Below the pieces are notes generated by a model. That model did no database searches. It saw only the letters and a list, made by a program, of their open reading frames with translations, and had not been told where the DNA came from. Below, in pieces: positions 1 to 36,061 of a DNA stretch of 36,061 nucleotides. Every line of letters starts with the position of its first letter. Positions within the stretch are counted from its first letter, which is position 1. The stretch is from IMG/VR virus record IMGVR_UViG_2778261222_000004, positions 1-36,061 of that record. One strand, given 5' to 3'. Position numbers and translations under genes: made by a program. This stretch comes from a virus (lineage: Duplodnaviria; Heunggongvirae; Uroviricota; Caudoviricetes).

Positions 1-1023
1 TTATGTGGATGAAATGTGGATGCCTCCTTTTAACGGATTAAGTGAAATTGCATCCTGGAGGAAATCAGGAGCGAGGTGCGCATAGGTCATAGTTTGCTGG
101 ATCGTGGCGTGCCCCATAATTCGCTGGAGCGTAAGTATATTTCCTCCATTAATCATAAAGTGAGCAGCAAAGGTATGGCGTAGAACATGTACAGCCTGTC
201 CTTTTGGTAGGTCTGGCTTAACACTGCGAAGCACCTTGCGATATTCCTCATAATTGACGTCAAACAAAAGGCCGGATTTCTTTGTTTTGATCTCACTAAC
301 AACTTCATCAGAGACAGGAATAATTCGAACTTTTCCGTTTTTAGTTTTGTTAAACGTCACGCGATTATTGATGATGTGTTCCGCGCGCAGATTTTTCGCT
401 TCTCCCCATCTCGCCCCAGTACTGAGACAAAGTAGCGTAATCCGCCGGGCATCACCGCTTACTGCATCCAGTAATTTGGCGATTTCTTCCATGGTGAGAT
501 ACGTCATTTCGGGTGATTTTCGTTTCAAAGAGGGGAGGGCGCGGAGCGGATTTTCTCCGTGAAATTCCCCGGCATTTGCCAGGAGTGTAAACATTCCTCC
601 GAGATCCGACTCATCACGCCGAACAGTAGACTCTTTTACTCCCAAGGATAAACGGGAGCTTCGATAAGCGGCCATGAAACGAGCATTAATCTGGCTAACC
701 CTTGGATCATTCATTTCTTTGATGATTTTTTTCAACCTGGTTAGAACGCCGTTAGCATATGGCTTATTGCGTCCACCCAATTCCCACCATAACGGAAGCA
801 GATCTGAGAGATGACGTTGCTCTGTTGGCTTTTCAAGCCATTCCTTATCGTGCATGTGGCTGAGAACATAACGCTCAAAGGCCACTGCATCTGCCTTTTT
901 CTTAAAAATCCGCTGAATCCGACGTCCACTTCGGCCACGCGGTCTAACATCCACTTTATACCGTCCACCATCGAGCGCTTTAATTGCCATTGGCAAGCCC
1001 TCCGGTGAAACGAGGAAAGACAT
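1..1023 (-). CDS. int: tyrosine site-specific recombinase (phage integrase, P2 Int-like)
   Basis: 340-aa ORF with ATG at 1023..1021; C-terminal catalytic region (HVLRHTFAAHFMINGG ... GHATIQQTMTYAHL) typical of tyrosine recombinases; lies immediately downstream of the C-type repressor as in P2; its stop codon is nt 1-3 of the window. Confidence 0.9.
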   Translation of the reverse strand: MSFLVSPEGLPMAIKALDGGRYKVDVRPRGRSGRRIQRIFKKKADAVAFERYVLSHMHDKEWLEKPTEQRHLSDLLPLWWELGGRNKPYANGVLTRLKKIIKEMNDPRVSQINARFMAAYRSSRLSLGVKESTVRRDESDLGGMFTLLANAGEFHGENPLRALPSLKRKSPEMTYLTMEEIAKLLDAVSGDARRITLLCLSTGARWGEAKNLRAEHIINNRVTFNKTKNGKVRIIPVSDEVVSEIKTKKSGLLFDVNYEEYRKVLRSVKPDLPKGQAVHVLRHTFAAHFMINGGNILTLQRIMGHATIQQTMTYAHLAPDFLQDAISLNPLKGGIHISST

Positions 1024-1056
1024 TTCCAGTTTGTAAAACGTAAGAATAATAAAGGG

Positions 1057-1359
1057 TTAGCCAATTTTCCTTTCGGATGGGGGTAAGTCCGTTGGCTCTT
1101 GCCCATAGTGTGCGAGAGCCGGAGCTATCTGCCCGGATTCAGGCGCAATTTTCCCAGTCATAAACCACAACGCATATTTCTCAAATCTGGGGTTGTTTAG
1201 TATTTGCTCAATTACTTCAGCATTAGGGATAGTTTTACCGCTTTCATATCTCCACAGAGCATCACGGTTTAAACCAAGCATTTTTGCTGTATCCGGGAGG
1301 CTAGTAAGTCTCTCGCTTTCACGCATGATTTTTATGCGCTCTCCAATAGTCATACGCAT
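1057..1359 (-). CDS. immunity repressor, P2 C-like (HTH)
   Basis: Small HTH protein divergent from the cox-like gene; C-terminal block FMTGKIAPESGQIAPALAHYGQ recalls the P2 C repressor; the ORF track starts at a TTG (1374) but the ATG at 1359 is preceded by GGAGA at about 8 nt, so that start is preferred. Confidence 0.8.
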   Translation of the reverse strand: MRMTIGERIKIMRESERLTSLPDTAKMLGLNRDALWRYESGKTIPNAEVIEQILNNPRFEKYALWFMTGKIAPESGQIAPALAHYGQEPTDLPPSERKIG

Positions 1360-1454
1360 GTTGCAATTCTCCAACGTCTGTATTAATGTTTATACAAATG
1401 AGTTTGATTTGGGGCATCCGTCGCAAGAAATACCCCAAACAGGGAGATTATCAC
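1360..1454. promoter_or_regulatory. divergent immunity-switch promoter/operator region between repressor and cox-like gene
   Basis: About 95 bp AT-rich spacer between two divergently oriented regulator genes; position equivalent to Pc/Pe of P2; individual operators not resolved. Confidence 0.4.
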
Positions 1455-1781
1455 ATGAATGAAGAACTATTGAGGGCATTGTTTAAGATCCCAGACCCCA
1501 TCACCGTCGATGAGTTTTCCCGCCGTACAGGTAAGACCGAATCAGCCGTAAGAAAGTTGGTAGAGCGTCGACTCATCCCTCTAACTACTGAGCGCGAGGT
1601 TTTAGGCGAGGAAGGGAGTTCGCGCCGTCTTCTCATCCTTTGGAATGAGTGGCTCGAAATGGTCTATGACGCAACGAAACAGCTTCCTCCTGAGCGTAAA
1701 GATTGGCGCAATCACTGGCTTAAGAAAGCCAAGAAGCTGGCGGAAGATTTGGGATTAGGCTTTCTTAATTTTGCTGCATGA
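1455..1781 (+). CDS. cox: Cox/Apl-like excisionase and transcriptional regulator
   Basis: ATG 1455 preceded by AGGGAG (1441-1446); HTH-like segment ITVDEFSRRTGKTESAVRKLVERRLIP; divergent from repressor as P2 cox; the ORF-track start at 1386 is probably an upstream extension. Confidence 0.7.
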   Translation: MNEELLRALFKIPDPITVDEFSRRTGKTESAVRKLVERRLIPLTTEREVLGEEGSSRRLLILWNEWLEMVYDATKQLPPERKDWRNHWLKKAKKLAEDLGLGFLNFAA

Positions 1782-1799
1782 GATGCAGGGAGTTTTGAT

Positions 1800-2141
1800 A
1801 TGAAACAGCAACGTAATTCACGCTTTCGTAATGGTGCTGAACGCCACGCTAACCGTTTCGCTACCAGTGCATCACGCAGCAACATCCGCTACAGCCTGAG
1901 TGATACACACGCAACGCCGGATGGCTACCCAGTAAAACAAATCGGCGAGCACGCTTGGCTGATTGAGAAAGCTGGAATCGTGATCCACAAATGCCCACGC
2001 AATCCGTTTACCGGAAACCGCATTTTTGCATTGAGCTGTGGCGACAATCAGTTTGGGCAGGATTTCACATTATACGAAGCACTTCGCACGGTTGATCGTC
2101 TGCTTCGCGGGCAAAGTTTTATTAAACAGGCTGATTTATAA
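1800..2141 (+). CDS. hypothetical early protein
   Basis: 113-aa ORF with RBS AGGGAG upstream, first gene after cox in the early operon; no recognisable motif. Confidence 0.5.
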   Translation: MKQQRNSRFRNGAERHANRFATSASRSNIRYSLSDTHATPDGYPVKQIGEHAWLIEKAGIVIHKCPRNPFTGNRIFALSCGDNQFGQDFTLYEALRTVDRLLRGQSFIKQADL

Positions 2142-2151
2142 CGGGTGCTTT

Positions 2152-2439
2152 ATGACCAAAGACCATGCACAAGGTGTATTTATCCGCTTTATTGATTTTC
2201 GCGGTGAACTGTTATTACGTGCATCCGCTATTGACGGAGTGACTCCGGCGGGTAAAAACGGAGCCGACGAAGCCACTTACGTTTATCTGAACGGCACGCG
2301 ACTGCTTGTGGAACTTCCGTACCAGACCGTACGAGAAATCATTAGCGAAGCTGAAAAGGCACGCCAAGTTAATGGCGATGAACCCTATATCGAAATTATT
2401 TGTATGGATTCAGAAGCTGAAATACAGAAAGCAGATTAA
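2152..2439 (+). CDS. hypothetical early protein
   Basis: In-frame ATG at 2152 just after the stop of the previous gene; the ORF-track start 2038 overlaps the upstream gene and is less likely. Confidence 0.45.
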   Translation: MTKDHAQGVFIRFIDFRGELLLRASAIDGVTPAGKNGADEATYVYLNGTRLLVELPYQTVREIISEAEKARQVNGDEPYIEIICMDSEAEIQKAD

Positions 2440-2447
2440 AGGGCGTT

Positions 2448-2693
2448 GTGATGGGCAAAGAATATAAAACTCTCATTAACAAAGCACTTGAGCGTTTTTA
2501 TTTTCGCTTAAGTGCATCAGGCGCTCATGCTGAACGTGCAGCCCGTGACTCATTGACCAGGGCAATCCGGAGTTTGTATGACGTCGCTTTTTACGCTGAT
2601 GATCTGGATGCACTTAACGAACTTTCCGAGCTGATCTGTGCCGCAGAATGCGGGGAACATATTGAACCGTATAAGCTGGGGAATATCGCATGA
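2448..2693 (+). CDS. hypothetical early protein
   Basis: 81-aa ORF, tightly packed in the early operon. Confidence 0.5.
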   Translation: MMGKEYKTLINKALERFYFRLSASGAHAERAARDSLTRAIRSLYDVAFYADDLDALNELSELICAAECGEHIEPYKLGNIA

Positions 2694-2803
2694 GTATATT
2701 TATCTCATGGCTTGTTCTGATTATTTCGGTGGCCTGCGCCATTGGAATTATGCGAATTATTCATTCAGTAAAAAAGATTGAACGTTTTTTCACTGGTGAA
2801 TAA
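2690..2803 (+). CDS. small hydrophobic peptide (37 aa, single predicted TM helix)
   Basis: ATG at 2690 overlaps the stop of the upstream gene (ATGA); translation MSIFISWLVLIISVACAIGIMRIIHSVKKIERFFTGE; not in the ORF track because it is under 60 aa. Confidence 0.3.
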   Translation: MSIFISWLVLIISVACAIGIMRIIHSVKKIERFFTGE

Positions 2804-2896
2804 CGATACAAATAAAACATCAAATTAAATAAGAAAACGTGAAAACCATCCGTATTAACGGAGGTATTCGCATACGCAAATAACGGAGATACAAAA

Positions 2897-3307
2897 ATGC
2901 ACGCAAAAGAAGAAGGTATCATCAGAGCACTGAAAGAAATTTCAAAGACAGAAAACGAAGTAGCGAAAAAAGCCATAGCAAATAATCATATGGACGTCGC
3001 AACCCACACACTGATAGTCGCAAGAGTCACGGCAGAAGCAGCCGAAATTATCGCAAAACAGGATGCTGAACTGGCGGTTCTCAGAACACAACCAGTCACC
3101 GGACTGGATTTGTCTAACACCGGACGCCTTATTTACACAATTGGCTCGGAGCTACAGCGATACACCATTATCGCCGGGTTACAGGATAAATACCTGATCA
3201 CTCCTCACCCCATAAGGGAATCAGAAATTCTGACAAATCTCCGCCTGATAGAGCGCTCTCAAGTCGCATTCATTGATGACGCACAGTGCACCGTATTTAA
3301 CGCATAG
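2897..3307 (+). CDS. hypothetical protein (possible moron with its own promoter)
   Basis: 136-aa ORF preceded by about 90 bp of AT-rich non-coding DNA and RBS GGAG; no recognisable motif. Confidence 0.5.
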   Translation: MHAKEEGIIRALKEISKTENEVAKKAIANNHMDVATHTLIVARVTAEAAEIIAKQDAELAVLRTQPVTGLDLSNTGRLIYTIGSELQRYTIIAGLQDKYLITPHPIRESEILTNLRLIERSQVAFIDDAQCTVFNA

Positions 3308-3330
3308 AGTTACTGGACAAAGGGGGCGCA

Positions 3331-3534
3331 ATGGCAATTAAGCATTTTCCCGTCGTTCGCTTTACCTCCAGAGGGCGCGAATACGAGGTCGACGAACGCC
3401 TGATTACCACTATCGACAAACATCGTTCGGAAAAGGATGCACACCACATCTACCTCACTGACGGCACTTACTTCTGCGCCACTAATGTGGCGCGGGTAAA
3501 CCTTATCCGACAGGTACAGGAGCCACGCAGATGA
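3331..3534 (+). CDS. hypothetical protein
   Basis: 67-aa ORF with RBS AAGGGGG; stop overlaps the next start (ATGA), suggesting translational coupling. Confidence 0.5.
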   Translation: MAIKHFPVVRFTSRGREYEVDERLITTIDKHRSEKDAHHIYLTDGTYFCATNVARVNLIRQVQEPRR

Positions 3535-3797
3535 CCATTCTGGACTACATCGCTACTCATCCGGGGTGTAGCGGCGGAGAGATCGCCGCAGCACTGAATA
3601 CTCCAACCACAGCCATTAATGCTGAGTTACGCCAACTTTGGCGCGGCGGCTTAGTCATCAGAACAAACCGCAGCACAGGTGGTCGCGCTCGCAAAACTGG
3701 AGGCCAGGCTTCTTACCACGTAAACCCGATGCCGTTCGGGTGTAGCAATCCACTTACTCACATGTTTAACCAGCTACTGAAGGAAGCCAGAACATGA
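3531..3797 (+). CDS. putative small winged-helix DNA-binding protein
   Basis: 88 aa; segment GCSGGEIAAALNTPTTAINAELRQLWRGGLVIR resembles a helix-turn-helix followed by a wing; assignment by eye only. Confidence 0.4.
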   Translation: MTILDYIATHPGCSGGEIAAALNTPTTAINAELRQLWRGGLVIRTNRSTGGRARKTGGQASYHVNPMPFGCSNPLTHMFNQLLKEART

Positions 3798-4093
3798 GCA
3801 CCATCAACCACCAGAAGCTACGCGAACTGGCATTTGCCCTGCAACGAATGGCAACACCTCAAAAATTACTGGCATTTCGCGCAATGCTCTCGCCGTCTGC
3901 TGTGCTGGCACTGCTGGATGAGCTGGAGCACGCCAGAACCATGTCTCCAGCCATTCGCCTGACGCTCCATCATGAAATCGCTGATTTCTGCGCACCACTG
4001 GGTTCGCCTGGTGAACCAGAAACGCCGGAAACAATGCAACGAGAGCTACTGCAACGCATCGACAAGGTTTTTGATTTTTTCCTTAACCAGTGA
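3794..4093 (+). CDS. Ead/Ea22-like early protein (tentative)
   Basis: 99 aa; motif SPSAVLALLDELEHAR resembles the conserved block of Ead/Ea22-like phage early proteins; start overlaps upstream stop. Confidence 0.4.
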   Translation: MSTINHQKLRELAFALQRMATPQKLLAFRAMLSPSAVLALLDELEHARTMSPAIRLTLHHEIADFCAPLGSPGEPETPETMQRELLQRIDKVFDFFLNQ

Positions 4094-4104
4094 AGGACCG
4101 CGAT

Positions 4105-4317
4105 ATGAACAAAAAGACCTGGTTTCGCGCATACATGTGGGCGCTGGTATGCGTCCTCGTTTCTCTCATTCTGTATGTGGGGCTACTTCCCAGAATGATT
4201 TCATCAGACAGCTCCTTCCTGGTATTGCTGGGCATTTTTGTCGCCTTGCTGTACCCGGCGGGCGTTGTTCGCTTTTTCAGTAACTACATCAAAGCAATTA
4301 TGGAAACCAAACAATGA
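4105..4317 (+). CDS. small membrane protein (two predicted TM helices)
   Basis: ATG 4105 with GAAGGA about 7 nt upstream; two hydrophobic stretches (WALVCVLVSLILYVGLL and FLVLLGIFVALLYPAGVV); stop overlaps the start of the SPFH gene. Confidence 0.5.
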   Translation: MNKKTWFRAYMWALVCVLVSLILYVGLLPRMISSDSSFLVLLGIFVALLYPAGVVRFFSNYIKAIMETKQ

Positions 4318-5138
4318 AAAAACTATTACCACTCATCCCTCTCCTGATGACCACACTTCTGGTTGGCTGTGACCGCGTGGAGCCGGGCAATGTAGGCATC
4401 AAAGTCAACAAACTGGGCGACGATAAAGGCGTCGGTGAAGTAGTTGGCGTTGGCCGCTACTGGACAGGCTGGAATACAGAGGTTTACATCTTCCCGACTT
4501 TCAAACAAATGAAGACTTACGATGAGCCGTTCAACTTCCAGATGAGTGACGGCACAACCATCGGCTATCACATCGGCGTGGCCTACAAAGTTGATCCATC
4601 CAAAGTTACCACTGTGTTTCAGACCTACCGCAAAGGCGTGGATGACATTACCGACACTGACCTGCGCCAGAAGATCGCCGATGCACTCAACCGACTGGCC
4701 AGCAAAATGACCACCGATAAGTTTATCGACGGTGGCAAGTCTGAACTGCTGGATTCAGCACTTAAAGACATTCAGTCAGAAATGACACCTATCGGCATTC
4801 AGGTCATGAGCCTCTCTTATGTCGGTAAACCGGAATATCCGCCAACCGTTATCGACAGCATTAACGCCAAAGTCACGGCAAACCAGAAAACCCTGCAACG
4901 CGAACAGGAAGTCAAGCAACGCGAAGCAGAAGCCAACATGTTGCGCGCAGAAGCTGCCGGACAGGCTGATGCCATTCGCACAAAAGCCCAGGCTGAAGCC
5001 GACGCCATTCGTTTACGCGGTGAAGCTCTGCGCCAGAATCCCGGCGTTATGGAGCTGGAAGCAATCAACAAATGGAACGGCACGCTGCCGCAATACATGA
5101 CCAGCAACACCGCTGTTCCGTTTGTTCCGGTGAAGTAA
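4314..5138 (+). CDS. SPFH/band-7 (stomatin/flotillin/HflC-like) lipoprotein
   Basis: N-terminal signal peptide with lipobox LLVGC; SPFH-like core; C-terminal Ala/Glu-rich coiled coil (QREAEANMLRAEAAGQADAIRTKAQAEADAIR) and WNGTLP terminal block typical of band-7 proteins. Confidence 0.75.
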   Translation: MKKLLPLIPLLMTTLLVGCDRVEPGNVGIKVNKLGDDKGVGEVVGVGRYWTGWNTEVYIFPTFKQMKTYDEPFNFQMSDGTTIGYHIGVAYKVDPSKVTTVFQTYRKGVDDITDTDLRQKIADALNRLASKMTTDKFIDGGKSELLDSALKDIQSEMTPIGIQVMSLSYVGKPEYPPTVIDSINAKVTANQKTLQREQEVKQREAEANMLRAEAAGQADAIRTKAQAEADAIRLRGEALRQNPGVMELEAINKWNGTLPQYMTSNTAVPFVPVK

Positions 5139-5144
5139 TTAAAC

Positions 5145-5190
5145 CCGGCCAGTGAAAATCGCTGGCCGGAGCAGTATCAGGATTTTTTTT
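5145..5190 (+). terminator. putative intrinsic terminator after the SPFH operon
   Basis: Perfect 8-bp stem CCGGCCAG / CTGGCCGG (5145-5152 / 5162-5169) with a 9-nt loop, followed at a distance by a T8 run (5183-5190). Confidence 0.4.
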
Positions 5191-5370
5191 AGTATGCCGT
5201 TCTCACAAAAAAACCGCTTGCCATGCCGCAATCAGTCAGGTTACATTTCCGCTGCACCTCATAAAACGGGTGCCGGGTTTCGCAGCCTGCTGACAACCAA
5301 AGCGCACAACCGCGCCAGCGGTTTTTTTGTGCGTACTGTATTGCCACGTCTTTTTCGCACACGAATTATG

Positions 5371-5444
5371 GCGGGGCGTACGGGGCCGACTTCGGTCGGG
5401 CCGGGTTCTTTGGTTGCCGGTACTGCGAACCCCGTACGTCTCGC
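5371..5444 (+). other. structured element: 15-bp long-range helix enclosing a UUCG-tetraloop hairpin (candidate ncRNA or RNA regulatory structure)
   Basis: 5371-5385 (GCGGGGCGTACGGGG) pairs with 5430-5444 (CCCCGTACGTCTCGC): 13 Watson-Crick plus 2 G-U pairs; inner hairpin CCGAC-TTCG-GTCGG at 5386-5399; sits in a 370-bp stretch with no convincing ORF. Confidence 0.35.
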
Positions 5445-5507
5445 CACCCACAGTTTCGCAGCTCTGGATGGTGAGTTTTCAAAACTTACAACCAAAGAGG
5501 CCACACC

Positions 5508-5738
5508 ATGGCAAACCGCAAACAGCACCGCGCTATCGCGGAGCGTCGTCACATCCAGACTGAAATCAACCGCAGACTTTCCCGCGCATTCCGCGTCGCT
5601 AAAATCATGCACATCAATATGCTGCATGAGCGTAGCTGCGAACTTTCAAACCTCTACTCATCCGCTGTTTTCAGTTATCTGGCGGATGATCTGCGCGAGC
5701 TTCAGCAGCTCATCCAGCAGCAAAACAAACTCCATTAA
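5508..5738 (+). CDS. hypothetical basic protein
   Basis: 76-aa ORF with RBS AGAGG upstream of ATG 5508; Arg/Lys-rich N-terminus; function unknown. Confidence 0.45.
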   Translation: MANRKQHRAIAERRHIQTEINRRLSRAFRVAKIMHINMLHERSCELSNLYSSAVFSYLADDLRELQQLIQQQNKLH

Positions 5739-5810
5739 TTCCTGTTCCGGGCCTTTCCTGCACCTTGCGGCGGGAGGCCTTCGCACATCTGTAACAAGAG
5801 GATTGCCGCA

Positions 5811-6176
5811 ATGATTCTCGCCAACGACTTTCTTGAATACCTGCTCAACACAGAGCGTGATCTTGCCGCTCGCGTGCGTGATCGTTATGACATGTACCTG
5901 AAATCCCTGCCTGTACCGCAGCTCGCTGACGGAAAGATTGTTATTGATGGTCGCTACATGATTGACAGCCACGAGGGAAATTACAGGCTTTCCCGCATTG
6001 AAGGTGGCACCCCGTCCGTTATTGGCATTTACCAGCGCCCATCCTCTGCAATCGTCGATGTGATTGCCGACAGCATCCGCATCACACATCGCCATGCCGA
6101 CACAGAAGACACCGTGCTGGAAATTCAGCGGCTGGCTACAGTCTGCCGCGACACCCTGAATGGCATGACGAAGTAA
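5811..6176 (+). CDS. hypothetical protein immediately upstream of the replication gene
   Basis: 121-aa ORF with RBS AAGAGGA; same strand and tight spacing with the A-type gene. Confidence 0.5.
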   Translation: MILANDFLEYLLNTERDLAARVRDRYDMYLKSLPVPQLADGKIVIDGRYMIDSHEGNYRLSRIEGGTPSVIGIYQRPSSAIVDVIADSIRITHRHADTEDTVLEIQRLATVCRDTLNGMTK

Positions 6177-6182
6177 ATCACT

Positions 6183-9005
6183 ATGACGGCAGAGTACATC
6201 AGGGACTGGCAACAACCGCGCCACGCAGTGGGGCGTGAAGGAACGGGGATCCCCGCTCCTGAATCCGCGCTTTCCTCCTGGCTGGATGCCTACCGGGTAG
6301 AGAACGAGCGCCGCCAGGAAATGGCTGATGCGGCGTTCTCCGCCACGCCGCTGGGCAACCTGATTAATAAAAGCCTGGACGCACAGGAAAAACAGGACAA
6401 AACCATCACACTGGCAGGAGACGCCAGAAAACAGGCACGCGGCGCAGTGGATGAAGCCATGACCTCGCTGCGCCTGCTGCCGTCCTATCTGCGCGATCCG
6501 CTTATTCGCCACCTCTCCTTCCTGCGCAAAAAACAGGAAGCCGATCGCCGGAAAGGCAAAAAGAGCTGGCAGGCTGAACGCTACGCGCGCGGAACCCTGC
6601 GCAAAATATTCGTACGTCTGGACCGCACCGACAGCCGTTGGCTGACACCGGGTTATCGGTCCCTTGCCGGACGTGAACGCCTGGACGATTTGCTTTACCT
6701 GCCGCAACTCAACAAACACCAGATACAGACGCTGGCCACCATGACGGCGGCGATGTTCAGCAGCACCTTCGAAAAACTCTGCGATGGTTTTGGCGCGACT
6801 GATGGCGAGCTGACCATGGATGTAACGCTGAAGGCGTATCAGATGCTGGCCCGCATGGCGTTACACTTGCACGCCATGCCTCCGCATTATGACGCACTGA
6901 CAACAGACAAAGACCGGAGGAACGAACCGGACACAGAACTGCTGCCGGGCGCAATCCTTCGCCTGACCTGTGCGGAATGGTGGAAACGCAAACTGTGGCT
7001 GTTACGTTGCGAGTGGAGAGAAGAACAACTCCGCGCCGCCTGTCTGGTTTCCAGAAAAACATCGCCCTATCTGAGCCAGGACGCGTTAAGCGAGTTTCGC
7101 GCACAGCGCGAGAAAACACGCGATTTCCTGAAAAGTTTCATGCTGGAAAACGAAGACGGGTTCACGATTGATCTCGAGACAGTGTATTACGCGGGAGTAA
7201 GTAACCCGGTTCACCGTAAGGCAGAAATGATGGCCACCATGAAGGGGCTGGAACTTCTGGCCGAAGCCCGTGGCGACAGAGCGGTGTTTCTGACCATCAC
7301 CTGCCCGTCAAAATACCACGCCACAACAGAGAACGGTCATCCGAATCCCAAATGGAATGGGGCCACCATGCGCGACTCCAGCGATTACCTGGTTAACACG
7401 TTTTTTGCGGCGGTCCGCAAGAAACTGAACCGCGACGGCCTGCGCTGGTATGGTATCCGCACGGTGGAGCCTCACCATGACGGCACCGTGCACTGGCATA
7501 TGATGGTCTTTGCTCATCCGGAAGAAATCGACACCATTGTGTCTCACACCCGCGATATTGCCATTCAGGAAGATCGTCACGAGCTGGGTGATGATATTAC
7601 CCCACGCTTTAAGGCGGAGTACGTCGACGGCTCAAAAGGCACGCCAACCAGCTACATCGCCACCTACATCGGAAAGAACCTGGACAGCCGCGCCGTAGAT
7701 GGCATCGACCCGAAAACGGGCAAGCCACGCGTTGACCACGAAACCGGAAAATCAATGGCCGAGAGCGTGGAACGCGCCATCGGCTGGGCGCGCCTTCACC
7801 GTGTCCGCCAGTTCCAGTTCTTTGGTATCCCCTCCCGTCAGGTGTGGCGTGAACTCCGCCGCCTTGCCAGCCAGATGGCACGCAACCCGGAAGGCCCGCA
7901 ACGGCTGAAGGATGACGCAATGGATGCGGTACTCGCTGCCGCTGATGCCGGATGTTTTGCCACCTACATAGAGAAACAGGGCGGCGTACTTGTTCCACGC
8001 AAAGACTACCTGATTCGCACAGCCTACGACCTCGCAGATGAGCTGAACGATTACGGCGAACAGAGCGTACAGATTTACGGGATCTGGTCACCACTCATCG
8101 GGGAATCCTCCCGTGTGTGCACGCATCCGGATAACTGGATGCTGGTAAGACGTAAACCGGAAGCGGAAGACAGCACCCGCGAAAATGGTTTTGACCTTCA
8201 GGGCGGCCCTGCCGCCCCTTGGACTCGTGGCAATAACTGTCCCCGTGTACAGGAAACAGGCAACAACGGGACAGAACAGCCGGAAGAACGGCCAGCACCG
8301 TGGCCGCAGATTCCTGACGGCGTTGAAGTGAATGAATGGATGCGCTCACTGAAACGGCACGAACGCCGGGCGCTGATGCGTTCGCTTCGTGACAAACAGG
8401 CAAAAAACAGCAGTGATGAAATGCAAAGCTGGACACAGAGCCGCAAACAGCAGCGGCCTTTGCCTGATAACCACGAATTACTCGCTAAAGAATGGCGGGA
8501 GTCTGCTGAATCTCTCGGCCTGCATATTGGTGAACAGCAGATGCAGCACCTGTTACGGGGCGGCAGTCTGTACGTTGACGGCAGCATCATTGCACCGCAG
8601 GGATTTGAAATTGTACGCAAACCGGATACCCGCCCGGACAGCCGAATCACGCAGCTCTGGCAGCGCCTGAGCCGTAATCACGGCGTAAGCAGCACGGAGA
8701 TCCGCCATAACCCGGCCGCCAGCTATCTGGAACAGCTGGGGGCATCAGACCCCGAAGCCGCCGCACGTCTGGCATCCACACTTCAGCAGGACCAGAACAC
8801 CATGAAAACCCCCGTTACCGTGCTTTCTGACATGCTGCGCGCCATCCGCGACGCAGAGCATGCACAGAGAATCAGTGAAACCACTGAACGCGCCCGCCGC
8901 AAAGCAGACCTGCTGCGGGGTGGCCTGACAAGTGGAAACAAAAAACAGACAGAAACGGGATTCACAAATCCCGTAAATGAGCAAAAAACGCGCCGCGATA
9001 TATGA
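6183..9005 (+). CDS. rolling-circle replication initiator endonuclease (P2 A / phiX174 gpA family, HUH superfamily)
   Basis: 940-aa ORF; HUH-type motif HWHMMVF and paired catalytic tyrosines YIATYIGK; position after the early operon as in P2; long hydrophilic C-terminal extension. Confidence 0.9.
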   Translation: MTAEYIRDWQQPRHAVGREGTGIPAPESALSSWLDAYRVENERRQEMADAAFSATPLGNLINKSLDAQEKQDKTITLAGDARKQARGAVDEAMTSLRLLPSYLRDPLIRHLSFLRKKQEADRRKGKKSWQAERYARGTLRKIFVRLDRTDSRWLTPGYRSLAGRERLDDLLYLPQLNKHQIQTLATMTAAMFSSTFEKLCDGFGATDGELTMDVTLKAYQMLARMALHLHAMPPHYDALTTDKDRRNEPDTELLPGAILRLTCAEWWKRKLWLLRCEWREEQLRAACLVSRKTSPYLSQDALSEFRAQREKTRDFLKSFMLENEDGFTIDLETVYYAGVSNPVHRKAEMMATMKGLELLAEARGDRAVFLTITCPSKYHATTENGHPNPKWNGATMRDSSDYLVNTFFAAVRKKLNRDGLRWYGIRTVEPHHDGTVHWHMMVFAHPEEIDTIVSHTRDIAIQEDRHELGDDITPRFKAEYVDGSKGTPTSYIATYIGKNLDSRAVDGIDPKTGKPRVDHETGKSMAESVERAIGWARLHRVRQFQFFGIPSRQVWRELRRLASQMARNPEGPQRLKDDAMDAVLAAADAGCFATYIEKQGGVLVPRKDYLIRTAYDLADELNDYGEQSVQIYGIWSPLIGESSRVCTHPDNWMLVRRKPEAEDSTRENGFDLQGGPAAPWTRGNNCPRVQETGNNGTEQPEERPAPWPQIPDGVEVNEWMRSLKRHERRALMRSLRDKQAKNSSDEMQSWTQSRKQQRPLPDNHELLAKEWRESAESLGLHIGEQQMQHLLRGGSLYVDGSIIAPQGFEIVRKPDTRPDSRITQLWQRLSRNHGVSSTEIRHNPAASYLEQLGASDPEAAARLASTLQQDQNTMKTPVTVLSDMLRAIRDAEHAQRISETTERARRKADLLRGGLTSGNKKQTETGFTNPVNEQKTRRDI
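8953..8977. repeat. 25-bp palindromic element, copy 1 (AAACGGGATTCACAAATCCCGTAAA)
   Basis: Inverted repeat ACGGGATT / AATCCCGT inside the last codons of the A-type ORF; matches copy 2 at 23 of 25 positions. Confidence 0.6.
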
Positions 9006-9025
9006 AGCGCGCATAAAACAGGCAA

Positions 9026-9050
9026 AAACGGGATTTAAAAATCCCGTAAA
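9026..9050. repeat. 25-bp palindromic element, copy 2 (AAACGGGATTTAAAAATCCCGTAAA)
   Basis: Perfect 9-bp inverted repeat ACGGGATTT / AAATCCCGT with 2-bp spacer, 73 bp downstream of copy 1 and about 30 bp upstream of parM. Confidence 0.6.
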
Positions 9051-9081
9051 CGATTAATTAATCAACATAAGGAAAAGCGAC

Positions 9082-10041
9082 ATGAAAATTTGTATCGACG
9101 ACGGCTCCACCAACATCAAGCTGGCATGGACTGAGAACGGCGAACGCCGCAACGCCATCAGCCCGAACAGCTTCAAGTCGGAATGGTCTGCGCCGTTCGG
9201 TGGCACGCAGCCCGCGAACTACATGCTTGATGGTGTGCGCTATGGTTTTGATCCGGTCAGCGATCGCTTTGTCCAGACGACCGACACGCAATACCAGTAC
9301 AGCGATGTGAATGTCATTGCCATTCATCACGCGCTGGTCAAATCAGGCATCACGCCACAGGAGGTGGATGTGGTTGTCACCCTGCCACTGAGCGAGTATT
9401 TCGACACAAACGCACAGCCGGACATGGCCAACATCAACCGCAAAAAAGCGAACGTTATGCGCCCGGTGGAGTACCAGAACGGCGAAGCATTCACTATCCG
9501 TAACGTGCGGGTTATGCCTGAATCCATTCCGGCTGGCTTTAAAGCACTGGCCGACATGAGTCCGTTTGAATCCCTGCTGATTGTGGATTTGGGCGGAACC
9601 ACGCTGGATGTGGCAAAGGTTCAGGGGCAGCTGGCAGGTATCAGCCAGGTGTTTTGCGATCCACACGTAGGCGTTTCTCTGATGGCCGATGCCGTGCTGT
9701 CGGTGATGGCCACCAACGGTATGCGCACCAGTCACCACATCGCCAATACCATTATCGAACATCGCCACGATGAAGCCTGGCTGCGCCAGCACATCCACAA
9801 TGACGCGCATTACGCCAGCCTGATGGCAGTTATTCGTGAAAAGGAAGAAACACTGAAACAACGCGTGATCCGCGCGCTGGCGGGTTTTTCGGGTTACGGG
9901 CGGGTGATGGTTGTAGGTGGAGGAGCGGAGATTGTGGCACCCGCTATCTGCGAAGCCTGCGGAGTTAATGCGACTTTCATCGCGGACGGGGTGCCACAGT
10001 TTGCTCTGGTTAATGGGCTGTACGCAATGGACCAGGAGTAA
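9082..10041 (+). CDS. parM: actin-like plasmid segregation ATPase ParM (StbA family)
   Basis: 319 aa; N-terminal phosphate-1 block ICIDDGSTNIKLAW, DVNVIAIHHAL, VMPESIPAG, LLIVDLGGTTLD and MVVGGGAE blocks align by eye along the whole length with plasmid R1 ParM. Confidence 0.9.
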   Translation: MKICIDDGSTNIKLAWTENGERRNAISPNSFKSEWSAPFGGTQPANYMLDGVRYGFDPVSDRFVQTTDTQYQYSDVNVIAIHHALVKSGITPQEVDVVVTLPLSEYFDTNAQPDMANINRKKANVMRPVEYQNGEAFTIRNVRVMPESIPAGFKALADMSPFESLLIVDLGGTTLDVAKVQGQLAGISQVFCDPHVGVSLMADAVLSVMATNGMRTSHHIANTIIEHRHDEAWLRQHIHNDAHYASLMAVIREKEETLKQRVIRALAGFSGYGRVMVVGGGAEIVAPAICEACGVNATFIADGVPQFALVNGLYAMDQE

Positions 10042-10045
10042 ATCA

Positions 10046-10360
10046 ATGACGACACCAACCAGACGGATAAGTTTCTATCTGAAGCCCACCGTCGTCAAGA
10101 GCGAACGGGAGGCGTGCAGTTACCTCGACAGCCTGCCAGCCTCCGAACGCAGCCGCGCACAACGCGCGGCTTTTCTGGCCGGACTGGCTCTTATAAAACG
10201 CACCCCCGCGTTGGCGTATTCGCTGGCAGAATGGTCAGAAGACGAAATACGGATGCCACCGCTACCAGTACAGCCTGAAAAACCGGCGCAACCAGCAGCA
10301 GACAGCGCCCCCCATATGCAGCAGGTGAAAAAGAATATTCAGGCGTTTTTCCCGAAGTGA
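10046..10360 (+). CDS. parR: ParR-like centromere-binding adaptor (ribbon-helix-helix)
   Basis: ATG 10046 with AGGAG about 7 nt upstream, 4 nt after the parM stop; N-terminal block ISFYLKPTVVKSEREACSYLDSLPASERSRAQRAAFLAGLAL resembles R1 ParR; the ORF-track start 9917 lies inside parM and is rejected. Confidence 0.7.
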   Translation: MTTPTRRISFYLKPTVVKSEREACSYLDSLPASERSRAQRAAFLAGLALIKRTPALAYSLAEWSEDEIRMPPLPVQPEKPAQPAADSAPHMQQVKKNIQAFFPK

Positions 10361-10374
10361 AAACAGGAGTAACT

Positions 10375-10662
10375 ATGTCCACCATTACCAAAGAATGGTT
10401 ACAACGTAAAATCACAGAGTTTAAATCGTGGCGCGAAGACATCCCGTTCGGTCTTGATGAAGACGATCACAATATGTTAACCGCACTGGAAATCGCACTT
10501 GCATCACTGGAAGCAGAGCCAGTGGCATGGATACACGCAAATAATCCTATTGGAATACCGGCGATAACAAGAAGTAAAGATGTTGCAGACAGCTGGCGCT
10601 CTAAGGGATGGAATGTATTGCCTCTTTATTCACTGACCCGCTCCATCAATTTATGCCATTAA
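10375..10662 (+). CDS. hypothetical protein (cargo gene)
   Basis: 95 aa from ATG 10375 with AGGAG 5 nt upstream; lower GC than the flanking core genes by eye; no recognisable motif. Confidence 0.45.
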   Translation: MSTITKEWLQRKITEFKSWREDIPFGLDEDDHNMLTALEIALASLEAEPVAWIHANNPIGIPAITRSKDVADSWRSKGWNVLPLYSLTRSINLCH

Positions 10663-10673
10663 TGGAAGTAATC

Positions 10674-11033
10674 ATGATGAAAGATAATTCCGGAAGCCAG
10701 CGTGCATCAGTTGCAGTTATGGTGATGATTAAATTTGTGAAACAGTACACCGGAAAGCCAATCTCGCTCCGGCAATTAAGCAAAGAAACCGTTTCACTGT
10801 CATATCTGGAGCAAATATTCAGATATTTACGGGAAAGTAGCCTGGTAAAAGCCACACGCGGCCCGGGTGGTGGATATATCCCAACAAAAGAAAATTACAG
10901 TGTTGGTGATATTGTCCGGGCAATGAAATGTTCCGGATTATATACACAGCACGTTATTCTGGCTGCACTGGATAATATTTCTTTAACCAGCCTGCAGGAA
11001 GACACAAATTATCAGTTGTCTGCCATTGAATAA
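10674..11033 (+). CDS. Rrf2/IscR-family-like winged-helix regulator (short form)
   Basis: Signature blocks ISLRQLSKETVSLSYLEQIF and RGPGGGY typical of Rrf2-family regulators; ATG 10674 preceded by GGAAG; the ORF-track start 10608 overlaps the upstream gene. Confidence 0.6.
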   Translation: MMKDNSGSQRASVAVMVMIKFVKQYTGKPISLRQLSKETVSLSYLEQIFRYLRESSLVKATRGPGGGYIPTKENYSVGDIVRAMKCSGLYTQHVILAALDNISLTSLQEDTNYQLSAIE

Positions 11034-11038
11034 GAAAA

Positions 11039-11079
11039 CCCGGAACGGGTGCGCAAATTCTTTGTGCGCCCGTTCCGGG
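11039..11079. terminator. bidirectional GC-rich hairpin terminator between convergent genes
   Basis: Inverted repeat CCGGAACGGGTGCGCA / TGCGCCCGTTCCGG with AAATTCTTT loop, between the Rrf2-like gene (plus) and the ogr-like gene (minus). Confidence 0.6.
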
Positions 11080-11101
11080 TTGGACAAGCGAAGCGCGTCA
11101 G

Positions 11102-11359
11102 CTATCCGGCCTGCAACAACTCCAGAGCCATTTGTTTTTCTTCCGGACGCATCCGCTCAATCAACAGCTTTAACACACCATTCTCCAGCCCGCTGGGCAC
11201 CAGTGTGTGCGAGTAGGTCAGATTCATCACCCAGGTATGCCCGCACTCAAGACGGGTGCAACGGTAATACACATCAGCAAACTGATCGGTTTTCCAGGCT
11301 GTTTTCTCAATCACTGCATGTGCACCGCAGCAATGACATCGCGCTTTCTGTCTGCGCAT
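11102..11359 (-). CDS. ogr: Ogr/Delta-family zinc-finger late transcription activator
   Basis: ATG 11359..11357 preceded by GGAGG; 86 aa with C-X2-C ... C-X4-C spacing (CHCC ... CTRLEC) typical of P2 Ogr / P4 Delta; the ORF-track start 11428 is an upstream extension. Confidence 0.75.
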   Translation of the reverse strand: MRRQKARCHCCGAHAVIEKTAWKTDQFADVYYRCTRLECGHTWVMNLTYSHTLVPSGLENGVLKLLIERMRPEEKQMALELLQAG

Positions 11360-11424
11360 TTTCCACCTCCCGGAACAGCGTTTTACTGCCACCGATTTTA
11401 CCCGCTCTTTCCCCATACCGCACA

Positions 11425-12459
11425 TCACTCCATGGGTTCATCAAAATCAAGAATAAATTTCACCTCCCCCAGTCGTCTGATATCCGGGTCGCTGTTGATC
11501 CCCTCCATAATCAGGCGGCGCATCGGGATAACCTCATCCCTGTAATATGCCTCGCGGGATTTCAGTGGGTCACCAAGCCCGGCCGTATTTGCGGGAATGA
11601 TGCCGGCAAGTCCGGGTGGGAAACGGTGCGCAACGAGCTGATCCTGGGCACTGATGGTTTTTATATTCAGGAACTCATCTTTTGTACCTGAATCCCCGAT
11701 AGGGATCACCTTAACGCCTTCTTTGTCTCCGCCCGGTATATTGATAAACATGGATTTAAAATTGCCCGCCCCTTTTGACGCCTCTATCTTTTTACGGAAT
11801 TCCGCCTCGAGCTCGGGATCCATGTCCGGGTCAGTGGAATACAGGATATAACCAAGATGTGCGCCGTTCTTGTAATACTTGCGGCGAAAGCGGGTGGCAT
11901 CCACATTCAGCATGGCGGATTCCATCCCGTGAATATAATCCGGGACACCGTAAACCTGCTGTTGCGGATCATAAATGGCCACGAACACCACTTCGCCTGG
12001 CGGGTAAACGAGATCTTCCAGTGCCGCCTGCACAATCACCGTGCCACCCTCGTTGTTACGCCGCAGGTACAGAGAAGGTAACGTATGCAGGCGCACCACT
12101 CGACCGAAGCCATTCCGCACTTTAAGCAACCCCATATCCCCGAATATCAGCAGATTGGTTACTGCTGCCGCCATGGCGGCGTGTGTCATACCACCACCAC
12201 CCCGAAAACCCTGCATGATCATATTGACGCGCGCACGCAATACCGCGCCGTGATACGGTGCGATATTGGACAACATGGCGAGATCCATGCGCTCAATGGG
12301 CGGCGTGTACCAGCCATTATAGCCATCCCAGAGCGAGCCGTAATAACAGCCCCATGCAGCGACCGGTTCCGGGTCACCAAATTCAATAAAAGTCATTTTG
12401 CTGGCTGTTTTTTTTGCCACGCCATCGTGTAACACGGGGTATTTTTTCTTTTTACTCAT
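11425..12459 (-). CDS. portal protein (P2 gpQ-like)
   Basis: 344 aa; conserved blocks RRKYYKNGAHLGYILY and GNFKSMFINIPGG seen in P2-type portals; start overlaps the terminase stop as in the P2 P-Q operon. Confidence 0.9.
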   Translation of the reverse strand: MSKKKKYPVLHDGVAKKTASKMTFIEFGDPEPVAAWGCYYGSLWDGYNGWYTPPIERMDLAMLSNIAPYHGAVLRARVNMIMQGFRGGGGMTHAAMAAAVTNLLIFGDMGLLKVRNGFGRVVRLHTLPSLYLRRNNEGGTVIVQAALEDLVYPPGEVVFVAIYDPQQQVYGVPDYIHGMESAMLNVDATRFRRKYYKNGAHLGYILYSTDPDMDPELEAEFRKKIEASKGAGNFKSMFINIPGGDKEGVKVIPIGDSGTKDEFLNIKTISAQDQLVAHRFPPGLAGIIPANTAGLGDPLKSREAYYRDEVIPMRRLIMEGINSDPDIRRLGEVKFILDFDEPME

Positions 12460-14239
12460 CTGACAGGATCCATGTTGATTTGCGCTTGTGCTTATAGTTC
12501 AGGGGTTCATTACTTGCGGCATGAGCTATGGCAAAGAAGATGTCAGCGTGCCCGGTTTCTTCGCTACGTTCGGCGGTGAAAGTGACTTTATTGCCGCTGT
12601 TGGTGGATTCCTGACGAATGGCCAGGAACGATGCCGGAATATCCGTGGCTTCTTCATCCCACTCAATACGGTTGGCGTAAATCAGATCCAGCATCTTCAT
12701 CACCAGGCGGTTTTTGGATTCCACGCTGTAATGAATGGCCACTGTTTCACGGCGGGCAAACCCCTGAACCAGCTCAAAGACACCGTAGCCAAGACCGGTG
12801 ACGTCAATGCCGATAAATGTCATGTTATAGCGCGCCTTAATGCTGCGGATACGCTCTGCCATAAACTGGAATGACATGCTGCGCCAGTGGTGTTTTTCCA
12901 GCACGCGGAATCGTTCTGCCGCAACCAGCGGCGGTGCCAGCACAACAAATGTGGCGTTATCGCCGGAGCGCGCAGGGTCAAAGCCGCCCCACACTTCACG
13001 GTTACCAAATGGCATGGGCTCTTCCGGGTGAAAATCCTCCCACGTACTGACATCAACACCACAACGCACAAGATCATCGAATTTAAAGACGCTCTCTTTG
13101 TCATCCACAAACACACACATAAACAGCATATTGAACGCTGTTTCGTTGTATCGCTCGCGCAGCTCGTTGATGTCAGCAAGGTTAAAGCCGCCAGCAATGG
13201 CATCTTCCAGCGTAACCACATAGCGCCACTGACCATCCGGACATTCACGCCCACCATCGCGCAGCTCATCAAAGGACGGAAACTCAACCCCTTTTCGTTT
13301 CGGATCGCCTTTGCGCCATTCATCGCCAGACCAGAACGGGTAACCCTGGTGTGTTTTGGATGACGGCGTGGAGAAATAGGTAATGCGCCAGTGTTTATGG
13401 GTGGCCATCCCTGATGCCACTTCATTGAGACGGCGAAAACCGGGGATCCACAGGTATTCATCAATATACAGGTGGCCGCTGTTTGACTGCGCTGTGTTAC
13501 TGTTGGTCGCCAGAAAATACAGTTCAGCCAGATTACTTAACTTAACCGGATTGCCTTTAATGGGAATGCCAAACTCTGTTTGTGCAATTTTTACAATATA
13601 AGTACGGAACACTTCGGCCTGACGTTTTGATGCCGATAAAAATATCTGTGTGTCGCCGGTTAATACTGCATCTTCAAATGCCTCAAACGCGAAGTAATAC
13701 GTCGCCCCAATCTGGCGGGATTTAAGCAGGTTGCGTACACGGCGGAATTTGTTTTCACGCAGATGCAACTGATAAGCAAACAACTTTTTCGTAAACGGCT
13801 CAAAACTTTCAGCAGTCAGTCCGGAAACGTCATTAGCTTTGCGGGGACGCTCTTTCTTGCCTGCACCTTTTTCTCCGCGTTCTTCTTTTCCATAACGGCC
13901 AGGTTGGGGAATGTCCACTCCCATTCGCGCAATCTCAGCCATTCGTTCCGTGTGCTTGTTTCTGACCGACATCAGTTTGACGTGATGACCAATCAGGCGA
14001 TCGAGCTCATCGTGTTCTTCCTGGGTCTTATGGTCACGTTCCGCCAGTACAGCGAGACGCCGGGCGATAACATCTTCCACGCCTTCCGTATTGAGCTGCA
14101 TGTACCACTCAAACTTTGTCGCCCAGTAATAAACAATTCGCGGGCTGTTCAGTCCGAGCTTCTTTTGTATTTCTTTTGGTGTGTGCCTTTTCAGATAGAG
14201 CGATTTTGCAGCAGCAATCACCTCGTCAGAATACGCCAT
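12452..14239 (-). CDS. terminase large (ATPase) subunit (P2 gpP-like)
   Basis: 595 aa, first gene of the leftward packaging operon, divergent from the capsid operon exactly as in P2. Confidence 0.9.
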   Translation of the reverse strand: MAYSDEVIAAAKSLYLKRHTPKEIQKKLGLNSPRIVYYWATKFEWYMQLNTEGVEDVIARRLAVLAERDHKTQEEHDELDRLIGHHVKLMSVRNKHTERMAEIARMGVDIPQPGRYGKEERGEKGAGKKERPRKANDVSGLTAESFEPFTKKLFAYQLHLRENKFRRVRNLLKSRQIGATYYFAFEAFEDAVLTGDTQIFLSASKRQAEVFRTYIVKIAQTEFGIPIKGNPVKLSNLAELYFLATNSNTAQSNSGHLYIDEYLWIPGFRRLNEVASGMATHKHWRITYFSTPSSKTHQGYPFWSGDEWRKGDPKRKGVEFPSFDELRDGGRECPDGQWRYVVTLEDAIAGGFNLADINELRERYNETAFNMLFMCVFVDDKESVFKFDDLVRCGVDVSTWEDFHPEEPMPFGNREVWGGFDPARSGDNATFVVLAPPLVAAERFRVLEKHHWRSMSFQFMAERIRSIKARYNMTFIGIDVTGLGYGVFELVQGFARRETVAIHYSVESKNRLVMKMLDLIYANRIEWDEEATDIPASFLAIRQESTNSGNKVTFTAERSEETGHADIFFAIAHAASNEPLNYKHKRKSTWILSDE

Positions 14240-14469
14240 AAAATACCTGTGATATTTGTTTTAACCAGTTTTCATCTTTTCCCGGTTCGTTCCGTAACGT
14301 TCCGTAATATCCCATTATTTGCTGCAGGCATTTTTTTAACGATTATCTGTTTTCGATATTTTTCGGATATATGCACATATCCGAAAGTACCGGAAATTAA
14401 TCAGATGACGACATTTTTATTTCTCCGTTAAATAACGCCAGTTTAATTTTTATCAGCGGATTAATTCAG
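14240..14469. promoter_or_regulatory. divergent late promoter region (terminase operon leftward, capsid operon rightward)
   Basis: 230-bp AT-rich spacer between divergent late operons; contains tandem 10-bp repeat CGTTCCGTAA x2 (14288-14307) and palindrome TTCGGATAT-N6-ATATCCGAA (14362-14385). Confidence 0.5.
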
Positions 14470-15366
14470 ATGACGAAGCAGAAAACAGACTGGGTTGTGG
14501 TTGCCACATCAGGCCCCACCATCGACGGTCGGGAAATTGATCCGAAGTGGCTGACAGATGCCGCCGAGGTTTACAACCCGGACGAGCGAGCCGCCATGCT
14601 CTGGCCATATCACGCCGATTCCGGATGGCGTGCCTTCACCAATAACTACGGCCTTGTTGATGCCCTGAAAGTCGAAAAATTTGGTGACAAGGTGCAGCTT
14701 AAAGCACGCCTGATCCCAAATCGCTTCCTGATTGAAGCCAATAAGGCCGGGCAGAAGCTTTTTACCTCCATTGAGGTGCGGGAAAACTATCTGGGCACGG
14801 GCAAATTCTTTGTGTCAGGTATCGCCGTGACGGATACCCCGGCCAGCGTTAACACCACACGCCTGCAGTTTTCCATGGGGGAAACCATCCATATGGGCAA
14901 CGCAGAGGCGCTGAATTTTACGCTGCAGTCTGATGATGAGCTGGCCAAGCGCAACTTCTTCTCCCGCTTCTTCTCATCTGACAACCACCAACAGGGAATC
15001 TACCAAGCCATGAACGAAGAACAGTTCAGCCAGTTAATGGGCGCTATTAATAAAACCAGCGAACGCCTGGACAAGCTGGAAGAAAACGTCGCGCAGTTCA
15101 GCGCGAAGGATGCCCCGAAAGATACTGGTGATAACAAGCCGGAAGGCAGCACCGGCGATCAGGGGCAGAACAACGCAGAACAGAACAACAAGGACGACAA
15201 AACCTTCACGCTGACCACTGAGCAGGGGGAAAAGCTGTTCTCCACGGTGAACGCCATCGCGGAGAAAGTCACCAGTATGGAAACCGCATTTGCTGAACTC
15301 AGCAAGGATGCCACGAAGCTGCCGGGTAACAATCCGGCCGGTGGCGAAACTTTTAACCTGGTGTAA
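14470..15366 (+). CDS. capsid scaffolding protein (P2 gpO-like)
   Basis: 298 aa, first gene of the rightward head operon; acidic, low-complexity C-terminal half typical of scaffolds. Confidence 0.85.
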   Translation: MTKQKTDWVVVATSGPTIDGREIDPKWLTDAAEVYNPDERAAMLWPYHADSGWRAFTNNYGLVDALKVEKFGDKVQLKARLIPNRFLIEANKAGQKLFTSIEVRENYLGTGKFFVSGIAVTDTPASVNTTRLQFSMGETIHMGNAEALNFTLQSDDELAKRNFFSRFFSSDNHQQGIYQAMNEEQFSQLMGAINKTSERLDKLEENVAQFSAKDAPKDTGDNKPEGSTGDQGQNNAEQNNKDDKTFTLTTEQGEKLFSTVNAIAEKVTSMETAFAELSKDATKLPGNNPAGGETFNLV

Positions 15367-15380
15367 CCGGAGAGAACACA

Positions 15381-16394
15381 ATGAACATGACACCAGAAGC
15401 ACAAAAGCTGGTTAATCAGTACATCAGCGAACTGCAAAAAACATTCAGTGACTGCGGAAAATCAAGCGATCGTTTCTTTTCGCTGACCGAGCCACGCAGT
15501 ATTGCTCTGCGTAAAGCCCTGCTGGAAAGCACGGAATTTCTGAGTTTCACCACCTGCATGGACGTTCCGCACCCGCAGGGGCAGGTCGTCACAGTGGGAG
15601 AATCCACGCTGCGCACCGGTCGCGTGAAAAGCGGTCGTTTCGCTAAAGGTTCGGGCATCAAAGGCAACGAATTTAAACTCGTTGAAACTGATTCCTGCTG
15701 CGTGATCACCTGGGAACAACTCGCCATCTGGGCGAATGCCGGCAGCCCGCAGGAATTTTTCAACCTGATGAACTCCGCCGCCGTCACCAACTTTGCGCTG
15801 GACATGCTGCGCATTGGCTTTAACGGCAAAGAGGCTGCTGAAAACTCTGACCCGGAAAGTCACCCGAACGGCGAAGACGTCAACATCGGCTGGCATGAAA
15901 TCGCCAAAAAGTGGGGAGAACAGCCCGGCAATACCTCCCGTATTCTGACGGACGCCGTTACCCTGGGCGAAGGCGGTGATTATGTCGGCCTTGATGCCAT
16001 GGCCTCAGACCTGATCCGCACTTATATCCCGGCGCAATATCACAACGATCCTCGCCTTACTGTGCTGGTTGGCGCAGACCTTGTGGCTGCTGAAGAACTA
16101 CGCCTCTACAACAAAGAGGACAAGCCCACCGAAAAAGTGGCCGCACAGTTGCTGACGAAGAACATCGCAGGCCGCAAGGCCATCATTCCGCCGTTTATGC
16201 CGGGTAAGCGTATGGTGGTGACCATGCTGCCAAACCTGCAGATCCTGACGCTGAAGGGTTCCCGCCGTCGTAAAGCGGAAGATGTGGGCGATCGCAAACA
16301 GTTCGAAAACTCATACTGGCGTTACGAGGGGTACGCCCTGGGCGATCCGGATTTATATGCTGCCGTGGATGAGTCTGCGGTCACCATCGCCTGA
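15381..16394 (+). CDS. major capsid protein (P2 gpN-like)
   Basis: 337 aa; block GEGGDYVGLDAM ... NDPRLTVLVGADL resembles the P2 gpN family. Confidence 0.9.
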   Translation: MNMTPEAQKLVNQYISELQKTFSDCGKSSDRFFSLTEPRSIALRKALLESTEFLSFTTCMDVPHPQGQVVTVGESTLRTGRVKSGRFAKGSGIKGNEFKLVETDSCCVITWEQLAIWANAGSPQEFFNLMNSAAVTNFALDMLRIGFNGKEAAENSDPESHPNGEDVNIGWHEIAKKWGEQPGNTSRILTDAVTLGEGGDYVGLDAMASDLIRTYIPAQYHNDPRLTVLVGADLVAAEELRLYNKEDKPTEKVAAQLLTKNIAGRKAIIPPFMPGKRMVVTMLPNLQILTLKGSRRRKAEDVGDRKQFENSYWRYEGYALGDPDLYAAVDESAVTIA

Positions 16395-16411
16395 TAAACG
16401 GAGCGCACGGT

Positions 16412-17122
16412 ATGCCAACGCCAATGCAGCGACAACGTGCCCGACAGATGGATGAGCGCCGTGCGGCGCTCATGACCACAACGGACGGACGCGCCATCAG
16501 CACAGAGAGTCAGCACATTAAGCTGCTGGCACTGGATAACGATGTCAGACAACTGCACAACATGGAGCTGCTGTCTGACAAGCTGGAATTCAAACGGAAC
16601 ACGCTGCTGCCCCGCTGGCTGCCACACGCACAGGCTTATCTGGAGGGGGAACGCGTCTATCAGAATCCCATTCTGGTGTACTGCATCATCTGGCTGTTCG
16701 ATACCGGGCAGTTTGAGATGGCGCTGCGGTGGGCTGACATTGCCATTGAGCAGGGACAAAAGACGCCGGAGAACTTCAAAAGCGAGCTGCCAACGTTTGT
16801 GGCCCATTTCATTCTTGAATGGGCAGAAACCGAAGCTGAACGTGGGAACAGTATCGCGCCATATTTTCAGCAGGTGTTTGAAAAAATCCGTGACAAATGG
16901 CGCGTGAATGAACGCCTTGCTGCCAGCTACTGGCGCTTTGCAGGCGTCCTGCTGCTGCGCGGCGATGACGGTAAACCGCTGGCCAGTGCAATTAACGATC
17001 CGGAGAGACTGCAACAGGCCGACCAGTGTCTGGAACGGGCTGCCTGGCTGCATCCAAAAATTCAGGTGAAAACCCTGCGCCAGCGCATTGCCGCAAGACT
17101 GCGCGCGTTGCAGGGCACGTAA
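16412..17122 (+). CDS. terminase small/endonuclease subunit (P2 gpM-like)
   Basis: 236 aa, position after the capsid gene as in P2. Confidence 0.7.
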   Translation: MPTPMQRQRARQMDERRAALMTTTDGRAISTESQHIKLLALDNDVRQLHNMELLSDKLEFKRNTLLPRWLPHAQAYLEGERVYQNPILVYCIIWLFDTGQFEMALRWADIAIEQGQKTPENFKSELPTFVAHFILEWAETEAERGNSIAPYFQQVFEKIRDKWRVNERLAASYWRFAGVLLLRGDDGKPLASAINDPERLQQADQCLERAAWLHPKIQVKTLRQRIAARLRALQGT

Positions 17123-17220
17123 ACGACTCCCAACAACCGGGCGGGCGCGGTGGAGGTGTGCCGGCAAAAGCCATCAGCACACTGCGGAAACCGGTCAGCC
17201 CGCCTTTCCCCGGAGTGAGC

Positions 17221-17715
17221 ATGTTTGACGGGAAAAGCATTCACTATCAGCAGGCCATTATTCAGAACGATGGATTCTGGCCGGATATTGATGCCGGCGA
17301 TTTTGAAAAGAGCCGCAGCATCCCCGCCGTCACGTCACACGAAACGGTGCTGACGGCACTGCTTTGCGCGGTAACAGAGATTAACACTGAACTGGCTGCA
17401 CGCCGTGAATACTGGCAGGAACAGGGCCACATCCGGGCCGCCGATATTCCGGGTTACACCGTGTTGCAACCAGAGCCGCGCAATACGGATGCACAACCTG
17501 AACGGATGCAGAACCACATTACAGCACTGTACACCAAGGCTGTGTATGCCCGCGCAAAGGCCGATCTTTTGCCGGAATCTGCCAGCGTGGGGCGACGCGA
17601 GGCGCAGCCCTCATCAGAAGCCAGCGAGAGCCGCCGGACGTTGCTGGCTGAAGCGGCCATGGCGGTGCGGGCGCTGCTGGGCCGACCGCGTGCATCCATC
17701 GCGCTGATTGATTAA
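17221..17715 (+). CDS. head completion/stabilisation protein (P2 gpL-like)
   Basis: ATG 17221 preceded by GGAG; position after gpM; the ORF-track start 17026 is an unlikely upstream extension. Confidence 0.65.
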   Translation: MFDGKSIHYQQAIIQNDGFWPDIDAGDFEKSRSIPAVTSHETVLTALLCAVTEINTELAARREYWQEQGHIRAADIPGYTVLQPEPRNTDAQPERMQNHITALYTKAVYARAKADLLPESASVGRREAQPSSEASESRRTLLAEAAMAVRALLGRPRASIALID

Positions 17716-17724
17716 GGAAATGGT

Positions 17725-18198
17725 ATGACGCAACTCGCCAGCCTGACGGCATTCATTGAAAACAATCTGCCGGCACGCGCACGCATTCCGTTCACCAGTG
17801 ACATGGACGACATCACGCTCGTTCCGTTTACGAAGTCGCTGGGGCACGGGCAGTTATGTACGCAGGTCCGAAAATATACGGCTTTTCTGCGATGGGACGC
17901 ATGGCCCTATCGTCAGCTCAATCCGGATTTGGTGTTTTCTCTGGTTGAAGCCTGGCTGGCAGACAACGGCGGCGACCTGCGCCAGCGCCTGGCACCGGAT
18001 GCGCCAGCCGTTGACGTCGAAGTGGATGATGAAAATGAAGTGGCATGGCTGGAAATCAGTCTGCCGCTGGTTGATCCCATCACCCTGGTTGAGGACGAAA
18101 ACGGCCCCATCCCCAGAGGCGGGAAACGTTACCAGCTGGAAAAGCCTGAAATCTGGGTGGCTCAGGCGCATCAGCTTCACTGTCAGGTGATGCCATGA
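17725..18198 (+). CDS. putative tail completion / head-tail joining protein (gpR-like)
   Basis: 157 aa, position and size only; stop overlaps the next start. Confidence 0.4.
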   Translation: MTQLASLTAFIENNLPARARIPFTSDMDDITLVPFTKSLGHGQLCTQVRKYTAFLRWDAWPYRQLNPDLVFSLVEAWLADNGGDLRQRLAPDAPAVDVEVDDENEVAWLEISLPLVDPITLVEDENGPIPRGGKRYQLEKPEIWVAQAHQLHCQVMP

Positions 18199-18908
18199 CG
18201 CGCCCAGTGATTAACGAGTCACAACTCCGGCAGGTTCGTCGCGCCATCAGAGAGGCAGAACTTCCGCCTGCAAAGGCCAGAAAGCTGCTGGTTCGCATTG
18301 CGAAATACGGCCTGATACCGGCTGCACGACGCAATGTGAAAGCACAGCGAACACCGGAGGGGGCAGCCTGGGCACCACGAAAAAGACCGGATAAAGCCAG
18401 CGGCAGGTATAAAAACAAAATGCTGCTGGGACTGCCGAAACTGCTGGCCATCAGGGTTGACGGCAGCGGGAAAAGTGTCCGCCTTTTCTTCAAAAAAGGG
18501 GCTTACAACACCGGCTCTCATGGTGGGGCGGTCGCGTGGGTGCAACAGCACGGCGCAACCATCAAAGGCCGCGCCACAAAGCGCCGGGACAGCGAAGCCA
18601 TGCGCACCCGTCCCGCCACACGACGGCAGGCAGAACGCCTTCTTTCTCTGGGCTTTCGCGCCCCCGTCGGCGCAGTCAGCAAAAAGACCGGGCGCAGGGG
18701 GCGCAGAAAACCTTCCCTGAAATGGATTATGGAAAACATGAGTATGGCGCAGGCCGGACTGGTGATCAGCATTCTGAAAGGCGAGCAGAAAAAACGTGTA
18801 TGGGAAATCAAAATCCCCTCCCGCGCATTTCTGGGAGCCAGCGATGCTGAATTTGCCCGCATTCTGGAAGCGCAGCTGCGCAGCCTGCATTACGGCGGCA
18901 CGAGATAA
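18195..18908 (+). CDS. putative virion morphogenesis / tail completion protein (gpS-like)
   Basis: 237 aa basic protein, translationally coupled to the upstream gene; assignment by position. Confidence 0.4.
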   Translation: MTRPVINESQLRQVRRAIREAELPPAKARKLLVRIAKYGLIPAARRNVKAQRTPEGAAWAPRKRPDKASGRYKNKMLLGLPKLLAIRVDGSGKSVRLFFKKGAYNTGSHGGAVAWVQQHGATIKGRATKRRDSEAMRTRPATRRQAERLLSLGFRAPVGAVSKKTGRRGRRKPSLKWIMENMSMAQAGLVISILKGEQKKRVWEIKIPSRAFLGASDAEFARILEAQLRSLHYGGTR

Positions 18909-18928
18909 CAAAAATCAGGAGACAAACC

Positions 18929-20077
18929 ATGACATGGCCATCTGTCACGATTGAACAGTACAACACATTCAGCAGTTCACCGGACGGCGTGGAAAATACG
19001 CTGCTGTTTGTGGGCAATGCACAAAACAACAAAGGTGAGGTTCTGCCGGTTAATGCCAACAGCGATCTGGATGAGCTACTGGGAAAGAACGCCAGCCCGC
19101 TGAAGAACTTCCTTCAGTCTGCACTGACCAATGCCGGACAGAATGCCTTTTTCTATGTTGCCGTTCTGCCGGAAGCCGGCAAAGGCAAAGAAGCAACGCC
19201 AGCCTGCCAGGTATGGCAGAACGCCATACTGGCGGCTCAGGAAACTGTTTCAGTTGAAGGCGTGGTGATCACCGAGCCGGTCAGCACGAAGGATGACATC
19301 AACGCCATACAGGCGTTACGTCAGACCATCATCAATAAATATCAGCGCCGCATCTGGTTCATCCTGACCATCGCCGCCAACGACAACAGTAAAACCTGGG
19401 CGGAATACGTTGCCGAACTGACCGCACTACAGAAAGGCATTGCAGCCCCGCAGGTCATGCTGGTTCCGGAGATTTTTGGATTTGAACCGGGCGTTCTTGC
19501 CGGTCGCCTGTGTAACAGCGCCGTCACCATTGCTGACAGTCCGGCACGTGTGGCAACCGGGCCCCTGTCCGCACTGAAAACCACAGAACGCCCGAAAGAC
19601 AGCACAGGGCAGGCAATTGATCTCGACACTCTGCAGGCGCTGGCAACCGCCCGCTACAGCGTGCCCATGTGGTATGCCGACTATGACGGCCTTTACTGGG
19701 CTGACGGTGTAACACTTGAGGTGGAAGGCGGGGACTACAACGTCATTGAGCATGTCCGCATTGCTGATAAGGTGGCGCGCCGCGTGCGGCTGATGGCCAT
19801 CCCCAAGATTGCCGACCGCTCGCTGAACAGCACGCCGGGCAGCATTGCCGCACATGAAACGCTGTTTGCCCGCCCACTGCGTGCCATGGCGAAATCCATG
19901 CAAATTAACGGCATCACGTTTCCGGGCGAAGTGAAATCGCCCCGGAAAGGCGACGTGGTTATCACCTGGCAGGACGAAAAGACGGTCAGCATCAGCATTG
20001 TCGTCCGCCCTTACGCCTGCCCTAAAACCATCAAAGTGGGCATTCAGCTGGATAAATCTCTGGAGGAAAACGCATGA
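18929..20077 (+). CDS. putative tail sheath-like protein
   Basis: 382 aa, immediately precedes a small tube-like protein; not similar to P2 FI by eye. Confidence 0.45.
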   Translation: MTWPSVTIEQYNTFSSSPDGVENTLLFVGNAQNNKGEVLPVNANSDLDELLGKNASPLKNFLQSALTNAGQNAFFYVAVLPEAGKGKEATPACQVWQNAILAAQETVSVEGVVITEPVSTKDDINAIQALRQTIINKYQRRIWFILTIAANDNSKTWAEYVAELTALQKGIAAPQVMLVPEIFGFEPGVLAGRLCNSAVTIADSPARVATGPLSALKTTERPKDSTGQAIDLDTLQALATARYSVPMWYADYDGLYWADGVTLEVEGGDYNVIEHVRIADKVARRVRLMAIPKIADRSLNSTPGSIAAHETLFARPLRAMAKSMQINGITFPGEVKSPRKGDVVITWQDEKTVSISIVVRPYACPKTIKVGIQLDKSLEENA

Positions 20078-20529
20078 CGACCCGCATTAACGGCATGGCG
20101 TTTGACACTTTTATCGGTGGAACGGATATCCATGTGAAAAGCATCTCACTGGACATCAGCGATGAAAGCGCCGTTGCCAAAACCCGTGGCATCCCTGACG
20201 GCAAACTGCGCGGCCCTGTCAGTGCCGAAGGTGAAATCGAAATGAGTACCCGCAGCTTTAACCAGCTCGGGGAAGTGGCTGCTCAGGCGGGATCGTGGCG
20301 TGACCTGCCGCCAATGGATTTTGTGTTTTACGCCAACACGGGAACCGAAGAAATCCGCGTTGAAGCCTTCGGTTGTGAGCTGATGCTTTCCGGCCTGTTA
20401 AGCATTGACACCGAGAGCGCAGATCTGACCACGCACAAAATCAAGTACGTGGTGGCAAGCCCTGACTTTGTGCGTATCAACGGCGTGCCCGTTCTCTCAG
20501 AGAACGACGTGCGCGGACTGATGGGGTGA
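20074..20529 (+). CDS. putative tail tube-like protein
   Basis: 151 aa, start overlaps the sheath-like stop; size and position consistent with a tube protein. Confidence 0.45.
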   Translation: MTTRINGMAFDTFIGGTDIHVKSISLDISDESAVAKTRGIPDGKLRGPVSAEGEIEMSTRSFNQLGEVAAQAGSWRDLPPMDFVFYANTGTEEIRVEAFGCELMLSGLLSIDTESADLTTHKIKYVVASPDFVRINGVPVLSENDVRGLMG

Positions 20530-20532
20530 ACC

Positions 20533-20829
20533 ATGCAGGAGCATGAGCGCACCATTATCACTCTGGGTATTCTGGGCGGAATCGCTGCCGCAAGTCGGGT
20601 GCTGGCTGGCGCAGAGCCGATTACGTTGCGGTTGTTTGTGGGCCGAACCCTGCTGGGGAGCGCGCTGGGTGTTTCTGCCGCTGCCCTGCTGGTTCGCTAC
20701 CCGAACCTTGACCCACTGGCCATTGCCGGCGCAGGCACCGCAATGGGCGTTGCCGGTTACCAGATTGTTGAAATCTTCCTGCGTCATATGCGCCGGAAGC
20801 TGGGCGAGAAAGAGAACAAAGAGGAGTAA
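20533..20829 (+). CDS. holin (P2 gpY-like class)
   Basis: 98 aa with hydrophobic segments (IITLGILGGIAAASRVLAG, TLLGSALGVSAAALLV, AIAGAGTAMGVAGYQIV) and a charged C-terminus; directly upstream of the endolysin. Confidence 0.55.
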   Translation: MQEHERTIITLGILGGIAAASRVLAGAEPITLRLFVGRTLLGSALGVSAAALLVRYPNLDPLAIAGAGTAMGVAGYQIVEIFLRHMRRKLGEKENKEE

Positions 20830-20834
20830 CAGCA

Positions 20835-20936
20835 ATGCTGTCCCGCAGGGAACAAAAAGCTGCCGCCATTGCCTGGAAAATTATCCGGGCACTGTGGTAC
20901 TGGCTGCGCAAACCTCAGCAACCTCATAAGGAGTAA
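20835..20936 (+). CDS. small cationic amphipathic peptide in the lysis cassette (33 aa)
   Basis: ATG 20835 with GAGGAG 8 nt upstream; MLSRREQKAAAIAWKIIRALWYWLRKPQQPHKE; stop 3 nt before the endolysin start, whose RBS AAGGAG lies inside it; absent from the ORF track (under 60 aa). Confidence 0.3.
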   Translation: MLSRREQKAAAIAWKIIRALWYWLRKPQQPHKE

Positions 20937-20938
20937 AA

Positions 20939-21280
20939 ATGAAACTCTCCGATAAGCAACAACAATTTACCGTCATGATCGGAAAACTCATCCAGTTTGC
21001 CCATCAGCGCGGTTATGGCCTGACGTTCGGTGAGGCGTACCGCACGCCAGAACAGGCAAAACTCAACGCACAAAAGGGATCCGGCATTGCCAACAGCCTG
21101 CACTGCCAGCGGCTGGCCGTGGATTTTAATCTGTTTATTAACGGTGAATATCAGACCCGCACAGAGGCCTACCGTGAGCTGGGCGAGTACTGGGAATCCC
21201 TTGGTGGCGCATGGGGCGGTCGTTTTAAAAACCGACCGGATGGCAATCATTTCAGCCTTGAGCACGACGGCGTGCGCTGA
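20939..21280 (+). CDS. endolysin, peptidase M15-like (D-Ala-D-Ala carboxypeptidase / L-Ala-D-Glu peptidase fold)
   Basis: 113 aa; blocks GEAYRTPEQAKLNAQKGSGIANSLHCQRLAVDFNLF and GGRFKNRPDGNHFSL match the His/Asp zinc-binding pattern of M15/VanY-like phage endolysins. Confidence 0.8.
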   Translation: MKLSDKQQQFTVMIGKLIQFAHQRGYGLTFGEAYRTPEQAKLNAQKGSGIANSLHCQRLAVDFNLFINGEYQTRTEAYRELGEYWESLGGAWGGRFKNRPDGNHFSLEHDGVR

Positions 21281-21287
21281 TTTTACG

Positions 21288-21317
21288 CTTAATAAGCCTT
21301 CCTGCAGGCTTATTAAG
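21288..21317 (+). terminator. perfect 12-bp hairpin after the endolysin (terminator or operator)
   Basis: CTTAATAAGCCT - TCCTGC - AGGCTTATTAAG; followed by a pyrimidine-rich stretch and a TTGACT hexamer ahead of the tail-chaperone gene. Confidence 0.4.
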
Positions 21318-21344
21318 CCCTCTTATTCTTGACTTTAAAAGGAA

Positions 21345-21638
21345 ATGATGATGAACGATAAAAACACACAGACTACCGCAGAGAACACCATCACTTTACA
21401 GGTCGGCGAGCATGAACTGACGTTTATCCCGACCGTAAAAGCCTACAACGACCTGCAGAACGACTTCATGCCGGATAACAAAATCGCGCCGCTGAAAAAC
21501 TACCTGCGCCGTATCGTGATTAAAGAGCACCGCGATCTGCTGAACCAGTTGCTGGAAAAACCAGGAATGCCGGCCAGCCTGGCAACAGCCGTGAATAACG
21601 AGTTTGTGCCGGAAGTGGAAATCACCGTAAAAAAATAA
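21345..21638 (+). CDS. tail assembly chaperone (gpE / lambda G-like), zero-frame product
   Basis: 97 aa directly upstream of the tape measure gene; ends ...ITVKK-stop on a run of A residues. Confidence 0.6.
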   Translation: MMMNDKNTQTTAENTITLQVGEHELTFIPTVKAYNDLQNDFMPDNKIAPLKNYLRRIVIKEHRDLLNQLLEKPGMPASLATAVNNEFVPEVEITVKK

Positions 21639-21826
21639 AAAGCCATCTGGGGGCCATTGATCGCAATGACCTGACCCGGATGCTGATTCTGCGCCGCCAC
21701 TGGCTGCCCGGCGAGGATGACTCGCCGCAGTCACTGGCTGCCGCCGTCTGGCTGGATAACCACTACTGGGAAAATATGAGCATCGCCGTCAATAACGGCA
21801 TTATCCGTGCTTTTAAGGGATCGTAA
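21345..21826 (+). CDS. tail assembly chaperone frameshift product (gpE-E' / G-T type), via -1 programmed frameshift
   Basis: Slippery heptamer A-AAA-AAA at 21629-21635; the -1 frame is open from 21629 to stop TAA at 21824-21826, which overlaps the tape measure ATG (21826). Confidence 0.5.
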
Positions 21827-23922
21827 TGTCACAACAGCGCCTTGAATTACTTCTTGAACTGACAGATCGCCTGACAAGGCCGTTGCGTGCAGCCGGGCGA
21901 CAGGTTCAGGGATTTGCTGCAACAAGTCGGGGAGCCTTTCGGGACATTGCTACCGGAGGCGCTGCGCTCTGGGGAGTGGGGGCAGCCATTCAGGGGGCAC
22001 TGATGCCAGCCATTGAAATGGACAGGGCGCTCGGTGAGGTGAAATCACTGGGCGTCGCAGAGTCCGGATTGCGTAAACTCAGCCGCGCCGCCGTTGATTT
22101 CACTATGGAATACGGCGGGGCTGCGCAGGATTTTGTGCGTGCTTCTTACGACATCCAGTCAGCCATTGCCGGGTTAACTGACGATGAGCTGTCCCGCTTC
22201 ACCACCGCATCAGCAACGGTGGCAGCAGCAACCAAATCCAGCAGCCAGACCATTACCGCCTACATGGGCACCATGTACGGCATCTTTAAAGACCAGGCTG
22301 ATGCCATGGGAAAAAGCAAATGGGTGGAGCAGGTCGCCGGGCAAACCGCCACCGCCGTGCAAATGTTTAAAACAACCGGCGATAACATGTCAGCGGCGTT
22401 CACCACGCTGGGTGCCAGTGCAAAAGCGGCCGGTATTGATGCGGCTGAACAGTTCGCCGTGCTGGGACAACTGCAGGCCACCATGAGTGGCAGCGAGGCC
22501 GGGACAAAGTACAAGGCATTTCTTGCCGCAGTAGGCAGCGCCCAGAAAAAGCTGGGGCTTAATTTCGTGAATAAAGACGGCACGATGAAAAGTGTTGTCG
22601 AGATCATGAAACTTATCAGGGGCAAATTTGGTGATCTGTCAAAAGTGGCTGATTCCGATTTGCTGAAAAGCGCCTTTGGCTCCGATGAAGCTGTGGCCAT
22701 GATTAAATTACTCAATGCGGACATTGGCGGACTTGAAAAGAATATCGCCACGCTGGGCAATATCAAAGGTATGGATAAGGCTGTCGAAATGGCGCAGGCC
22801 ATGGCTGATCCATGGGAACAGGCCGCCGCAATTATTAACGGCATTCGCATCGAAATCGGCACGCAGTTGCTGCCTGTTCTGTACCCGTTTATCCAGAAAA
22901 GCAACGAAGGCGGTAAATCCTTTGTTGCCTGGTTACGTCTGTATCCCAATATTACACGGGCCATTGGTTTACTGTCTGCCGCCCTGCTGGGCATTGCCGC
23001 AGTGGGTGCTGTTGTCAACATTATGGTGGGTGTGGCGAAGTTTGTCTGGACAGGACTGCGGCTGGTCTGGCTGGCAGCCGTTGCGCCGCTGAAGATTCTC
23101 ATTCTGCTGAAACGCACACTGACGGCTACCATGTGGGCGTTCACTGTAGTTGCCCGAACGGTCAGGGCGCTGTATCTGGCCATGTCCATTGCTATGGGAA
23201 CATACAACGTCAAAGCAAAAATTCAGCTGGCGCTGCTGAAATTACAGCGCGCCGGACTCTGGCTTTATTCTGTTGCGCTGGGTGCCGCCGGCATAGCAAT
23301 GAAAATCTACACCGCAGTCACCAGCGGAGCCGCAATTGCAACACAGTTACTTTTCAGCCCCATCACATTAATCATCCTGGCACTGGCTGCGCTGGGCGTG
23401 GGCATTTATTTCCTGATCACCCGCTGGGATGAAATCAAAGCTGCACTGATGGATACCGCTGCATTTCAGTGGGTTGCCGGCATCATTAACAGCATGGGGG
23501 CGTGGTTCGGCAATGCATGGAGTGCAATCAGGGATGGCTGGAATGCACTGGTTAACTATTTTTCCACCCATTCACCACTGGATGCCCTGAAGGATCTCGC
23601 CGGCGGCATACTGAAGATTTTCAGTAATCTCTGGGAACTGGTGAAACAGTCCTTCAGTGATTCATGGGGCTGGATTGTGGACAAACTCAACATGATCCCC
23701 GGCGTTAACATCGGCACATCAGAAAGCACAGGAAGTGGCGAAGGCTCCGTATTAACCGGCGGTAAAGCCATCAGCGCGGGGCCGGGTGGCATTGCGGCAG
23801 AAATGCAGAACAACAGCGAAAACCAGACCACAATCGACAACTCCCGTCGTGTAGTCAACGTCAATGTGCAGGATCCATCCCCTGCCCGTCTTAACGAGTG
23901 GATGGAGCTGCATGCATACTGA
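21826..23922 (+). CDS. tail tape measure protein
   Basis: 698 aa, Ala/Gly-rich with hydrophobic central segments, immediately after the chaperone and frameshift pair. Confidence 0.85.
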   Translation: MSQQRLELLLELTDRLTRPLRAAGRQVQGFAATSRGAFRDIATGGAALWGVGAAIQGALMPAIEMDRALGEVKSLGVAESGLRKLSRAAVDFTMEYGGAAQDFVRASYDIQSAIAGLTDDELSRFTTASATVAAATKSSSQTITAYMGTMYGIFKDQADAMGKSKWVEQVAGQTATAVQMFKTTGDNMSAAFTTLGASAKAAGIDAAEQFAVLGQLQATMSGSEAGTKYKAFLAAVGSAQKKLGLNFVNKDGTMKSVVEIMKLIRGKFGDLSKVADSDLLKSAFGSDEAVAMIKLLNADIGGLEKNIATLGNIKGMDKAVEMAQAMADPWEQAAAIINGIRIEIGTQLLPVLYPFIQKSNEGGKSFVAWLRLYPNITRAIGLLSAALLGIAAVGAVVNIMVGVAKFVWTGLRLVWLAAVAPLKILILLKRTLTATMWAFTVVARTVRALYLAMSIAMGTYNVKAKIQLALLKLQRAGLWLYSVALGAAGIAMKIYTAVTSGAAIATQLLFSPITLIILALAALGVGIYFLITRWDEIKAALMDTAAFQWVAGIINSMGAWFGNAWSAIRDGWNALVNYFSTHSPLDALKDLAGGILKIFSNLWELVKQSFSDSWGWIVDKLNMIPGVNIGTSESTGSGEGSVLTGGKAISAGPGGIAAEMQNNSENQTTIDNSRRVVNVNVQDPSPARLNEWMELHAY

Positions 23923-24262
23923 TAAACCGCTTTACATTGATTTGCTCATCACCGGCCGCAATCTCACGCTGAACAGCGCCAGTGAACCAGTGTTATGCAA
24001 CAACAGGGAAAGTATTGCCCAGGACTGCCAGCACGCCATCATTGAGAGCGGACTGGCAACGCGCCTGCTGGCTGAAAAAAGCCCGACGCTTCGTGCCGAC
24101 ATCATGATGCAGATGACACTGCTGATTGAAGATGATGAGCGCATCACACCTGGCACGGTCAGTGTGACAGAAGAAACCCCGCTTTCTGGTCGCCTGCTGA
24201 TTAGCGCCCACACCGAAGATTTTTTTGAACCCCTGACTTTTACGGTATCTCTTGATGATTAA
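23912..24262 (+). CDS. putative baseplate wedge protein (gpW / gp25-like)
   Basis: ATG 23912 overlaps the tape measure stop; 116 aa immediately upstream of the J-like baseplate gene; the ORF-track start 23864 is unlikely. Confidence 0.4.
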   Translation: MHTDKPLYIDLLITGRNLTLNSASEPVLCNNRESIAQDCQHAIIESGLATRLLAEKSPTLRADIMMQMTLLIEDDERITPGTVSVTEETPLSGRLLISAHTEDFFEPLTFTVSLDD

Positions 24263-25439
24263 CGGCAAACCTACCGCAGATTACGAGCGCATTCTGGCTG
24301 ATAATGGCATGCCGGTAACCGAAGAACAGGCACGTGCTGAATTTGAAGCCATTGTCAAAGACGAAGGGCTTATCACCAACACATCCCGCATGTCGCCGTT
24401 CTGGCGACTGATTACAGCTATCACCACAAAACCCGTGATGTGGCTGAAAGATGCGCTGGTTAATGTGGTGATGAAAAACCTGTTTCTGGCTGATGCCAGC
24501 GGTGTATTCGTTGATGTTTTTGCCTGGGCGGTAAACCTGCAACGCAAGGCTGCCACGCACGCAGCCGGCGTGATTCGTTTCACCAAAAACGACATTGATC
24601 ACGCAGTTACCGTGCCGGCCGGTACGCAGATTCAGACAGAACGCATTAACGGCGTGATTTATACGCTGACCGTTGTCAGGGATACCGTTATTCCGGCAGA
24701 AACACTCAGCATGAACATCGATGTTTCTGCGGAACAGGCCGGAGCCGGCTTTAACCTTGCGCCGGGATATTACCGCATCCTTCCGGTGGCGATTGATGGT
24801 ATTGCCGGTGTTGAGAACGATGAAAACTGGCTGACCACACCGGGAGCCAACGAAGAAAGCGATGACGAGCTGCGTGATCGTGTTCGCAATCAGTTTAATC
24901 TTGCCGGCGCTTATCACACCGATGCAGTTTACCGGGGATTAATTGCCGGCGTTGCCGGCATCAGTGCCGACCGCATCTATTTTCTGCATGACGCACCACG
25001 CGGCCCCGGCACAGCAAATGCTTACATTCTGCTGGATACCGGCATCGCATCCGAACCGTTCGTTGATGCAGTAAACGCATTCATTAACGATGAAGGTCAT
25101 CACGGACACGGTGATGATCTGCGCTGTTTTTCCATGCCTGAAACACGCCACACCCTGACCGTGACACTCTGGTTATATGCAACGCTGAACCTCAGCGATG
25201 GGGAAATTCAGACGTTATTGCGCAATGTGGAAAATCTGGTTCGCTGTGCATTTCGAGAAAACAGCGATTATGACGTTCAGAAAACATGGCCGTATAGCCG
25301 TTTCAGCATGTCCAGACTGGGCGAAGAGATCCACCAGGTATTTCCACAGGTGGAGTCGGTTACATTTTCTCTTCCGGATATTCTCAGTGATCTGGCTGTT
25401 CCTCGTCTGGAATCCCTTACTGTGGAGGTGAGCGCGTGA
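24255..25439 (+). CDS. baseplate J-like protein
   Basis: About 394 aa, size and position of P2 gpJ / Mu gp47-type baseplate proteins; ATG 24255 (the ORF track lists the TTG at 24252). Confidence 0.75.
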   Translation: MINGKPTADYERILADNGMPVTEEQARAEFEAIVKDEGLITNTSRMSPFWRLITAITTKPVMWLKDALVNVVMKNLFLADASGVFVDVFAWAVNLQRKAATHAAGVIRFTKNDIDHAVTVPAGTQIQTERINGVIYTLTVVRDTVIPAETLSMNIDVSAEQAGAGFNLAPGYYRILPVAIDGIAGVENDENWLTTPGANEESDDELRDRVRNQFNLAGAYHTDAVYRGLIAGVAGISADRIYFLHDAPRGPGTANAYILLDTGIASEPFVDAVNAFINDEGHHGHGDDLRCFSMPETRHTLTVTLWLYATLNLSDGEIQTLLRNVENLVRCAFRENSDYDVQKTWPYSRFSMSRLGEEIHQVFPQVESVTFSLPDILSDLAVPRLESLTVEVSA

Positions 25440-26056
25440 AACTTCCGGAGATCCCTGAATTCCCACTCCCCACCTGGATGAATAAAGGCGAGCCGTTAAC
25501 GCTGGCACATTCATCGCATCGCTACTGGGAAAAGGTATACAGCTGGCTGACGTGGCCACTACAGCAGATTGATGTCGACACCTGCGCAGAGCCTTTACTT
25601 AACCTGCTGGCTTATCAGCGCAATATCACCCGATTTAAAGGTGAGCCGGTTTCGTTATTTCGCTTAAGAGTGAAACACGCGTTTATTAACGCTCAGGACT
25701 CTGGCGAACGCGCCGGCTTCGAACGCATCTTTAAGCGTCTTGGCGTGGGAGACGTTAAAACACTGGAACGACAACTGCAGCATGACTGGGACGTTATTTT
25801 ACTGCGCATTAATGACACCCAGTTAAGTGAAAACAACGCGCTGATGATGCAGCTCGTGCGCCAGTATGGTCGTACCTGCAGGCGCTATTTCTTTCAGGTA
25901 ATCAATACAACCACTGCCCGGCTGACAGCCGGCACATTCGATGGCCATTACAGGTATCACACAGCAGAAGCAACGGTGAGAAAGGACACCATCTGGTTAA
26001 CCGCTTCGCTACAGGCAGGACATTACGGCCTGTCCGTGGAACATTACACATTATAG
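25436..26056 (+). CDS. tail protein I-like (baseplate)
   Basis: 206 aa; GTG start 25436 with GGAGG 7 nt upstream, overlapping the J-like stop; position as P2 gpI. Confidence 0.55.
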   Translation: MKLPEIPEFPLPTWMNKGEPLTLAHSSHRYWEKVYSWLTWPLQQIDVDTCAEPLLNLLAYQRNITRFKGEPVSLFRLRVKHAFINAQDSGERAGFERIFKRLGVGDVKTLERQLQHDWDVILLRINDTQLSENNALMMQLVRQYGRTCRRYFFQVINTTTARLTAGTFDGHYRYHTAEATVRKDTIWLTASLQAGHYGLSVEHYTL

Positions 26057-26067
26057 GCAGATGAAGC

Positions 26068-27768
26068 ATGAGCACGATTATTACTGAACAGTACGAACAC
26101 TGGTGCGCAAATCAAATCATCAGTGGAAAACCTGCGCGCCCGGATACATTTGTTTTTGCATATATTCCGGGACAGGATGAATCCGCAGAGATCCCCCGCG
26201 ATGAGATACTCCCTGATGAATCCATGATTCAGTATCGTGCGCCGGTCACCCAGTACGGCCACCTGTCGCCGAACGCGACCGCGTTTTCCATCATTCTGGA
26301 CACGACAGTCGGCGACTTCGAATACAACTGGATCGGTCTGCTGAACGAAGAAAGCGGCGTGCTCTGCATGATTGCACACACACCTCGTCAGCAAAAAATT
26401 AAAACAGCGAACGGCGTGCAGGGAAACAACCTGATCCGCACATTTTCCATGGAGTTTGACGGCGCAGCCGCAGCAATGCATATCGATGTCAGCGCTGATG
26501 TCTGGCAGATTGATTTCACTGCACGCCTTGCAGGAATGGATGAGGCCCGCCGGCTGCTGGCGTTTGATCACTACGGTGAAGCCGCTTTTCTGGGGGATGG
26601 TTTTCAGGTCAGCTATCAGGACGGTACCGCTACTGTTGCCGCCGGCGTGGGTTATGTGGGAGGTCTGCGCGTCAGTCTGCGCGAACCTTACAGCCTGCCG
26701 GCTGCGGTCGGGGATACCCTCTGGATTGATGCAAGCTGGCAGGGATTTGTTACTGGCGAATGGAATACCGTTTTTACGTTCTGCGCCCGCCAGGAACATG
26801 CGTCTTATACAGACGGTAACGGCTTCCGACACTTTGTCGCGCCACTTGCAAAAATGACAGGAGACGGCCCACAGGACCTGCGCCCGGAGACACCCGACGA
26901 AGAACAAAGCAATGCACTGGCAGAGCACGAAAAATCCCGCCATCATCCGGACGCAACACTGCAGGAGAAAGGCTTTGCGCAGTACAGCAACTCCACCGAC
27001 AGCGACGCAGAAGACCGCGCCGCCACATCAAAGGCAGTAAAAGCCGCAATGGATAAAGCAAAAGACGCTGTTGAGCGCGACGGCGACACCATGACCGGGG
27101 AACTGAAAATCCGTGGTGTTAATGCACTGAGGATTTTCAACGAAGCTTTTGGCCTGATTTTTCGTCGTTCGGAAGAGTGCCTGCACCTTATCCCTACCAG
27201 TGAAGGTCAGGGCGAGAATGGCGATATTGGCCCCCTGCGTCCGTTCACTATTAATTTGCGGACGGGTGAAGTTTCCATGTTACACGCAGTATCTGTTGGC
27301 GGTGGTTCGAAAGTTAACGGTGCGTTGGGTATCGGCGTTCAGAATGCGCTGGGCGGAAACTCAATTGCTTTCGGGGATAACGATACCGGCCTGAAACAGA
27401 ATGGTGATGGCCTGCTGGATGTTTATGCCAATAGCGTGCATGTGTTGCGTTTTCAGAGTGGCAGCATTCAGAGTAATAAACCTGTAAACGTTACCGGGCG
27501 GGTAACACCGTCAGACTACGGAAACTTTGATGCCCGTTACCAGACCAAAACAGGCGGCGTGCAGGATGTGCGTTATGGTTCCGAAATGTATTACAACCCG
27601 GGAGGTAACCAGATATCCTGGACATTTCGCTCACCTTCAGGCCATGGATTATCTGGTATTAATGTGCAGGAAACCGGAAGTAATTCGGCAGATAACATCG
27701 GCGGCGTGTATTACCGACCGCTTCAGAAACTGATTAACGGCACCTGGTATAACGTGGCGAGTGTTTAA
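26068..27768 (+). CDS. tail fibre protein 1
   Basis: 566 aa; N-terminal domain shared with fibre 2 (conserved ...PARPD...F... start), Gly/Ser/Asn-rich C-terminal receptor-binding region. Confidence 0.8.
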   Translation: MSTIITEQYEHWCANQIISGKPARPDTFVFAYIPGQDESAEIPRDEILPDESMIQYRAPVTQYGHLSPNATAFSIILDTTVGDFEYNWIGLLNEESGVLCMIAHTPRQQKIKTANGVQGNNLIRTFSMEFDGAAAAMHIDVSADVWQIDFTARLAGMDEARRLLAFDHYGEAAFLGDGFQVSYQDGTATVAAGVGYVGGLRVSLREPYSLPAAVGDTLWIDASWQGFVTGEWNTVFTFCARQEHASYTDGNGFRHFVAPLAKMTGDGPQDLRPETPDEEQSNALAEHEKSRHHPDATLQEKGFAQYSNSTDSDAEDRAATSKAVKAAMDKAKDAVERDGDTMTGELKIRGVNALRIFNEAFGLIFRRSEECLHLIPTSEGQGENGDIGPLRPFTINLRTGEVSMLHAVSVGGGSKVNGALGIGVQNALGGNSIAFGDNDTGLKQNGDGLLDVYANSVHVLRFQSGSIQSNKPVNVTGRVTPSDYGNFDARYQTKTGGVQDVRYGSEMYYNPGGNQISWTFRSPSGHGLSGINVQETGSNSADNIGGVYYRPLQKLINGTWYNVASV

Positions 27769-27770
27769 TA

Positions 27771-28322
27771 ATGTTGCATTTAAAAAATATTACTGCGGGC
27801 AATCCGAAAACCGCAGAACAATATCAGATGACAAAACAATATGGTGTCACCTGGCTTTTTTCGGAAGACGACAAAAACTGGTATGAAGAACAGAAGAACT
27901 TTGCCAGCGACACAATAAAAATGGTTTACACCGGGGACGGGCGCGTGGTGTGGGTCGGTAAGGATATGACAGGCATTGAACCCCGTAATGCCAGTGTTAT
28001 TGAAGTTCCGGATATTACCGCTAACCGCCGCATCACTGCACCGGGTTACTGGTTTTACCGCAATGATGAATTTGTCTTCGATTACAAATTAAAAGCAGAA
28101 GACGAGCGTGATGCCCTGTTAAAACAGTCCAGCATCATGACCTGCGAGTGGGAAAAAGACCTGCTGCTGGGATTAATCAGCGACGAAGACAGGGAAAAAC
28201 TGAAAGCCTGCCGTATTTATACAAAAAAGTTACGAGAGATGACATTCAGCCAGGTTACAGATAAAGCATCGTATGCCGCGATTGTATGGCCAGAATTACC
28301 GCAGAACATTAGCGAGAATTAA
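27771..28322 (+). CDS. tail fibre assembly chaperone 1 (gpG / Tfa-like)
   Basis: 183 aa immediately after fibre 1; C-terminal block AAIVWPELP typical of Tfa-type chaperones; AT-rich. Confidence 0.7.
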   Translation: MLHLKNITAGNPKTAEQYQMTKQYGVTWLFSEDDKNWYEEQKNFASDTIKMVYTGDGRVVWVGKDMTGIEPRNASVIEVPDITANRRITAPGYWFYRNDEFVFDYKLKAEDERDALLKQSSIMTCEWEKDLLLGLISDEDREKLKACRIYTKKLREMTFSQVTDKASYAAIVWPELPQNISEN

Positions 28323-28328
28323 GAAGTA

Positions 28329-30368
28329 ATGAGCGCACTGTTAACAAAAGCATTTGAAAAGTGGGTTGCTGAATGCACTGCCAGTAATTTACCTGCACGC
28401 CCTGACGCTATTATTTTTGCCCTGATGGAGCGGGAACCAACGCGCGAAGACAATACCGTTCCGGAAGACAGAATCACATACGCTGTGAATGAACTGACCT
28501 GTGGCCAGTTAAGCCAGGACACTATTGTGTGCAGCGCCGTTGTTCCTGATGACTGTGTTTTCAGTTATGACTGGATTTGTCTCATCCATCAGGCCAGTGG
28601 AACGTTATGCGGCGTAATAAAAACTCCCGTCAGACAGAAAACGACAGGTGAGTCACTCGTCCGCAATTTTACAATCACCTACAGAGGCATTGCTCAGTCC
28701 GCGCAAATCAGCGTCCCTCCCCAGAGCTGGCAGGTGGATATCACTCCGGAGCTGAAAACAGCACTGAAAACTCCTAATCACCTGTCAGAAATTGCAGCAG
28801 AAGGCGAAGAGGCGCAACAGGAATCCCGCGACAATCTGGGACTGAAAGTTTCAGCCATAATGGAGCCACAGGGTGATATTCGAGACCGGACTGAAGGTTG
28901 TCTGGCGATACCGGGCGCATTTGGTTTTGGTCATATTTTTATTCCGGGTGATGCTGTCAGGTTTAACAACGAGGCTGATTTGCTGGCATGGGTAAGATGT
29001 GTGGAACCCGGAGAATATTATGTGGAGGGGGGAAGCGGAGTACTTCCCGGCATCGCCTTCCGGGGGATGATAAGTATCCGCTGGCTGGAAGCAGAACGCT
29101 CCACACCTCTGCCACCACATACAGCAAAGGCCATTATTTTCTATGGCATTAACGGTGATATTTATTACAACCGTTACTGGAGTACAGGAAATGGATTGCT
29201 GACTGGCTGGGAAAACCTGAAAGTCAACGAGGCTTCACTCAGGGCGCTGATTGAAACCCGCGCGCCGCTGAACAGCCCGGCGTTCACCGGTACGCCAACC
29301 ACACCAACCCCACCGGATGATGCGGTCGGGCTGGAGATGGCGAACGCGGCGTTTGTCCGCAAACTGCTCGCTGCACTGGTTGGCTCATCTCCGGAAGCCC
29401 TTGACACACTGAATGAGCTGGCAGCGGCGCTGGGCAGTGACCCGAATTTTGCAACGACGGTCACTAACGCGCTTGCAGGCAAACAGCCACTTAGTGATGT
29501 TTTAACCGCCATCAGCAGGTTAAACGCTCAGGCAGATAATCTTCTGTACTTTGATTCGGACGGGAACGCATCGCTGACACGGTTGACGCCAGAAGCCCGT
29601 TCACTGCTGGCACAGGCCACACCGGAAGATATGCGCAGAGTGCTTGAGCTGGAAAGGTCAGACACTGTGGTGCCACAGAATAATATTTATGACCGCAGCG
29701 AAGGCGTGGTGGCCATTCCGGGGACGCTGGGATATGGAGGATATTACCGACATGAAGACAAAGTCATTTTCAGGGGAGAAAACGGCCCTGCTGATTTTAT
29801 TTCCTGGGTATCCACTACACCACCGGGCCGGTATGCGGTAGGAGACGGTACTTCATATAGCGCGCCTCAGATTATTGACAAGGAAAATCGTCTGGAAGGG
29901 ATTGTTGAAATTATTATTCCGGATACAGCCTCCTCGTCTTCGCAATCGCGTGCAGACAAGCTCATTATTTTCATGAGTAAGAAGGGAGAAATGTTTATCA
30001 ACTGGCTGAAATGGACCAGTGCCGGAGCCGGTCTGGCTGGCTGGGGAAATCTCAGCGCGAAGGGATTACGCTCTGCTGACTTCTGGGGAAACCCGGGGAT
30101 TGACGGAGTCACACTGGCAGCAATATCTGTCGCTGACCTTGCCTCACATAAGCGTGGGGACAGGATATCAGGCGAAAAGTTACGGCATGTATCGCTTATG
30201 TTTGAGAACAATGGTAATCCGTGCGCAGCGGCATCGGTTTACAACGTATCGATGATGTACGGGTTATTGCCGGGGTCCTATTTTATTCTGAATGGCTCCA
30301 GTCAGAGTCTGAACTGTGGGAATAAAGCCAATGCCTGGTGGATTTGCCTGGTGATGAGGGCAGAATAA
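28329..30368 (+). CDS. tail fibre protein 2 (P2 gpH-like conserved central motif)
   Basis: 679 aa; contains LNSPAFTGTPTTPTPPDDAVGLEMANAAFV ... SSPEALDTLNELAAALGSDPNFATTVTNALAGKQP, a block widely conserved in P2 H / Mu S / P1 S-type fibres. Confidence 0.85.
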   Translation: MSALLTKAFEKWVAECTASNLPARPDAIIFALMEREPTREDNTVPEDRITYAVNELTCGQLSQDTIVCSAVVPDDCVFSYDWICLIHQASGTLCGVIKTPVRQKTTGESLVRNFTITYRGIAQSAQISVPPQSWQVDITPELKTALKTPNHLSEIAAEGEEAQQESRDNLGLKVSAIMEPQGDIRDRTEGCLAIPGAFGFGHIFIPGDAVRFNNEADLLAWVRCVEPGEYYVEGGSGVLPGIAFRGMISIRWLEAERSTPLPPHTAKAIIFYGINGDIYYNRYWSTGNGLLTGWENLKVNEASLRALIETRAPLNSPAFTGTPTTPTPPDDAVGLEMANAAFVRKLLAALVGSSPEALDTLNELAAALGSDPNFATTVTNALAGKQPLSDVLTAISRLNAQADNLLYFDSDGNASLTRLTPEARSLLAQATPEDMRRVLELERSDTVVPQNNIYDRSEGVVAIPGTLGYGGYYRHEDKVIFRGENGPADFISWVSTTPPGRYAVGDGTSYSAPQIIDKENRLEGIVEIIIPDTASSSSQSRADKLIIFMSKKGEMFINWLKWTSAGAGLAGWGNLSAKGLRSADFWGNPGIDGVTLAAISVADLASHKRGDRISGEKLRHVSLMFENNGNPCAAASVYNVSMMYGLLPGSYFILNGSSQSLNCGNKANAWWICLVMRAE

Positions 30369-30940
30369 TGAAAATAATCGACATAAAGGCGATGAAATAC
30401 CTGGAAGACGGGTCTGTTTCCTGTGAAGTGTTGTTTGAAGGGCGGGCTGATTATATTCCTTATCGTGCAGTGGAAAATGATTCTGCTGCATCAGGCCAGC
30501 GGGTATGGGGAACACTGATGAGCGGTGAGTTTGGTGAAATCATCCCCTTCACTGTAACAGCAGAGATGCTGGACAAAGAAAAAGAACTGAAAAAAGAGGA
30601 AATCAGGCGCTGGCGAACAGAACAGGAGGCGCAGCCGTTCACATTCGAATGGAACAGCAGCACATGGAATGGAGGAAAATCCTCACTGGAACGCTTATTC
30701 CCGGCAGTGATGGCAGCAAAATCTGGTGTGGCACACAATGCCACAGTATGGAGTGATGCAAATAACCAACAAATTAAATTGTCACAACAAAAGCTGGAAG
30801 AACTACTTACGGCAATGGTGCAGGCTCAGGCTGCACGCAACGATGAGATTTACCTGCGCCAGCGTGAGATGAAAAACACGCTGGCCACACTGAATAACAT
30901 TGCTGCAATTAGGGCATTTCAGGTGGGCAAAGCAGAATGA
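30368..30940 (+). CDS. tail fibre assembly chaperone 2
   Basis: ATG 30368 overlaps the fibre 2 stop (TAATG), RBS GAGGG upstream; 190 aa; the ORF-track start 30338 is inside fibre 2. Confidence 0.55.
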   Translation: MKIIDIKAMKYLEDGSVSCEVLFEGRADYIPYRAVENDSAASGQRVWGTLMSGEFGEIIPFTVTAEMLDKEKELKKEEIRRWRTEQEAQPFTFEWNSSTWNGGKSSLERLFPAVMAAKSGVAHNATVWSDANNQQIKLSQQKLEELLTAMVQAQAARNDEIYLRQREMKNTLATLNNIAAIRAFQVGKAE

Positions 30941-31650
30941 AATGGAAAGAGGTAATTTTACGTCCGTCTGCCATAAACATTAAATGTTCTGTGGTTTGTC
31001 TTCATCCGTGGTCAGAAAATACCGGAAACATCAAACCATCGGGGCGTTATCTCAGCCCCGAAAATGCTGTATCTGCACTTTTACCCTACCTGAAAGAAAG
31101 CACAGAAAAAGACATTGTGGCGCTGTTGTTTTGCGCTCCTTCTGCTGGCGAGTTTTTATCACTCGCCAGGCAATTTTCAGGCGCATTTCCATTGCCAGAG
31201 GTGGGGCGAATGTCCCGCATGATTTCCAGTCAACTTTCACTGGCCATCAGCAGAATGCAAATCCCCGCCAGACCGGCAACATCACTTCCGGAACCGATAA
31301 TGCTGTCGACACAGACCACTCGCAGCATGTCGCTGGCAGCAACCATTGCACAGGCAGCCACTCCTGCCGCCACATCACCGGAAACATTGTCATCATCGCT
31401 GCATCAGTTCATGAATGCGAGAGATAAAGCCTTACAGGAAATCGCTGATCAGCAGGCCGCACTCCGGCAAAAAGTTTGCCCGGTGTGGCGCTTTTGCTAC
31501 AAGGGAGCCCTTAGCCAGGCTGCAGTGCTGATACAAAAAAACATCCCACACCCCGAGTGGGTTTTTACAGCAGTGATGCTGTTCGTCGGCGATAATCTCT
31601 CATCACTAAGGGAAGCACTACATGACCCAGATGATTGTCCTTGCGCTTGA
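30937..31650 (+). CDS. hypothetical tail-associated protein
   Basis: 237 aa, start overlaps the upstream stop (ATGA), so part of the late tail operon; Ser/Ala/Thr-rich low-complexity middle; function not recognised. Confidence 0.4.
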   Translation: MKWKEVILRPSAINIKCSVVCLHPWSENTGNIKPSGRYLSPENAVSALLPYLKESTEKDIVALLFCAPSAGEFLSLARQFSGAFPLPEVGRMSRMISSQLSLAISRMQIPARPATSLPEPIMLSTQTTRSMSLAATIAQAATPAATSPETLSSSLHQFMNARDKALQEIADQQAALRQKVCPVWRFCYKGALSQAAVLIQKNIPHPEWVFTAVMLFVGDNLSSLREALHDPDDCPCA

Positions 31651-32197
31651 CGGGGAAGCCATTCTGCTGCGTAACATCACCGTCAGCGCCACCATGCAAC
31701 TACCGGACAAAGATATGTCCGGACAGTCAACCAGCACCACGAGCGCCCAGCAGGGAAACAAGGCTAAAGAGCTGCGCGTGTCGGGGGTTATTGATTTTAA
31801 CGATGAAGCTATTCTGACCCGTATTTTTCAGCTTGCGGAGGCAACAGAAAGCAACGGTGCTAAAAAAACATATCGCATTGCTAACGCTACCGCGAAGGCA
31901 ATCAATATGCGACAGGGGGTGTTTTCTGGTGGCATTGATGCCACGGAACAACAGGGAAAAATGCACTGGCAGATCACCTTTACTCTCAGGGAAAAATTAA
32001 GCGTGCCAGAGAAAGCATCCGCACGCAGCGGTTCGCAGAAAACCATCGCCAGACAGCAGACCCAGAATGGCAGCGAACAGGTACCAGACAAAGGCATGAA
32101 TACGCAAAGTTCGTTCTGGAAAAAAATCAATGATGCCGTTGGCTCTGGTCTGGATGCTGTTGGCATCGGGAGCGTGAAAGAGGAAGGGAAAACATGA
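31622..32197 (+). CDS. hypothetical tail-associated protein
   Basis: 191 aa, overlaps the upstream ORF by 29 nt and the downstream start by 4 nt; function not recognised. Confidence 0.4.
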   Translation: MTQMIVLALDGEAILLRNITVSATMQLPDKDMSGQSTSTTSAQQGNKAKELRVSGVIDFNDEAILTRIFQLAEATESNGAKKTYRIANATAKAINMRQGVFSGGIDATEQQGKMHWQITFTLREKLSVPEKASARSGSQKTIARQQTQNGSEQVPDKGMNTQSSFWKKINDAVGSGLDAVGIGSVKEEGKT

Positions 32198-33891
32198 AAT
32201 TGATACAACGCTGCATGATTAATGGCGAACGGGTGGAAATTGCCGATATAAGCCTTGTTCTTACCCTGAATGCTGCCGGTCGTGGCTTCATTTCTGTTAA
32301 CAATCTGTCACCCGAACACAGCCTTGCCGGCGCAATGGTACAAATTGATCTCGGCCGTGACGGTGAAGCATGGCGCTATTTCTCCGGCTACATTGAGCGC
32401 GATCAACCTGCTGAAAATGGCTCACGTCGCCTTTTTATTCGTGAAGCGGCTGCTGTGCTGGATTTTGATTTCCCTTGCTCCATGCAACACCCGACGTTGC
32501 GGGGGGTACTCGATAATCTGGGGCGACAAAGCGGTATCGTTTTTATCACTCCGGATGCGGATTATGCCAGTATACCAACTCCCTACATCACCCACAGCGG
32601 CAGCGGAGCACAACTGCTCAGCCAACTGGGGCGAGCATTCAGTATCAGCGATTACGTCTGGCACCCTATGCCGGACGGTTCTGTATTTGTGGGAAGCGCA
32701 GCTGATTCACGATTTGCCAGTATTACAATGCCGGATATTCCGCAACAGTACACACTCGGGCAAAGCGGCGGAAACAGCATCGACATCATGTTTATGGAAA
32801 CTGTGCGACCGGGCGTGAACCTACCGGCCGGGCGCATTACCCGTGTAGCCCTCAACAACGAGAAAATGACCCTGACATGGGAGCGCCTTACCGCCACGGG
32901 TACCCCTGTTTCCAAATCACCATTACGCAGACAAATGGAAACACAGTTCCCAGAACTGGCCAGCGGTACGCTACATACCCGGCTGGCGCGCGTCATTGCG
33001 CCAACGGAGCCCACCACCCTGGGCGACGTGGCCGACAGTTTCCGCCCACGCTACGCCGTCGATGTGCAGTTGCTTGATGAGAACGGCAACGATAAAAGCG
33101 ACACGCCCGTTTACCCGGCAGTACCGCTCCCCGTCCCCATGGCTGGCAGTGAGGCGGGATGTTTTGCCTACCCACCGGCAGGCACCATCGTGGAAATATC
33201 CAACATTGAAGGACGTCCGGACAAACCCGTTATCAGGCAAATCTTACCCGCTGGCCATAACCTGCCTGATGTAAAGCCCGGCGAACAGCTGCAGCAACAG
33301 CGCGCAGAAGTGTTTCAGCGCGTCACGACTGACGGAAGCTGGCACAGAGAAACCGATCAGCAAATCAGGGAGCATTCAGCCAGACGAACCATTAACAGCG
33401 ATCAGGAAGAACGCACAACAACAACCAGAACAACAACAGTACAGGCAAACGACATAACCAGCGTTCTGGGAACCAGCAAGCTGATGACAGGCCAGACAGA
33501 ACACATTACTACTGGTCATTATGCGATCGCAGCCGGTGAGCATATCCAGATGGTAGCGCAGGATTTGCTGACTAAACTCAAAGGGGCGACATCCACGATT
33601 GAGCGCGACCTTACTGAAAACGTGGGAGGCCGCAGAACATGCCGGGCGGACGGTGGTCTGGAGTTTACAGCCCCGACAGTATTTATTGGTCGCGGTGGCT
33701 CACGGGAAAAATCCGGACTTAATCTGCTGACGTTGTTGATTGATATTCTGGATCTGGTTCAGTTGCTGGCCACACACACTGCAAACCACACCCACAGCAA
33801 CACCGGCGCACCAACAAACAACAGCGAACTTGCCGCAGACGCCAAACAGGCTACGAGCCTGCGCGAAAAATACGGTGACCTTATCGCCTGA
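32194..33891 (+). CDS. large tail/baseplate structural protein (possible hub / gpD-like; unassigned)
   Basis: 565 aa, last gene of the late operon, followed by an intrinsic terminator; in P2 the last tail gene is D, but similarity could not be confirmed by eye. Confidence 0.5.
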   Translation: MKLIQRCMINGERVEIADISLVLTLNAAGRGFISVNNLSPEHSLAGAMVQIDLGRDGEAWRYFSGYIERDQPAENGSRRLFIREAAAVLDFDFPCSMQHPTLRGVLDNLGRQSGIVFITPDADYASIPTPYITHSGSGAQLLSQLGRAFSISDYVWHPMPDGSVFVGSAADSRFASITMPDIPQQYTLGQSGGNSIDIMFMETVRPGVNLPAGRITRVALNNEKMTLTWERLTATGTPVSKSPLRRQMETQFPELASGTLHTRLARVIAPTEPTTLGDVADSFRPRYAVDVQLLDENGNDKSDTPVYPAVPLPVPMAGSEAGCFAYPPAGTIVEISNIEGRPDKPVIRQILPAGHNLPDVKPGEQLQQQRAEVFQRVTTDGSWHRETDQQIREHSARRTINSDQEERTTTTRTTTVQANDITSVLGTSKLMTGQTEHITTGHYAIAAGEHIQMVAQDLLTKLKGATSTIERDLTENVGGRRTCRADGGLEFTAPTVFIGRGGSREKSGLNLLTLLIDILDLVQLLATHTANHTHSNTGAPTNNSELAADAKQATSLREKYGDLIA

Positions 33892-33927
33892 TCACCGGGC
33901 ATACCCCCCCATAAACGCCCATCACGC

Positions 33928-33957
33928 AACGCACGGCTCCGGTCGTGCGTTTTCATA
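33928..33957 (+). terminator. rho-independent terminator of the late tail operon
   Basis: Stem AACGCACG / CGTGCGTT with 8-nt loop followed by TTTT, 37 nt after the stop of the last tail gene. Confidence 0.55.
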
Positions 33958-34013
33958 TCTGCCACCTGATTAATGCGTTCTGCGTGCCATTCTGGCGCTG
34001 TATGCGCACACCG

Positions 34014-34050
34014 CGTAAACGGTGTGACGTAAAGCGTGAGGTGACGTAAA
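34014..34050. repeat. three spaced copies of a CGTAAA-containing motif, including direct repeat GTGACGTAAA x2
   Basis: GTGACGTAAA at 34024-34033 and 34041-34050; CGTAAAC also at 34014-34020. Confidence 0.5.
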
Positions 34051-34156
34051 CCGCGCTACCCCCTCCAACCCGCGGGTTTTGTGTCGAAACAGTTTTTCAG
34101 TTTTCTGCCGTGCAAAAATGACCGCCAGCCCGCGCAGCAACTGAGGGAAAAGCGAA

Positions 34157-34414
34157 GATCTGAAATTTCACACTTTGAAATTTTTTTCAGTTTTCAGAGT
34201 GGTTTTTACGATCGCACAAATGGTAGGAACAATAAAACAGCATGATATTAAAAGAGTTTTCATACTTTACGCGAGACGAAAAACGATCACTAAAGGATCG
34301 CATCAAACAACCATCAAACAAAGAAGCCAGACGCGGCGCGGCCTGCGTAAAATCAAGAGCCAGAATTAAACTGAAAAAAGGATCAATGCCGCGCCTTGAT
34401 CGCGCATGACGATC
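34157..34414. promoter_or_regulatory. GATC-rich, repeat-rich non-coding region (candidate origin or methylation-sensitive control region)
   Basis: Seven GATC sites in 258 bp (34157, 34210, 34285, 34296, 34381, 34398, 34411); direct repeats TTTTTCAGTTTTC (34093 and 34183), TGAAATTT (34161 and 34176), tandem CATCAAACAA with 11-bp period (34301 and 34312). Confidence 0.35.
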
Positions 34415-34430
34415 TACGCAATAACAGGAC

Positions 34431-34455
34431 AAAAAACCGGCGCGAACGCCGGCGG
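34431..34455 (-). terminator. putative intrinsic terminator for a leftward transcript
   Basis: Stem CCGGCG / CGCCGG with a 4-nt loop; on the minus strand it is followed by a U6 tract (plus-strand A6 at 34431-34436). Confidence 0.45.
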
Positions 34456-34533
34456 AAGCATGTATCAAATGCGTGACTGAATAATGTCTGCGTTCAGGAT
34501 ATGCACAACAGAGTGTTGAAATTAGTCAACGTA

Positions 34534-34563
34534 TTGAAGCAAGAAAAAAAAGCAGGCTAGAAT
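34534..34563 (+). promoter_or_regulatory. candidate sigma-70 promoter upstream of the hok-like gene
   Basis: TTGAAG (34534-34539), 18-bp spacer, TAGAAT (34558-34563). Confidence 0.3.
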
Positions 34564-34719
34564 TCACGCGGACACCTTTCGACTGATGGCTGGACAGCAA
34601 ACACGAAGGCCAGATGTAAAAAGGCCCAACTAAACCTTATGTTCAACTCTGGGCGTTTCACAACGTAATCAATAAGCGGGCAAGAGCTTAGCGCCTTTGC
34701 AAAAAAAGGAGCAAGTGCT

Positions 34720-34860
34720 ATGTCGCAAAAATCGCTTATAGCCATCACGTTCTGCGTGACGGCAATCCTCATCATCTGGATGCTGCACGGTTCGCTGTGC
34801 GAGATACGGATGAGCTTCTGGGGAGCGGAGTTTGCGGCGTTCTTACAGTGTAAGCAGTAA
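34720..34860 (+). CDS. hok: Hok/Gef-family type I toxin (small membrane peptide)
   Basis: 46-aa ORF not in the ORF track; RBS AAGGAG 8 nt upstream; N-terminal TM helix (LIAITFCVTAILIIWML) followed by the Hok signature SLCEIR and a periplasmic tail containing ...EFAAF...C. Confidence 0.65.
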   Translation: MSQKSLIAITFCVTAILIIWMLHGSLCEIRMSFWGAEFAAFLQCKQ

Positions 34861-34869
34861 GGAAACCGC

Positions 34870-34891
34870 GACGGGGGAGTAATCCCCCGTC
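34870..34891 (+). other. strong 9-bp hairpin with GNRA-type loop immediately 3' of the hok-like ORF
   Basis: GACGGGGGA - GTAA - TCCCCCGTC; positioned like the 3' fold-back elements of hok mRNAs. Confidence 0.45.
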
Positions 34892-34947
34892 AATCGGTTG
34901 CTAAGGTTGGCTGAAGTGGCACCCTATCTCACAGACATGAACAACAA

Positions 34948-34980
34948 ACCCGCAGCGTAAAAACTGCGGGTTTTCTTTTT
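34948..34980 (+). terminator. rho-independent terminator of the hok-like transcript
   Basis: Stem ACCCGCAG / CTGCGGGT with 8-nt loop followed by TTTTCTTTTT. Confidence 0.7.
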
Positions 34981-35112
34981 GTTGCCCTCACAAATGAGGG
35001 TGACACTATTCGTAAGCAATAGGCATGACAGATCGATGCAATAAATCCGAACGATAAAAACGATCGATTTGTTATCATATCGGCAGCAGTAACCACACAA
35101 GAGGTGCCGCAA

Positions 35113-35325
35113 ATGACGCAAAATGTACGATGCAAAAATTGCAACAAACTACTTGCCCGCGCCTCATTTCACTACATTGAAATAAAATGTCCGCGCTGCA
35201 AAACACTTAACCAGATAACGAGAGCCATTGAGCACCCCACACACATGAGGAGTTATGACCGTGGGGATCGCAATCCAGCACCAACCAGCACATACACCGG
35301 AACACACCAAGGTTTATCAGACTGA
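35113..35325 (+). CDS. com: Com-like zinc-finger translational activator (Mu Com family)
   Basis: N-terminal RCKNCNKLL ... IEIKCPRCK matches the Mu Com zinc finger almost exactly; ATG 35113 with AAGAGG upstream; 3' end overlaps the methyltransferase start as com overlaps mom in Mu. Confidence 0.8.
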   Translation: MTQNVRCKNCNKLLARASFHYIEIKCPRCKTLNQITRAIEHPTHMRSYDRGDRNPAPTSTYTGTHQGLSD

Positions 35326-36061
35326 CAATGCCACGCTCTGTCGTGGGAATGCGCTGGAAATATTGCCGCTGATTGAGCCAGAAAGCATTGATGCCTTAAT
35401 CACTGACCCACCTTACAGTTCGGGTGCGACACACAAGGCCGGACGCACCAACCAGGGCAGCCATGCAAAATATCTGAACGGCGAGAACCTTCACCGCTTT
35501 GATGGGTTCGCGGGTGAAAACATGGACGCCCGTTCGTGGGCTTACTGGACACAATTATGGATGGCACAGGCACACCGCGCAGTCAGGCCGGGCGGTTATG
35601 CCCTGGTATTTACTGACTGGCGACAACTACCAGCTTTAACCGATGCGTTTCAGGCCAGTGGCTTTACATGGCGCGGCATCATTGCGTGGAACAAGGGGAG
35701 GGGGTCACGAACACCCCATACCGGGTATTTCCGGCATCAGTGCGAATACATTGTCTGGGGCAGCAAAGGCCATTTAGATAAATCGCCTTCGGGGCCGTTC
35801 GACGGCTGCATGACGTTCCCGGTTATCCCGTCAAAGAAAATGCACCCGACCGGAAAACCAGAAGAACTAATGGCAGAGCTGGTCAGAACTGCGAATAGTG
35901 GCGGAACAGTCCTTGATCCCTTTATGGGGTCAGGAACAACGGGTGTGGCTGCACTGAAAGCAGGGCGAAAATTTATTGGTATAGAAACCAGTGATCATTA
36001 TTTTGAGGTAGCAGCGCAGCGGCTTCGGGGGACTATTACCACAACCATTTCGACTACATAA
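35255..36061 (+). CDS. orphan DNA methyltransferase (beta-class amino-MTase, N6-adenine or N4-cytosine)
   Basis: DPPY motif (DPPYSSG) near the N-terminus and FxGxG (FMGSGTTG) near the C-terminus, i.e. motif IV before motif I; no adjacent restriction gene in the window; the start could be ATG 35255 or GTG 35261. Confidence 0.85.
   Translation: MTVGIAIQHQPAHTPEHTKVYQTDNATLCRGNALEILPLIEPESIDALITDPPYSSGATHKAGRTNQGSHAKYLNGENLHRFDGFAGENMDARSWAYWTQLWMAQAHRAVRPGGYALVFTDWRQLPALTDAFQASGFTWRGIIAWNKGRGSRTPHTGYFRHQCEYIVWGSKGHLDKSPSGPFDGCMTFPVIPSKKMHPTGKPEELMAELVRTANSGGTVLDPFMGSGTTGVAALKAGRKFIGIETSDHYFEVAAQRLRGTITTTISTT

Follow-up and report, generated by a model that had tools for sequence, protein, structure and literature searches.

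What does a phage gain from carrying an SPFH (Band 7) lipoprotein and a tiny membrane protein among its early genes? The locus that raises this question lies in a 36,061-nucleotide stretch of DNA (IMG/VR record IMGVR_UViG_2778261222_000004; hereafter, the window), whose source element is a P88-like Xuanwuvirus prophage of Escherichia coli. A preliminary description had singled out five tightly packed genes on the + strand at 3331-5138, and all five open reading frames were found at these positions. The features are as follows.

3331..3534, + strand: g1, an open reading frame for a 67-aa protein (phrog_3459 match, E=1e-45), also present in sister phages without the cassette
3531..3797, + strand: g2, an 88-aa winged-helix (MarR-type) DNA-binding protein (Pfam MarR_2, E=1e-6; phrog_1687, E=7e-32)
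3794..4093, + strand: g3, a 99-aa Ead/Ea22-like protein (phrog_4144, E=2e-60; the Pfam Ead_Ea22 match is weak and below the cut-off)
4105..4317, + strand: g4, a 70-aa partner predicted from hydropathy to form a hairpin of two transmembrane (TM) helices (phrog_1130 "membrane protein," E=2e-21)
4314..5138, + strand: g5, a 274-aa SPFH lipoprotein (Pfam Band_7; phrog_200, E=3.8e-111; AlphaFold [AF2] model; Foldseek)
4092..5203, + strand: the accessory cassette, consisting of g4, g5, and a trailing hairpin (blastn against three sister phages)
5145..5169, + strand: a strong 11-bp GC-rich hairpin (RNA fold)

The genes are joined by ATGA overlaps at 3531 (g1/g2), 3794 (g2/g3), and 4314 (g4/g5). The g3/g4 junction can be read either as a GTGA overlap, with g4 starting at GTG 4090 and encoding 75 aa, or as an 11-nt gap to ATG 4105; the latter, which has a GAAGGA Shine-Dalgarno sequence upstream, is the more likely start. 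The close packing described earlier holds for all five genes, but the accessory unit is smaller. In P88-like phages, g1 and g2 belong to the core of the early operon and lie outside the cassette, and g3 is the final core gene ahead of an insertion, with blastn homology to cassette-less phages stopping at 4091. Only g4 and g5 are accessory.

Comparison by blastn with the sister phages PV468777, P88_4B11, and Shae_phiSM located the limits of this insertion. Homology ends at 4089-4097 and restarts at 5204, and in PV468777 only about 20 nt lie between the homology break points that flank the cassette. Within Xuanwuvirus, positions 4092-5203 come or go as a unit: compared with the sister phages, they are a clean insertion of 1.1 kb. 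This is a discrete insertion between conserved genes, absent from all three sister phages, as expected of a moron. The pair had been proposed to stand outside the canonical P2 early region, and its absence from the sister phages at exactly the same slot bears this out. The early region is indeed of the P2 type, but the element is a P88-like Xuanwuvirus and not P2 itself.

The hairpin at 5145..5169 begins 7 nt past the g5 stop codon and is followed by a T-run at 5182-5190 that is displaced from it. The RNA fold of 5130-5215 has a free energy of -26.7 kcal/mol (z = -3.9), and a strict terminator pattern scan did not call the hairpin. This element lies inside the indel, where it forms the cassette's 3' end; it may act as a terminator or an RNA-stabilizing element. 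The cassette is part of the early lytic operon that runs from cox to gpA, downstream of the switch between C repressor and cox, so that its earlier assignment to an "early/lysogenic side" is misleading. A consensus-match scan of the + strand from 2505 to 5217, which gives weak negative evidence, detected no promoter-like site, and the same kind of scan found none upstream of the copy in phage phiP27. Given this repressor-controlled early operon and the lack of a detected promoter-like site, no expression of the cassette is expected in the lysogen.

The copy in the window is an ordinary genome feature. It is identical to that of a sequenced E. coli strain, and the same pair is already annotated in P88, a member of the same genus, as gp11 and gp12 (membrane protein and "lipoprotein / putative SPFH domain protein") in the same slot. 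Over the five genes, P88 and the window display 89% nucleotide identity, and the mature SPFH proteins are 99% identical. Because there is no difference of substance, we regard the window as harboring another copy of the P88 pair. Judging from their profile matches, g4 and g5 belong to PHROG families 1130 (membrane protein, moron category) and 200 (lipoprotein), which are annotated but functionally uncharacterized. In phiP27 (L05) and Stx2 phages, the mature SPFH protein is 95% identical to g5 and is accompanied by a divergent partner of the same family; in phiP27 the partner open reading frame lacks annotation.

The N terminus of g5 has the three elements by which bacterial lipoproteins are recognized, namely, a positively charged n-region, a hydrophobic h-region, and a lipobox of the form [LVI][ASTVI][GAS]C. 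It reads MKK-LLPLIPLLMTTL-LVGC, and the segment MKKLLPLIPLLMTTLLVGC|DR places the lipobox at the predicted cleavage site, with the Cys codon at 4368-4370 and the Asp codon at 4371-4373. The predicted layout is a signal peptide (aa 1-18), the lipobox LVGC with Cys19 followed by Asp20, an SPFH core (aa ~19-174), a wall helix (aa 177-241; 4842-5036), and a C-terminal segment with the conserved residues W254, G256, and P259. The lipobox Cys is invariant in an alignment of 38 homologs with 36-61% identity and at least 90% conserved in a second homolog comparison. At position +2 after this Cys, Asp is found in g5, where Arg follows at +3, and in 83/83 related enterobacterial loci. In E. coli, Asp at +2 leads to Lol avoidance and retention in the inner membrane, an established sorting rule. 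Based on this residue and on the helical nature of the partner, g5 is predicted to be anchored in the inner membrane with its SPFH domain in the periplasm.

Our results clearly identify g5 as a member of the SPFH/Band 7 superfamily, by profile and by fold. Pfam Band_7 (PF01145) matches residues 21-207 over profile positions 2-176 of 176, with a score of 108.3 bits (cut-off, 23.6 bits) and E=5.8e-31. The AF2 monomer model has a pLDDT of 82. In Foldseek it matches HflC best (267 columns, E=5.5e-14); this match and those to erlin, prohibitin, and HflK, all at E=1e-13 to 1e-14, are full length, and the Foldseek probability was 1.00 for HflC, HflK, erlin, prohibitin, stomatin, flotillin, and QmcA. 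A sequence search of the PDB gave QmcA as the best match (E=7.6e-7), together with HflK/C. In NCBIfam the top matches were HflC and HflK, both far below the equivalog cut-offs (TIGR01932, 26.4 versus 134.4 bits for HflC; TIGR01933, 22.6 versus 159.4 bits for HflK). The lipobox and SPFH core given in the preliminary description are thus well supported, and the Ala/Glu-rich segment noted there as a coiled coil is modeled as a single 65-residue helix (residues 177-241). This wall helix and the conserved C-terminal strands are, as modeled, compatible with assembly into a ring or cage. The g5 protein has no TM helix of its own, and the cassette contains no second SPFH paralog. Several database records label the SPFH protein a "serine protease." We rejected this label, which appears in the phiP27 and Stx-phage records, as only Band_7 was detected in g5.

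The g4 product is, as had been described, a small membrane protein with two TM segments; its hydrophobic peaks are at residues ~10-28 and ~37-55. These two helices make up nearly all of its 70 aa, and no Pfam or NCBIfam match was found at E<=0.01. A check for NfeD, which had been suggested, found no match to NfeD or its OB-fold, and we rejected g4 as an NfeD protein because it is too short and without any domain match. The sole well-conserved feature is the turn between the helices, LLPRMISSDSS, which fits the family motif P-x-[LM]-[IV]-S-[AS]-x-[SD]. Among 25 diverse partners and fusion N termini, Ser33 is invariant and Pro29 at least 90% conserved. As the turn spans only ~4-8 residues, contact between g4 and g5 would require that both reside in the same membrane.

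A two-TM open reading frame lies directly upstream of the SPFH gene in 82/83 close loci, with an ATGA overlap in 63. Motif-bearing partners also occur in Paxi, GEC_vB_MG, SSU5, Alcaligenes prophages, a metagenomic phage-like contig, and a Luteibacter chromosome, and lytic phages of the N4-like and rV5-like types have the turn motif P-x-L-I-S-A-x-S/D in common with SSU5, the Alcaligenes prophages, and Luteibacter. In 19 of the 113 classifiable representatives (~17%), the partner, a signal peptide with a lipobox, and the SPFH domain are fused in frame. The fusions were confirmed in the DNA, where there is no internal start codon; three TM helices precede the SPFH domain according to topology prediction, including a predicted structure, and the lipobox Cys is kept in 17/19. 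The adjacency of the two genes in unrelated phages and their fusion in about one-sixth of the representatives indicate, at the sequence level, that the pairing is real. The partner is absent or replaced in the phiEa21-4, Pa222, and Karma branches and is therefore not obligatory family-wide. A profile built from the 25 partners retrieved only 15 close relatives from a database of 5.8 billion sequences, for which it is too short; gene neighborhoods were used instead to follow g4 more widely.

The SPFH family itself is broadly distributed. Homologs are present in 382 GenBank phage records, many of them from strictly lytic phages, and on at least 424 IMG/VR contigs, whose members are all 92-99% identical and so inform on co-occurrence, not on diversity. 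Strictly lytic carriers include Schitoviridae, Vequintavirinae, Ounavirinae, Bruynoghevirus, and phiCbK-like phages, and lytic phages of Caulobacter, Erwinia, and Stenotrophomonas are among the carriers. The family extends over phages of Proteobacteria and Bacteroidota as well as bacterial chromosomes, with one non-phage chromosomal copy in Luteibacter. The preliminary description would have been undermined by the lack of a predicted SPFH fold or by homologs confined to non-phage contexts; the fold is predicted, and phage homologs are plentiful. The g5 gene was found in 393/5426 complete E. coli genomes (~7%), including those with Stx-converting phages, and between P2-like, lambdoid, and plasmid-prophage backgrounds its mature product keeps 95-99% identity. 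In other phages the neighboring genes are early or DNA-metabolism genes, never late or lysis genes, and in the Vi01-like phage PhiSH19 an SPFH gene adjoins a gene annotated as a superinfection exclusion protein.

This distribution bears on the earlier suggestion that the pair may modulate the host FtsH/HflKC axis, which controls lysis-lysogeny factors. As the family occurs in strictly lytic and P2-type phages, we rejected the idea that its general function is a lysogeny-specific one in the lambda CII/FtsH decision. The presence of strictly lytic carriers, together with the location of the cassette in a repressor-controlled early operon, disfavors any lysogeny-specific or prophage-expressed role, and the general role can be neither one in the lysis-lysogeny decision nor prophage-expressed immunity.

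We propose that g4 and g5 form an HflK/C-like periplasmic cage over a conserved inner-membrane client, possibly FtsH, and assign this reading a probability of roughly 0.35. After lipidation and cleavage at Cys19, g5 would be kept in the inner membrane by Asp at +2, its SPFH domain facing the periplasm, and would oligomerize into an HflK/C-like ring or dome above a patch of membrane. The g4 hairpins would sit within the domed patch and dock onto the membrane-proximal face of the scaffold via the P-x-L-I-S-x-x-S/D turn, supplying the TM element that a lipid-anchored scaffold lacks. The module would be produced with the early genes, in lytic growth or just after infection, and not by a repressed prophage. 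The cage would then enclose or exclude a conserved host inner-membrane client, most likely the FtsH protease, whose periplasmic domain is normally caged by HflK/C, and membrane-protein turnover and membrane homeostasis would be retuned for the phage. The first part of this model, a scaffold with its partner on the periplasmic face, is probable. The weakest step is FtsH as the client; it stands on analogy with SPFH families of the same topology and is doubtful. The closest structural matches, HflC, HflK, prohibitin, and erlin, are extracytoplasmic-facing, protease-associated SPFH proteins, and as far as a predicted fold can be relied on, this counts for the model. The 95-99% identity across phage types and the spread over phages of Proteobacteria and Bacteroidota and over bacterial chromosomes suggest a conserved host target rather than one engaged in an arms race. 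Against the model are the HflK and HflC family scores far under their cut-offs, the lack of both a TM helix in g5 and an SPFH paralog, and the fact that the partner is not obligatory.

The proposed cage can be compared with two kinds of known SPFH systems. The HflK/HflC-FtsH complex of E. coli (PDB 7VHP, 7VHQ, and 7WI3) is a periplasm-facing inner-membrane scaffold, as predicted for g5, and, as in the g5 model, its SPFH domain is accompanied by a long wall helix and a cap segment at the C terminus. HflK and HflC are, however, a heteropair with N-terminal TM helices, whereas the phage has a single SPFH gene, the product of which has a predicted lipid anchor, and the TM element would be supplied in trans by the 70-aa hairpin. 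SPFH-NfeD operons (QmcA-YbbJ, PDB 8Z5G; YqiK-YqiJ; Bacillus subtilis FloT/YuaF) likewise combine an SPFH scaffold with a small membrane partner, and in both these and the phage pair the TM helices of the partner are expected inside the scaffolded membrane patch. They differ in that g4 is a hairpin only, with no NfeD/OB-fold domain, and is encoded upstream of the SPFH gene; in addition, QmcA faces the cytoplasm and g5, by prediction, the periplasm. Hinderhofer et al. (PMC2636767) divide prokaryotic SPFH proteins into 12 subfamilies, with no mention of phages or lipoproteins. The literature searched yielded only annotations and a paper on PM0222 of Pasteurella; it included neither functional work on a phage SPFH lipoprotein nor an experiment on superinfection exclusion or FtsH for the g4-g5 family.

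The main rival explanation is early-expressed superinfection exclusion or envelope defense, which we consider unlikely on balance. The scaffold and hairpin might alter the inner membrane on its periplasmic side and thereby block the DNA-injection machinery of later phages, or they might keep membrane-acting abortive-infection systems from firing. Known exclusion proteins, such as T4 Imm and Sp, TP-J34 Ltp, P22 SieA, and HK97 gp15, are small membrane or periplasm-exposed accessory proteins; those of T4 are made early, and Ltp is lipid anchored on the outer face of the cytoplasmic membrane, so that Imm/Sp and the lipoprotein Ltp would be the functional analogs. The cassette resembles them in being accessory and dispensable, present or absent among close relatives, and horizontally mobile between unrelated phage types, as well as in its early operon and predicted membrane/periplasm location. 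Lytic carriers could, like T4, profit from early exclusion, and the neighbor of the SPFH gene in PhiSH19 points in the same direction. No sequence or fold relationship to these exclusion proteins was detected, however, and a search of PADLOC-DB v2 gave no defense family at E<=0.01 for g4 or g5, nor for the flanking proteins; no SPFH protein is tied to exclusion in the literature searched. Exclusion proteins are lineage-specific, whereas the g5 family is broad and ancient and includes a chromosomal copy, and its 95-99% conservation is the opposite of fast, lineage-specific divergence. A cassette predicted to be silent in the lysogen would, moreover, give no protection to the prophage-bearing cell.

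The same conservation would also fit a lipid or membrane target. This raises the possibility that the scaffold has no specific protein client and instead reinforces or compartmentalizes the inner membrane, holding the proton-motive force and envelope integrity until programmed lysis. Bacterial SPFH proteins with small membrane partners have been tied to protection against membrane stress (B. subtilis YqfA and pspA-ydjGHI/SamGHI, as given in PMC2636767 and in a bioRxiv abstract), and the very different lytic and temperate carriers and the expression ahead of late genes would suit such a role. Those bacterial examples face the cytoplasm, however, while g5 is predicted to be periplasmic, and the gene is never found in lysis cassettes. 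The partner turn motif is specific and conserved, which points to a defined contact between proteins and away from a bulk effect on the membrane, and we judge a membrane-stabilizing or lysis-timing aid to be rather improbable. Very improbable, in our view, is a lysogenic-conversion factor that acts on the animal host, made by the lysogen, released in vesicles, and active as a virulence factor or TLR1/2 agonist. In outer-membrane vesicles of a Pasteurella multocida lysogen, a 25-35 kDa "HflK/C-like" prophage protein, PM0222, was reported; it activated TLR1/2, and virulence was attenuated when it was deleted (PMC9872710). The occurrence of g5 in Stx-converting phages and ~7% of complete E. coli genomes could be read in favor of such a role. 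If PM0222 is homologous to g5, the finding would speak for expression from the prophage and for a location other than the one proposed here. On the other side, TLR2 activation is generic to lipoproteins, no promoter of its own was detected for the cassette, and many family members come from lytic phages whose hosts are environmental bacteria, for which effects on an animal host are irrelevant.

Returning to the HflK/C-like reading, its most specific form is a minimal phage-borne cage, in which a lipid-anchored dome obtains its TM element from a separate 60- to 70-aa hairpin, in some lineages as one precursor split by signal peptidase II at the internal lipobox, and serves for early capture or insulation of an inner-membrane machine such as FtsH. 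This version is speculative and, taken as a whole, unlikely; if true, it would be a general host-takeover device of lytic and temperate phages that acts from the periplasmic side.

SPFH cages (HflK/C, prohibitin, flotillin, erlin, stomatin, and QmcA) have been seen at high resolution only recently, and their functions are still debated. In at least eight unrelated lineages, phages maintain an SPFH version that is compact and highly conserved, together with a tiny partner. A phenotype for the cassette would show what a virus gains from caging the inner membrane on its periplasmic side and, with just two genes, would offer a simple genetic model of how SPFH proteins assemble and select clients. 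It might also reveal a common but unrecognized early host-takeover or exclusion function, carried by about 7% of complete E. coli genomes.

The window carries a genuine and ordinary example of a widespread phage accessory cassette, made up of g4, which encodes a small two-TM membrane protein, g5, which encodes an SPFH lipoprotein, and a trailing hairpin. By ORF calls and profile matches, the first 10 kb has the gene layout of a P2-type temperate phage, and all five ORFs that the preliminary description had placed at 3331-5138 were found there. Start and stop codons overlap as ATGA at 3531, 3794, and 4314; g3 and g4 either overlap as GTGA at 4090 or are separated by 11 nt, with g4 starting at an ATG at 4105 that has a good Shine-Dalgarno sequence.

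Features of the early region (window coordinates).
1-1023, minus strand, integrase
1057-1374, minus strand, C-type HTH repressor
1386-1781, ORF of the cox-like gene, profile match starting at residue 24
Between the cox-like gene and gpA, plus strand, run of small genes
3331-3534, plus strand, g1, conserved phage protein, function not assigned
3531-3797, plus strand, g2, MarR-type winged-helix protein
3794-4093, plus strand, g3, Ead/Ea22-like protein
4105-4317, plus strand, g4, 70 aa, two clear hydrophobic segments, PHROG 1130
4314-5138, plus strand, g5, 274 aa, N-terminus MKKLLPLIPLLMTTLLVGC-DR, Band_7, PHROG 200
5145-5169, strong hairpin followed by a T-run, -26.7 kcal/mol for the surrounding 86 nt, z = -3.9
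6183-9005, gpA replication nickase

The nearest phage is Escherichia phage P88 (Peduoviridae, Xuanwuvirus), with 94% identity to window positions 1821-10198 and 89% across g1-g5, and the g4-g5 stretch (4105-5138) is found with 100% identity in the chromosome of E. coli strain 89-3156. The sister Xuanwuvirus genomes PV468777, P88_4B11, and Shae_phiSM lack g4 and g5 and keep both g1-g3 and the sequence from the isrK/C4 RNA region onward. Because the homology of these three genomes to the window ends at 4089-4097 and restarts at 5204 (the two ends being just ~20 nt apart in PV468777), the cassette is delimited as 4092-5203. Of the five genes initially described, g4 and g5 alone are thus accessory; g1-g3 are kept in phages without the cassette.

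Directly past the cassette are Rfam matches above the gathering score to the Hfq-binding RNA isrK (5254-5328, plus strand; 65.9 bits) and to C4 antisense RNA (5364-5451, plus strand; 87.1 bits), and then an ORF (5508-5738) whose 76-aa product falls in the Pfam "Derepression" family. The arrangement resembles the antirepressor control modules of the P1 immI or Gifsy-1 isrK kind, in this case within a P2-type phage, and is conserved in the sister phages without the SPFH cassette. The region equivalent to window ~5197-5814 is carried as an "ash family" pseudogene in the PV468777 record (L089, 4275-4535) and as a 205-aa "transcriptional regulator" CDS, also overlapping the derepression ORF, in the P88_4B11 record (L090, 4254-4871); in both cases a non-coding RNA region has probably been mislabelled. 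After the replication gene, 9082-10041 (plus strand) encodes a full-length ParM actin-like plasmid segregation protein (StbA_N, E=2e-82, plus ParM_N), also present in P88; partition functions are unusual for an integrating P2-type phage. An Rrf2-family regulator is encoded at 10608-11033 (plus strand), and the right-end ORF (35255-36061, plus strand) encodes an N6/N4 DNA methylase (Pfam N6_N4_Mtase, E=2.5e-33) in a stretch of lower GC content (0.475 at 34-35 kb), possibly as cargo.

The SPFH core that had been proposed for the lipoprotein is confirmed at the level of both sequence and predicted fold, and g5 is a member of the SPFH superfamily. The preliminary description would have been refuted by the absence of such a fold from the prediction, and that outcome did not occur. 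It matches Pfam Band_7 with E=5.8e-31 and a score four times the gathering value, and PHROG 200 ("lipoprotein") with E=4e-111. The AlphaFold model (mean pLDDT 82; alignment of 62 homologues) consists of an SPFH alpha/beta domain at residues ~19-174, a single helix at 177-241, and a short C-terminal segment, and in Foldseek searches of the PDB it gave full-length matches of probability 1.0, the best being HflC (E=5.5e-14), erlin1/2, prohibitin, and HflK, followed by stomatin, flotillin, QmcA, and the major vault protein shoulder. Family members recovered by an exhaustive HMMER search amounted to 2869 cluster representatives, with E<=1e-30 for 217. P88 gp11/gp12, phiP27 L05, and PHROGs 1130 and 200 belong to the same family as g4-g5 and are annotated but uncharacterised; the "serine protease" label of phiP27 L05 and the Stx-phage orthologues comes without any protease domain. 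g5 is neither HflK nor HflC, as its equivalog scores are about one-sixth of the cut-offs and it lacks both a TM anchor and a paralogue partner, and an SPFH-NfeD operon is ruled out since g4 lacks an NfeD domain.

From the Cys codon onward, the mature-protein region shares 91-92% nucleotide and 95% protein identity with phiP27 and ten Stx2 phages, and mature g5 is 97% identical at the protein level to that of P1-like RCS47 and 81% to that of SSU5. DNA homology to the phiP27, Stx2, and SSU5 copies (window 4359-5105) starts a few bases from the lipobox Cys codon and stops near the stop codon, and the signal peptide and partner gene of the phiP27, Stx2, RCS47, and SSU5 copies have no DNA-level alignment to the window. 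The mature SPFH part thus forms one unit of exchange or conservation, with signal peptide and partner diverged beyond DNA recognition. Judging from these alignments, the cassette passes between phage types; lambdoid phages carry the pair in their leftward early arm, with the repressor region on one side and xis/int on the other.

A two-TM ORF of 45-95 aa ends at the g5 start in 82 of 83 loci with close g5 relatives (80 IMG/VR contigs, P88, phiP27, and Fraca), by an ATGA overlap in 63 of the 82; at the remaining locus the g5 start is just 210 nt from the contig end. The 62-aa partner ORF of phiP27 (record L002, 3753-3941), which overlaps the L05 start by 4 nt, was left out of the annotation. 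Three partner types accompany a nearly identical mature SPFH protein, and mean column identity among 25 aligned partners, distant ones included, is 28%. The turn between the helices nevertheless carries the motif P-x-[LM]-[IV]-S-[AS]-x-[SD] (n=25), in which one Ser is invariant and Pro at least 90% conserved. Motif-bearing partners stand beside g5 homologues of 39-49% identity in the lytic N4-like phage Paxi, the lytic Vequintavirinae phage GEC_vB_MG (one small ORF away from the SPFH gene), Alcaligenes prophages, a phage-like metagenomic contig, and a Luteibacter sp. chromosome. The Luteibacter pair (record L084, 7735-8852; 48% identical to g5, 4-nt overlap) is flanked by uvrB, a GspH-like gene, PI-PLC, and PpnN; since no phage genes could be recognised within 8 kb of it, the module also occurs outside phages. 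Nor is the partner universal, as the gene upstream is a different one in Ounavirinae (phiEa21-4), Bruynoghevirus (Pa222), and phiCbK-like phages.

The strongest evidence for the partnership is provided by in-frame fusions, in which the partner precedes a third hydrophobic helix; of the top 150 representatives, 113 could be classified and 19 of these are fused, 17 with the lipobox Cys kept. Two of them (P0130 and P0137, on metagenomic contigs L098 and L099) are genuine, since the DNA shows a single open frame in which no internal start codon could be used. A fused protein was modelled by AlphaFold as TM1 (2-27), a four-residue turn, TM2 (32-53), TM3 (59-72), the SPFH body, and two short C-terminal strands. 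With a lipobox inside a polytopic precursor, signal peptidase II may possibly cut the fusion internally.

Homologues of 36-61% identity all keep the lipobox Cys, which is directly followed by Asp in 83/83 enterobacterial loci; in E. coli, Asp at +2 is a Lol-avoidance signal that holds lipoproteins in the inner membrane. Helical hairpins reside in the inner membrane only, and that of g4 exposes few residues to the periplasm, so that g5, to be its physical partner, would need an anchor in that membrane's outer leaflet. The predicted topology of the fusions (N-terminus in, two helices, and a third helix running in to out and ending at the Cys) is consistent with this. g5 is thus predicted on the periplasmic side, like HflK/C, and not on the cytoplasmic side, like QmcA and YqiK.

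The cassette lies within the early operon beginning at the C/cox switch, and a consensus scan found no promoter-like site on the plus strand at 2505-5217 or upstream of the phiP27 copy. g5 is present in 393 of 5426 complete E. coli genomes (~7%), and the family in 382 of 50,697 GenBank phage records, including the strictly lytic Schitoviridae, Vequintavirinae, Ounavirinae, Bruynoghevirus, and phiCbK-like Dolichocephalovirinae, as well as crAss-like phages and Lak megaphages. Every neighbourhood inspected placed the SPFH gene among early or DNA-metabolism genes (such as DNA polymerase, ligase, exonuclease/recombinase, thyX, rIIA) and never beside lysis or structural genes. The general function must therefore serve lytic development and cannot depend on lysogeny, which argues against the earlier proposal of a modulator linked to lysis-lysogeny factors as the general role.

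We consider it probable (roughly 70%) that g5 would assemble into a ring or dome of the HflK/C type on the periplasmic face of the inner membrane, to which g4 would contribute TM hairpins docked via the conserved turn. Such a cage may act on a conserved host inner-membrane client, and we tentatively name FtsH as the leading candidate, because SPFH families of the same topology (HflK/C and prohibitins) cage FtsH-type proteases and also come out best among the structural and sub-threshold sequence matches of g5. That the client would be a conserved host protein is suggested by the chromosomal copy of the module and by the conservation of mature g5 across phage types, far higher than is usual for proteins of phage-versus-phage arms races. 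The same conservation, and a PADLOC scan that gave no match, weigh against the main rival, an early superinfection exclusion or envelope defence, which we regard as rather unlikely even though the cassette does sit in an early operon. Somewhat less probable again is a membrane-stabilising role without a client. Least likely by far is a role in conversion toward the animal host: an "HflK/C-like" Pasteurella multocida prophage protein, possibly of the g5 subfamily, is reported to occur in vesicles and to stimulate TLR1/2 (PMC9872710), but lytic phages of environmental bacteria carry the family as well.

A full-text literature search found no experimental study of the phage SPFH lipoprotein family, papers just listing SPFH domains in phage genomes. 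Beyond annotation, our analysis adds the exact cassette boundaries, the conserved turn motif of the partner, the uniform Asp at +2, and natural fusions that tie g4-type and g5-type proteins together. The occurrence in lytic phages turns functional hypotheses away from lysogeny, and the function of the family is now easy to test.

Follow-up and report, generated by a model that had tools for sequence, protein, structure and literature searches.

The gap at positions 5191–5507 of the window (the whole 36,061-nt stretch analysed here) very probably controls an anti-repressor gene of a P88-like (Xuanwuvirus, P2-like) prophage by means of a C4–IsrK switch, and its layout is that of the immunity cassettes of P4, P1 and Gifsy-1. 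Full-length family matches show the gap to hold a predicted IsrK-type RNA with its own terminator, followed by a predicted antisense RNA of the C4/CI family. Comparison with relatives shows that six putative recognition segments co-vary, one of which (b2) overlaps the Shine-Dalgarno sequence (SD) of a P4-epsilon-like gene. The cassette most likely keeps this anti-repressor gene off by base-pairing over its ribosome-binding site (RBS). It is a real yet ordinary and widespread regulatory element of a known type, i.e., one that involves no new principle.

Sequence comparison places the window among the P2-like prophages of P88 type (genus Xuanwuvirus), the gap and its flanks sharing 92–94% identity with P88 and related phages. 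In order, the window's genes are integrase, C repressor, cox, accessory genes, an SPFH lipoprotein gene, the gap, a 76-aa gene, a 121-aa gene (orf121) and a 940-aa gpA replication nickase. The prophage repressor (1057–1374, minus strand) has 52% identity to P2 C (E = 5e-34). Sequences with at least 80% identity to the window cassette occur in 1,240 of 5,426 complete E. coli genomes, or about one quarter.

The hairpin 3' of the SPFH gene (5145–5169) was considered as a canonical terminator and rejected, as its T-run begins 13 nt past the stem. A LexA-box search produced 16 loose matches (11.5 expected), none of them near the cassette and none AT-rich, and neither an SOS input nor any other input signal was identified. 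An NCBIfam search of the window's open reading frames returned no matches, and no similarity was found between orf121 and P4 orf151.

The two predicted RNAs of the gap

The original prediction saw in this gap a small RNA or leader structure and proposed an Rfam scan, a covariation analysis across relatives and a folding of 5360–5450 as checks. We scanned both strands of the 36-kb window against 4,227 Rfam families at their gathering thresholds and obtained exactly two matches, both on the plus strand and within the gap. The upstream match is to isrK (RF01394; 65.9 bits against a gathering threshold of 50, E = 4e-12) and covers model positions 1–77 of 77. The downstream match is to C4 antisense RNA (RF01695; 87.1 bits against a threshold of 45, E = 4.6e-16) and covers model positions 1–87 of 87. 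The idea of a structured RNA in the leader of the operon thus stood, in the form of a full-length C4 match, but there are two RNAs and not one, the IsrK upstream being separate.

The predicted IsrK-type RNA (5254–5328, plus strand) consists of hairpin 1, hairpin 2 with segment a1 in its loop, a linker that contains segment b1, and an intrinsic terminator. The terminator (5308–5328, plus strand) has a 6-bp stem followed by U7, and it is the hairpin plus T7 element that had been placed at 5309–5328. Upstream of it lies a promoter-like site (5218–5247, plus strand; a 9/12 match) with the −35 hexamer TTGCCA at 5218–5223, an 18-nt spacer and the −10 hexamer TACATT at 5242–5247. This candidate promoter would initiate near G5254, which is the first IsrK base, and both hexamers and their spacing are conserved in P88-like relatives, even when the spacer has a different sequence (L070). 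We also considered a second promoter-like site at 5341–5369 and rejected it, as its −35 is not conserved in P88 or lambdoid relatives and its start would fall inside the C4 stem.

The predicted C4/CI-type antisense RNA (5364–5451, plus strand) has a closing stem (5369–5385/5430–5446), a UUCG hairpin (5386–5399) and a second hairpin, hairpin 2 (5400–5421), whose GCCGG/CCGGU stem (5400–5404/5417–5421, plus strand) closes a 12-nt loop. The structural elements of the original prediction are all found here. Its 15-bp helix (5371–5385/5430–5444), including two G-U pairs (G5374-U5441 and G5376-U5439), is present and extends to 17 bp, its CCGAC-UUCG-GUCGG hairpin is the one at 5386–5399, and its ‘CCGG stem’ is the stem of hairpin 2. 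The C4 stem, together with an ACC(C/A) tail, resembles the acceptor end of a tRNA. Both P1 c4 and P4 CI are matured by RNase P, and the tRNA-like stem and tail fit such processing.

The fold of C4 exceeds chance and is supported by covariation. Folding 5360–5450 gives −49.8 kcal/mol (z = −4.26), and none of 200 shuffles was as stable. Our C4 alignment contains 20 distinct sequences: the window, P88, mEp460, P4 and 16 viral contigs. When the C4 structure is placed on these homologues, 94.6% of cells are paired, as against 79.8% with shuffled columns and 32–51% with slid partners. Both sides have changed in 14 of the 27 C4 pairs, and the covariation score was reached by 0 of 500 shuffles. Hairpin 2 and part of hairpin 1 were preset by the search pattern used to collect relatives, so the invariance of hairpin 2 and of the fixed part of hairpin 1 carries no weight, and we counted only the closing stem and the hairpin 1 stem as evidence for the fold. 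Folds of the other parts at this single locus are insignificant (z = −0.87 for IsrK alone and z = −1.22 for the leader alone). In the minimum-energy fold of the whole read-through transcript (5254–5530), IsrK is paired in cis with C4 and the SD remains open.

Recognition segments and the probable target gene

Two single-stranded segments of the predicted C4, which we call a' and b', each have one complement in IsrK (a1 and b1) and one in the leader of the downstream gene (a2 and b2), all on the plus strand. The b' segment (GUUCUUUGGUUG, 5405–5416) is the 12-nt loop of hairpin 2, which is hypervariable among relatives and always matched by b1 and b2, while a' (ACUGCGAA, 5422–5429) is the junction between hairpin 2 and the closing stem. 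In IsrK, a1 (UUCGCAG, 5279–5285) occupies the loop of hairpin 2 and can form 7 Watson-Crick pairs with 5423–5429, and b1 (CAACCAAAG, 5294–5302) sits in the linker just before the terminator and can form 9 Watson-Crick pairs with 5408–5416. In the leader, a2 (UUUCGCAG, 5454–5461) is complementary to a', and b2 (CAACCAAAGAG, 5489–5499) can form 10 Watson-Crick pairs and one G-U pair with b'. The b2 segment overlaps the SD, AGAGG (5496–5500), which ends 7 nt before the ATG at 5508.

These complements are rare in the window. The b1 9-mer is found on the plus strand of the 36-kb sequence only at 5294 and 5489, and the complement of a' (UUUCGCAG, searched as an 8-mer) has two sites only, at 5278–5285 (a1) and 5454–5461 (a2). 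Predicted duplex energies are −14.2 kcal/mol for b':b2, −13.9 kcal/mol for b':b1 and −10.5 kcal/mol for both a':a2 and a':a1. However, duplex statistics at this single locus are modest (9–31 of 500 shuffles were equally good), so the weight for pairing rests on comparative data.

Relatives with different segments keep the complementarity. For example, the P88 loop CUGUAGUUG is matched by CAACUACAG in IsrK and its junction GUGGAAA by UUUCCAC; in mEp460, CUUUGGUGA is matched by UCACCAAAG and UUUCCAC by GUGGAAA. A pattern scan of viral contigs gave 120 loci; requiring both hairpins removed 86 of them, which were chance matches in GC-rich DNA. We compared 37 unique cassettes, which represent 22 (a',b') combinations made from 19 b' and 14 a' variants, and complements occur at the same upstream and downstream offsets in nearly all 37.

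The matches are specific to each cassette's own segments. At a threshold of at least 8/9 positions, b2 matches its own b' in 19 of 22 types (1 of 426 cross comparisons) and b1 does so in 14 of 22 (0 of 426). A full 7/7 match of a2 to its own a' is seen in 16 of 22 types (0 of 396 cross comparisons), and a1 covaries with a' across types. Every one of the 22 types has an SD-like purine run after b2 and an ATG 4–13 nt past the b2 end (7–12 nt in most). The a' and b' segments also reassort: the window's b' is common to L061 and L113, while its a' is common to L055, L068 and L070. This pattern is the signature of a putative base-pairing regulator with a variable ‘address’, like P1/P7 c4.

One further element of the leader can pair with C4. 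The leader box GGAUGGUGAG (5466–5475, plus strand) is able to pair with the 3' arm of the C4 closing stem (5440–5446), and it covaries in L013, L062 and L088/L090, with a mean own duplex of 8.0 versus 6.5 in cross comparisons. It is possible that this pairing is an alternative helix in the unprocessed transcript; our reading of the gap is the same with or without it.

The gene behind b2 (5508–5738, plus strand) encodes a 76-aa homologue of P4 epsilon, the ‘derepression’ protein. Its match to the Pfam profile PF25738 ‘Derepression’ is marginal (29.5 bits, cut-off 27), whereas P4 epsilon itself scores 170 bits on the same profile. In a BLASTP comparison, 66 aa align with P4 epsilon at 29% identity (E = 1e-8). 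Across ten P88-like relatives, the variable sites of 5508–5738 are distributed over the three codon positions as [23,24,46], and this third-position excess marks it as the true coding frame. P4 epsilon binds P2 C and thereby derepresses P2, and we infer by analogy that the 76-aa product would inactivate a P2-C-type repressor. The original prediction had the gap controlling the downstream replication-side genes. The operon does run into replication gene A, but the direct target would be the RBS of the epsilon-like gene, with any effect on replication being indirect, via polarity.

C4 itself contains the start of a long open frame. Read from a conserved AUG at 5368, in the C4 5' arm, 27 of 33 units show no stop before reaching the downstream ATG. 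The window and nine P88-like relatives, ten sequences in all, have no stop in this frame over the leader or anywhere in the epsilon-like gene, which it reads in the +1 frame. In the window it ends at TGA 5812–5814, overlapping the orf121 ATG (ATGA). Seven of the ten sequences, including the window, end at this ATGA; L038 and L070 have a TAA a few codons later, and L061 continues to the end of orf121. Under synonymous resampling of nine of the ten variants, an open frame is expected in only 0.6–39% of cases per variant, with the sequences being related to each other. We find this openness suggestive, although it leaves our verdict on the gap unchanged, and consider it distinctly unlikely that the C4 gene doubles as the start of a long ‘transit’ reading frame (5368–5814). 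If it did, orf121 and the replication gene would be coupled to translation initiated within C4, giving the switch a second output independent of the anti-repressor. There is a precedent in Gifsy-1, where a much shorter frame, ‘orf45’, was shown to be translated (PMC4825925).

Mechanism, known cassettes and other readings

We propose that a constitutive promoter around 5218–5247 would mostly produce short, terminated IsrK. Read-through transcripts would carry C4, which would be excised from them as a stable RNA of ~80 nt. Free C4 would then pair with a2 and b2 on the same class of transcript and block ribosome binding at the epsilon-like gene, and the anti-repressor would therefore stay off in the lysogen. 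The loss of translation would probably also lower transcription of orf121 and replication gene A (polarity), and incoming phages with the same a'/b' code would likewise be blocked. IsrK bears the same two target sites and would therefore compete for C4 as a decoy; alternatively, it may open a cis-paired transcript, with the IsrK-to-C4 balance setting the threshold for induction. If IsrK rose relative to C4, the RBS would be freed and the epsilon-like protein made, and this protein would inactivate the P2-C-type repressor and so lead to induction.

Several known phages carry the same pair of RNAs. Our Rfam scans found isrK and C4 matches together in P88, mEp460, an Stx2a phage, P4 and Gifsy-1, while a scan of the P2 int–A interval gave no match at all. 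In other contigs, the cassette precedes Icd-like or DUF3077/DUF6124 genes. Both RNAs have also been reported in APSE phages (bioRxiv 10.1101/2020.03.17.996009).

P4 has the two Rfam families in the same order (isrK 60.8 bits, C4 74.9 bits), and a'/b' complementarity is visible in its sequence. The window's gene order matches that of P4, in which isrK/seqA and CI are followed by an Icd-like ORF, then by epsilon and two small ORFs, and last by the alpha replication gene; the P4 immunity region has the seqA leader, the CI RNA (seqB) and seqC, with epsilon and then alpha behind them. The window differs from P4 in several ways. An Icd-like ORF lies between CI and epsilon in P4, whereas b2 in the window lies directly on the SD of the epsilon-like gene; the replication gene is a P2-type gpA nickase rather than the alpha primase; and the homology to epsilon is distant (29% identity). 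In addition, the element that hosts the cassette is a complete P2-like phage, so the window's anti-repressor would act on the phage's own repressor and not on that of a helper.

The immI operon of P1 and P7 is ordered a1 b1, c4 RNA, a2 b2/icd and ant. P1 c4 is co-transcribed with its target, and its two recognition segments are matched both upstream and downstream, the downstream match lying on the RBS of the first gene of the anti-repressor operon. The logic and layout are the same as in the window, and in both the recognition segments serve as a variable specificity code, with the P1 side of this comparison being established knowledge (Citron and Schuster 1990, as cited in bioRxiv 10.1101/2020.03.17.996009). 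The differences are that the window's regulated gene is epsilon-like and not icd-ant, and that its upstream a1b1 element ends in its own terminator and scores as isrK. Rfam holds a separate family for the upstream targets of c4, c4-a1b1 (RF03163, listed in PMC2864571).

In the lambdoid/Stx2 phages mEp460 and Stx2a_1447, the cassette has ~72% DNA identity to that of the window, the same Rfam matches and the same a/b geometry. However, it would regulate a Rha-type anti-repressor (Phage_pRha), is located after cII and has been annotated as the N-terminal 200 aa of the anti-repressor.

Gifsy-1 provides the experimental counterpart. By Rfam, isrK, a C4-family RNA and an anti-repressor-like gene follow each other directly in this phage, and the C4 match coincides with ‘orf45’/STnc1160, which is therefore a C4 homologue. 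The isrK promoter of Gifsy-1 has been demonstrated experimentally, with both short IsrK and read-through (Hershko-Shalev et al. 2016, PMC4825925), and a stable RNA of ~80 nt (STnc1160) is processed from the read-through transcript (PMC4825925). IsrK supplied in trans raised anti-repressor translation ~140-fold and induced the prophage, with base-pairing confirmed by compensatory mutations (PMC4825925). Our comparison shows that the stretch with which Gifsy-1 IsrK pairs is C4. IsrK acts independently of Hfq in Gifsy-1, and the authors of that work noted an analogy to P4 seqA/CI, although their paper does not use the name C4 (PMC4825925). Gifsy-1 differs from the window in being a lambdoid phage with a different anti-repressor. 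In Gifsy-1, the frame that opens at the C4 AUG terminates where the anti-repressor begins (AUGA), whereas the window's frame continues through the whole epsilon-like gene as far as the beginning of orf121.

One Gifsy-1 result does not fit a simple scheme in which C4 represses and IsrK titrates: constitutive STnc1160 heightened IsrK-mediated growth arrest and did not prevent it (PMC4825925). This misfit and the cis-paired minimum-energy fold are why we keep two other readings as live rivals that do not exclude translational repression by C4. One follows P4 logic, with C4 pairing upstream and downstream on nascent transcripts to cause premature termination, so that orf121 and gene A stay silent; C4 would then act as a second immunity system instead of controlling an anti-repressor. 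The genes are arranged as in the P4 left operon, with the replication gene last, a1 and b1 sit just before the IsrK terminator, and the Gifsy-1 authors raised the same idea for STnc1160 (PMC4825925). We consider this possible but on balance doubtful as the main event, because b2 lies on the RBS of the first gene in 22 of 22 types, which points to a translational block as primary. Termination and a translational block are in any case not mutually exclusive; in P1, for example, translational repression by c4 causes Rho-dependent termination. The other reading, which we consider unlikely, is the cis-only switch modelled for Gifsy-1. Here a1/b1 and a'/b' form a lock in cis, IsrK in trans opens it and allows translation from the AUG in the C4 5' arm (‘orf45’), and excised C4 is not a repressor. 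The cis pairing of IsrK with C4 in the fold of 5254–5530 agrees with it and suggests that a cis switch may contribute, the frame from AUG 5368 is open in most units, and the Gifsy-1 mutational data are compatible with effects of IsrK in cis as well as in trans (PMC4825925). However, a cis-only switch does not explain why a2 and b2 exist, why they covary with a' and b' or why b2 lies on the SD, nor does it explain the accumulation of a stable, processed RNA of C4 size in Gifsy-1 (PMC4825925). In the window, moreover, the ‘orf45’ frame runs past the start of the gene without a stop, so that coupling by termination and reinitiation of the Gifsy type is not conserved.

Translational repression by C4, with or without a contribution from these two, is also to be weighed against readings that dispense with the RNAs. 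The databases treat the region as protein: RefSeq labels it here as an ‘ash family protein’ pseudogene, and in lambdoid phages it appears as the anti-repressor N-terminus. In support of a real gene whose RNA folds are incidental, an ORF at 5152–5814 (plus strand) matches Pfam PF10554 Phage_ASH over aa 31–122 (31.8 bits, cut-off 26), the frame is open in most relatives, and a tagged ‘orf45’ product was detected in Gifsy-1 (PMC4825925). Nevertheless, we think such a gene highly improbable. Variable sites in 5254–5507 show no codon periodicity ([24,27,22]), so the original prediction's view that the gap has no credible ORF holds up, although one plus-strand frame is open and matches Phage_ASH. 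The changes are compensatory at the RNA level, i.e., the substitution pattern across relatives is RNA-like and not protein-like. There is no conserved start or SD, the window's ORF begins at a GTG within the 3' hairpin of the preceding gene, and the frame has stops in more distant units (L030, L036, L065 and L088). The Pfam profile covers exactly IsrK, C4 and the leader, and it also matches the obsolete 137-aa ‘cI protein’ of P4 and the spurious N-terminus (first 200 residues) of the annotated mEp460 antirepressor, whose Rha domain begins only past the real ATG behind b2. The ‘Ash’ family, we conclude, stems largely from conceptual translation of the IsrK–C4 RNA cassette. A metabolite riboswitch, an RNase III site or a chance GC-rich hairpin would account for a long helix and a stable tetraloop, which are generic features, yet we find these options hardly credible. 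No riboswitch family among the 4,227 matched, so the ligand-sensing ‘RNA switch’ of the original prediction has no support, and the family matches obtained are specific and full-length, with a fold that covaries. Nothing in the evidence supports the RNase III site it also suggested: the helix is 17 bp long, and this RNA family is matured by RNase P and is not known to be matured by RNase III.

Consequences for annotation and prophage biology

The cassette is routinely annotated as protein, whether as an ‘ash family protein’, as a hypothetical CDS on either strand or as the N-terminus of an anti-repressor. It is therefore probable that conceptual translations of RNA genes underlie prophage annotations and at least one Pfam family. 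Recognising the cassette as a unit also joins three literatures, those on P1 c4, P4 CI and Gifsy-1 IsrK/orf45, which would describe one and the same arrangement.

P2 is classically non-inducible. P88, on the other hand, was obtained via mitomycin C induction (PMC5285337). Our analysis suggests that the inducibility of P88-like phages, as against P2, is explained by an anti-repressor of their own, similar to P4 epsilon and under antisense-RNA control. In the literature that we searched, we found no description of a P2-like phage that carries a P4-like CI/epsilon module. The presence of such a module here hints that the derepression module of the satellite P4 and that of a P88-like, helper-type phage share an origin. 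Finally, because the a' and b' ‘address’ segments reassort freely, they could help to predict which co-resident prophages fall into the same immunity group.

Protein annotations over the RNA cassette

The Pfam "Ash protein family" (PF10554) and the RefSeq "ash family protein" correspond to conceptual translations of an RNA cassette, i.e., isrK, the C4 antisense RNA and the leader. Such stretches lie at 5152-5814 of the window (plus strand) and, among the comparison sequences, at 1441-1704 of L125, 8168-8584 of L124 (minus strand) and 2641-3792 of phage mEp460 (L002). The PF10554 profile also matches a now obsolete "cI protein" of P4, as well as the first 200 aa encoded by the CDS annotated as "Rha" in mEp460. 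PF10554 appears to be a spurious family or, at most, an incidental one.

Individual CDS annotations run over the same RNA genes. The anti-repressor CDSs of mEp460 (L002 2641-3792) and Stx2a_1447 (L003 2646-3797) have annotated starts approximately 600 nt too far upstream and cross both isrK and C4; in each, the Rha domain is found only downstream of the ATG (L002 3247) behind b2, the leader complement of C4 recognition segment b'. The P88 record (GenBank KP063541) has a minus-strand hypothetical protein spanning isrK and C4 (L001 5033-5221), which is likely a further false CDS covering RNA genes.

The frame opened by the C4 AUG

A plus-strand reading frame runs from the conserved AUG of the C4 5' arm (5368-5814) without a stop across the entire epsilon-like gene, which uses another frame, and its TGA (5812-5814) overlaps the ATG of orf121 (5811), the gene for a 121-aa protein. 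In each of the ten P88-like sequences examined, no stop interrupts this frame over the length of the epsilon-like gene. The frame ends on the orf121 ATGA in seven of these and a few codons past it in L038 and L070; in L061 it continues as far as the stop of orf121. Synonymous resampling, done for 9 of the 10 sequences, gave P = 0.006-0.39 per variant for this openness. Most changes hit codon position 2 of this frame, and the "protein" it would encode is accordingly not conserved.

The leader and neighbouring genes

A leader box, GGAUGGUGAG (5466-5475), shows complementarity to one arm of the C4 closing stem, the 3' arm (5440-5446), and the two covary in L013, L062 and L088/L090. This pairing suggests that, in the unprocessed transcript, the box and the 3' arm could form an alternative hairpin which would expose a2 (the leader complement of a') in its loop.

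Directly upstream of the cassette is a prophage accessory gene (4314-5138, plus strand) whose SPFH/Band-7 product carries a lipoprotein-like signal (LVGC). The hairpin 3' of it (5145-5152/5162-5169) is separated from a T8 run by 13 nt (region 5145-5190), so early-operon transcription may read through into the cassette. The downstream gpA-type replication nickase (6183-9005, plus strand) is 940 aa long, with the Pfam GPA domain covering only residues 179-503; P2 gpA, in contrast, is 761 aa (annotated CDS), and the window protein has long extra N- and C-terminal regions.

Recognition segments and possible immunity roles

In three viral contigs with more distant cassettes (L036, L065 and L088), b2 is followed by a gene of the DUF3077 or DUF6124 family. 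Because of this location, these uncharacterised families may be anti-repressor or immunity-related proteins.

The C4 recognition segments a' and b' reassort independently (window 5405-5429 compared with L001, L055, L061, L068, L070 and L113): the window shares its b' with L061 and L113, and its a' with L055, L068 and L070. In all, 19 variants of b' and 14 of a' occur in 22 combinations, and as many as four cassettes are present in some E. coli genomes. Together, these observations suggest that immunity among co-resident prophages follows a combinatorial code.

Follow-up and report, generated by a model that had tools for sequence, protein, structure and literature searches.

A candidate parC-like site built of two palindromic repeat units upstream of parM-parR in a P88-like prophage of Escherichia coli

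The parM-parR locus and the two palindromes

The window, that is, the whole stretch of 36,061 nt analysed here, is a P88-like (Xuanwuvirus) prophage of the P2 family, and this P2-like prophage is very common in E. coli. Of 5426 complete E. coli genomes, 1372 contain P88-like prophages with an intact and strongly conserved ParM-ParR pair. The genes and elements considered in this work are the following, with the strand given where one applies:

6183-9005, + strand: gene A, replication endonuclease of the P2 gpA type (Pfam Phage_GPA, 4.5e-131)
8205-8241, + strand: homologue of the P2 ori nick-site region inside gene A, aligning to P2 29839-29949 (annotated nick site 29892)
8936-9066: whole candidate parC-like region, at the left end of the parMR cassette, marked by helically phased A-tracts and by the cassette boundaries
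8939-8980: distal 42-nt repeat unit, overlapping the last codons of gene A and 86% identical to 9012-9053
8955-8974: distal dyad, ACGGGATT-CACA-AATCCCGT, with the conserved core GGG (8957-8959)-N10-CCC (8970-8972)
8981-9011: spacer between the units, a GC-rich imperfect dyad (CGCGCC...GCGCGC) that holds the gene A stop codon, TGA, at 9003-9005
9012-9053: proximal 42-nt repeat unit, direct-repeat partner of 8939-8980
9028-9047: proximal dyad, ACGGGATTT-AA-AAATCCCGT, with the core GGG (9030-9032)-N10-CCC (9043-9045), lying 54 to 35 nt before the parM ATG
9052-9065: 12-bp palindrome GATTAATTAATC overlapping a ATTAATCAA box, the box being conserved in Hafnia and Plesiomonas
9069-9077, + strand: Shine-Dalgarno region of parM, AAGGAAAAG, conserved across lineages in the alignment
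9082-10041, + strand: parM, actin-like partition ATPase (Pfam StbA_N, 1.8e-82; ParM C-terminal domain, 1.6e-67)
10046-10360, + strand: parR, ribbon-helix-helix adaptor of 104 aa and of the StbB/ParR family (R1/StbB-type; Pfam Plasmid_stab_B, 2.1e-23)

The two par genes are clear members of plasmid partition families. The parM product matches the structure of R1 ParM (PDB 1mwk) with E = 3.8e-92 and is 46.5% identical to the ParM of IncFII R1-type plasmids (tblastn), and the gene is under strong purifying selection, with 6-7% of sites variable at codon positions 1 and 2 versus 47% at position 3. The parR product matches the structure of pB171 StbB (PDB 2jd3; E = 0.009) over residues 6-62, which make up the N-terminal domain. 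Its N-terminal DNA-binding strand, TRRISFYLKP, is invariant across about 85 loci, the remainder of the protein is mosaic, and the C-terminal tail N..LFP (motif N..(L/M/F)F) is conserved with plasmid ParRs. The locus therefore has the make-up of a type II (ParMRC) system: an actin-like ATPase, a ribbon-helix-helix ParR directly 3' of parM with a C-terminal ParM-binding tail, and a repeated cis site beside the operon, here in the form of two 42-nt repeats with dyad cores. The genes 3' of parR differ, being an Rrf2-like regulator in the window, other genes in P88 and HicAB in Serratia.

An earlier note on this DNA had described two 25-bp palindromes with 23 of 25 positions identical and 73 bp apart. 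This anatomy is well established: the copies are AAACGGGATTCACAAATCCCGTAAA (8953-8977) and AAACGGGATTTAAAAATCCCGTAAA (9026-9050), the spacing being counted from start to start. The first is made of 8 bp arms around a 4-nt centre, and the second of 9 bp arms around a 2-nt centre. The second copy, which had been placed about 30 bp upstream of parM, ends 31 nt before the ATG at 9082; the first, which had been placed in the last codons of A, spans codons 924-932 of the 940-codon ORF. What had escaped that description is the true length of the repeat unit, a direct repeat of 42 nt that is 86% identical over copies 73 bp apart.

The search for the motif elsewhere in the genome that had been suggested as a check has now been run, and the two copies are the sole matches within the window. 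With up to 3 mismatches allowed, the core ACGGGATT-N4-AATCCCGT still has no place in the 36 kb other than 8955-8974 and 9028-9047; chance would give 0.11 matches, and two or more appear in 1 of 100 shuffles. A core with a 5-nt centre gives 0 matches in the window, the true centre being 4 nt, and neither another repeat array nor a further copy of the motif was found in the 36 kb. Downstream of the proximal dyad, the element at 9052-9065, whose palindrome is preserved in the variant GGTTAATTAACC, could be a weak -10 element or a piece of the mRNA leader. Within the E. coli clade, 9054-9081 is the least variable non-coding stretch and the spacer at 8981-9011 is the most variable part of the region.

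The region at 8936-9066 ranks 1 of 7187 sliding 130-bp windows for A-tract periodicity of 10-11 bp, with a peak at 10.5 bp. This periodicity is a sequence proxy for intrinsic curvature, and by that proxy the site carries the helically phased A-tracts of an R1-type parC. The same phasing is found upstream of parM in Serratia and Enterobacter prophages and in the parC regions of IncL/M and IncF plasmids; it is weak in Hafnia and absent in Plesiomonas, which counts against a parC-like reading. No consensus sigma-70 promoter lies between A and parM (8000-10384 searched), so that the "parM promoter" assumed earlier finds no counterpart in the region and an operator role for the palindromes is conjecture. 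A hand-picked pair of -35 TTTAAA and -10 ATTAAT is weak and is not conserved in Serratia. A weight matrix made from the ten R1 iterons shows no enrichment in the region (3 matches, rank 581 of 7185 windows), and in place of the R1-type arrangement, with about five direct 11-bp iterons on each side of a promoter, there are two dyad units only. The same matrix matches both Plesiomonas units, at 11.4 and 8.3 bits, and a cluster of matches at 12316-12460 in the window comes from runs of A in lysine codons where the portal gene begins.

Inheritance of the repeats and their diverged relatives

In prophages that have the same A gene and no parMR, homology to the window is lost at about 8889-8911, and A ends without a palindrome. 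Conversely, in the loci L051 and L093 an unrelated ORF of 155 aa precedes parM, and homology returns exactly at 8941, at the start of repeat 1. The only constant companions of the repeats are parM and the N-terminal part of parR, and the alignments thus indicate that the repeats are inherited with parMR and not with gene A. The final 21 residues of gene A are the only ones common to the unrelated 155-aa ORF of L051. These last ~21 codons are therefore best annotated as belonging to the cassette, and a functional contribution to the replication protein is unlikely; the overlap between the distal unit and gene A is incidental, as any upstream ORF simply continues into the cassette as far as a stop codon. 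The small ORFs lying between A and parM were considered as a third cassette gene and discarded, those of L051 and Hafnia being unrelated.

In P2-like prophages of Hafnia, Plesiomonas, Serratia and Enterobacter, the interval from gpA to the portal gene likewise contains parMR genes, in diverged form. ParM identity to the window is 62-63% in Hafnia and Plesiomonas and 54-58% in Serratia and Enterobacter. In the first two lineages the two-unit layout is retained: two GGG-N10-CCC units lie upstream of parM with a spacing of 73 bp in Hafnia and 72 bp in Plesiomonas, at offsets from the ATG of -128/-55 and -131/-59, respectively, compared with -125/-52 in the window. Such a pair arises in at most 1e-5 of 200-nt regions in composition-matched shuffles. 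The inner palindrome and its hairpin stability are gone from the units of both lineages. Since layout has been kept and hairpins have been lost, recognition of double-stranded DNA by a protein is favoured over an RNA hairpin or a terminator. Each of the two Plesiomonas units finds its best match in the other (26 nt, 81%), which points to continuing constraint or concerted evolution.

The two-dyad layout is not kept in the Serratia and Enterobacter lineages, which counts against a parC-like reading; in favour of that reading, the half-site CAAAAACGGGA recurs there in a different inverted arrangement. It had been stated beforehand that a motif unconserved upstream of parM homologues would speak against the idea, and on this point the outcome is divided, the GGG-N10-CCC pair being kept in Hafnia and Plesiomonas but not in Serratia and Enterobacter. 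A scan of IMG/VR for CGGG-N10-CCC-N5-25-ATTAATCAA returned the same E. coli clade and chance matches only. A search of IMG/VR with the Hafnia ParM returned nothing, and one with the Plesiomonas ParM returned one Enterobacter-type locus (L224).

Within the E. coli clade the sample comprises 80 IMG/VR loci, 3 GTDB genomes and 14 phage records with ParM at least 95% identical, and it is too shallow for a test of conservation. In these close relatives the palindrome arms are not less variable than third codon positions (variable sites 0.31-0.44 versus 0.47-0.59; 70 distinct sequences), and mean minor-allele fractions are similar in the same set. Natural variants that break the dyads are common, such as CCC to CCT at 9045 (11/52 distinct sequences) and T to C at 8961 (12/52). 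Arm conservation in this clade is no better than that of synonymous sites, which counts against the parC-like reading.

Alternative explanations for the palindromes

Several other roles can be proposed for the palindromes, and three of them would operate through the nucleic acid itself or through gene A. It is quite improbable that they act as + strand RNA hairpins in an A-parM read-through transcript, as a processing site, a stabiliser or a means of translational coupling. Each palindrome does fold as an RNA stem-loop, at -10.7 to -11 kcal/mol (z-score -3.6 to -4.0), and the region is probably transcribed, as neither a + strand terminator nor a consensus promoter lies between A and parM. The departures from pairing in copy 2 are mostly G-U-compatible on the + strand (61 vs 7), but the bias in copy 1 is opposite (1 on the + strand vs 31 on the - strand; 52 distinct sequences), so that there is no consistent strand signal and the counts weigh neither for nor against an RNA structure. 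Clear compensatory double changes do not appear in the E. coli clade, and the stems of Hafnia and Plesiomonas are reduced to 3-4 bp (-4.6 to -5.2 kcal/mol, z 0.08 to -1.96) whereas position and spacing are kept. Rfam gives no match that would place the hairpins in a family, its sole hit being Atu_C3 at 16.3 bits versus a gathering score of 100 (E = 0.43). Very improbable is the suggestion that the palindromes are - strand intrinsic terminators which keep antisense or late read-through out of gene A and the early operon. Both look terminator-like on the - strand, with an 8-bp stem, 4 G-C pairs and the tails TTTTTGCC and TTCTGTCTGT; A-runs follow the stems on the + strand, so the pattern fits an intrinsic terminator on the - strand only. 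The T-runs are, however, the mere complement of the conserved A-tracts, the annotated or family-supported genes from 5152 to 11033 (A, parM, parR and two ORFs after parR) are all on the + strand, and the convergent portal operon already has a strong terminator-type hairpin behind it, at about 11035-11080. In Hafnia and Plesiomonas the stems have not been conserved, and there is no obvious rationale for two terminators 73 bp apart in and beside a coding region. As for gene A, whose ORF contains copy 1 and inside which the P2 ori is known to lie (NC_001895 annotation), it is extremely improbable that the palindromes serve it as an origin, a nick site or a rolling-circle termination signal. The homologue of the P2 nick site, a 50-nt island of ~90% identity common to otherwise diverged P2-like phages, lies at about 8211-8241, ~730 bp upstream, and is separate from the palindromes, and an A-dependent origin is most likely located there. 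Moreover, A genes of the same family terminate without palindromes when parMR is missing, the first unit falls in unrelated ORFs in L051 and Hafnia, and no U-tract follows on the + strand. The link to A-dependent replication or termination that the earlier note had offered as an alternative is accordingly unsupported.

Two further explanations concern the DNA as a binding site and as a remnant. It is unlikely that the repeats bind a protein other than ParR, for instance a host nucleoid protein or another phage regulator, which would control parMR. A dyad-symmetric site upstream of an operon would be suitable for dimeric regulators of many kinds, the sequence is weakly conserved within the E. 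coli clade, and the adjoining ATTAATCAA / GATTAATTAATC element is better conserved. Against this stands the inheritance pattern, in which no gene other than parM and the N-terminal part of parR always accompanies the repeats and the genes downstream of parR vary, as well as the restriction of the motif to this single place in the phage, unlike the operators of global phage regulators. Distinctly unlikely, in turn, is that the repeats are a non-functional relic, palindromic by chance, which a tandem duplication of 73 bp produced at the junction of the cassette or which recombination left as a scar. The units do form a 42-nt direct repeat of 86% identity, and within the E. coli clade the rate of change in the arms is close to that of synonymous sites. 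Nevertheless, the layout, the 72-73 bp spacing and the distance to parM persist in Hafnia and Plesiomonas, where the surroundings are no longer alignable, and the Plesiomonas units are again mutual best matches.

Proposed function and comparison with known partition systems

On balance, the region at ~8936-9066 is probably a parC-like ParR binding site, the candidate centromere and possibly the operator of a type II (ParMRC) cassette. This was the first proposal of the earlier note, and it is the best supported one, on comparative and contextual grounds, since the repeats are inherited together with parM and the N-terminal strand of ParR and since the layout is kept at 62-63% ParM identity; the operator part of the proposal is conjectural. 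From these observations we infer ParR binding, centromere activity and autoregulation, which could be connected as follows. In each dyad, ribbon-helix-helix ParR dimers would occupy the half-sites (A-tract)CGGGA and TCCCG(A-tract). With the two dyads seven helical turns (73 bp) apart on intrinsically curved DNA, a single ParR-DNA complex would be assembled, and this complex would capture the ends of ParM filaments via the conserved C-terminal tail of ParR. It would probably also limit parMR expression, because the proximal dyad lies 35-54 nt before the parM start codon.

A more speculative extension, rather doubtful at present, is that a two-dyad minimal centromere, partly embedded in the replication gene at its 3' end, allows a rolling-circle, integrating P2-like phage to use an R1-type ParMR on excised or infecting circles. 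If so, ParMR would position or segregate phage genomes before integration or during induction, about one quarter of sequenced E. coli strains, as lysogens, would carry a ParR-bound centromere on their chromosome, and incompatibility with plasmids carrying related par loci would be possible. In the literature searched, no paper was found on the cis site or the role of this prophage parMR. The candidate centromere is now defined as a 130-bp fragment with four mutable half-sites, which makes it testable whether an R1-family ParR can work with two dyads in place of ten iterons, and of what use a plasmid partition machine is to an integrating phage.

The best-known site of this kind, parC of R1/NR1, has its direct 11-bp iterons arranged 2 x 5, with a clear promoter in the 39-bp gap between the two sets (PMC2241845; Dam & Gerdes 1994), and is strongly curved (PMC2241845). 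The prophage site resembles it in its position directly upstream of parM-parR, in the homologous ParM and a ParR of the same Pfam family, in being A-rich on the parM coding strand with a helical phasing that implies curvature, and in its two separated blocks. It differs in having two dyad-symmetric units 73 bp apart with no consensus promoter between them, in the overlap of the distal unit with a coding region and in its replicon, an integrating P2-like phage. Two dyads are also far fewer than ten iterons or than the 12 ParR dimers that make up one turn of the ring (PMC5016525), which counts against the parC-like reading. The contrast with R1 parC drawn in the earlier note therefore stands as regards the absence of 2 x 5 direct iterons around a clear promoter, but not as regards the phased A-tracts, which are shared with the regions upstream of plasmid parM genes.

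Among integrating elements, the srpMRC locus of the SXT/R391 ICEs offers a type II-like partition system whose centromere, srpC, is likewise located upstream of the M gene (PMC4489591). It comprises four short repeats, direct and inverted, which act in pairs, half-sites alone giving no stable complexes (PMC4489591). A centromere of two pairs of mixed direct and inverted repeats is thus already known. On the other hand, SrpR has no detectable homology to ParR, whereas the ParR of the window is a clear StbB/ParR member, the repeat sequences are unrelated, and binding has been shown for srpC (PMC4489591) whereas the prophage site is a candidate proposed from sequence. Prophage CGP3 of Corynebacterium glutamicum provides a second parallel, with a prophage-encoded actin-like filament protein (AlpC), a DNA-binding adaptor (AlpA) and adaptor sites upstream of the operon. 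There, alpS is formed by 24 short TTAAnnG repeats, and the role proposed for the alp system is the handling of excised, replicating phage DNA and not plasmid inheritance (PMC4446434, PMC5539076). Neither AlpC nor AlpA is a close relative of ParM or ParR, the phage is of another type and its host is Gram-positive.

The closest plasmid parMR loci are those of IncL/M pOXA-48-like plasmids, of IncFIA/FIC plasmids and of a Serratia plasmid, with ParM 50-52% identical. They share the gene order, and in IncL/M and IncF the stretch upstream of parM comes first or nearly so for T/A-tract phasing. They differ in having a recognisable -35/-10 pair with direct iterons of 10-11 bp arrayed on either side, and no GGG-N10-CCC unit is found upstream of parM in the IncL/M, IncFIA/FIC or Serratia plasmid loci. 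The ParR of pB171 reportedly uses two 10-bp repeats. Within this range of systems, the candidate site in the window is a known kind of element laid out in an unusual way.

Anatomy and setting of the repeat pair

The palindromic elements lie at the junction between the replication gene A and the parMR partition genes of the prophage:

6183-9005, gene A, P2 gpA-type replication endonuclease (Phage_GPA, 4.5e-131)
8953-8977, palindrome copy 1 (distal), 25-mer AAACGGGATTCACAAATCCCGTAAA
9026-9050, palindrome copy 2 (proximal), 25-mer AAACGGGATTTAAAAATCCCGTAAA
9052-9063, perfect 12-bp palindrome GATTAATTAATC
9082-10041, ParM (StbA_N, 1.8e-82; R1 ParM structure 1mwk, E = 3.8e-92)
10046 (ATG) to 10360, ParR, 104 aa, StbB/Plasmid_stab_B family (2.1e-23)

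The pair is present as the earlier note had described it, with 23 of 25 positions identical and a spacing of 73 bp. Copy 1 occupies codons 924-932 of the 940-codon A ORF, whose TGA stop lies at 9003-9005, and copy 2, placed by that note about 30 bp upstream of parM, ends 31 nt before the ATG at 9082. The repeat unit is longer than first reported, extending to 42 nt (8939-8980 versus 9012-9053, 86% identity). Across the 36-kb window the ACGGGATT-N4-AATCCCGT core has exactly these two matches, and still two when up to three mismatches are allowed; the chance expectation is 0.11, and at least two matches arose in 1 of 100 shuffles.

A 2.1-kb query (8000-10100) matches Escherichia phage P88 (Xuanwuvirus, Peduoviridae) at ~97% identity, and a 1-kb query (8500-9500) is 100% identical to a chromosomal prophage of E. 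coli FHI_NMBU_10. Of 5426 complete E. coli genomes, 1372 (25%) contain the A-parM junction, with up to three copies each; it is nearly always chromosomal, and just two cases are plasmid-borne. An integrated P88-like prophage is also carried by a Salmonella IncHI2 plasmid (L007, NZ_CP110658.1). A ParM of 97% identity is found in an enterobacterial prophage on a 226-kb contig labelled Vagococcus sp. WN89Y, Firmicutes (L009, NZ_JBQPOM010000071.1), an assembly that is most likely contaminated or mislabelled. Downstream of parR, 10357-11033 forms a variable cargo slot. The window has a 101-aa ORF and an Rrf2-family regulator there, P88 has other ORFs, Serratia has HicAB, Enterobacter has a KAP NTPase, and others have a DUF3800 protein. 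A strong GC-rich hairpin (11035-11080, CCCGGAACGGGTGCGCA...TGCGCCCGTTCCGGG), which separates the + strand cargo genes from the convergently oriented portal gene, looks like a bidirectional terminator.

Assignment of the repeats to the parMR cassette

The location of copy 1 within gene A had raised the alternative of a role in A-dependent replication or termination. In the P2 record the nick site is annotated at 29892, within gene A, and ~8211-8241 of the window aligns to that stretch (GCCGCCCCTTGGACTCGTGGCAATAACTGT in the window, GCCGCGCCTCGGAGTCCTGTCAATAACTGT in P2). The aligned stretch lies within a 50-nt island of gene A (8199-8248) that retains ~90% identity in P2-like phages of Klebsiella, Salmonella and Yersinia, although megablast can no longer align the rest of their A genes; this island is very likely the replication origin of the window phage. 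The nick-site homologue therefore places the origin ~730 bp upstream of the palindromes, which were rejected as a gene A origin; they were likewise rejected as gene A terminators, since their stems are followed by A-runs on the + strand. The gene A alternative is thus rejected, and natural recombinants assign the repeats to the parMR cassette instead. The same A gene is present without parMR in two prophages (L091 and L092); their homology to the window ends at ~8911 and ~8889, respectively, and their A genes terminate without any palindrome. In two others (L051 and L093), an unrelated 155-aa ORF (L051 3457-3924; L093 2598-3065), whose N-terminus bears a CxxC...CxxC zinc-ribbon motif, comes after an 871-aa A, and homology to the window restarts precisely at 8941, in the opening bases of repeat 1. 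This ORF runs across repeat 1 to the same TGA as gene A, resembling the window A protein (940 aa) only in its last 21 residues; it lacks any equivalent of the extra ~70 C-terminal residues of that protein. A third unrelated ORF (167 aa) spans both units in Hafnia. The parMR cassette therefore begins, on its left, with the repeats, and gene A owes its tail to incidental read-in.

On the right side, the homology of most loci stops at 10198, inside parR. ParR, which weakly matches the ribbon-helix-helix domain of pB171 StbB (structure 2jd3), exists as two main alleles of 52% overall identity, the window type (104 aa) and the P88 type (103 aa), which have their first 14 residues identical and retain the C-terminal tail motif. 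As ParR is mosaic past 10198 but its N-terminal strand TRRISFYLKP is invariant in ~85 loci, the jointly inherited unit is the repeats, parM and the DNA-reading end of ParR. This mosaicism suggests that a ParM-facing or oligomerisation part is exchanged while DNA specificity is fixed.

Variation and conserved layout

Within the E. coli clade, the palindrome arms show no better conservation than synonymous sites, and alleles that break the dyads, such as the CCC to CCT change of the proximal unit, are frequent. Departures from pairing show opposite strand biases in copies 1 and 2 and therefore carry no verdict on RNA structure; the palindrome region has no Rfam match. Among non-coding stretches, conservation is highest in the A-tract at 8937-8952 and in 9054-9081, which comprises the GATTAATTAATC palindrome, the ATTAATCAA box and the ribosome-binding site. 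In four distinct sequences both symmetric positions of this palindrome are changed (GGTTAATTAACC), leaving it perfect, and five others carry a single one of these changes; in Hafnia and Plesiomonas only its ATTAATCAA part is conserved.

Plasmid and phage databases showed no ParM between ≥95% and ≤52% identity, a gap that was filled from a large protein database by Hafnia (62%), Plesiomonas (63%), Serratia (57-58%) and Enterobacter (54-55%), all encoded in P2-like prophages at the same location, with gpA on one side and the portal gene on the other. Alignment anchored at the parM start reveals two GGG-N10-CCC units in each of three lineages.

Table. GGG-N10-CCC units upstream of parM (positions are those of each unit's first G relative to the parM ATG)
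Lineage; distal unit; proximal unit; positions; spacing
E. coli (window); CGGGATTCACAAATCCCG; CGGGATTTAAAAATCCCG; -125 / -52; 73 bp
Hafnia; TGGGATTGAGGAAACCCA; CGGGTTCATTAAATCCCA; -128 / -55; 73 bp
Plesiomonas; CGGGACAACAAAAACCCG; CGGGACAACACTAACCCA; -131 / -59; 72 bp

Composition-matched shuffling of each lineage's 200-nt upstream region (100,000 trials) produced a pair of this kind at 70-75 bp spacing once for the window and never for Hafnia or Plesiomonas, and no such unit was found upstream of parM in the compared plasmid parC regions. In Plesiomonas, too, each unit finds its best match in the other (26 nt, 81%). Hafnia and Plesiomonas keep the outer GGG/CCC, the 13-bp centre-to-centre distance, the seven-turn spacing and the distance from parM, while the inner ATT/AAT palindrome is lost; the predicted stem is -10 to -11 kcal/mol (z-score -3 to -4) in the window and -4.6 to -5.2 kcal/mol (z-score 0.08 to -1.96) in these relatives. 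This combination of retention and loss fits a dimeric protein reading double-stranded DNA, not an RNA hairpin or cruciform.

The two-unit GGG-N10-CCC layout is shared by E. coli, Hafnia and Plesiomonas; the arrangement differs in Serratia and Enterobacter. There, CAAAAACGGGAAC is kept but paired with GTTCCC ~60 bp off, within a long inverted repeat with 26-28 nt between its arms, GAAATAGAAAAATG and CATTTTTCTATTTC, and an additional proximal palindrome, GCCGTTTAAACGGC, is present; the ParR strand reads NRKISFYLKP. The candidate site in these loci (L097/L101 3887-3940; L099 3883-3950; L103; L224) has the form GGGAAC..AGAAAAAT, 26-28 nt, ATTTTTCT..GTTCCC. The inner arms of this site are similar to the direct iterons TATTTTTCT in an IncL/M plasmid parC region (L003). 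The durable element seems to be the half-site plus its A-tract, in a plastic arrangement.

Proposed mode of action and comparison with plasmid parC

The best-supported reading, which we consider somewhat probable from sequence comparison, is that the palindrome pair is a candidate centromere/operator. The four half-sites would be occupied by ParR dimers, the 73-bp spacing and phased A-tracts would place both dyads on one face of bent DNA in a single complex, and the conserved ParR C-terminal tail would join this complex to ParM filaments. Lying 35-54 nt upstream of the parM ATG, the proximal dyad may in addition limit expression. Neither a terminator nor a clear or consensus promoter was found between A and parM, and parMR is therefore presumably read through, at least in part, from the early operon; it would act on circular phage DNA after infection or induction. 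Precedents for actin-like systems on integrating elements are AlpAC/alpS of CGP3 (PMC4446434) and srpMRC of SXT/R391 (PMC4489591).

In A-tract phasing, 8936-9066 shows the strongest 10-11 bp periodicity of 7187 sliding windows, peaking at 10.5 bp. By this measure, the stretch preceding parM takes first place in the IncL/M plasmid and in Serratia and Enterobacter, and fifth place in an IncF plasmid; in Hafnia it falls within the top 3%, and in Plesiomonas it does not rank at all. R1 parC is reported to be strongly curved and to adopt a U-shaped fold in complex with ParR (PMC2241845), and the phage site has the A-rich phased character in common with it. In the closest plasmid loci, arrays of 10-11-bp direct iterons flank a clear -35/-10 pair on both sides, whereas the phage region lacks a clear promoter and is not enriched in matches to the R1 iteron matrix. 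Its architecture is therefore not that of an R1-type parC. The contrast drawn earlier with R1 parC is partly right: the iteron arrangement differs, but the A-rich phasing is shared. The candidate centromere of this R1-family ParMR locus consists of two conserved dyads rather than ten direct iterons, and its host is an integrating P2-like phage.

What the first reader, a model, noticed from the sequence alone, without database searches (positions are those of the whole stretch)
9082..10360. R1-type parM/parR partition cassette inside a P2-like phage: candidate phage-plasmid
A full-length ParM actin-like ATPase and a ParR-like adaptor sit between the replication gene A and the packaging genes. 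In P2 this A-to-Q interval is the tin/old accessory locus. Together with the Hok-family toxin at 34720-34860 the element carries both classical plasmid R1 stability modules (active segregation and post-segregational killing) while keeping a P2-type integrase, repressor and cox. That combination suggests the element can be maintained as an episome, or switches between integrated and plasmid states. I do not recall P2-like phages being among the well-known phage-plasmid groups, but the lifestyle cannot be decided from this window.
Basis: partly seen in the sequence, partly recalled or inferred. Interest (0 to 1): 0.8.

Follow-up and report, generated by a model that had tools for sequence, protein, structure and literature searches.

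The report
ParM/ParR segregation cassette in integrated prophage
An intact plasmid-type DNA-segregation gene pair (ParM/ParR) sits in a P2-like E. coli prophage; it is a conserved, already annotated core feature of the common P88-like phages, which are almost always found integrated in the chromosome rather than as plasmids.

Summary
Window 9082-10041 encodes a full-length ParM (Pfam E 1e-82 and 1e-67; 47% identical to R1 ParM; ATPase motifs intact). Window 10046-10360 encodes a ParR/StbB adaptor (PF10784, E 9e-24).

The phage-plasmid interpretation is only partly supported.
- An identical prophage lies between pheL and raiA in an E. coli chromosome, flanked by a 20-bp att repeat.
- The cassette occurs in 1303 of 5426 complete E. 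coli genomes: 1441 copies on chromosomes and 2 on plasmids.
- No genome shows a joined attP.

The cassette is not decaying cargo.
- parM dN/dS is 0.01-0.14.
- About 97% of genomes with the P88-type gene A also carry it.
- ParM relatives at 54-63% identity in Plesiomonas, Hafnia, Serratia and Enterobacter sit in the same A-parM-parR-cargo-portal arrangement.
- True plasmid ParMs are all below 60% identical.

I found a candidate centromere. It consists of two CGGGA-N8-TCCCG boxes 73 bp apart, just upstream of parM, and it is conserved across three genera.

Most likely the module segregates the phage's transient circular DNA after infection or excision. This resembles srpMRC of SXT/R391 ICEs and AlpAC of prophage CGP3.

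P88's partition genes and the "episomal and integrative states" idea were already published (Pfeifer 2021). The finding is real and functionally untested, but not new.

The parts
9082..10041 (+). parM: actin-like segregation ATPase, 319 aa
   Evidence: Pfam StbA_N and ParM C-terminal domain. R1 ParM structures, E 4e-92, full length. 46.8% identity to R1 ParM with nucleotide-binding motifs conserved. dN/dS 0.01-0.14 against 8 relatives.
10046..10360 (+). parR: ribbon-helix-helix centromere-binding adaptor, 104 aa. It has an N-terminal strand RRISFYLKP, a variable linker and a C-terminal tail KKNIQAFFPK.
   Evidence: PF10784, E 9e-24. pB171 StbB 2jd3. PHROG 2515. N-terminal strand and C-terminal tail are conserved while the linker is hypervariable. 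The tail motif is shared with plasmid ParRs.
8955..8974 (.). Box 1 of the candidate centromere/operator: palindrome ACGGGATT-CACA-AATCCCGT, inside the last codons of gene A
   Evidence: 4 strand-matches against 0.06 expected. Conserved in 9 relatives. The same motif at the same spacing occurs in the Plesiomonas and Hafnia phages.
9028..9047 (.). Box 2 of the candidate centromere/operator: palindrome ACGGGATT-TAAA-AATCCCGT, 73 bp after box 1 and ending 35 nt before the parM ATG
   Evidence: The arms are invariant in 8 of 9 relatives, while the central 4 nt vary.
8939..9053 (.). Candidate parC region: two copies of a 42-nt direct repeat (8939-8980 and 9012-9053, 86% identical), each holding one box
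   Evidence: the repeat finder family D1.
6183..9005 (+). Gene A, the P2-type rolling-circle replication initiator (940 aa). It lies directly upstream and is probably co-transcribed with parMR.
   Evidence: Phage_GPA, E 4.5e-131. No sigma-70-like promoter and no plus-strand terminator in the 76-nt gap.
10375..11033 (+). Variable cargo after parR: a hypothetical protein (10375-10662) and an Rrf2-family regulator (10674-11033). Not part of the par module.
   Evidence: Pfam Rrf2, E 4e-13. Annotation. This stretch differs in every relative examined and is shared by only 37 E. coli genomes.
34720..34860 (+). Hok/Gef-family toxin gene (46 aa), distant from the par locus and near the attR end
   Evidence: PF01848, 30.9 bits against a cutoff of 22. 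PGAP annotation. No Sok RNA at the Rfam gathering score.
1..990 (-). Tyrosine integrase at the attL end of the prophage
   Evidence: Int_N and Phage_integrase. attL core lies 113 nt left of window position 1 in the identical chromosome.

Best explanation
This is a functional type II (ParMRC-like) DNA-segregation module that belongs to the core genome of a P2-like phage lineage. It acts on the phage's extrachromosomal circular DNA, not on a long-term plasmid prophage. The proposed steps are as follows. parM and parR are transcribed with the early/replication operon, immediately after gene A (inferred). ParR dimers bind the two CGGGA-N8-TCCCG boxes, which lie 73 bp apart (about seven helical turns) just upstream of parM (inferred from conservation). 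The conserved C-terminal tail of ParR captures the ends of ParM-ATP filaments, as in R1. The filaments push sister circles made by A-dependent rolling-circle replication into opposite cell halves. The benefit would be that, in the interval after infection or excision and before integration or lysis, a dividing cell does not lose the element and replicating templates are spread through the cell. The Hok toxin may add post-segregational killing. What is shown: gene identity, intact motifs, purifying selection, conserved synteny across five genera, conserved boxes, and the integrated state of the prophage. What is inferred: box binding, co-transcription, timing and the fitness effect.
For: Identity and intactness of ParM and ParR. 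Strong purifying selection on parM: dN/dS 0.01-0.14 with dS up to 0.21 over 36 pairs; 94-96% DNA identity but 98-99% protein identity among phage isolates. Core status: P88-type gene A at >=80% coverage in 1321 genomes and parMR in 1279. Old association with the phage: ParMs at 54-63% identity in Plesiomonas, Hafnia, Serratia and Enterobacter all lie in A-parM-parR-cargo-portal-terminase synteny. All true plasmid ParMs in PLSDB are <60% identical, and a rough NJ tree groups the phage copies together. Two-box motif at 72-73 bp spacing, 53-60 nt before the ATG, in E. coli, Plesiomonas and Hafnia, together with a conserved ParR N-terminal strand TRR[IV]SFYL. ParR C-terminal motif shared with plasmid ParRs. 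No promoter-like or plus-strand terminator-like site between A and parM. Integrated state. Experimental precedents for integrative elements using actin-type partition on their transient circles: srpMRC plus a TA system plus relaxase-driven rolling-circle replication in ICE R391 (PMC4489591), and AlpAC of prophage CGP3 (PMC4446434).
Against: No experiment exists for this cassette in any P88-like phage. Two boxes are far fewer than the ten iterons of R1 parC (recalled from memory). Plasmid parM loci carry about 300 bp of AT-rich upstream DNA, against 76 nt here, so a working centromere is unproven. The palindromes also score as minus-strand terminator-like hairpins. The Serratia and Enterobacter relatives have a different upstream repeat layout. 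Co-transcription rests on a simple consensus scan. A segregation machine gives no obvious advantage once a cell is committed to lysis, and P2 and 186 manage without one. The phage-specific clade is not statistically tested: the Serratia and Enterobacter ParMs are about as close to R1 as to this one.
Confidence: 0.5

Rival explanations
1. Lytic-cycle organiser, as the primary role rather than inheritance. As with AlpC/AlpA of Corynebacterium prophage CGP3, ParM filaments tethered by ParR position or disperse replicating phage circles so that replication and packaging are efficient. (From memory, P2 packages monomeric circles.) This overlaps mechanistically with the best explanation and differs only in the selected benefit.
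For: The cassette sits directly after replication gene A and near the packaging genes, with no promoter of its own detected. This synteny with A is conserved in five genera. AlpAC is an early-induced operon, its adaptor binds upstream of its own operon, and both proteins are needed for efficient viral DNA replication (PMC4446434).
Against: AlpC is only a distant actin-like relative, whereas this ParM is a close relative of bona fide plasmid partition ParMs at 47-52% identity. No data exist on replication or burst defects.
Confidence: 0.25
2. Facultative phage-plasmid, which is the first reader's reading and the suggestion of Pfeifer 2021. The phage can persist as a stably inherited episome, for example in hosts lacking attB, using A for replication, ParMRC for partition and Hok for post-segregational killing. 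It would switch between integrated and plasmid lysogeny.
For: Complete par module plus a Hok toxin. One closed 34.5-kb circular record (NZ_CP148288.1) is a whole P88-like phage with int, parMR and hok. P88 is listed among putative phage-plasmids with this suggestion (PMC7969092). The P2-like KS14 is a proven plasmid prophage (PMC3091744). Phage-plasmid D6 uses a StbA/ParM-type system at 47.5% identity.
Against: 1441 of 1443 copies in 5426 complete E. coli genomes are chromosomal. No genome of 5426 has a contiguous attP junction for two att types. The other 'plasmid' hits are records of 227 kb to 1.4 Mb or an unplaced linear IS-ridden contig. Up to three copies with near-identical ParM and boxes coexist in one genome, which would be expected to cause incompatibility if they were episomal. 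KS14 has RepB plus ParA and no integrase, unlike this element. I found no plasmid-type copy-controlled replicon next to the cassette. The single circular record may be excised phage DNA from spontaneous induction.
Confidence: 0.13
3. The cassette serves the lysogen or competes with other elements. In this view, ParR or ParM expressed from the prophage interferes with the partition of incoming related phages or plasmids (incompatibility or exclusion). Alternatively, it is inert hitch-hiking cargo in the accessory slot that holds tin/old in P2.
For: It occupies the region next to a hypervariable cargo slot. ParR shows at least three divergent allelic types while ParM stays 98-99% identical, a pattern that could reflect conflict.
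Against: The box motif is absent from the plasmid and D6 par loci examined. Box sequence does not co-vary with ParR allele type. There are no PADLOC defence hits. Near-universal presence in the lineage, fixed synteny across genera and dN/dS of about 0.07 argue against inert cargo.
Confidence: 0.07

Closest known systems
parMR of Escherichia phage P88 and other Xuanwuvirus/P88-like Peduoviridae (phiSM, P884B11, 520873, 569R5)
   Same: Same genes at the same position after gene A. ParM is 98-99% identical and the upstream boxes are conserved. They are already annotated as ParM/partition protein and listed as a putative phage-plasmid feature.
   Different: This copy carries a different ParR allele from P88 itself. 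Its cargo after parR (Rrf2 regulator) is different. Its head-tail module has almost no nucleotide match in 50,697 phage records.
ParMRC of plasmid R1 (type II partition) and par1/StbAB of pB171
   Same: Actin-fold ATPase with all nucleotide-binding motifs. RHH adaptor of the Plasmid_stab_B family with a C-terminal ParM-binding-type tail. parM-parR gene order with the cis site upstream.
   Different: Only 47% identical to R1 ParM. The candidate centromere is two 20-bp palindromes 73 bp apart in a 76-nt gap that overlaps the end of gene A, rather than a long iteron array. The carrier is an integrative phage.
srpMRC of SXT/R391 integrative and conjugative elements
   Same: A type II partition locus on an element that normally lives integrated. 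It stabilises the transient excised circle, together with a TA system and rolling-circle replication by an element-encoded nickase (relaxase TraI at oriT) (PMC4489591). This element likewise combines int, rolling-circle initiator A, Hok and ParMR.
   Different: srpMR are described there as only distantly related to R1 ParMR, and the element is conjugative rather than a phage. The function here is untested.
AlpC/AlpA of Corynebacterium glutamicum prophage CGP3
   Same: An integrated prophage encodes an actin-like filament former and a co-transcribed adaptor that binds upstream of the operon. The operon is induced early and needed for efficient viral DNA replication (PMC4446434).
   Different: The host is Gram-positive, the actin-like protein is a distant relative, and the adaptor is unrelated. 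Here the proteins are close relatives of plasmid ParM and ParR.
Phage-plasmids with partition systems: D6 (P1-like, StbA type) and Burkholderia KS14 (P2-like, ParA type)
   Same: D6 carries a ParM/StbA plus StbB pair at 47.5% identity. KS14 shows that a P2-like virion module can go with plasmid lysogeny.
   Different: Both are maintained as plasmids. KS14 has RepB and ParA and lacks an integrase. This element has an integrase and att sites and is found integrated.

Membership tests
Type II (ParMRC) partition system | ParM: actin-fold ATPase with phosphate-1, phosphate-2 and adenosine motifs and a catalytic Glu | tested here: met
   Full-length Pfam and PDB matches. DDGSTN, PESIPAG, DLGGTTLD and GGGAE sit at the same positions as in R1 ParM.
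Type II (ParMRC) partition system | ParR: small RHH DNA-binding adaptor encoded directly downstream of parM, with a C-terminal ParM-binding tail | tested here: met
   PF10784, E 9e-24. pB171 ParR, E 0.009. 4-nt gap after parM. Tail motif [KR]xN[IA]xx[LF]FP is shared with plasmid ParRs. Sequence-level evidence only.
Type II (ParMRC) partition system | parC: cis-acting centromere of repeated ParR sites upstream of parM, overlapping the promoter | tested here: inconclusive
   Two conserved 20-bp palindromes 73 bp apart. There is no iteron array, no clear promoter, and binding has not been tested.
Type II (ParMRC) partition system | Stabilises an otherwise unstable replicon | not testable with these tools
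   Needs a plasmid-loss assay.
Phage-plasmid (plasmid prophage) | Complete phage morphogenesis, packaging and lysis genes | tested here: met
   Portal, terminase, scaffold, P2-family capsid, sheath, tape measure, baseplate, fibres, holin and endolysin. Some pseudogenes are present.
Phage-plasmid (plasmid prophage) | Partition system | tested here: met
   parMR.
Phage-plasmid (plasmid prophage) | Lysogens carry the element extrachromosomally | tested here: not met
   An identical copy is integrated between pheL and raiA with att repeats. 1441 of 1443 copies are chromosomal. No genome of 5426 has a joined attP. There is one circular 34.5-kb record in PLSDB.
Phage-plasmid (plasmid prophage) | Plasmid-type replication initiator with copy control | tested here: inconclusive
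   Only the P2-type rolling-circle initiator A was identified, and I did not scan every ORF of the window. Pfeifer 2021 counted 'plasmid-like replication genes' in P88.
P88-like / Xuanwuvirus (Peduoviridae) | Nucleotide-level relatedness across the genome to P88 | tested here: inconclusive
   The early/replication/par arm is 94-97% identical. The 20-kb late region has no close match in the phage collection.

The most novel reading that the evidence does not exclude
P88-like phages use ParMRC as a genuine phage cytoskeleton or segregation device. It would give them a second, conditionally stable episomal state (for example when attB is absent or occupied), or it would be required for efficient replication of their monomeric circles. 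Because the cassette is in about a quarter of E. coli genomes and P88 and phiSM are inducible and plaque-forming, this would provide a tractable Gram-negative model for actin-driven phage DNA movement and for elements that sit between prophage and plasmid.
Probability: 0.15. Interest if true: 0.6.

Novelty: already known. Interest (0 to 1): 0.3.

Why it matters
A plasmid segregation machine under strong purifying selection sits in an integrative prophage carried by about 24% of complete E. coli genomes, including the O157:H7, O104:H4, O26 and E2348/69 genomes listed among the hits. Nobody has tested what it does. If it stabilises the transient circular form, it extends to phages the ICE finding that 'integrated' elements have a plasmid-like phase with active partition. 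It would also affect how prophage and phage-plasmid classifiers treat partition genes. As a sequence observation, however, it is ordinary: RefSeq annotates it as ParM, PHROGs has families for both proteins, and the dual-state hypothesis for P88 is in print.

Tried and rejected
- Literature searches for ParM in P2-like prophages mostly returned word-start noise such as Parma and parmentieri. The P88 and phiSM papers do not analyse the par genes; phiSM's is merely listed as a 'fitness' factor.
- The GTDB species scan with ParM peptides gave only three near-identical loci: E. albertii, Salmonella and a probable contaminant labelled Vagococcus.
- I looked for an R1-like iteron array with Tandem Repeats Finder and repeat searches and found none.
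- The promoter scan found no sigma-70 site between A and parM. By eye, TTTAAA-17 nt-ATTAAT overlaps box 2 but matches only 8 of 12 positions.
- The box motif ACGGGAT is absent from IncF and IncI plasmid and D6 par loci.
- PADLOC gave no defence hits for ParM, ParR or the neighbouring cargo.
- Rfam found no Sok RNA next to hok.
- The Shigella 26.7-kb 'plasmid' hit is a linear, IS1-disrupted unplaced contig and is not evidence of an episome.
- NZ_CP148288.1 is not in the complete-genome collection, so I could not check whether its host chromosome also carries the phage.
- From memory, CP-933T is the O157 copy of this phage. I did not verify this, and the two omics papers that mention it gave no parM-specific data.
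- Phage 503458 was excluded from the dN/dS analysis because its record is full of frameshifts.
Full report
**1. What is there**

Window 9082-10041 (+) is a 319-aa ORF. It matches both halves of the ParM fold essentially end to end: StbA_N (E 1.8e-82) and the ParM C-terminal domain (E 1.6e-67). It aligns over its full length with the solved R1 ParM structures (1mwk, E 3.8e-92). Global identity to R1 ParM is 46.8%. The nucleotide-binding and catalytic motifs DDGSTN, PESIPAG, DLGGTTLD and GGGAE sit at the same positions.

Four nucleotides after its stop, 10046-10360 (+) encodes a 104-aa protein. It matches Pfam Plasmid_stab_B (E 9.2e-24), the pB171 ParR/StbB structure 2jd3 (E 0.009) and PHROG 2515 'partition protein' over its whole length.

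- Gene A at 6183-9005 (Phage_GPA, E 4.5e-131).
- An ogr-type zinc finger, portal and terminase on the minus strand from about 11100.
- Integrase, HTH repressor and a Cox-like protein at the left end, and a Hok/Gef-family ORF at 34720-34860.

**2. Where the window comes from**

The par region is 100% identical to the chromosome of E. coli FHI_NMBU_10. There the element runs from the integrase stop (window position 1) to the stop of a DNA methyltransferase (window position 36061). It is inserted between pheL/pheA and raiA. A 20-bp direct repeat, ACAAAAAACGCGCCCGAAGG, lies 113 nt to the left and about 100 nt to the right of the window ends, and serves as attL/attR. This is a cleanly integrated prophage.

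**3. How common it is, and in what state**

The parMR stretch is present in 1303 of 5426 complete E. coli genomes: 1443 copies, of which 1441 are on chromosomes and 2 on plasmids, with up to three copies per genome. The P88-type gene A is present at >=80% coverage in 1321 genomes and parMR in 1279. The cassette therefore behaves as a core gene pair of the lineage.

I built the circular attP junction for this prophage and for a second att type. Neither is contiguous in any of the 5426 genomes; the two halves always map apart.

In PLSDB, seven of 72,556 records match. Five are records of 227 kb to 1.4 Mb, and one is a linear IS1-ridden unplaced contig. Only one, NZ_CP148288.1, is a closed 34.5-kb circle that is a whole P88-like phage with int, parMR and hok. 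It may be an episome or simply excised phage DNA.

Sequenced phage relatives are P88, P884B11, 520873, phiSM of Citrobacter rodentium, and others. P88 and phiSM were obtained by induction or spontaneous release from chromosomal prophages (PMC5285337, PMC6456863).

**4. Is the cassette alive?**

Yes, by three lines of evidence.

- Purifying selection. Phage isolates are 94-96% identical in DNA but 98-99% identical in ParM protein. Nei-Gojobori dN/dS over 36 pairs is 0.01-0.14, with dS up to 0.21.
- Not a recent capture from a plasmid. Among at least 5000 plasmid ParM matches, every true plasmid copy is below 60% identity. The only matches at >=95% are P88-like prophage copies.
- Conserved synteny in the next-closest ParMs. 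In a 5.8-billion-protein collection these are at 63% (Plesiomonas), 62% (Hafnia), 58% (Serratia) and 54% (Enterobacter). Every one lies in the same arrangement: gene A, parM, parR, a variable cargo slot, then portal and terminase, with ogr before the portal in Plesiomonas and Hafnia.

ParMs at about 50% identity in Dickeya and Mangrovibacter chromosomes lie instead in an ICE and in an integrated plasmid. A rough neighbour-joining tree groups the five phage copies apart from the R1, IncF, IncI, ICE and D6 copies. It has no support values, and the Serratia and Enterobacter copies are about as close to R1 as to this one.

**5. A candidate centromere**

R1-type systems need a cis site upstream of parM. 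Here the A-parM gap is only 76 nt, and there is no iteron array.

There is, however, a 42-nt direct repeat in two copies (8939-8980 and 9012-9053). Each copy holds a 20-bp palindrome: ACGGGATT-CACA-AATCCCGT at 8955-8974, inside the last codons of gene A, and ACGGGATT-TAAA-AATCCCGT at 9028-9047. These palindromes are the only such matches in the window, against 0.06 expected. The boxes are 73 bp apart, about seven helical turns, and the second ends 35 nt before the ATG.

In nine relatives the arms are nearly invariant while the central four bases vary. The same CGGGA-N10-CCC[GA] motif recurs twice at 72-73 bp spacing, 53-60 nt before the parM start, in the Plesiomonas phage; the Hafnia phage has two degenerate copies (TGGGATT…CCCA, CGGGTT…CCCA) at the same spacing. 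Their ParMs are only about 62% identical to this one. Their ParRs keep the same N-terminal strand, TRR[IV]SFYL, which is the DNA-reading strand expected of a ribbon-helix-helix protein.

The Serratia and Enterobacter phages have NRKISFYL and a different inverted-repeat layout that still contains GGGAAC.

The ParR linker is hypervariable, with at least three allelic types in E. coli. The C-terminal tail, NI[QR]xx[LF]FP, is conserved and resembles the tails of plasmid ParRs such as RNNIKNLFP. This fits the known ParR design of an N-terminal DNA-binding domain, a flexible linker and a C-terminal ParM-binding peptide.

Binding of ParR to the boxes is an inference. The palindromes also score as minus-strand terminator-like hairpins.

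**6. Regulation**

The consensus scan finds no sigma-70-like promoter and no plus-strand terminator between A and parM. By eye, TTTAAA-17 nt-ATTAAT overlaps box 2 but matches only 8 of 12 positions (sequence).

The simplest reading is read-through from the early operon that ends in gene A. On that reading, ParMR would be made when the phage DNA is extrachromosomal and replicating, and would be silent in the repressed lysogen. This is inferred, not shown.

**7. What it most likely does**

The element is integrative, yet it keeps a working-looking plasmid partition machine beside its rolling-circle initiator. Two experimentally studied systems show why that can make sense.

- In SXT/R391 ICEs, the transient excised circle is kept from being lost by rolling-circle replication from oriT, a TA system and srpMRC, a type II partition locus (PMC4489591).
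- In Corynebacterium prophage CGP3, the actin-like AlpC and its adaptor AlpA are early-induced. AlpA binds upstream of its own operon, and both proteins are needed for efficient viral DNA replication (PMC4446434).

This phage has the same parts list as R391: integrase, rolling-circle initiator A, Hok toxin and ParMR.

I therefore favour ParMRC acting on the transient circular phase, after infection and before integration or after excision. It would push sister circles apart so that dividing cells do not lose the element (confidence about 0.5). An AlpAC-like role in lytic replication is the main variant (0.25). Stable plasmid lysogeny is a minority possibility (0.13). Interference with other elements, or inert cargo, is unlikely (0.07).

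**8. Comparison with what is known, and novelty**

RefSeq already annotates these genes as 'plasmid segregation protein ParM' and 'plasmid partitioning/stability family protein' in more than a thousand genomes. PHROGs has families for both proteins.

Pfeifer et al. 2021 placed P88 in their phage-plasmid catalogue. [quoted passage not shown] P2-like phages are also not foreign to plasmid lysogeny: Burkholderia KS14 is maintained as a plasmid, though with RepB and ParA and without an integrase (PMC3091744). Phage-plasmid D6 carries a StbA-type pair at 47.5% identity.

- The census showing that the integrated state is overwhelming.
- The purifying selection on parM.
- The conserved synteny across five genera.
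- The two-box candidate centromere.

**9. Verdict**

This is a real, intact and probably functional ParMR(C) module. It is a known feature of a very common prophage family. The phage-plasmid label is not supported as the normal lifestyle, and a transient-episome function is the best current model. Interest is modest: about 0.3 as a finding, rising to about 0.6 if a genuine episomal or cytoskeletal role were demonstrated.

Noticed in passing
window 14300-34000: The 20-kb head-tail region has almost no nucleotide match in 50,697 phage records; only tail-fibre segments match. PHROGs and PGAP nevertheless show a P2-family capsid, a contractile sheath (DUF2586, phrog_907), tape measure and baseplate J. 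The prophage is a mosaic of a P88-like early arm and an unsampled late module.
   Followed up: partly
window 5254-5451: Rfam finds isrK (5254-5328, 65.9 bits) and a C4 antisense RNA (5364-5451, 87.1 bits) in tandem. They overlap a truncated 'ash family' pseudogene (5194-5457), just after the SPFH-domain gene (4314-5138). This looks like a P1/P7-type antisense immunity element in the early region.
   Followed up: no
window 10046-10360 and loci L004-L010, L002: ParR exists in at least three divergent allelic types among E. coli relatives while the adjacent ParM stays 98-99% identical. The nucleotide matches of most relatives end inside parR (about 10198-10243). Box sequences do not track the ParR type.
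   Followed up: partly
window 10375-11033: The cargo slot after parR holds a small hypothetical protein and an Rrf2-family regulator found in only 37 of 5426 E. coli genomes. Relatives carry other cargo here, including HicAB, a KAP NTPase and membrane proteins. It is equivalent in position to the tin/old slot of P2.
   Followed up: partly
window 11037-11081 and about 11399-11417: A 21-bp perfect-stem hairpin lies between the Rrf2 gene and ogr and is probably a bidirectional terminator. The reverse complement of 11399-11417 reads GCGGTATGGGGAAAGAGCG, which resembles the P2 cos sequence as I remember it. That would place cos between ogr and the portal gene, about 1 kb from the par locus.
   Followed up: no
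window about 28359-30870 (L001 39330-40841 plus following): PGAP marks a truncated second tail-fibre gene and an internal fragment of a shikimate transporter gene as pseudogenes inside the prophage. Three large hypothetical ORFs follow (31117-33891) with no Pfam or PADLOC hit. This may indicate decay or a novel cargo island.
   Followed up: no
window 34720-34860: The Hok-family ORF is short (46 aa), and no Sok RNA reaches the Rfam gathering score nearby. A Hok gene is also present in the circular relative L002, there next to an ogr gene. Whether it acts in post-segregational killing or in phage exclusion is open.
   Followed up: partly
L021 (Dickeya chromosome) 5001-6373; L022 (Mangrovibacter chromosome): ParM/ParR pairs about 50% identical to this one also sit in a chromosomal ICE (next to TraG/TraU and an integrase) and in an integrated Rep3 plasmid. 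ParMR on integrated elements is therefore not confined to phages.
   Followed up: no
L005 (contig labelled Vagococcus sp. WN89Y): A 97%-identical P88-like parM locus sits on a 226-kb contig assigned to a Gram-positive genus. This is most likely contamination or mislabelling of the assembly.
   Followed up: no

Follow-up and report, generated by a model that had tools for sequence, protein, structure and literature searches.

The lysis cassette of the prophage analysed here is, by its gene content, a derived variant of the HP1-type lysis cassette. The comparison with its relatives shows that the ancestor of its clade lost the i-/o-spanin pair that is carried by all sister lineages. Between the holin and the endolysin genes the clade has a short open reading frame, whose product, a 33-residue peptide in the stretch of DNA studied here, is a strong candidate for a lysis peptide of a second type that would disrupt the outer membrane.

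[quoted passage not shown] The literature that we found contains only one validated alternative outer membrane disruptor, the "disruptin" gp28 of phage phiKT (Holt et al., bioRxiv 10.1101/515445; later J Bacteriol), and whether disruptins are general among spanin-less phages is still called an open question in a 2026 paper.

Organization of the lysis cassette

The window (the whole stretch of DNA analysed, 36,061 nucleotides) is a complete HP1-like (Peduoviridae) prophage, which runs from the integrase through to the host raiA gene. A preliminary description of this DNA placed a holin, a 33-aa ORF and an M15-type endolysin between the genes of the tail tube and the tail chaperone. The ORFs and the Pfam and PHROG matches bear out this make-up, and all three lysis ORFs were verified at the coordinates given here. 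They occupy three different frames.

20074..20529, + strand: tail tube protein of the HP1 Orf24 family (PF10772, E 1e-50; phrog_1182, "tail protein"); left edge of the cassette and the marker that defines the clade
20533..20829, + strand: holin, 98 aa (PF04550 Phage_holin_3_2, E 5.5e-28; phrog_175, "holin", E 1e-32)
20821..20826, + strand: Shine-Dalgarno-like GAGGAG, read from the sequence, 8 nt 5' of the peptide ATG and within the last holin codons
20835..20936, + strand: gene of the 33-aa cationic, Trp-rich, amphipathic-helix peptide (ORF verified), a candidate disruptin-like outer membrane disruptor
20928..20933, + strand: endolysin Shine-Dalgarno AAGGAG, read from the sequence and made of the final codons of the peptide ORF
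20939..21280, + strand: endolysin, 113 aa, Peptidase_M15_4 (PF13539, E 3e-11; PHROG endolysin families)
21287..21318, + strand: 13-bp perfect hairpin with a T-rich tail, a candidate terminator or attenuator, in the 64-nt endolysin-to-chaperone gap, which is the position of the spanin genes in relatives
21345..21638, + strand: tail assembly chaperone (PF10963, E 1.6e-26; PGAP start at 21351); right edge of the cassette

The location of the cassette in the tail module, which had been called unusual, is in fact canonical for HP1-like Peduoviridae: in HP1 and about 40 related prophages the gene order is tube-holin-endolysin-spanin-chaperone. The window has the position, the PF04550 holin and the endolysin of an HP1-type cassette, and its Rz-like spanin component is absent.

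The holin is of the HP1 type, with about three hydrophobic segments (residues 8-26 and 36-54 among them), a basic C-terminal tail and a single start (MQEHE...). It is homologous to gp29 of phiKT (28% identity, E 1e-11 in BLASTP). The endolysin is a soluble, VanY-like enzyme of the M15 family that carries neither a signal nor a SAR sequence, and its identity to the endolysins of relatives, with and without spanins alike, is 70-86%. The hairpin is probably an intrinsic terminator or attenuator. Its stem is the strongest among the terminator-like sites between positions 17000 and 24500, its fold energy is -21 kcal/mol (z -3.9), and it is kept in locus L097 with a compensatory change and in loci L064 and L109 with a different sequence.

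Other readings of the frames in this region were considered and rejected. An endolysin extended N-terminally through the peptide region would use a frame that is open in some lineages, that has a stop three codons 5' of the ATG in the window type, and whose pN/pS is about 1. The 128-aa alternative-frame ORF over the holin (20543-20929) shares the frame of the endolysin, and the same stop and the pN/pS of about 1 in the peptide region speak against it. A holin readthrough or frameshift fusion was dismissed on the grounds that the three genes are in three frames and that the types of junction differ among lineages.

Absence of a recognisable spanin

The preliminary description reported no Rz/Rz1-like pair near the cassette, and we found none anywhere in the 36-kb prophage. 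A tblastn search of the whole window with the i- and o-spanins of relatives, including the ESSI2 and SI7 i-spanins, gave no match, and a PHROG scan of the hypothetical proteins of the window gave no spanin family. A relaxed lipobox scan of all frames on both strands of the whole window, which covers the search for embedded Rz1-like lipoprotein ORFs that had been suggested earlier, produced no credible o-spanin. The window contains neither a suitable TMD protein for an i-spanin (an N-terminal TMD and a periplasmic coiled coil, encoded beside the endolysin) nor an ORF that would encode a unimolecular spanin of the T1 gp11 type, with an N-terminal lipobox and a C-terminal TMD.

One credible lipoprotein emerged from the lipobox scan, a 274-aa SPFH/Band_7 protein (4314-5138), which was rejected as an o-spanin on account of its Asp at +2 (inner-membrane retention), its Band_7 domain and its place in the early region. 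Two other lipobox-like candidates were rejected as well. The alternative-frame ORF 21174-21332 ("MAIISALSTTAC...") arises merely from the conservation of the endolysin C terminus; it occurs likewise in relatives that bear spanins, and it lacks an n-region and a real h-region. The other, a hydrophobic ORF of 37 aa (2690-2803), has a poor lipobox and lies in the early region.

It is very improbable that a spanin is present but was missed, being either highly atypical or located outside the late region. Earlier analyses did overlook spanin genes that were nested or embedded, as in LambdaSo, and the SPFH lipoprotein adjoins a 2-TMD protein. However, the length of that protein, its domain, its +2 residue and its location all argue against such a role, the lipobox scan offers no other credible candidate, the spanins of relatives find no counterpart by tblastn, and the window covers the entire prophage.

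Distribution of spanins and the peptide among relatives

About 50 syntenic loci were compared after sorting them by the identity of their tube protein to that of the window. In all the loci with a tube identity of 59% or less, the endolysin is followed by overlapping i- and o-spanin genes, and the small ORF is absent. The distance from the holin stop to the endolysin start is typically -4 nt in these loci (range -14 to +17, with three outliers), and the gap between endolysin and chaperone, which is 463-521 nt long (two Yersinia loci: about 940 nt), encodes an i-spanin and a lipobox-bearing o-spanin. The loci with a tube identity of at least 63% show the reverse arrangement: 81-118 nt separate the holin from the endolysin and hold a small ORF, whereas only 32-106 nt follow the endolysin. 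Every member of this clade with an M15 endolysin has an ORF of 29-41 aa at this location, and none of the approximately 50 syntenic loci contains both the spanins and the peptide.

The relatives that retain the spanins share other features with the window. HP1 (hol-lys-orf25) and the ESSI2-like and SI7-like phages use the same slot, from the Orf24-family tube to the chaperone, and the same holin family, and the ESSI2/SI7 group also shares the M15 endolysin at 70-80% identity. Their HP1-type cassettes end in an Rz-like i-spanin and an overlapping lipoprotein o-spanin, with no ORF between holin and endolysin. As holins of this family and endolysins with 70-80% identity are used by sister clades that have no peptide, neither protein intrinsically needs it.

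With HP1 (spanin orf25) as the outgroup, the peptide-bearing lineages are monophyletic and nested among the spanin-bearing ones. The spanin loss and the peptide gain fall on one branch, and in evolutionary terms their correlation therefore counts as one event. Among sequenced phage isolates, none encodes a tube at least 60% identical to that of the window, and the clade is therefore known only from prophages and metagenomes. An Edwardsiella lineage nested in the clade has a GH108-type endolysin instead, and neither a peptide nor a spanin in 20 kb of late genes. Hence, these phages may be able to do without an outer membrane disruptor, or there may be a link between the peptide and the M15 endolysin.

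Two Proteus cassettes were also inspected. The locus of Proteus hauseri (L033) is a decayed holin-endolysin remnant, and in Proteus phage Brookers the endolysin is followed by a "putative lysis protein" of 154 aa, with no small ORF. Neither is an independent replicate.

Properties and conservation of the peptide

The product of the 33-aa ORF is MLSRREQKAAAIAWKIIRALWYWLRKPQQPHKE. The cationic, amphipathic and Trp-rich nature ascribed to it in the preliminary description was confirmed: its net charge is +6, it contains 3 Trp residues, and its helical hydrophobic moment of 0.62-0.71 is in the same range as those of melittin, magainin and phiKT gp28. AlphaFold2 predicts one helix, formed by residues 4-25, with a mean pLDDT of 76. 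The maximum 19-residue Kyte-Doolittle mean, 0.41, is too low for a TMD. The peptide is predicted to be a single Trp-rich amphipathic helix with a basic tail, in which Trp and Arg are clustered as in LWxWLRK. In all lineages of the family (29-41 aa) the net charge is between +5 and +9, the number of Trp residues between 1 and 4, and the hydrophobic moment between 0.61 and 0.94, which is comparable to gp28 (0.73) and LL-37. The top 19-residue Kyte-Doolittle mean in the family does not exceed 0.76, and no member has a TMD, a signal sequence or a Cys-lipobox.

The 33-aa peptide has no match in Pfam, PHROG or NCBIfam, and neither a tblastn search of phages with the peptide nor a megablast search of phage genomes with the cassette gave a match. 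A profile search of 1.84 billion representatives, for which the query was an alignment headed by a 41-aa homologue, found only the peptides of the clade itself. In an identical E. coli chromosome the ORF was left unannotated by PGAP. This is a conserved gene that has been overlooked by standard annotation (PGAP, Pfam, PHROGs, NCBIfam).

Several observations indicate that the peptide ORF is coding and is kept by purifying selection across genera. Its pN/pS is 0.18 in frame versus 1.17 and 0.95 in the other two frames. Most alleles encode 35 aa (33 aa in the window), and the length variants (+3, -3 and -1 codons) are in frame, although one truncated and one frameshifted allele also exist. The positional homologues stay open in at least 10 divergent lineages despite a peptide identity of about 20%; the lineages with the peptide come from E. 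coli, E. albertii, Citrobacter, Yersinia, Plesiomonas and metagenomes. Lineages whose DNA can no longer be aligned still agree in the charge, Trp content and amphipathicity of the peptide, and purine-rich Shine-Dalgarno-like motifs precede the equivalent ORF in other lineages. The peptide evolves faster than its neighbours, with a nucleotide diversity (pi) of 0.075 versus 0.026, and its pN/pS compares with 0.05 for the holin and 0.08 for the endolysin. In most alleles the peptide stop and the endolysin start overlap as ATGA, and the tight packing of the genes is compatible with translational coupling of the peptide and the endolysin.

Comparison with known lysis proteins

The closest parallel is gp28 of phiKT, a 56-aa protein with a charge of +7, whose gene 28 lies between the genes of the endolysin (27) and the holin (29). 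Like the peptide of the window clade, gp28 is small, cationic and made in the cytoplasm, is predicted to form an amphipathic helix and has no signal sequence, TMD or lipobox. Both are encoded between a holin and an endolysin in a spanin-less genome, and the holin of phiKT also belongs to PF04550. However, gp28 is longer and has several helices, whereas the peptides of 29-41 aa have one helix and are rich in Trp. Furthermore, phiKT is a virulent T7-like podovirus with an endolysin of the T4-lysozyme type, whereas the window is a temperate HP1-like myovirus prophage with an M15 peptidase.

With respect to the features that describe a disruptin, the peptide is shorter than 80 aa and free of a signal, TMD or lipobox, it combines a net charge of at least +4 with a predicted amphipathic alpha-helix, and it is encoded with a holin and an endolysin in a genome without a detected spanin. 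Sequence homology to gp28 was not found (hhalign probability 0.4%). In functional terms, a member of this class would be needed for outer membrane disruption, complement lambda Rz/Rz1 amber mutants, associate with membranes and kill bacteria when supplied as a synthetic peptide.

The spanins Rz/Rz1 of lambda and LysB/LysC of P2 presumably act at the same step of lysis as the peptide, the breach of the outer membrane, and in sister phages a spanin pair fills the adjacent slot. Unlike the genomes that encode two-component spanins, the window has no TMD/coiled-coil protein and no outer-membrane lipoprotein of this kind, and membrane fusion by a complex that spans the periplasm is excluded as its mechanism. 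In its size, charge and amphipathic helix the peptide is similar to LL-37 and melittin, and its clustering of Trp and Arg resembles that of Trp/Arg-rich peptides of the tritrpticin and lactoferricin type. Unlike these antimicrobial peptides, it is encoded by a phage and made inside the target cell, and its activity is a prediction. Lcc6 of LambdaSo, RIII of T4 and releasin of Mu are likewise products of small extra genes in or near a lysis cassette with a possible effect on the holin or the endolysin. However, Lcc6 and releasin are transmembrane proteins, whereas the peptide has no TMD, and LambdaSo, T4 and Mu retain their spanins.

Possible functions of the peptide

The disruptin-like role proposed in the preliminary description gains real comparative support, because the peptide occurs in the clade that lost its spanins, is under purifying selection, and is encoded between a PF04550 holin and an endolysin just as gp28 is. 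We see an even chance that the peptide is a functional analogue of gp28, unrelated to it by descent, that does the job of the lost spanins. It would be made in the cytoplasm from the late transcript, probably in translational coupling with the holin and the endolysin. Once the holin is triggered, both the peptide and the endolysin, which has no signal, would enter the periplasm; alternatively, the peptide might already have partitioned into the membranes before that moment. It would then bind the anionic LPS and the outer membrane and weaken the latter, which would rupture after the endolysin has removed the murein.

The shortness of the peptide relative to gp28, its faster evolution than that of its neighbours and the truncated and frameshifted alleles count against the disruptor. 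As, in addition, the peptide is not homologous to gp28, the swap is a single event and the Edwardsiella lineage has neither component, a role in holin timing must also be weighed. The peptide could act on the holin or the inner membrane, for example as a cytoplasmic antiholin or pro-holin that engages the basic tail of the holin, or as an inner-leaflet helix that tunes the threshold of the proton-motive-force trigger, and the loss of the spanins would then be unrelated and simply tolerated. We regard this as rather unlikely. The peptide gene does lie directly 3' of the holin gene and is probably coupled to it, small accessory lysis proteins that act at the level of the holin exist (Lcc6 of LambdaSo), the Edwardsiella lineage survives with neither peptide nor spanin, and Holt et al. 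pointed out that cationic peptides could trigger holins by depolarising the inner membrane. Yet no such gene accompanies the holins of this family in the sister clades, and the restriction of the peptide to spanin-less loci is left unexplained. The antiholin offered as an alternative in the preliminary description meets a similar difficulty: an antiholin is typically a holin isoform from a dual start or a membrane protein paralogous or bound to the holin, whereas the holin of the window has a single start, and the peptide's lack of a TMD and of similarity to the holin sets it apart from membrane antiholins, although a soluble, RIII-like antiholin role may be envisaged.

The remaining explanations, both of them improbable in our estimate, connect the ORF with the endolysin or with translation itself. 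The peptide might be an accessory of the M15 endolysin in its release, activation or targeting, which was lost along with that endolysin when the Edwardsiella phages acquired the GH108 enzyme. Within the clade it co-occurs perfectly with M15 and is absent with GH108, and its stop codon overlaps the endolysin start. However, a single recombination from the end of the holin to the start of the chaperone would remove both genes whether or not they are functionally linked, the endolysins of about 40 spanin-bearing relatives, 70-80% identical, work without the peptide, and there is no signal or SAR domain in the enzyme that would need a releasing factor. Alternatively, the ORF might serve only as a spacer, the translation of which passes ribosomes on from holin to endolysin, or be a fast-evolving leftover, with a functionless product. 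In all lineages both of its ends either overlap or adjoin the neighbouring genes, it is poorly conserved and highly diverse at the nucleotide level, and PGAP does not call it. But relatives join the holin and the endolysin directly by a 4-nt overlap, which means that no relay is needed, the in-frame pN/pS indicates selection at the level of amino acids, and the physical character of the peptide outlasts the alignability of its DNA.

Returning to the disruptin-like function, we put at slightly under even the chance that the family is a second, independently evolved disruptin of a single-helix, Trp-rich, 29-41-aa type, which replaced the two-component spanin in a clade of temperate Peduoviridae.

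Implications

The sister phages come close to a natural experiment, in which the holin family, the endolysin and the synteny are shared and a spanin pair stands against a small cationic peptide, and the peptide is a specific candidate that is cheap to test. If the proposed function is correct, there would be a second family of disruptins, unrelated to the first, and it would be clear how a spanin module of about 490 nt can be replaced by about 105 nt. The diverse sequences of the family would then also form a set of natural Trp-rich peptides with activity on the outer membranes of enterobacteria. Furthermore, if this disruptin did arise independently, spanin-to-peptide swaps would be a recurrent evolutionary route, with PF04550-type holins as the repeated partner, as in phiKT, and the fast evolution of the peptide may track the LPS of the host.

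Organization of the prophage and its lysis cassette

The window is a complete prophage of 36 kb, with an integrase at one end and a Com/DNA-methyltransferase pair at the other, just before host raiA and bamD; a 2-kb stretch used as a query matched an E. coli chromosome at 100% identity. The late genes follow the P2/HP1 pattern (portal, terminase, GPO scaffold, P2-family capsid, DUF2586/phrog_907 sheath, tube of the HP1 Orf24 family, tail chaperone and tape measure). The preliminary description had placed a holin, a 33-aa ORF and an endolysin within this tail module, and the three genes lie exactly where it put them:

20533-20829, holin (PF04550, E 5.5e-28)
20835-20936, small ORF of 33 aa, with GAGGAG 8 nt 5' of its ATG
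20939-21280, Peptidase_M15_4 endolysin (E 3e-11)

The AAGGAG of the endolysin is built by the final codons of the small ORF. The contrast in cassette position that had been drawn with P2 is true, but the position is not the oddity it was taken for. The gene order is sheath(orf23)-tube(orf24)-hol-lys-orf25(Rz-like spanin)-orf26-orf27 in HP1 and tube-holin-M15 endolysin-'Rz-like spanin'-chaperone in the ESSI2-like and SI7-like phages; a lysis cassette in this slot is the norm for the HP1-like branch of Peduoviridae. Of 5,426 complete E. coli genomes, 42 carry the cassette of the window, which is also present in E. albertii and in numerous IMG/VR and metagenome contigs; among sequenced phage isolates, none has a tube at least 60% identical to that of the window.

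A perfect 13-bp hairpin with a T-rich tail (21287-21318) occupies the short gap where relatives hold spanin genes. Equivalent sites exist in the syntenic loci L096 and L097, a T:A pair having become A:T in L097 by a compensatory change, and in L064 and L109, whose stems differ; in Yersinia a GC-rich hairpin of another kind takes this place, and the deeper branches L105-L107 have none. The hairpin is probably a terminator or attenuator separating the sheath-tube-lysis genes from the chaperone-tape-measure genes.

Elsewhere, ParM and a plasmid partitioning/stability protein (9082-10360) form a ParMR-like segregation module; the prophage that encodes it is integrase-bearing, chromosomally integrated and P2/HP1-like. 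A Hok/Gef-family toxin gene (PF01848; 34720-34860) lies close to the right end, and after it the genes of a Com-family zinc-finger regulator and the DNA methyltransferase overlap (together 35113-36061), which recalls Mu com/mom. Two tail-fibre and assembly-protein sets follow in succession at 26068-30940. The second fibre is an intact 679-aa ORF (28329-30368), given by PGAP as two pseudogene fragments, one named 'shikimate transporter'; this split seems to be an artefact of annotation.

The small ORF is a conserved gene

A comparison of 18 distinct window-type alleles gives the small ORF a pN/pS of 0.18 in its own frame, against 1.17 and 0.95 when the two alternative frames are read; the values for holin and endolysin are 0.05 and 0.08. 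Length variants are in frame (one codon lost in L047/P0085, a QQP duplication in P0073, three codons lost in P0082), and gene callers predict the ORF in L105 and L106. On the other hand, the peptide gene evolves faster than its neighbours, with about three times the nucleotide diversity (pi 0.075 vs 0.026 for holin/endolysin), the L056 allele stops after Pro27 and the P0090 allele is frameshifted. In the window allele, a CAA to TAA change shortens the peptide by two residues at its C terminus and abolishes the ATGA overlap. The alleles (L043-L063, P0073-P0090) fall into two groups, MLSRRE... and MQSRRD...

PGAP leaves the ORF unannotated, and comparison with Pfam, PHROGs and NCBIfam gave no match. 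Apart from two repetitive false positives, only members of the window clade (lineages with a tube at least 63% identical to that of the window) were recovered from 5.8 billion proteins by a word-indexed search and from 1.84 billion representatives by an exhaustive HMM search, and none of the matches had an informative name. The small ORF represents a gene family that is conserved and has gone unannotated.

The peptides are as follows:

Window type: MLSRREQKAAAIAWKIIRALWYWLRKPQQPHKE(QK)
Citrobacter: MLSHKEQKAAAVAWKIVRALWHWLRKPQQPRKEQK
Second E. coli type: MNLSDRQKKIITIVWRILRALIKRPGRQQTQKDNTR
L109: MNTTDRQWRVIATLWRYGQALWRLWKKLRNSNRRE
L064: MTGKKASPGILSGMRQFAVKVWQLLRSLQKLRNSMNGKTRP
Yersinia: MNKHQLHRLLRLAYWLWQCISKNRKKGGF
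Plesiomonas, two: (M)NKLKLTNLIKLVHAILNIWRWLKNDKKGSHHDTL and (M)SAEKWRRRLEGVTRLLNFISAVWRKHNEQKDKRE
L105: MTDKKRQKVTDIVNIIRLISWAWRALRNKNATRESK
L106: MTSPQQRKARITALFRFIGWVWRALRSSAPNQQPKKDRK

Their alignment shows a nearly invariant Trp inside an amphipathic stretch and, after this stretch, a tail that is basic and polar; from this alignment AlphaFold2 predicts a single helix at residues 4-25 of the window peptide. The cationic, amphipathic, Trp-containing character first attributed to the window peptide holds: it has a net charge of +6, three Trp, no hydrophobic segment of transmembrane length and a helical hydrophobic moment within the range of melittin, magainin and the phiKT disruptin gp28. 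Across the family, net charge is +5 to +9 with 1-4 Trp, no TMD and muH of 0.61-0.94.

Spanins are absent from the window clade

After its endolysin, ESSI2_ev239 encodes a 110-aa protein that has a TMD at the N terminus, and an overlapping 99-aa ORF has a lipobox (LMTLSAC). This spanin pair fills about 490 nt up to the chaperone; the same slot measures 64 nt in the window. In tblastn, the ESSI2 spanins matched every ESSI2/SI7-like locus and nothing in the window. A hydropathy scan of the window revealed no i-spanin-like protein, and PHROG scans of 19 of its proteins, hypothetical or poorly named, no spanin family. The preliminary description, which had reported no Rz/Rz1-like pair, is borne out. 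Lipobox scans in all frames of both strands gave a lone credible lipoprotein, an SPFH/Band_7 protein that is probably retained in the inner membrane because of its Asp at +2. The early region contains:

2690-2803, PGAP-annotated 37-aa very hydrophobic ORF (MSIFISWLVLIISVACAIGIMRIIHSVKKIERFFTGE), single TMD, no family match
4105-4317, 70-aa two-TMD protein (phrog_1130 'membrane protein'), preceding the lipoprotein
4314-5138, 274-aa SPFH/Band_7 lipoprotein, lipobox context MKKLLPLIPLLMTTLLVGC|D

The last two look like a moron pair.

About 50 distinct syntenic loci, gathered with endolysin, holin and tube queries, split by tube identity to the window into two classes with none intermediate. Where the tube is at most 59% identical, the holin stop overlaps or directly adjoins the endolysin start (typically -4 nt), the stretch between endolysin and chaperone measures 463-521 nt, or about 940 nt in two loci from Yersinia, and every locus has i-spanin and o-spanin matches. 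Three loci depart from this spacing of holin and endolysin: L066 has a 50-nt gap there, too short for the small ORF, the Ca. Erwinia dacicola locus L040 is degenerate, and the holin of L031 is probably frameshifted. Where the tube is at least 63% identical, no locus has a spanin. In the M15-endolysin loci of this class the holin-endolysin interval is 81-118 nt. In each of them a single ORF takes up this interval; its start overlaps or directly adjoins the holin stop, and its stop does the same with the endolysin start. The interval after the endolysin is 32-106 nt, except in a Plesiomonas shigelloides locus (L102), where it is 326 nt and contains, in the former spanin slot, an unrelated acidic 87-aa ORF (4197-4460) with no Pfam match, lipobox or TMD. 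The peptide gene and the spanins are thus distributed in a complementary manner, and the lack of spanins is a real feature of the whole window clade.

In L097, L099, L106, L109 and L064 the endolysin frame can be read back without a stop into the peptide or holin coding region, and there an N-terminally extended isoform is formally possible; in the window type the frame is closed by a stop 3 codons before the endolysin ATG.

Origin and possible function of the peptide

In a neighbour-joining tree of sheath and tube with HP1 as outgroup, all peptide-bearing lineages form one clade nested among spanin-bearing lineages. The simplest history would be a single ancestral event, or a short series, in which the lineage lost its spanin pair and came to carry the peptide gene; this gene would then have been kept while the clade diversified over at least four genera. 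Nested inside this clade, beside a Plesiomonas lineage, are Edwardsiella ictaluri prophages (L103, L104, L111) in which a GH108 + PG_binding_3 endolysin replaces both the M15 endolysin and the peptide (holin-GH108 endolysin-chaperone); their late genes, examined over 20 kb, include neither a spanin nor a small cationic ORF. The segment with peptide and endolysin seems to have been replaced secondarily, and the case shows that phages of this kind can persist with no outer-membrane disruptor that we could identify. The pattern is equally compatible with a peptide tied to the M15 enzyme; that the peptide is an accessory of this endolysin, absent where GH108 has taken over, seems improbable to us.

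We consider it an even call that the peptide weakens the outer membrane in place of spanins. It would be co-expressed with the holin and with an endolysin that, as it lacks a signal or SAR sequence, would require large holin lesions. The peptide would reach the envelope at or before triggering and weaken the LPS-stabilised outer membrane, which would fail once the murein is gone. A role in holin timing is rather unlikely. That the ORF serves as a translated spacer whose product is functionless, a reading to be set against the frame-specific pN/pS, is about as doubtful as an endolysin accessory, and a spanin that escaped the scans of the window is very improbable.

Disruption of the outer membrane by the peptide would have one validated precedent. 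The phiKT gp28 (56 aa, +7, predicted amphipathic helices, no localisation signal) is needed for outer-membrane disruption and complements lambda Rz/Rz1 (Holt et al., bioRxiv 10.1101/515445). Gene 28 sits between endolysin 27 and holin 29, and this holin is a PF04550 member (E 2.4e-9) with 28% identity to that of the window (E 1e-11). However, hhalign detects no homology between gp28 and the window peptide family (probability 0.4%). Hence, the two resemble each other in gene position, in the family of the partner holin, in physicochemical class and in a genomic context that lacks spanins, but have no shared ancestry. Of the candidates available for a second disruptin, one not homologous to gp28, the small ORF family is the best.

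Follow-up and report, generated by a model that had tools for sequence, protein, structure and literature searches.

A Hok-family toxin gene with a diverged, possibly disabling leader in a P2-like prophage of Escherichia coli

The closest described systems to the locus analysed here are hok/sok (parB) of plasmid R1, hokW-sokW of Stx phages, the chromosomal hokA-E genes of Escherichia coli K-12, and a cluster of 46-aa Hok/Gef peptides encoded by P88-like phages (Xuanwuvirus, Peduoviridae), by Stx phages (downstream of lom) and by plasmids of the pUMNK88_Hly type. In the R1 system, Hok translation is abolished by single substitutions in the tac element and by stop codons in mok upstream of hok, and substitutions in the last stem-loop of the mRNA expose it to 3' exonucleases and abolish toxicity (PMC9841398). 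The hokW-sokW pairs of the Stx2 phages Sp5 and 933W were validated experimentally and aid phage release after induction (PMC8621323). Enrichment of hok genes in prophages has been reported (bioRxiv 10.1101/2025.08.07.668861), and the same preprint summarises the chromosomal K-12 copies as unable to mediate post-segregational killing. In a survey of 2025-26, most representative Hok peptides were toxic when expressed, and three were not.

By homology to R1 hok/sok and 933W hokW-sokW, the relatives of the present locus would produce an mRNA of about 410 nt in which a 5' tac element, GGGUGCC, is locked on a 3' fbi (fold-back inhibition) element, GGCACCC. Slow 3' trimming to the stem-loop that follows the stop codon would free tac and allow the leader to refold, and an antisense Sok RNA of about 60 nt, whose promoter immediately precedes the hok ribosome-binding site (RBS), would pair with the leader and cause decay of the message. 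The layout found in the relatives includes a TAGAAT promoter, the GGGUGCC tac stem at the 5' end, a fold-back of about 20 bp onto the 3' fbi element, a protective 3' stem-loop, and a putative antisense Sok promoter where phage 933W has the annotated position of sokW.

In this work, a comparative analysis was applied to a hok locus near the right end of the window, i.e. the whole stretch of 36,061 nucleotides that constitutes the IMG/VR virus record IMGVR_UViG_2778261222_000004. Genes for an integrase and a P2 A-type nickase are present in the window, together with those for the portal, terminase, capsid, tape measure, tail fibre and baseplate, and identical copies of the locus in E. coli chromosomes adjoin raiA-bamD. 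Judged from this gene content and location, we are dealing with a P2-like prophage integrated in E. coli and not with a plasmid, as opposed to the plasmid-like character that the sequence-only reading had seen supported by the role of Hok-like killers as classic plasmid addiction modules. The hok cassette is a moron located near the right end of the prophage, between a baseplate gene and a com-methyltransferase module; phage Chuche likewise has its cargo site beside com and a DNA methyltransferase. Relatives of the locus were found in 1550 of 5426 complete E. coli genomes (~29%), with up to 7 copies per genome. Two loci from the first extraction (L061 and L090) were regular-expression false positives and were dropped.

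The hok coding sequence occupies positions 34720-34860 of the plus strand, from the ATG at 34720 to the TAA at 34858-34860, and encodes the 46-aa peptide MSQKSLIAITFCVTAILIIWMLHGSLCEIRMSFWGAEFAAFLQCKQ, assigned to the Hok/Gef family of membrane toxins by Pfam, PHROG and RefSeq. The Pfam model PF01848 (Hok/Gef) matches residues 6-44 of 46 with 30.9 bits (gathering score 22, E 2e-7), and PHROG 251 matches with 81 bits. The NCBIfam models HokA (equivalog; 33.6 versus a cut-off of 89 bits) and Hok (subfamily; 22 versus 73 bits) both remain under their cut-offs, and therefore the peptide is not HokA itself. Its residues 4-24 form a hydrophobic stretch (highest 19-mer Kyte-Doolittle mean, 2.26) and are followed directly by SLCEIR, so that a single N-terminal transmembrane helix precedes the motif in the family order C-x-T...L-C-E...E...C/Y. 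Residues C12, T14, L26, C27, E28, E37 and C44 correspond to C16, T18, L30, C31, E32, E41 and C48 of the Hok logo from a published survey of 1264 peptides. The 67 homologues of the peptide are mostly named Hok/Gef, and the members of the 46-aa cluster are 93-98% identical to it (100% for the RefSeq copies). Identity to R1 Hok, which has 52 aa, is 30%, with the LCEIR and AAF motifs shared. The label HokW suggested by PHROG was rejected, as HokW is 51 aa long and falls in another Hok cluster.

The open reading frame, its strong RBS, the transmembrane helix and the SLCEIR signature thus stand as the sequence-only reading had placed them, and the profile comparison that it had recommended bears out the family assignment; the description of the gene as missed does not hold. 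The identical coding sequence is deposited in RefSeq as "Hok/Gef family protein" (WP_032218680.1), identical DNA occurs in E. coli chromosomes, and records of P88-type phages name the 46-aa peptide 'MokW-like host killing'. As a gene call it is nothing new: the exact peptide was annotated before, and hok is already known as common prophage cargo.

The elements that surround the coding sequence are largely those of the family. A promoter scan of positions 34000-35300 returned a single sigma-70-like site, the hok promoter on the plus strand at 34534-34563 (-35 TTGAAG at 34534-34539, 18-nt spacer, -10 TAGAAT at 34558-34563). The -10 position is kept as TAGAAT, TAGATT or TAAATT in P88, pUMNK88, A36 and Stx-phage relatives, and in hokW of phage 933W TAGAAT precedes GGGTGC at an equal distance. 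The full-length mRNA would extend from 34568 to 34980 on the plus strand (~410 nt; the R1 mRNA likewise has ~400 nt), its 5' end being set by homology to position 1 (GGGUGC) of the Rfam model RF01794 in the relatives and its 3' end by the terminator. In P88, the RF01794 match begins at GGGTGC (L001:1523) and spans the leader up to the hok start. The Shine-Dalgarno sequence (SD) AAGGAG at 34706-34711 of the plus strand lies 8 nt ahead of the ATG and, in the predictions, is largely base-paired to CCUUU (34695-34699); its predicted unpaired probability is 0.18-0.20 in the window and 0.20-0.37 in the relatives, in both full-length and 3'-truncated RNA. RNA structures here and below are thermodynamic predictions.

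Directly after the stop codon, a 9-bp GC-rich stem-loop (GACGGGGGA/TCCCCCGTC, GTAA loop) was confirmed at 34870-34891 of the plus strand; it is kept in all relatives and, by analogy with the last stem-loop of R1, probably shields the 3' end of the hok mRNA once this has been processed (truncated). It is followed on the same strand by the fbi element GGCTGAAGTGGCACCC (34909-34924), which is intact and of the P88 type but whose complementary 5' partner is gone, and by the Rho-independent hok terminator (34946-34980), with a 10-bp stem at 34946-34973 that contains 6 GC pairs, followed by TTTTCTTTTT, the T-run ending at 34980. The sequence-only reading had reported this terminator correctly, with a start at 34948, two bases inside the stem. 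The stem-loop after the stop codon is stable, and both it and the terminator downstream are conserved in the relatives. A stem-loop after the stop codon is also present in R1, and hokW has a similar hairpin at its 3' end together with the fbi element GCACCC. On these features, we take the window gene to be a Hok-family type I toxin gene of which the 3' hairpin and terminator form part. A leftward terminator on the minus strand (34428-34453; stem 34453-34436, then a T-run) was likewise found as described. It accompanies hok loci of the consensus type on their upstream side with ~90% conservation (E. coli A36, E. albertii, L066, L013), is missing from the P88-type and pUMNK88 loci, and is part of a conserved non-coding module ahead of hok, outside the core hok/sok unit.

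The leader departs from this picture. Homology to phages extends from ~34546 to 34980. This block, which is conserved in E. coli genomes as well, shows 83-86% identity to P88-like phages and ~77% to Stx phages, whereas the transcribed leader of ~150 nt (34568-34719) is only ~70% identical to the 46-aa cluster. Compared with the columns that are invariant among the relatives, the leader differs at 27 of 104, and the coding sequence and 3'UTR together at 0 of 151 (Fisher p = 3e-12); the coding sequence alone shows 0 changes at 119 columns. The flank upstream of the leader is again ~90% conserved. The allele is rare: when the leader alone was compared with the E. coli genomes by blastn, 8 near-identical copies were found, which corresponds to 8 of the 5426 complete genomes, and all other matches were ~70% identical. 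Two IMG/VR contigs carry it, and exact-pattern scans of the JGI metagenome contigs returned no sequence related to it. A donor was not found by blastn against the E. coli genomes or plasmids (best match on plasmids 73%) or by the exact-pattern scans of IMG/VR and JGI metagenome contigs, whose extra matches were unrelated chance occurrences. The leader allele is paired with two different 3'UTR types, and the diverged patch probably arose as a recombinational mosaic. Such concentrated 30% divergence is unlike the neutral decay of a dead gene.

The Rfam model RF01794, which the sequence-only reading had proposed as a check for Sok, gave no match at E<=10 in the window leader (221 nt and 1.6 kb scanned) or in the near-identical loci L011, L093 and L094. 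It matched all 17 relatives tested, namely the 15 of 15 consensus-type loci scanned together (28-53 bits), P88 and pUMNK88, with 28-53.5 bits overall, short of the gathering score (59) though with E<=0.016; plasmid R1 scored 87.2 bits. Because the same model finds all of these relatives, the missing match in the window is not a failure of sensitivity.

At 34570-34576 of the plus strand the window carries a degenerate tac, GGACACC, where all relatives have GGGTGCC (GGATGCC in Stx phages); positions 34570-34579 show a diversity of 0.00 among the relatives, and the window differs at three of them. The first 64 nt are predicted to form a 5' hairpin of -14.2 kcal/mol (z -0.6) in the window, where the relatives reach -31 to -37 kcal/mol with z between -3.9 and -5.5, and the tac/ucb stem expected of the open, translatable conformer is absent from the prediction for the window. 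Pairing between the two ends of the mRNA was assessed with RNAduplex, using the first 30 nt and the 60 nt after the 3' hairpin. In 33 unique relatives it amounts to -24 to -35 kcal/mol, which is 4-12 kcal/mol better than with shuffled 5' ends (means of about -19 to -24 kcal/mol). In the window it is -17.3 kcal/mol against a shuffle mean of -17.8, i.e. the fold-back is lost, and 3 of the 7 central pairs between the tac core GGACACC and the fbi core GGCACCC are mismatched. Among the relatives, the fbi variants GGCATCC, GGTACCC and GGCACTC all keep G.U wobble pairs, and in locus L009 a change from CGGC to CGAU is matched by a compensatory change from GUCG to AUCG. The second window-type allele (STEC313) carries the non-pairing fbi change GTCACCC, which is consistent with relaxed constraint on the fold-back. 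No alternative tac/fbi register and no compensating changes were found in the window and STEC313 alleles.

Coupling through mok is also missing. The relatives contain a mok-like frame of 60-87 codons that overlaps hok; at its start site they read ATGTGG, pUMNK88 reads ATGTAG, and the window reads ATGTAA, with GAAGG at 34605-34609 followed by a start-stop ATG-TAA at 34614-34619 on the plus strand. The GAGG box and the TGG after the ATG, both typical of the 46-aa cluster, are absent. In the window, no plus-strand open reading frame of the leader continues to the RBS of hok or into hok itself. Of 38 unique relatives, about 27 have the mok-like frame; it is broken in P88 itself and in ~10 of the 38. 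None of the 46-aa subfamily has a mok start at the site homologous to that of R1, and mokW of the hokW-sokW systems is an unmistakable frame of 70 codons whose GAGG SD is covered by sokW. The broken frames among the relatives suggest that mok dependence may not be general in the 46-aa subfamily and that the rules established for R1 may not be transferable to it. The 15-codon open reading frame noticed in the leader, MAGQQTRRPDVKRPN*, is real, but lies at 34586-34633 of the plus strand rather than at 34585-34632. As a candidate for mok it was rejected: no SD precedes it, some relatives (L060, L095, L026) have AAT or TAT in place of its ATG, and its stop lies 70 nt ahead of the hok RBS.

A Sok gene can be placed in the window by positional homology only, on the minus strand from 34678 to ~34618. 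Its putative promoter (34685-34714, minus strand) consists of -35 TTGCTC at 34714-34709, an 18-nt spacer and -10 TAAGCT at 34690-34685; it is weak, with 6 of 12 consensus positions, and falls under the threshold of the sigma-70 scan. The -10 lies at the position of the sokW -10 TAACCT of 933W (L132 433-428), 7 nt ahead of the annotated sokW 5' end, a position that TAACCT also occupies in P88-type loci (TTGCTC-17-TAACCT). The primers used for promoter-less sokW mutagenesis fall on this -10 motif, according to our reading of the primer sequences in Table 2 of PMC8621323. The candidate Sok RNA (34618-34678, ~61 nt; annotated sokW is of comparable size, 71 nt) is predicted to have a single-stranded 5' tail of ~22 nt, a stem-loop GCCCAGAGUUGAAC...GUUUAGUUGGGC and a terminal CUUUUU, and in the consensus fold of 14 homologous minus-strand segments a 5' tail that varies is followed by a conserved hairpin rich in GC and by a U-run. 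On the plus strand, the same region forms hairpin 2 (GCCCA...UGGGC, 34624-34654), the counterpart of the ucb/dcb hairpin GGCCCCGG...CCGAGGCC of the relatives, and its minus-strand equivalent is the predicted Sok terminator stem. It differs from that of pUMNK88 (GCCCCGA/UCGGGGC) by one compensatory C-G to A-U change and is weaker in the window (-8.1 versus -14 to -15 kcal/mol in relatives), while the U-run is longer (UUUUU versus UUU). The leftward terminator at 34436-34453 is unlikely to end Sok, since it lies ~165 nt past this closer hairpin with its U5 and is absent from P88-type loci. The sequence-only reading had found neither mok nor Sok placeable with confidence: for mok this proved right, and for Sok a position can be proposed. 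The difficulty arose because the allele has no mok frame and a leader without an Rfam sok match.

In summary, the window copy combines a canonical toxin half and 3' half, with its own promoter, a strong RBS, the 3' stem-loop and the terminator, with a leader in which the tac stem, the 5'-3' fold-back and the mok-like frame appear to be lost and the Sok promoter and terminator hairpin remain recognisable. It would be transcribed and would probably still make Sok, but would be translated poorly or not at all by the canonical route. Since the toxin and 3' halves are canonical but the control elements of the leader are lost, the locus is most likely a regulatory-crippled hok copy of a hok/sok-type cassette in a P2-like prophage, to which we assign a probability of about 0.5. 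In combining an intact toxin frame with disabled regulation it would resemble hokA-E of K-12, its own inactivity being presumed from the leader; compared with those genes, it carries a point-substituted leader patch between flanks that are conserved on both sides. Several observations speak against a crippled copy: the hok coding sequence is intact, with two synonymous changes as the only differences between the two window-type alleles, a hint that selection still acts on the peptide; the position of the putative Sok promoter and the terminator hairpin with its compensatory change are kept and the U-run is longer, which is unexpected for a fully silent toxin; the mok-like frame is broken in P88 and other relatives as well; and the concentrated divergence of the leader does not look like neutral decay.

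A different reading, which we hold possible though somewhat doubtful, is that the hok/sok pair works: its leader would be rewired, with a new specificity, and would escape cross-neutralisation by the Sok RNAs of the many related copies in E. coli genomes. Translation of Hok would then start directly at its own strong RBS, with Sok-directed decay as the only check and with no tac/fbi delay and no mok coupling. The intact hok coding sequence with its purely synonymous differences between the two alleles, the retained putative Sok promoter and terminator hairpin, with its compensatory pair and better U-tail, and the frequent loss of mok elsewhere in the family fit this reading. The part of the leader that would pair with the 5' tail of Sok (34655-34678) is the most variable region of the family, up to 7 copies per genome make a diversification of specificity plausible, R1 hok is not cross-inhibited by chromosomal Sok RNAs (PMC9841398), and the combination with two 3'UTR types indicates that the leader allele persisted through recombination. 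However, the relatives vary least (diversity 0.00) in just those elements of the leader that are lost, the tac stem and the fold-back, and no compensating change in a partner accompanied the loss; the predictions show the hok SD to be no less sequestered than in the relatives, and the allele is rare in the genomes and contigs searched. That the locus is a plasmid addiction module marking the element as plasmid-like is very improbable: plasmids do carry close relatives of the cassette (11 plasmids have the pUMNK88_Hly type, and 17 of the places in E. coli genomes lie on plasmids), but 1968 of the 1985 E. coli places of the family are chromosomal, and the window carries an integrase with a full P2-like virion module and has identical copies beside raiA-bamD. 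A chance small open reading frame with no toxin function is the least probable explanation, its short length of 46 aa and the sub-threshold NCBIfam models being outweighed by the Pfam and PHROG matches, by the 67 homologues with C-x-T, LCE, E and C at the positions of the published logo, and by the unchanged 119 invariant columns.

The crippled-copy reading is preferred here. The locus is a clean natural case of an intact toxin frame behind a leader that lacks the RNA-level features of its relatives, with a putative Sok promoter that matches the consensus at 6 of 12 positions. Catalogues of hok genes based on peptides count such loci as potentially active, and a peptide profile combined with a check of the leader and fold-back would tell armed copies from disarmed or rewired ones. 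More speculatively, and in our view unlikely, the diverged leader could represent a natural 'minimal' hok/sok allele that dispenses with mok coupling and the tac/fbi fold-back and has a new Sok-target specificity insulating the cassette from the Sok RNAs of the other family copies in the same genome; the R1-type delay mechanism would then be dispensable in prophage-borne hok loci. If functional, the allele would be a natural experiment on which of the R1-type RNA elements are truly required.

The 46-aa peptide encoded on the plus strand of the window (MSQKSLIAITFCVTAILIIWMLHGSLCEIRMSFWGAEFAAFLQCKQ; ATG at 34720, TAA at 34858-34860) belongs to the Hok/Gef toxin family, as the sequence-only reading had proposed: it matches the Pfam HOK_GEF profile at 30.9 bits (gathering score, 22) and PHROG 251 ("MokW-like host killing") at 81 bits. 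The NCBIfam HokA and Hok models match it below their cut-offs, and the peptide is therefore a family member and not a named E. coli K-12 protein. A search of a large protein collection returned 67 homologues; most of them are 46 aa long, carry the name Hok/Gef family protein and come from E. coli, Shigella, Salmonella and Klebsiella oxytoca. The conserved residues C12, T14, L26-C27-E28, E37 and C44 agree with the logo of a recent survey of 1264 Hok peptides. The gene is preceded by the Shine-Dalgarno sequence AAGGAG (34706-34711, 8 nt 5' of the ATG) and followed on the same strand by a 9-bp hairpin, GACGGGGGA-GTAA-TCCCCCGTC (34870-34891), and an intrinsic terminator (stem 34946-34973, then a T-run); the terminator scan also recovered a leftward terminator on the minus strand (stem 34453-34436, region 34428-34453). 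All these elements had been described before and are found in the sequence, together with a 15-codon plus-strand ORF that lies one base further on than described, at 34586-34633 instead of 34585-34632. The locus is indeed absent from the first-stage ORF track, most likely owing to the very small size of the gene, but it is not new: complete E. coli chromosomes contain DNA identical to 34530-34990, where the coding sequence is annotated as WP_032218680.1, "Hok/Gef family protein", so that the gene was already known. As a finding, the window hok is thus correct but ordinary, both the Hok/Gef gene and the kind of place it occupies being already known.

That place is not plasmid-like, contrary to what had been supposed from the toxin gene. 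The window is an integrated tailed prophage of P2-like layout, with genes for an integrase, an A-type nicking replication protein, major capsid, tape measure, tail fibre and baseplate proteins, and with portal and large terminase genes on the minus strand; 1968 of the 1985 places of this hok family in E. coli are chromosomal, and hok genes are reported to be over-represented among prophages (bioRxiv 10.1101/2025.08.07.668861). Beyond this region, E. coli MB07081 and STEC313 carry Com and a DNA methyltransferase, and after these the host genes raiA and bamD; hok thus belongs to the cargo close to the right end of the prophage, likewise its position in phage Chuche. Closeness to sequenced phages at the DNA level is limited to the hok-com-methylase segment. 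Directly downstream of hok lies a gene for a zinc-finger translational regulator of the Com family (PHROG 13819 and 6417), overlapped and immediately followed by the methyltransferase gene, which runs past the window end (35104-36061); by comparison with Mu, the two would form a com/mom-like control module that drives a methyltransferase in place of Mom. The early region holds a P1/P7-type c4/isrK immunity RNA pair, isrK (RF01394, 65.9 bits, 5254-5328) and C4 antisense RNA (RF01695, 87.1 bits, 5364-5451), both on the plus strand and above the gathering threshold. Between the baseplate gene and hok, ~650 nt (33892-34567) are devoid of annotated coding sequences in RefSeq copies and may hold an sRNA that has escaped annotation, or else a terminator acting as a backstop to antisense transcription. 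The part at 34330-34567, including the strong minus-strand terminator, recurs with ~90% conservation upstream of hok loci of the consensus type in E. coli A36 (adjoining serS), E. albertii and two IMG/VR contigs, and its 24-aa plus-strand ORF (34406-34480) is frameshifted in relatives.

Relatives of the locus were collected from phage records (P88, Chuche and Stx phage P13374), GTDB genomes, 80 IMG/VR loci, and E. coli genomes and plasmids; the block conserved among them corresponds to 34546-34980. Their promoter has a conserved -10 element (TAGAAT or TAGATT) followed by GGGTGCC, and their leader aligns from its first base up to the hok start with the Rfam hok-leader/sok model RF01794, which scores 87 bits for plasmid R1, carrier of the paradigm hok/sok, and 28-53.5 bits for P88, pUMNK88 and 15 other relatives, all at E<=0.016. 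The predicted 5' hairpin is very stable (-31 to -37 kcal/mol, z -3.9 to -5.5), and the first ~27 nt are complementary to a distant 3'UTR segment ending in GGCACCC; across 33 unique 5'/3' combinations the predicted duplex has an energy of -24 to -35 kcal/mol, which beats shuffled 5' ends by 4-12 kcal/mol. This pairing is the counterpart of the fold-back in R1 between tac, the 5' element of hok mRNA, and fbi, the 3' fold-back inhibition element (PMC9841398), and hokW of Stx2 phage 933W has the same GGGTGC...GCACCC pair. Three independent fbi variants (GGCATCC, GGTACCC and GGCACTC) keep G.U wobbles, and the locus of Salmonella enterica subsp. diarizonae shows a compensatory change, which together suggest that the fold-back is under selection in relatives. 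The GC-rich hairpin past the hok stop codon is the counterpart of the terminal stem-loop of processed, active R1 mRNA, and disrupting that R1 stem-loop abolishes toxicity (PMC9841398). About half of the IMG/VR provirus contigs (L012-L090) stop exactly 3 nt past the hok stop codon (locus length 1341); the provirus boundary calls apparently cut these records at the final gene call, and the 3'UTR with fbi and terminator is thus lost. At the diarizonae locus (L009), the enterobacterial sRNA STnc540 (RF02082, 185.7 bits, 1509-1695, minus strand) lies immediately downstream of hok and convergent with it. Near-identical E. coli-type hok genes in assemblies with the labels Planococcaceae MAG, Vagococcus sp. 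and Xanthomonas pisi are most likely contamination, because they are 74-96% identical to the enterobacterial prophage gene.

In ~27 of the 38 unique relatives a mok-like frame of 60-87 codons starts inside the 5' hairpin, its start codon being either an ATG or GTG directly behind GAAGG or an ATG lying 27 nt farther upstream, and overlaps hok. In P88 and about 10 others, several of them consensus-type, the frame breaks off upstream of the hok RBS; in the 46-aa subfamily, either mok coupling is unneeded or many copies are inactive. The window ATG at 34614 is directly followed by TAA (ATG-TAG in pUMNK88-type plasmids), and none of the window ORFs inspected, including the 34586 frame that stops at 34633, reads from the leader into hok. 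The earlier failure to place mok is explained by its absence from the window.

The antisense RNA Sok had also been left unplaced, and an RF01794 scan at E<=10 matched neither the window leader nor its near-identical counterparts L011, L093 and L094, but a site can be proposed by positional homology. In the 933W record, sokW is a 71-nt minus-strand RNA beginning 7 nt downstream of the hexamer TAACCT, a motif that the primer sequences in Table 2 of the hokW-sokW paper (PMC8621323), as we interpret them, change in the promoter-less mutant. The homologous site reads TTGCTC-17-TAACCT in P88-type loci and, in the window, TTGCTC-18-TAAGCT (minus strand, -35 at 34714-34709, -10 at 34690-34685), a candidate promoter with only 6 of 12 consensus matches. 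From it we infer a putative RNA of ~61 nt (~34678 to ~34618, minus strand), predicted to fold into a single-stranded 5' tail of ~22 nt, a 12-bp stem-loop and CUUUUU. When 14 homologous segments are folded to a consensus, a variable tail is again followed by a conserved hairpin and a U-run. Among close relatives the locus varies most at 34630-34680, the leader stretch that would pair with the 5' tail and hairpin loop of Sok (diversity 0.13-0.27, versus 0.00-0.07 in the rest of the leader in the family alignment); such variability is consistent with diversified Sok specificity among co-resident copies, up to seven per genome.

The window leader itself is strongly divergent. Across 34568-34719 it departs from the majority of the family at 53 of ~150 positions, versus 4 of 141 in the coding sequence; at columns invariant in 34 close relatives the differences number 27/104 in the leader, 0/119 in the coding sequence and 0/32 in the 3'UTR (Fisher p = 3e-12). 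Since the upstream flank (34330-34567) is ~90% identical to loci with consensus-type leaders, the divergence is a patch between the transcription start and the hok RBS. Its substitutions fall on the most conserved elements: tac (GGGTGCC to GGACACC), CGGC to CGAC, GGAGGGAATACCCG to GGACAGCAAACACG, the codon after the mok ATG (TGG to TAA), GGCCCCGG to GGCCCAAC, and loss of the GAGG box. Such an eroded or rewired leader makes Sok and mok hard to place. The predicted 5' hairpin is reduced to -14.2 kcal/mol (z -0.6), and the predicted 5'-3' duplex, at -17.3 kcal/mol, equals the shuffle mean. The allele is rare: of 5426 complete E. coli genomes, 8 carry it at >=99% identity, every other match being ~70% identical, and it also occurs on two IMG/VR contigs. 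A second allele of this type, in STEC313, has one further tac change, a different 3'UTR type and a non-pairing change in the fbi core (GTCACCC). JGI metagenome contigs yielded no relatives of the window allele, and no donor lineage was found among these contigs, E. coli genomes, plasmids or IMG/VR.

In R1, single tac substitutions abolish Hok translation, as do mok stop codons upstream of hok (PMC9841398), and most of the window hok RBS is predicted to lie in paired sequence, to no lesser degree than in relatives. By analogy, the window copy should be untranslatable; a regulatory-crippled copy is the most likely state, at a probability of about one half. Against this, the coding sequence is pristine, the two alleles differing there by two synonymous changes only, mok is dispensable or broken in many relatives, and a 30% divergent patch beside unchanged sequence resembles recombination or directed change and not neutral decay. 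The candidate Sok promoter position and the terminator hairpin are also kept; the hairpin shows one compensatory pair, C-G to A-U, and its U-tail is longer. These features could instead point to a rewired but functional hok/Sok pair with a new Sok specificity, for which the concentration of family variability in the Sok-tail target and the presence of up to seven copies per genome also speak; we consider this main rival a real, though lesser, possibility beside a crippled copy.

If active, the window hok would likely serve roles known for other hok systems, namely prophage retention through post-segregational killing, aid to lysis and release after induction, as for hokW-sokW (PMC8621323), or interference with other phages, as R1 hok/sok does with T4 according to a citation in the same paper. 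The sole point of interest in the locus is its eroded or rewired leader.
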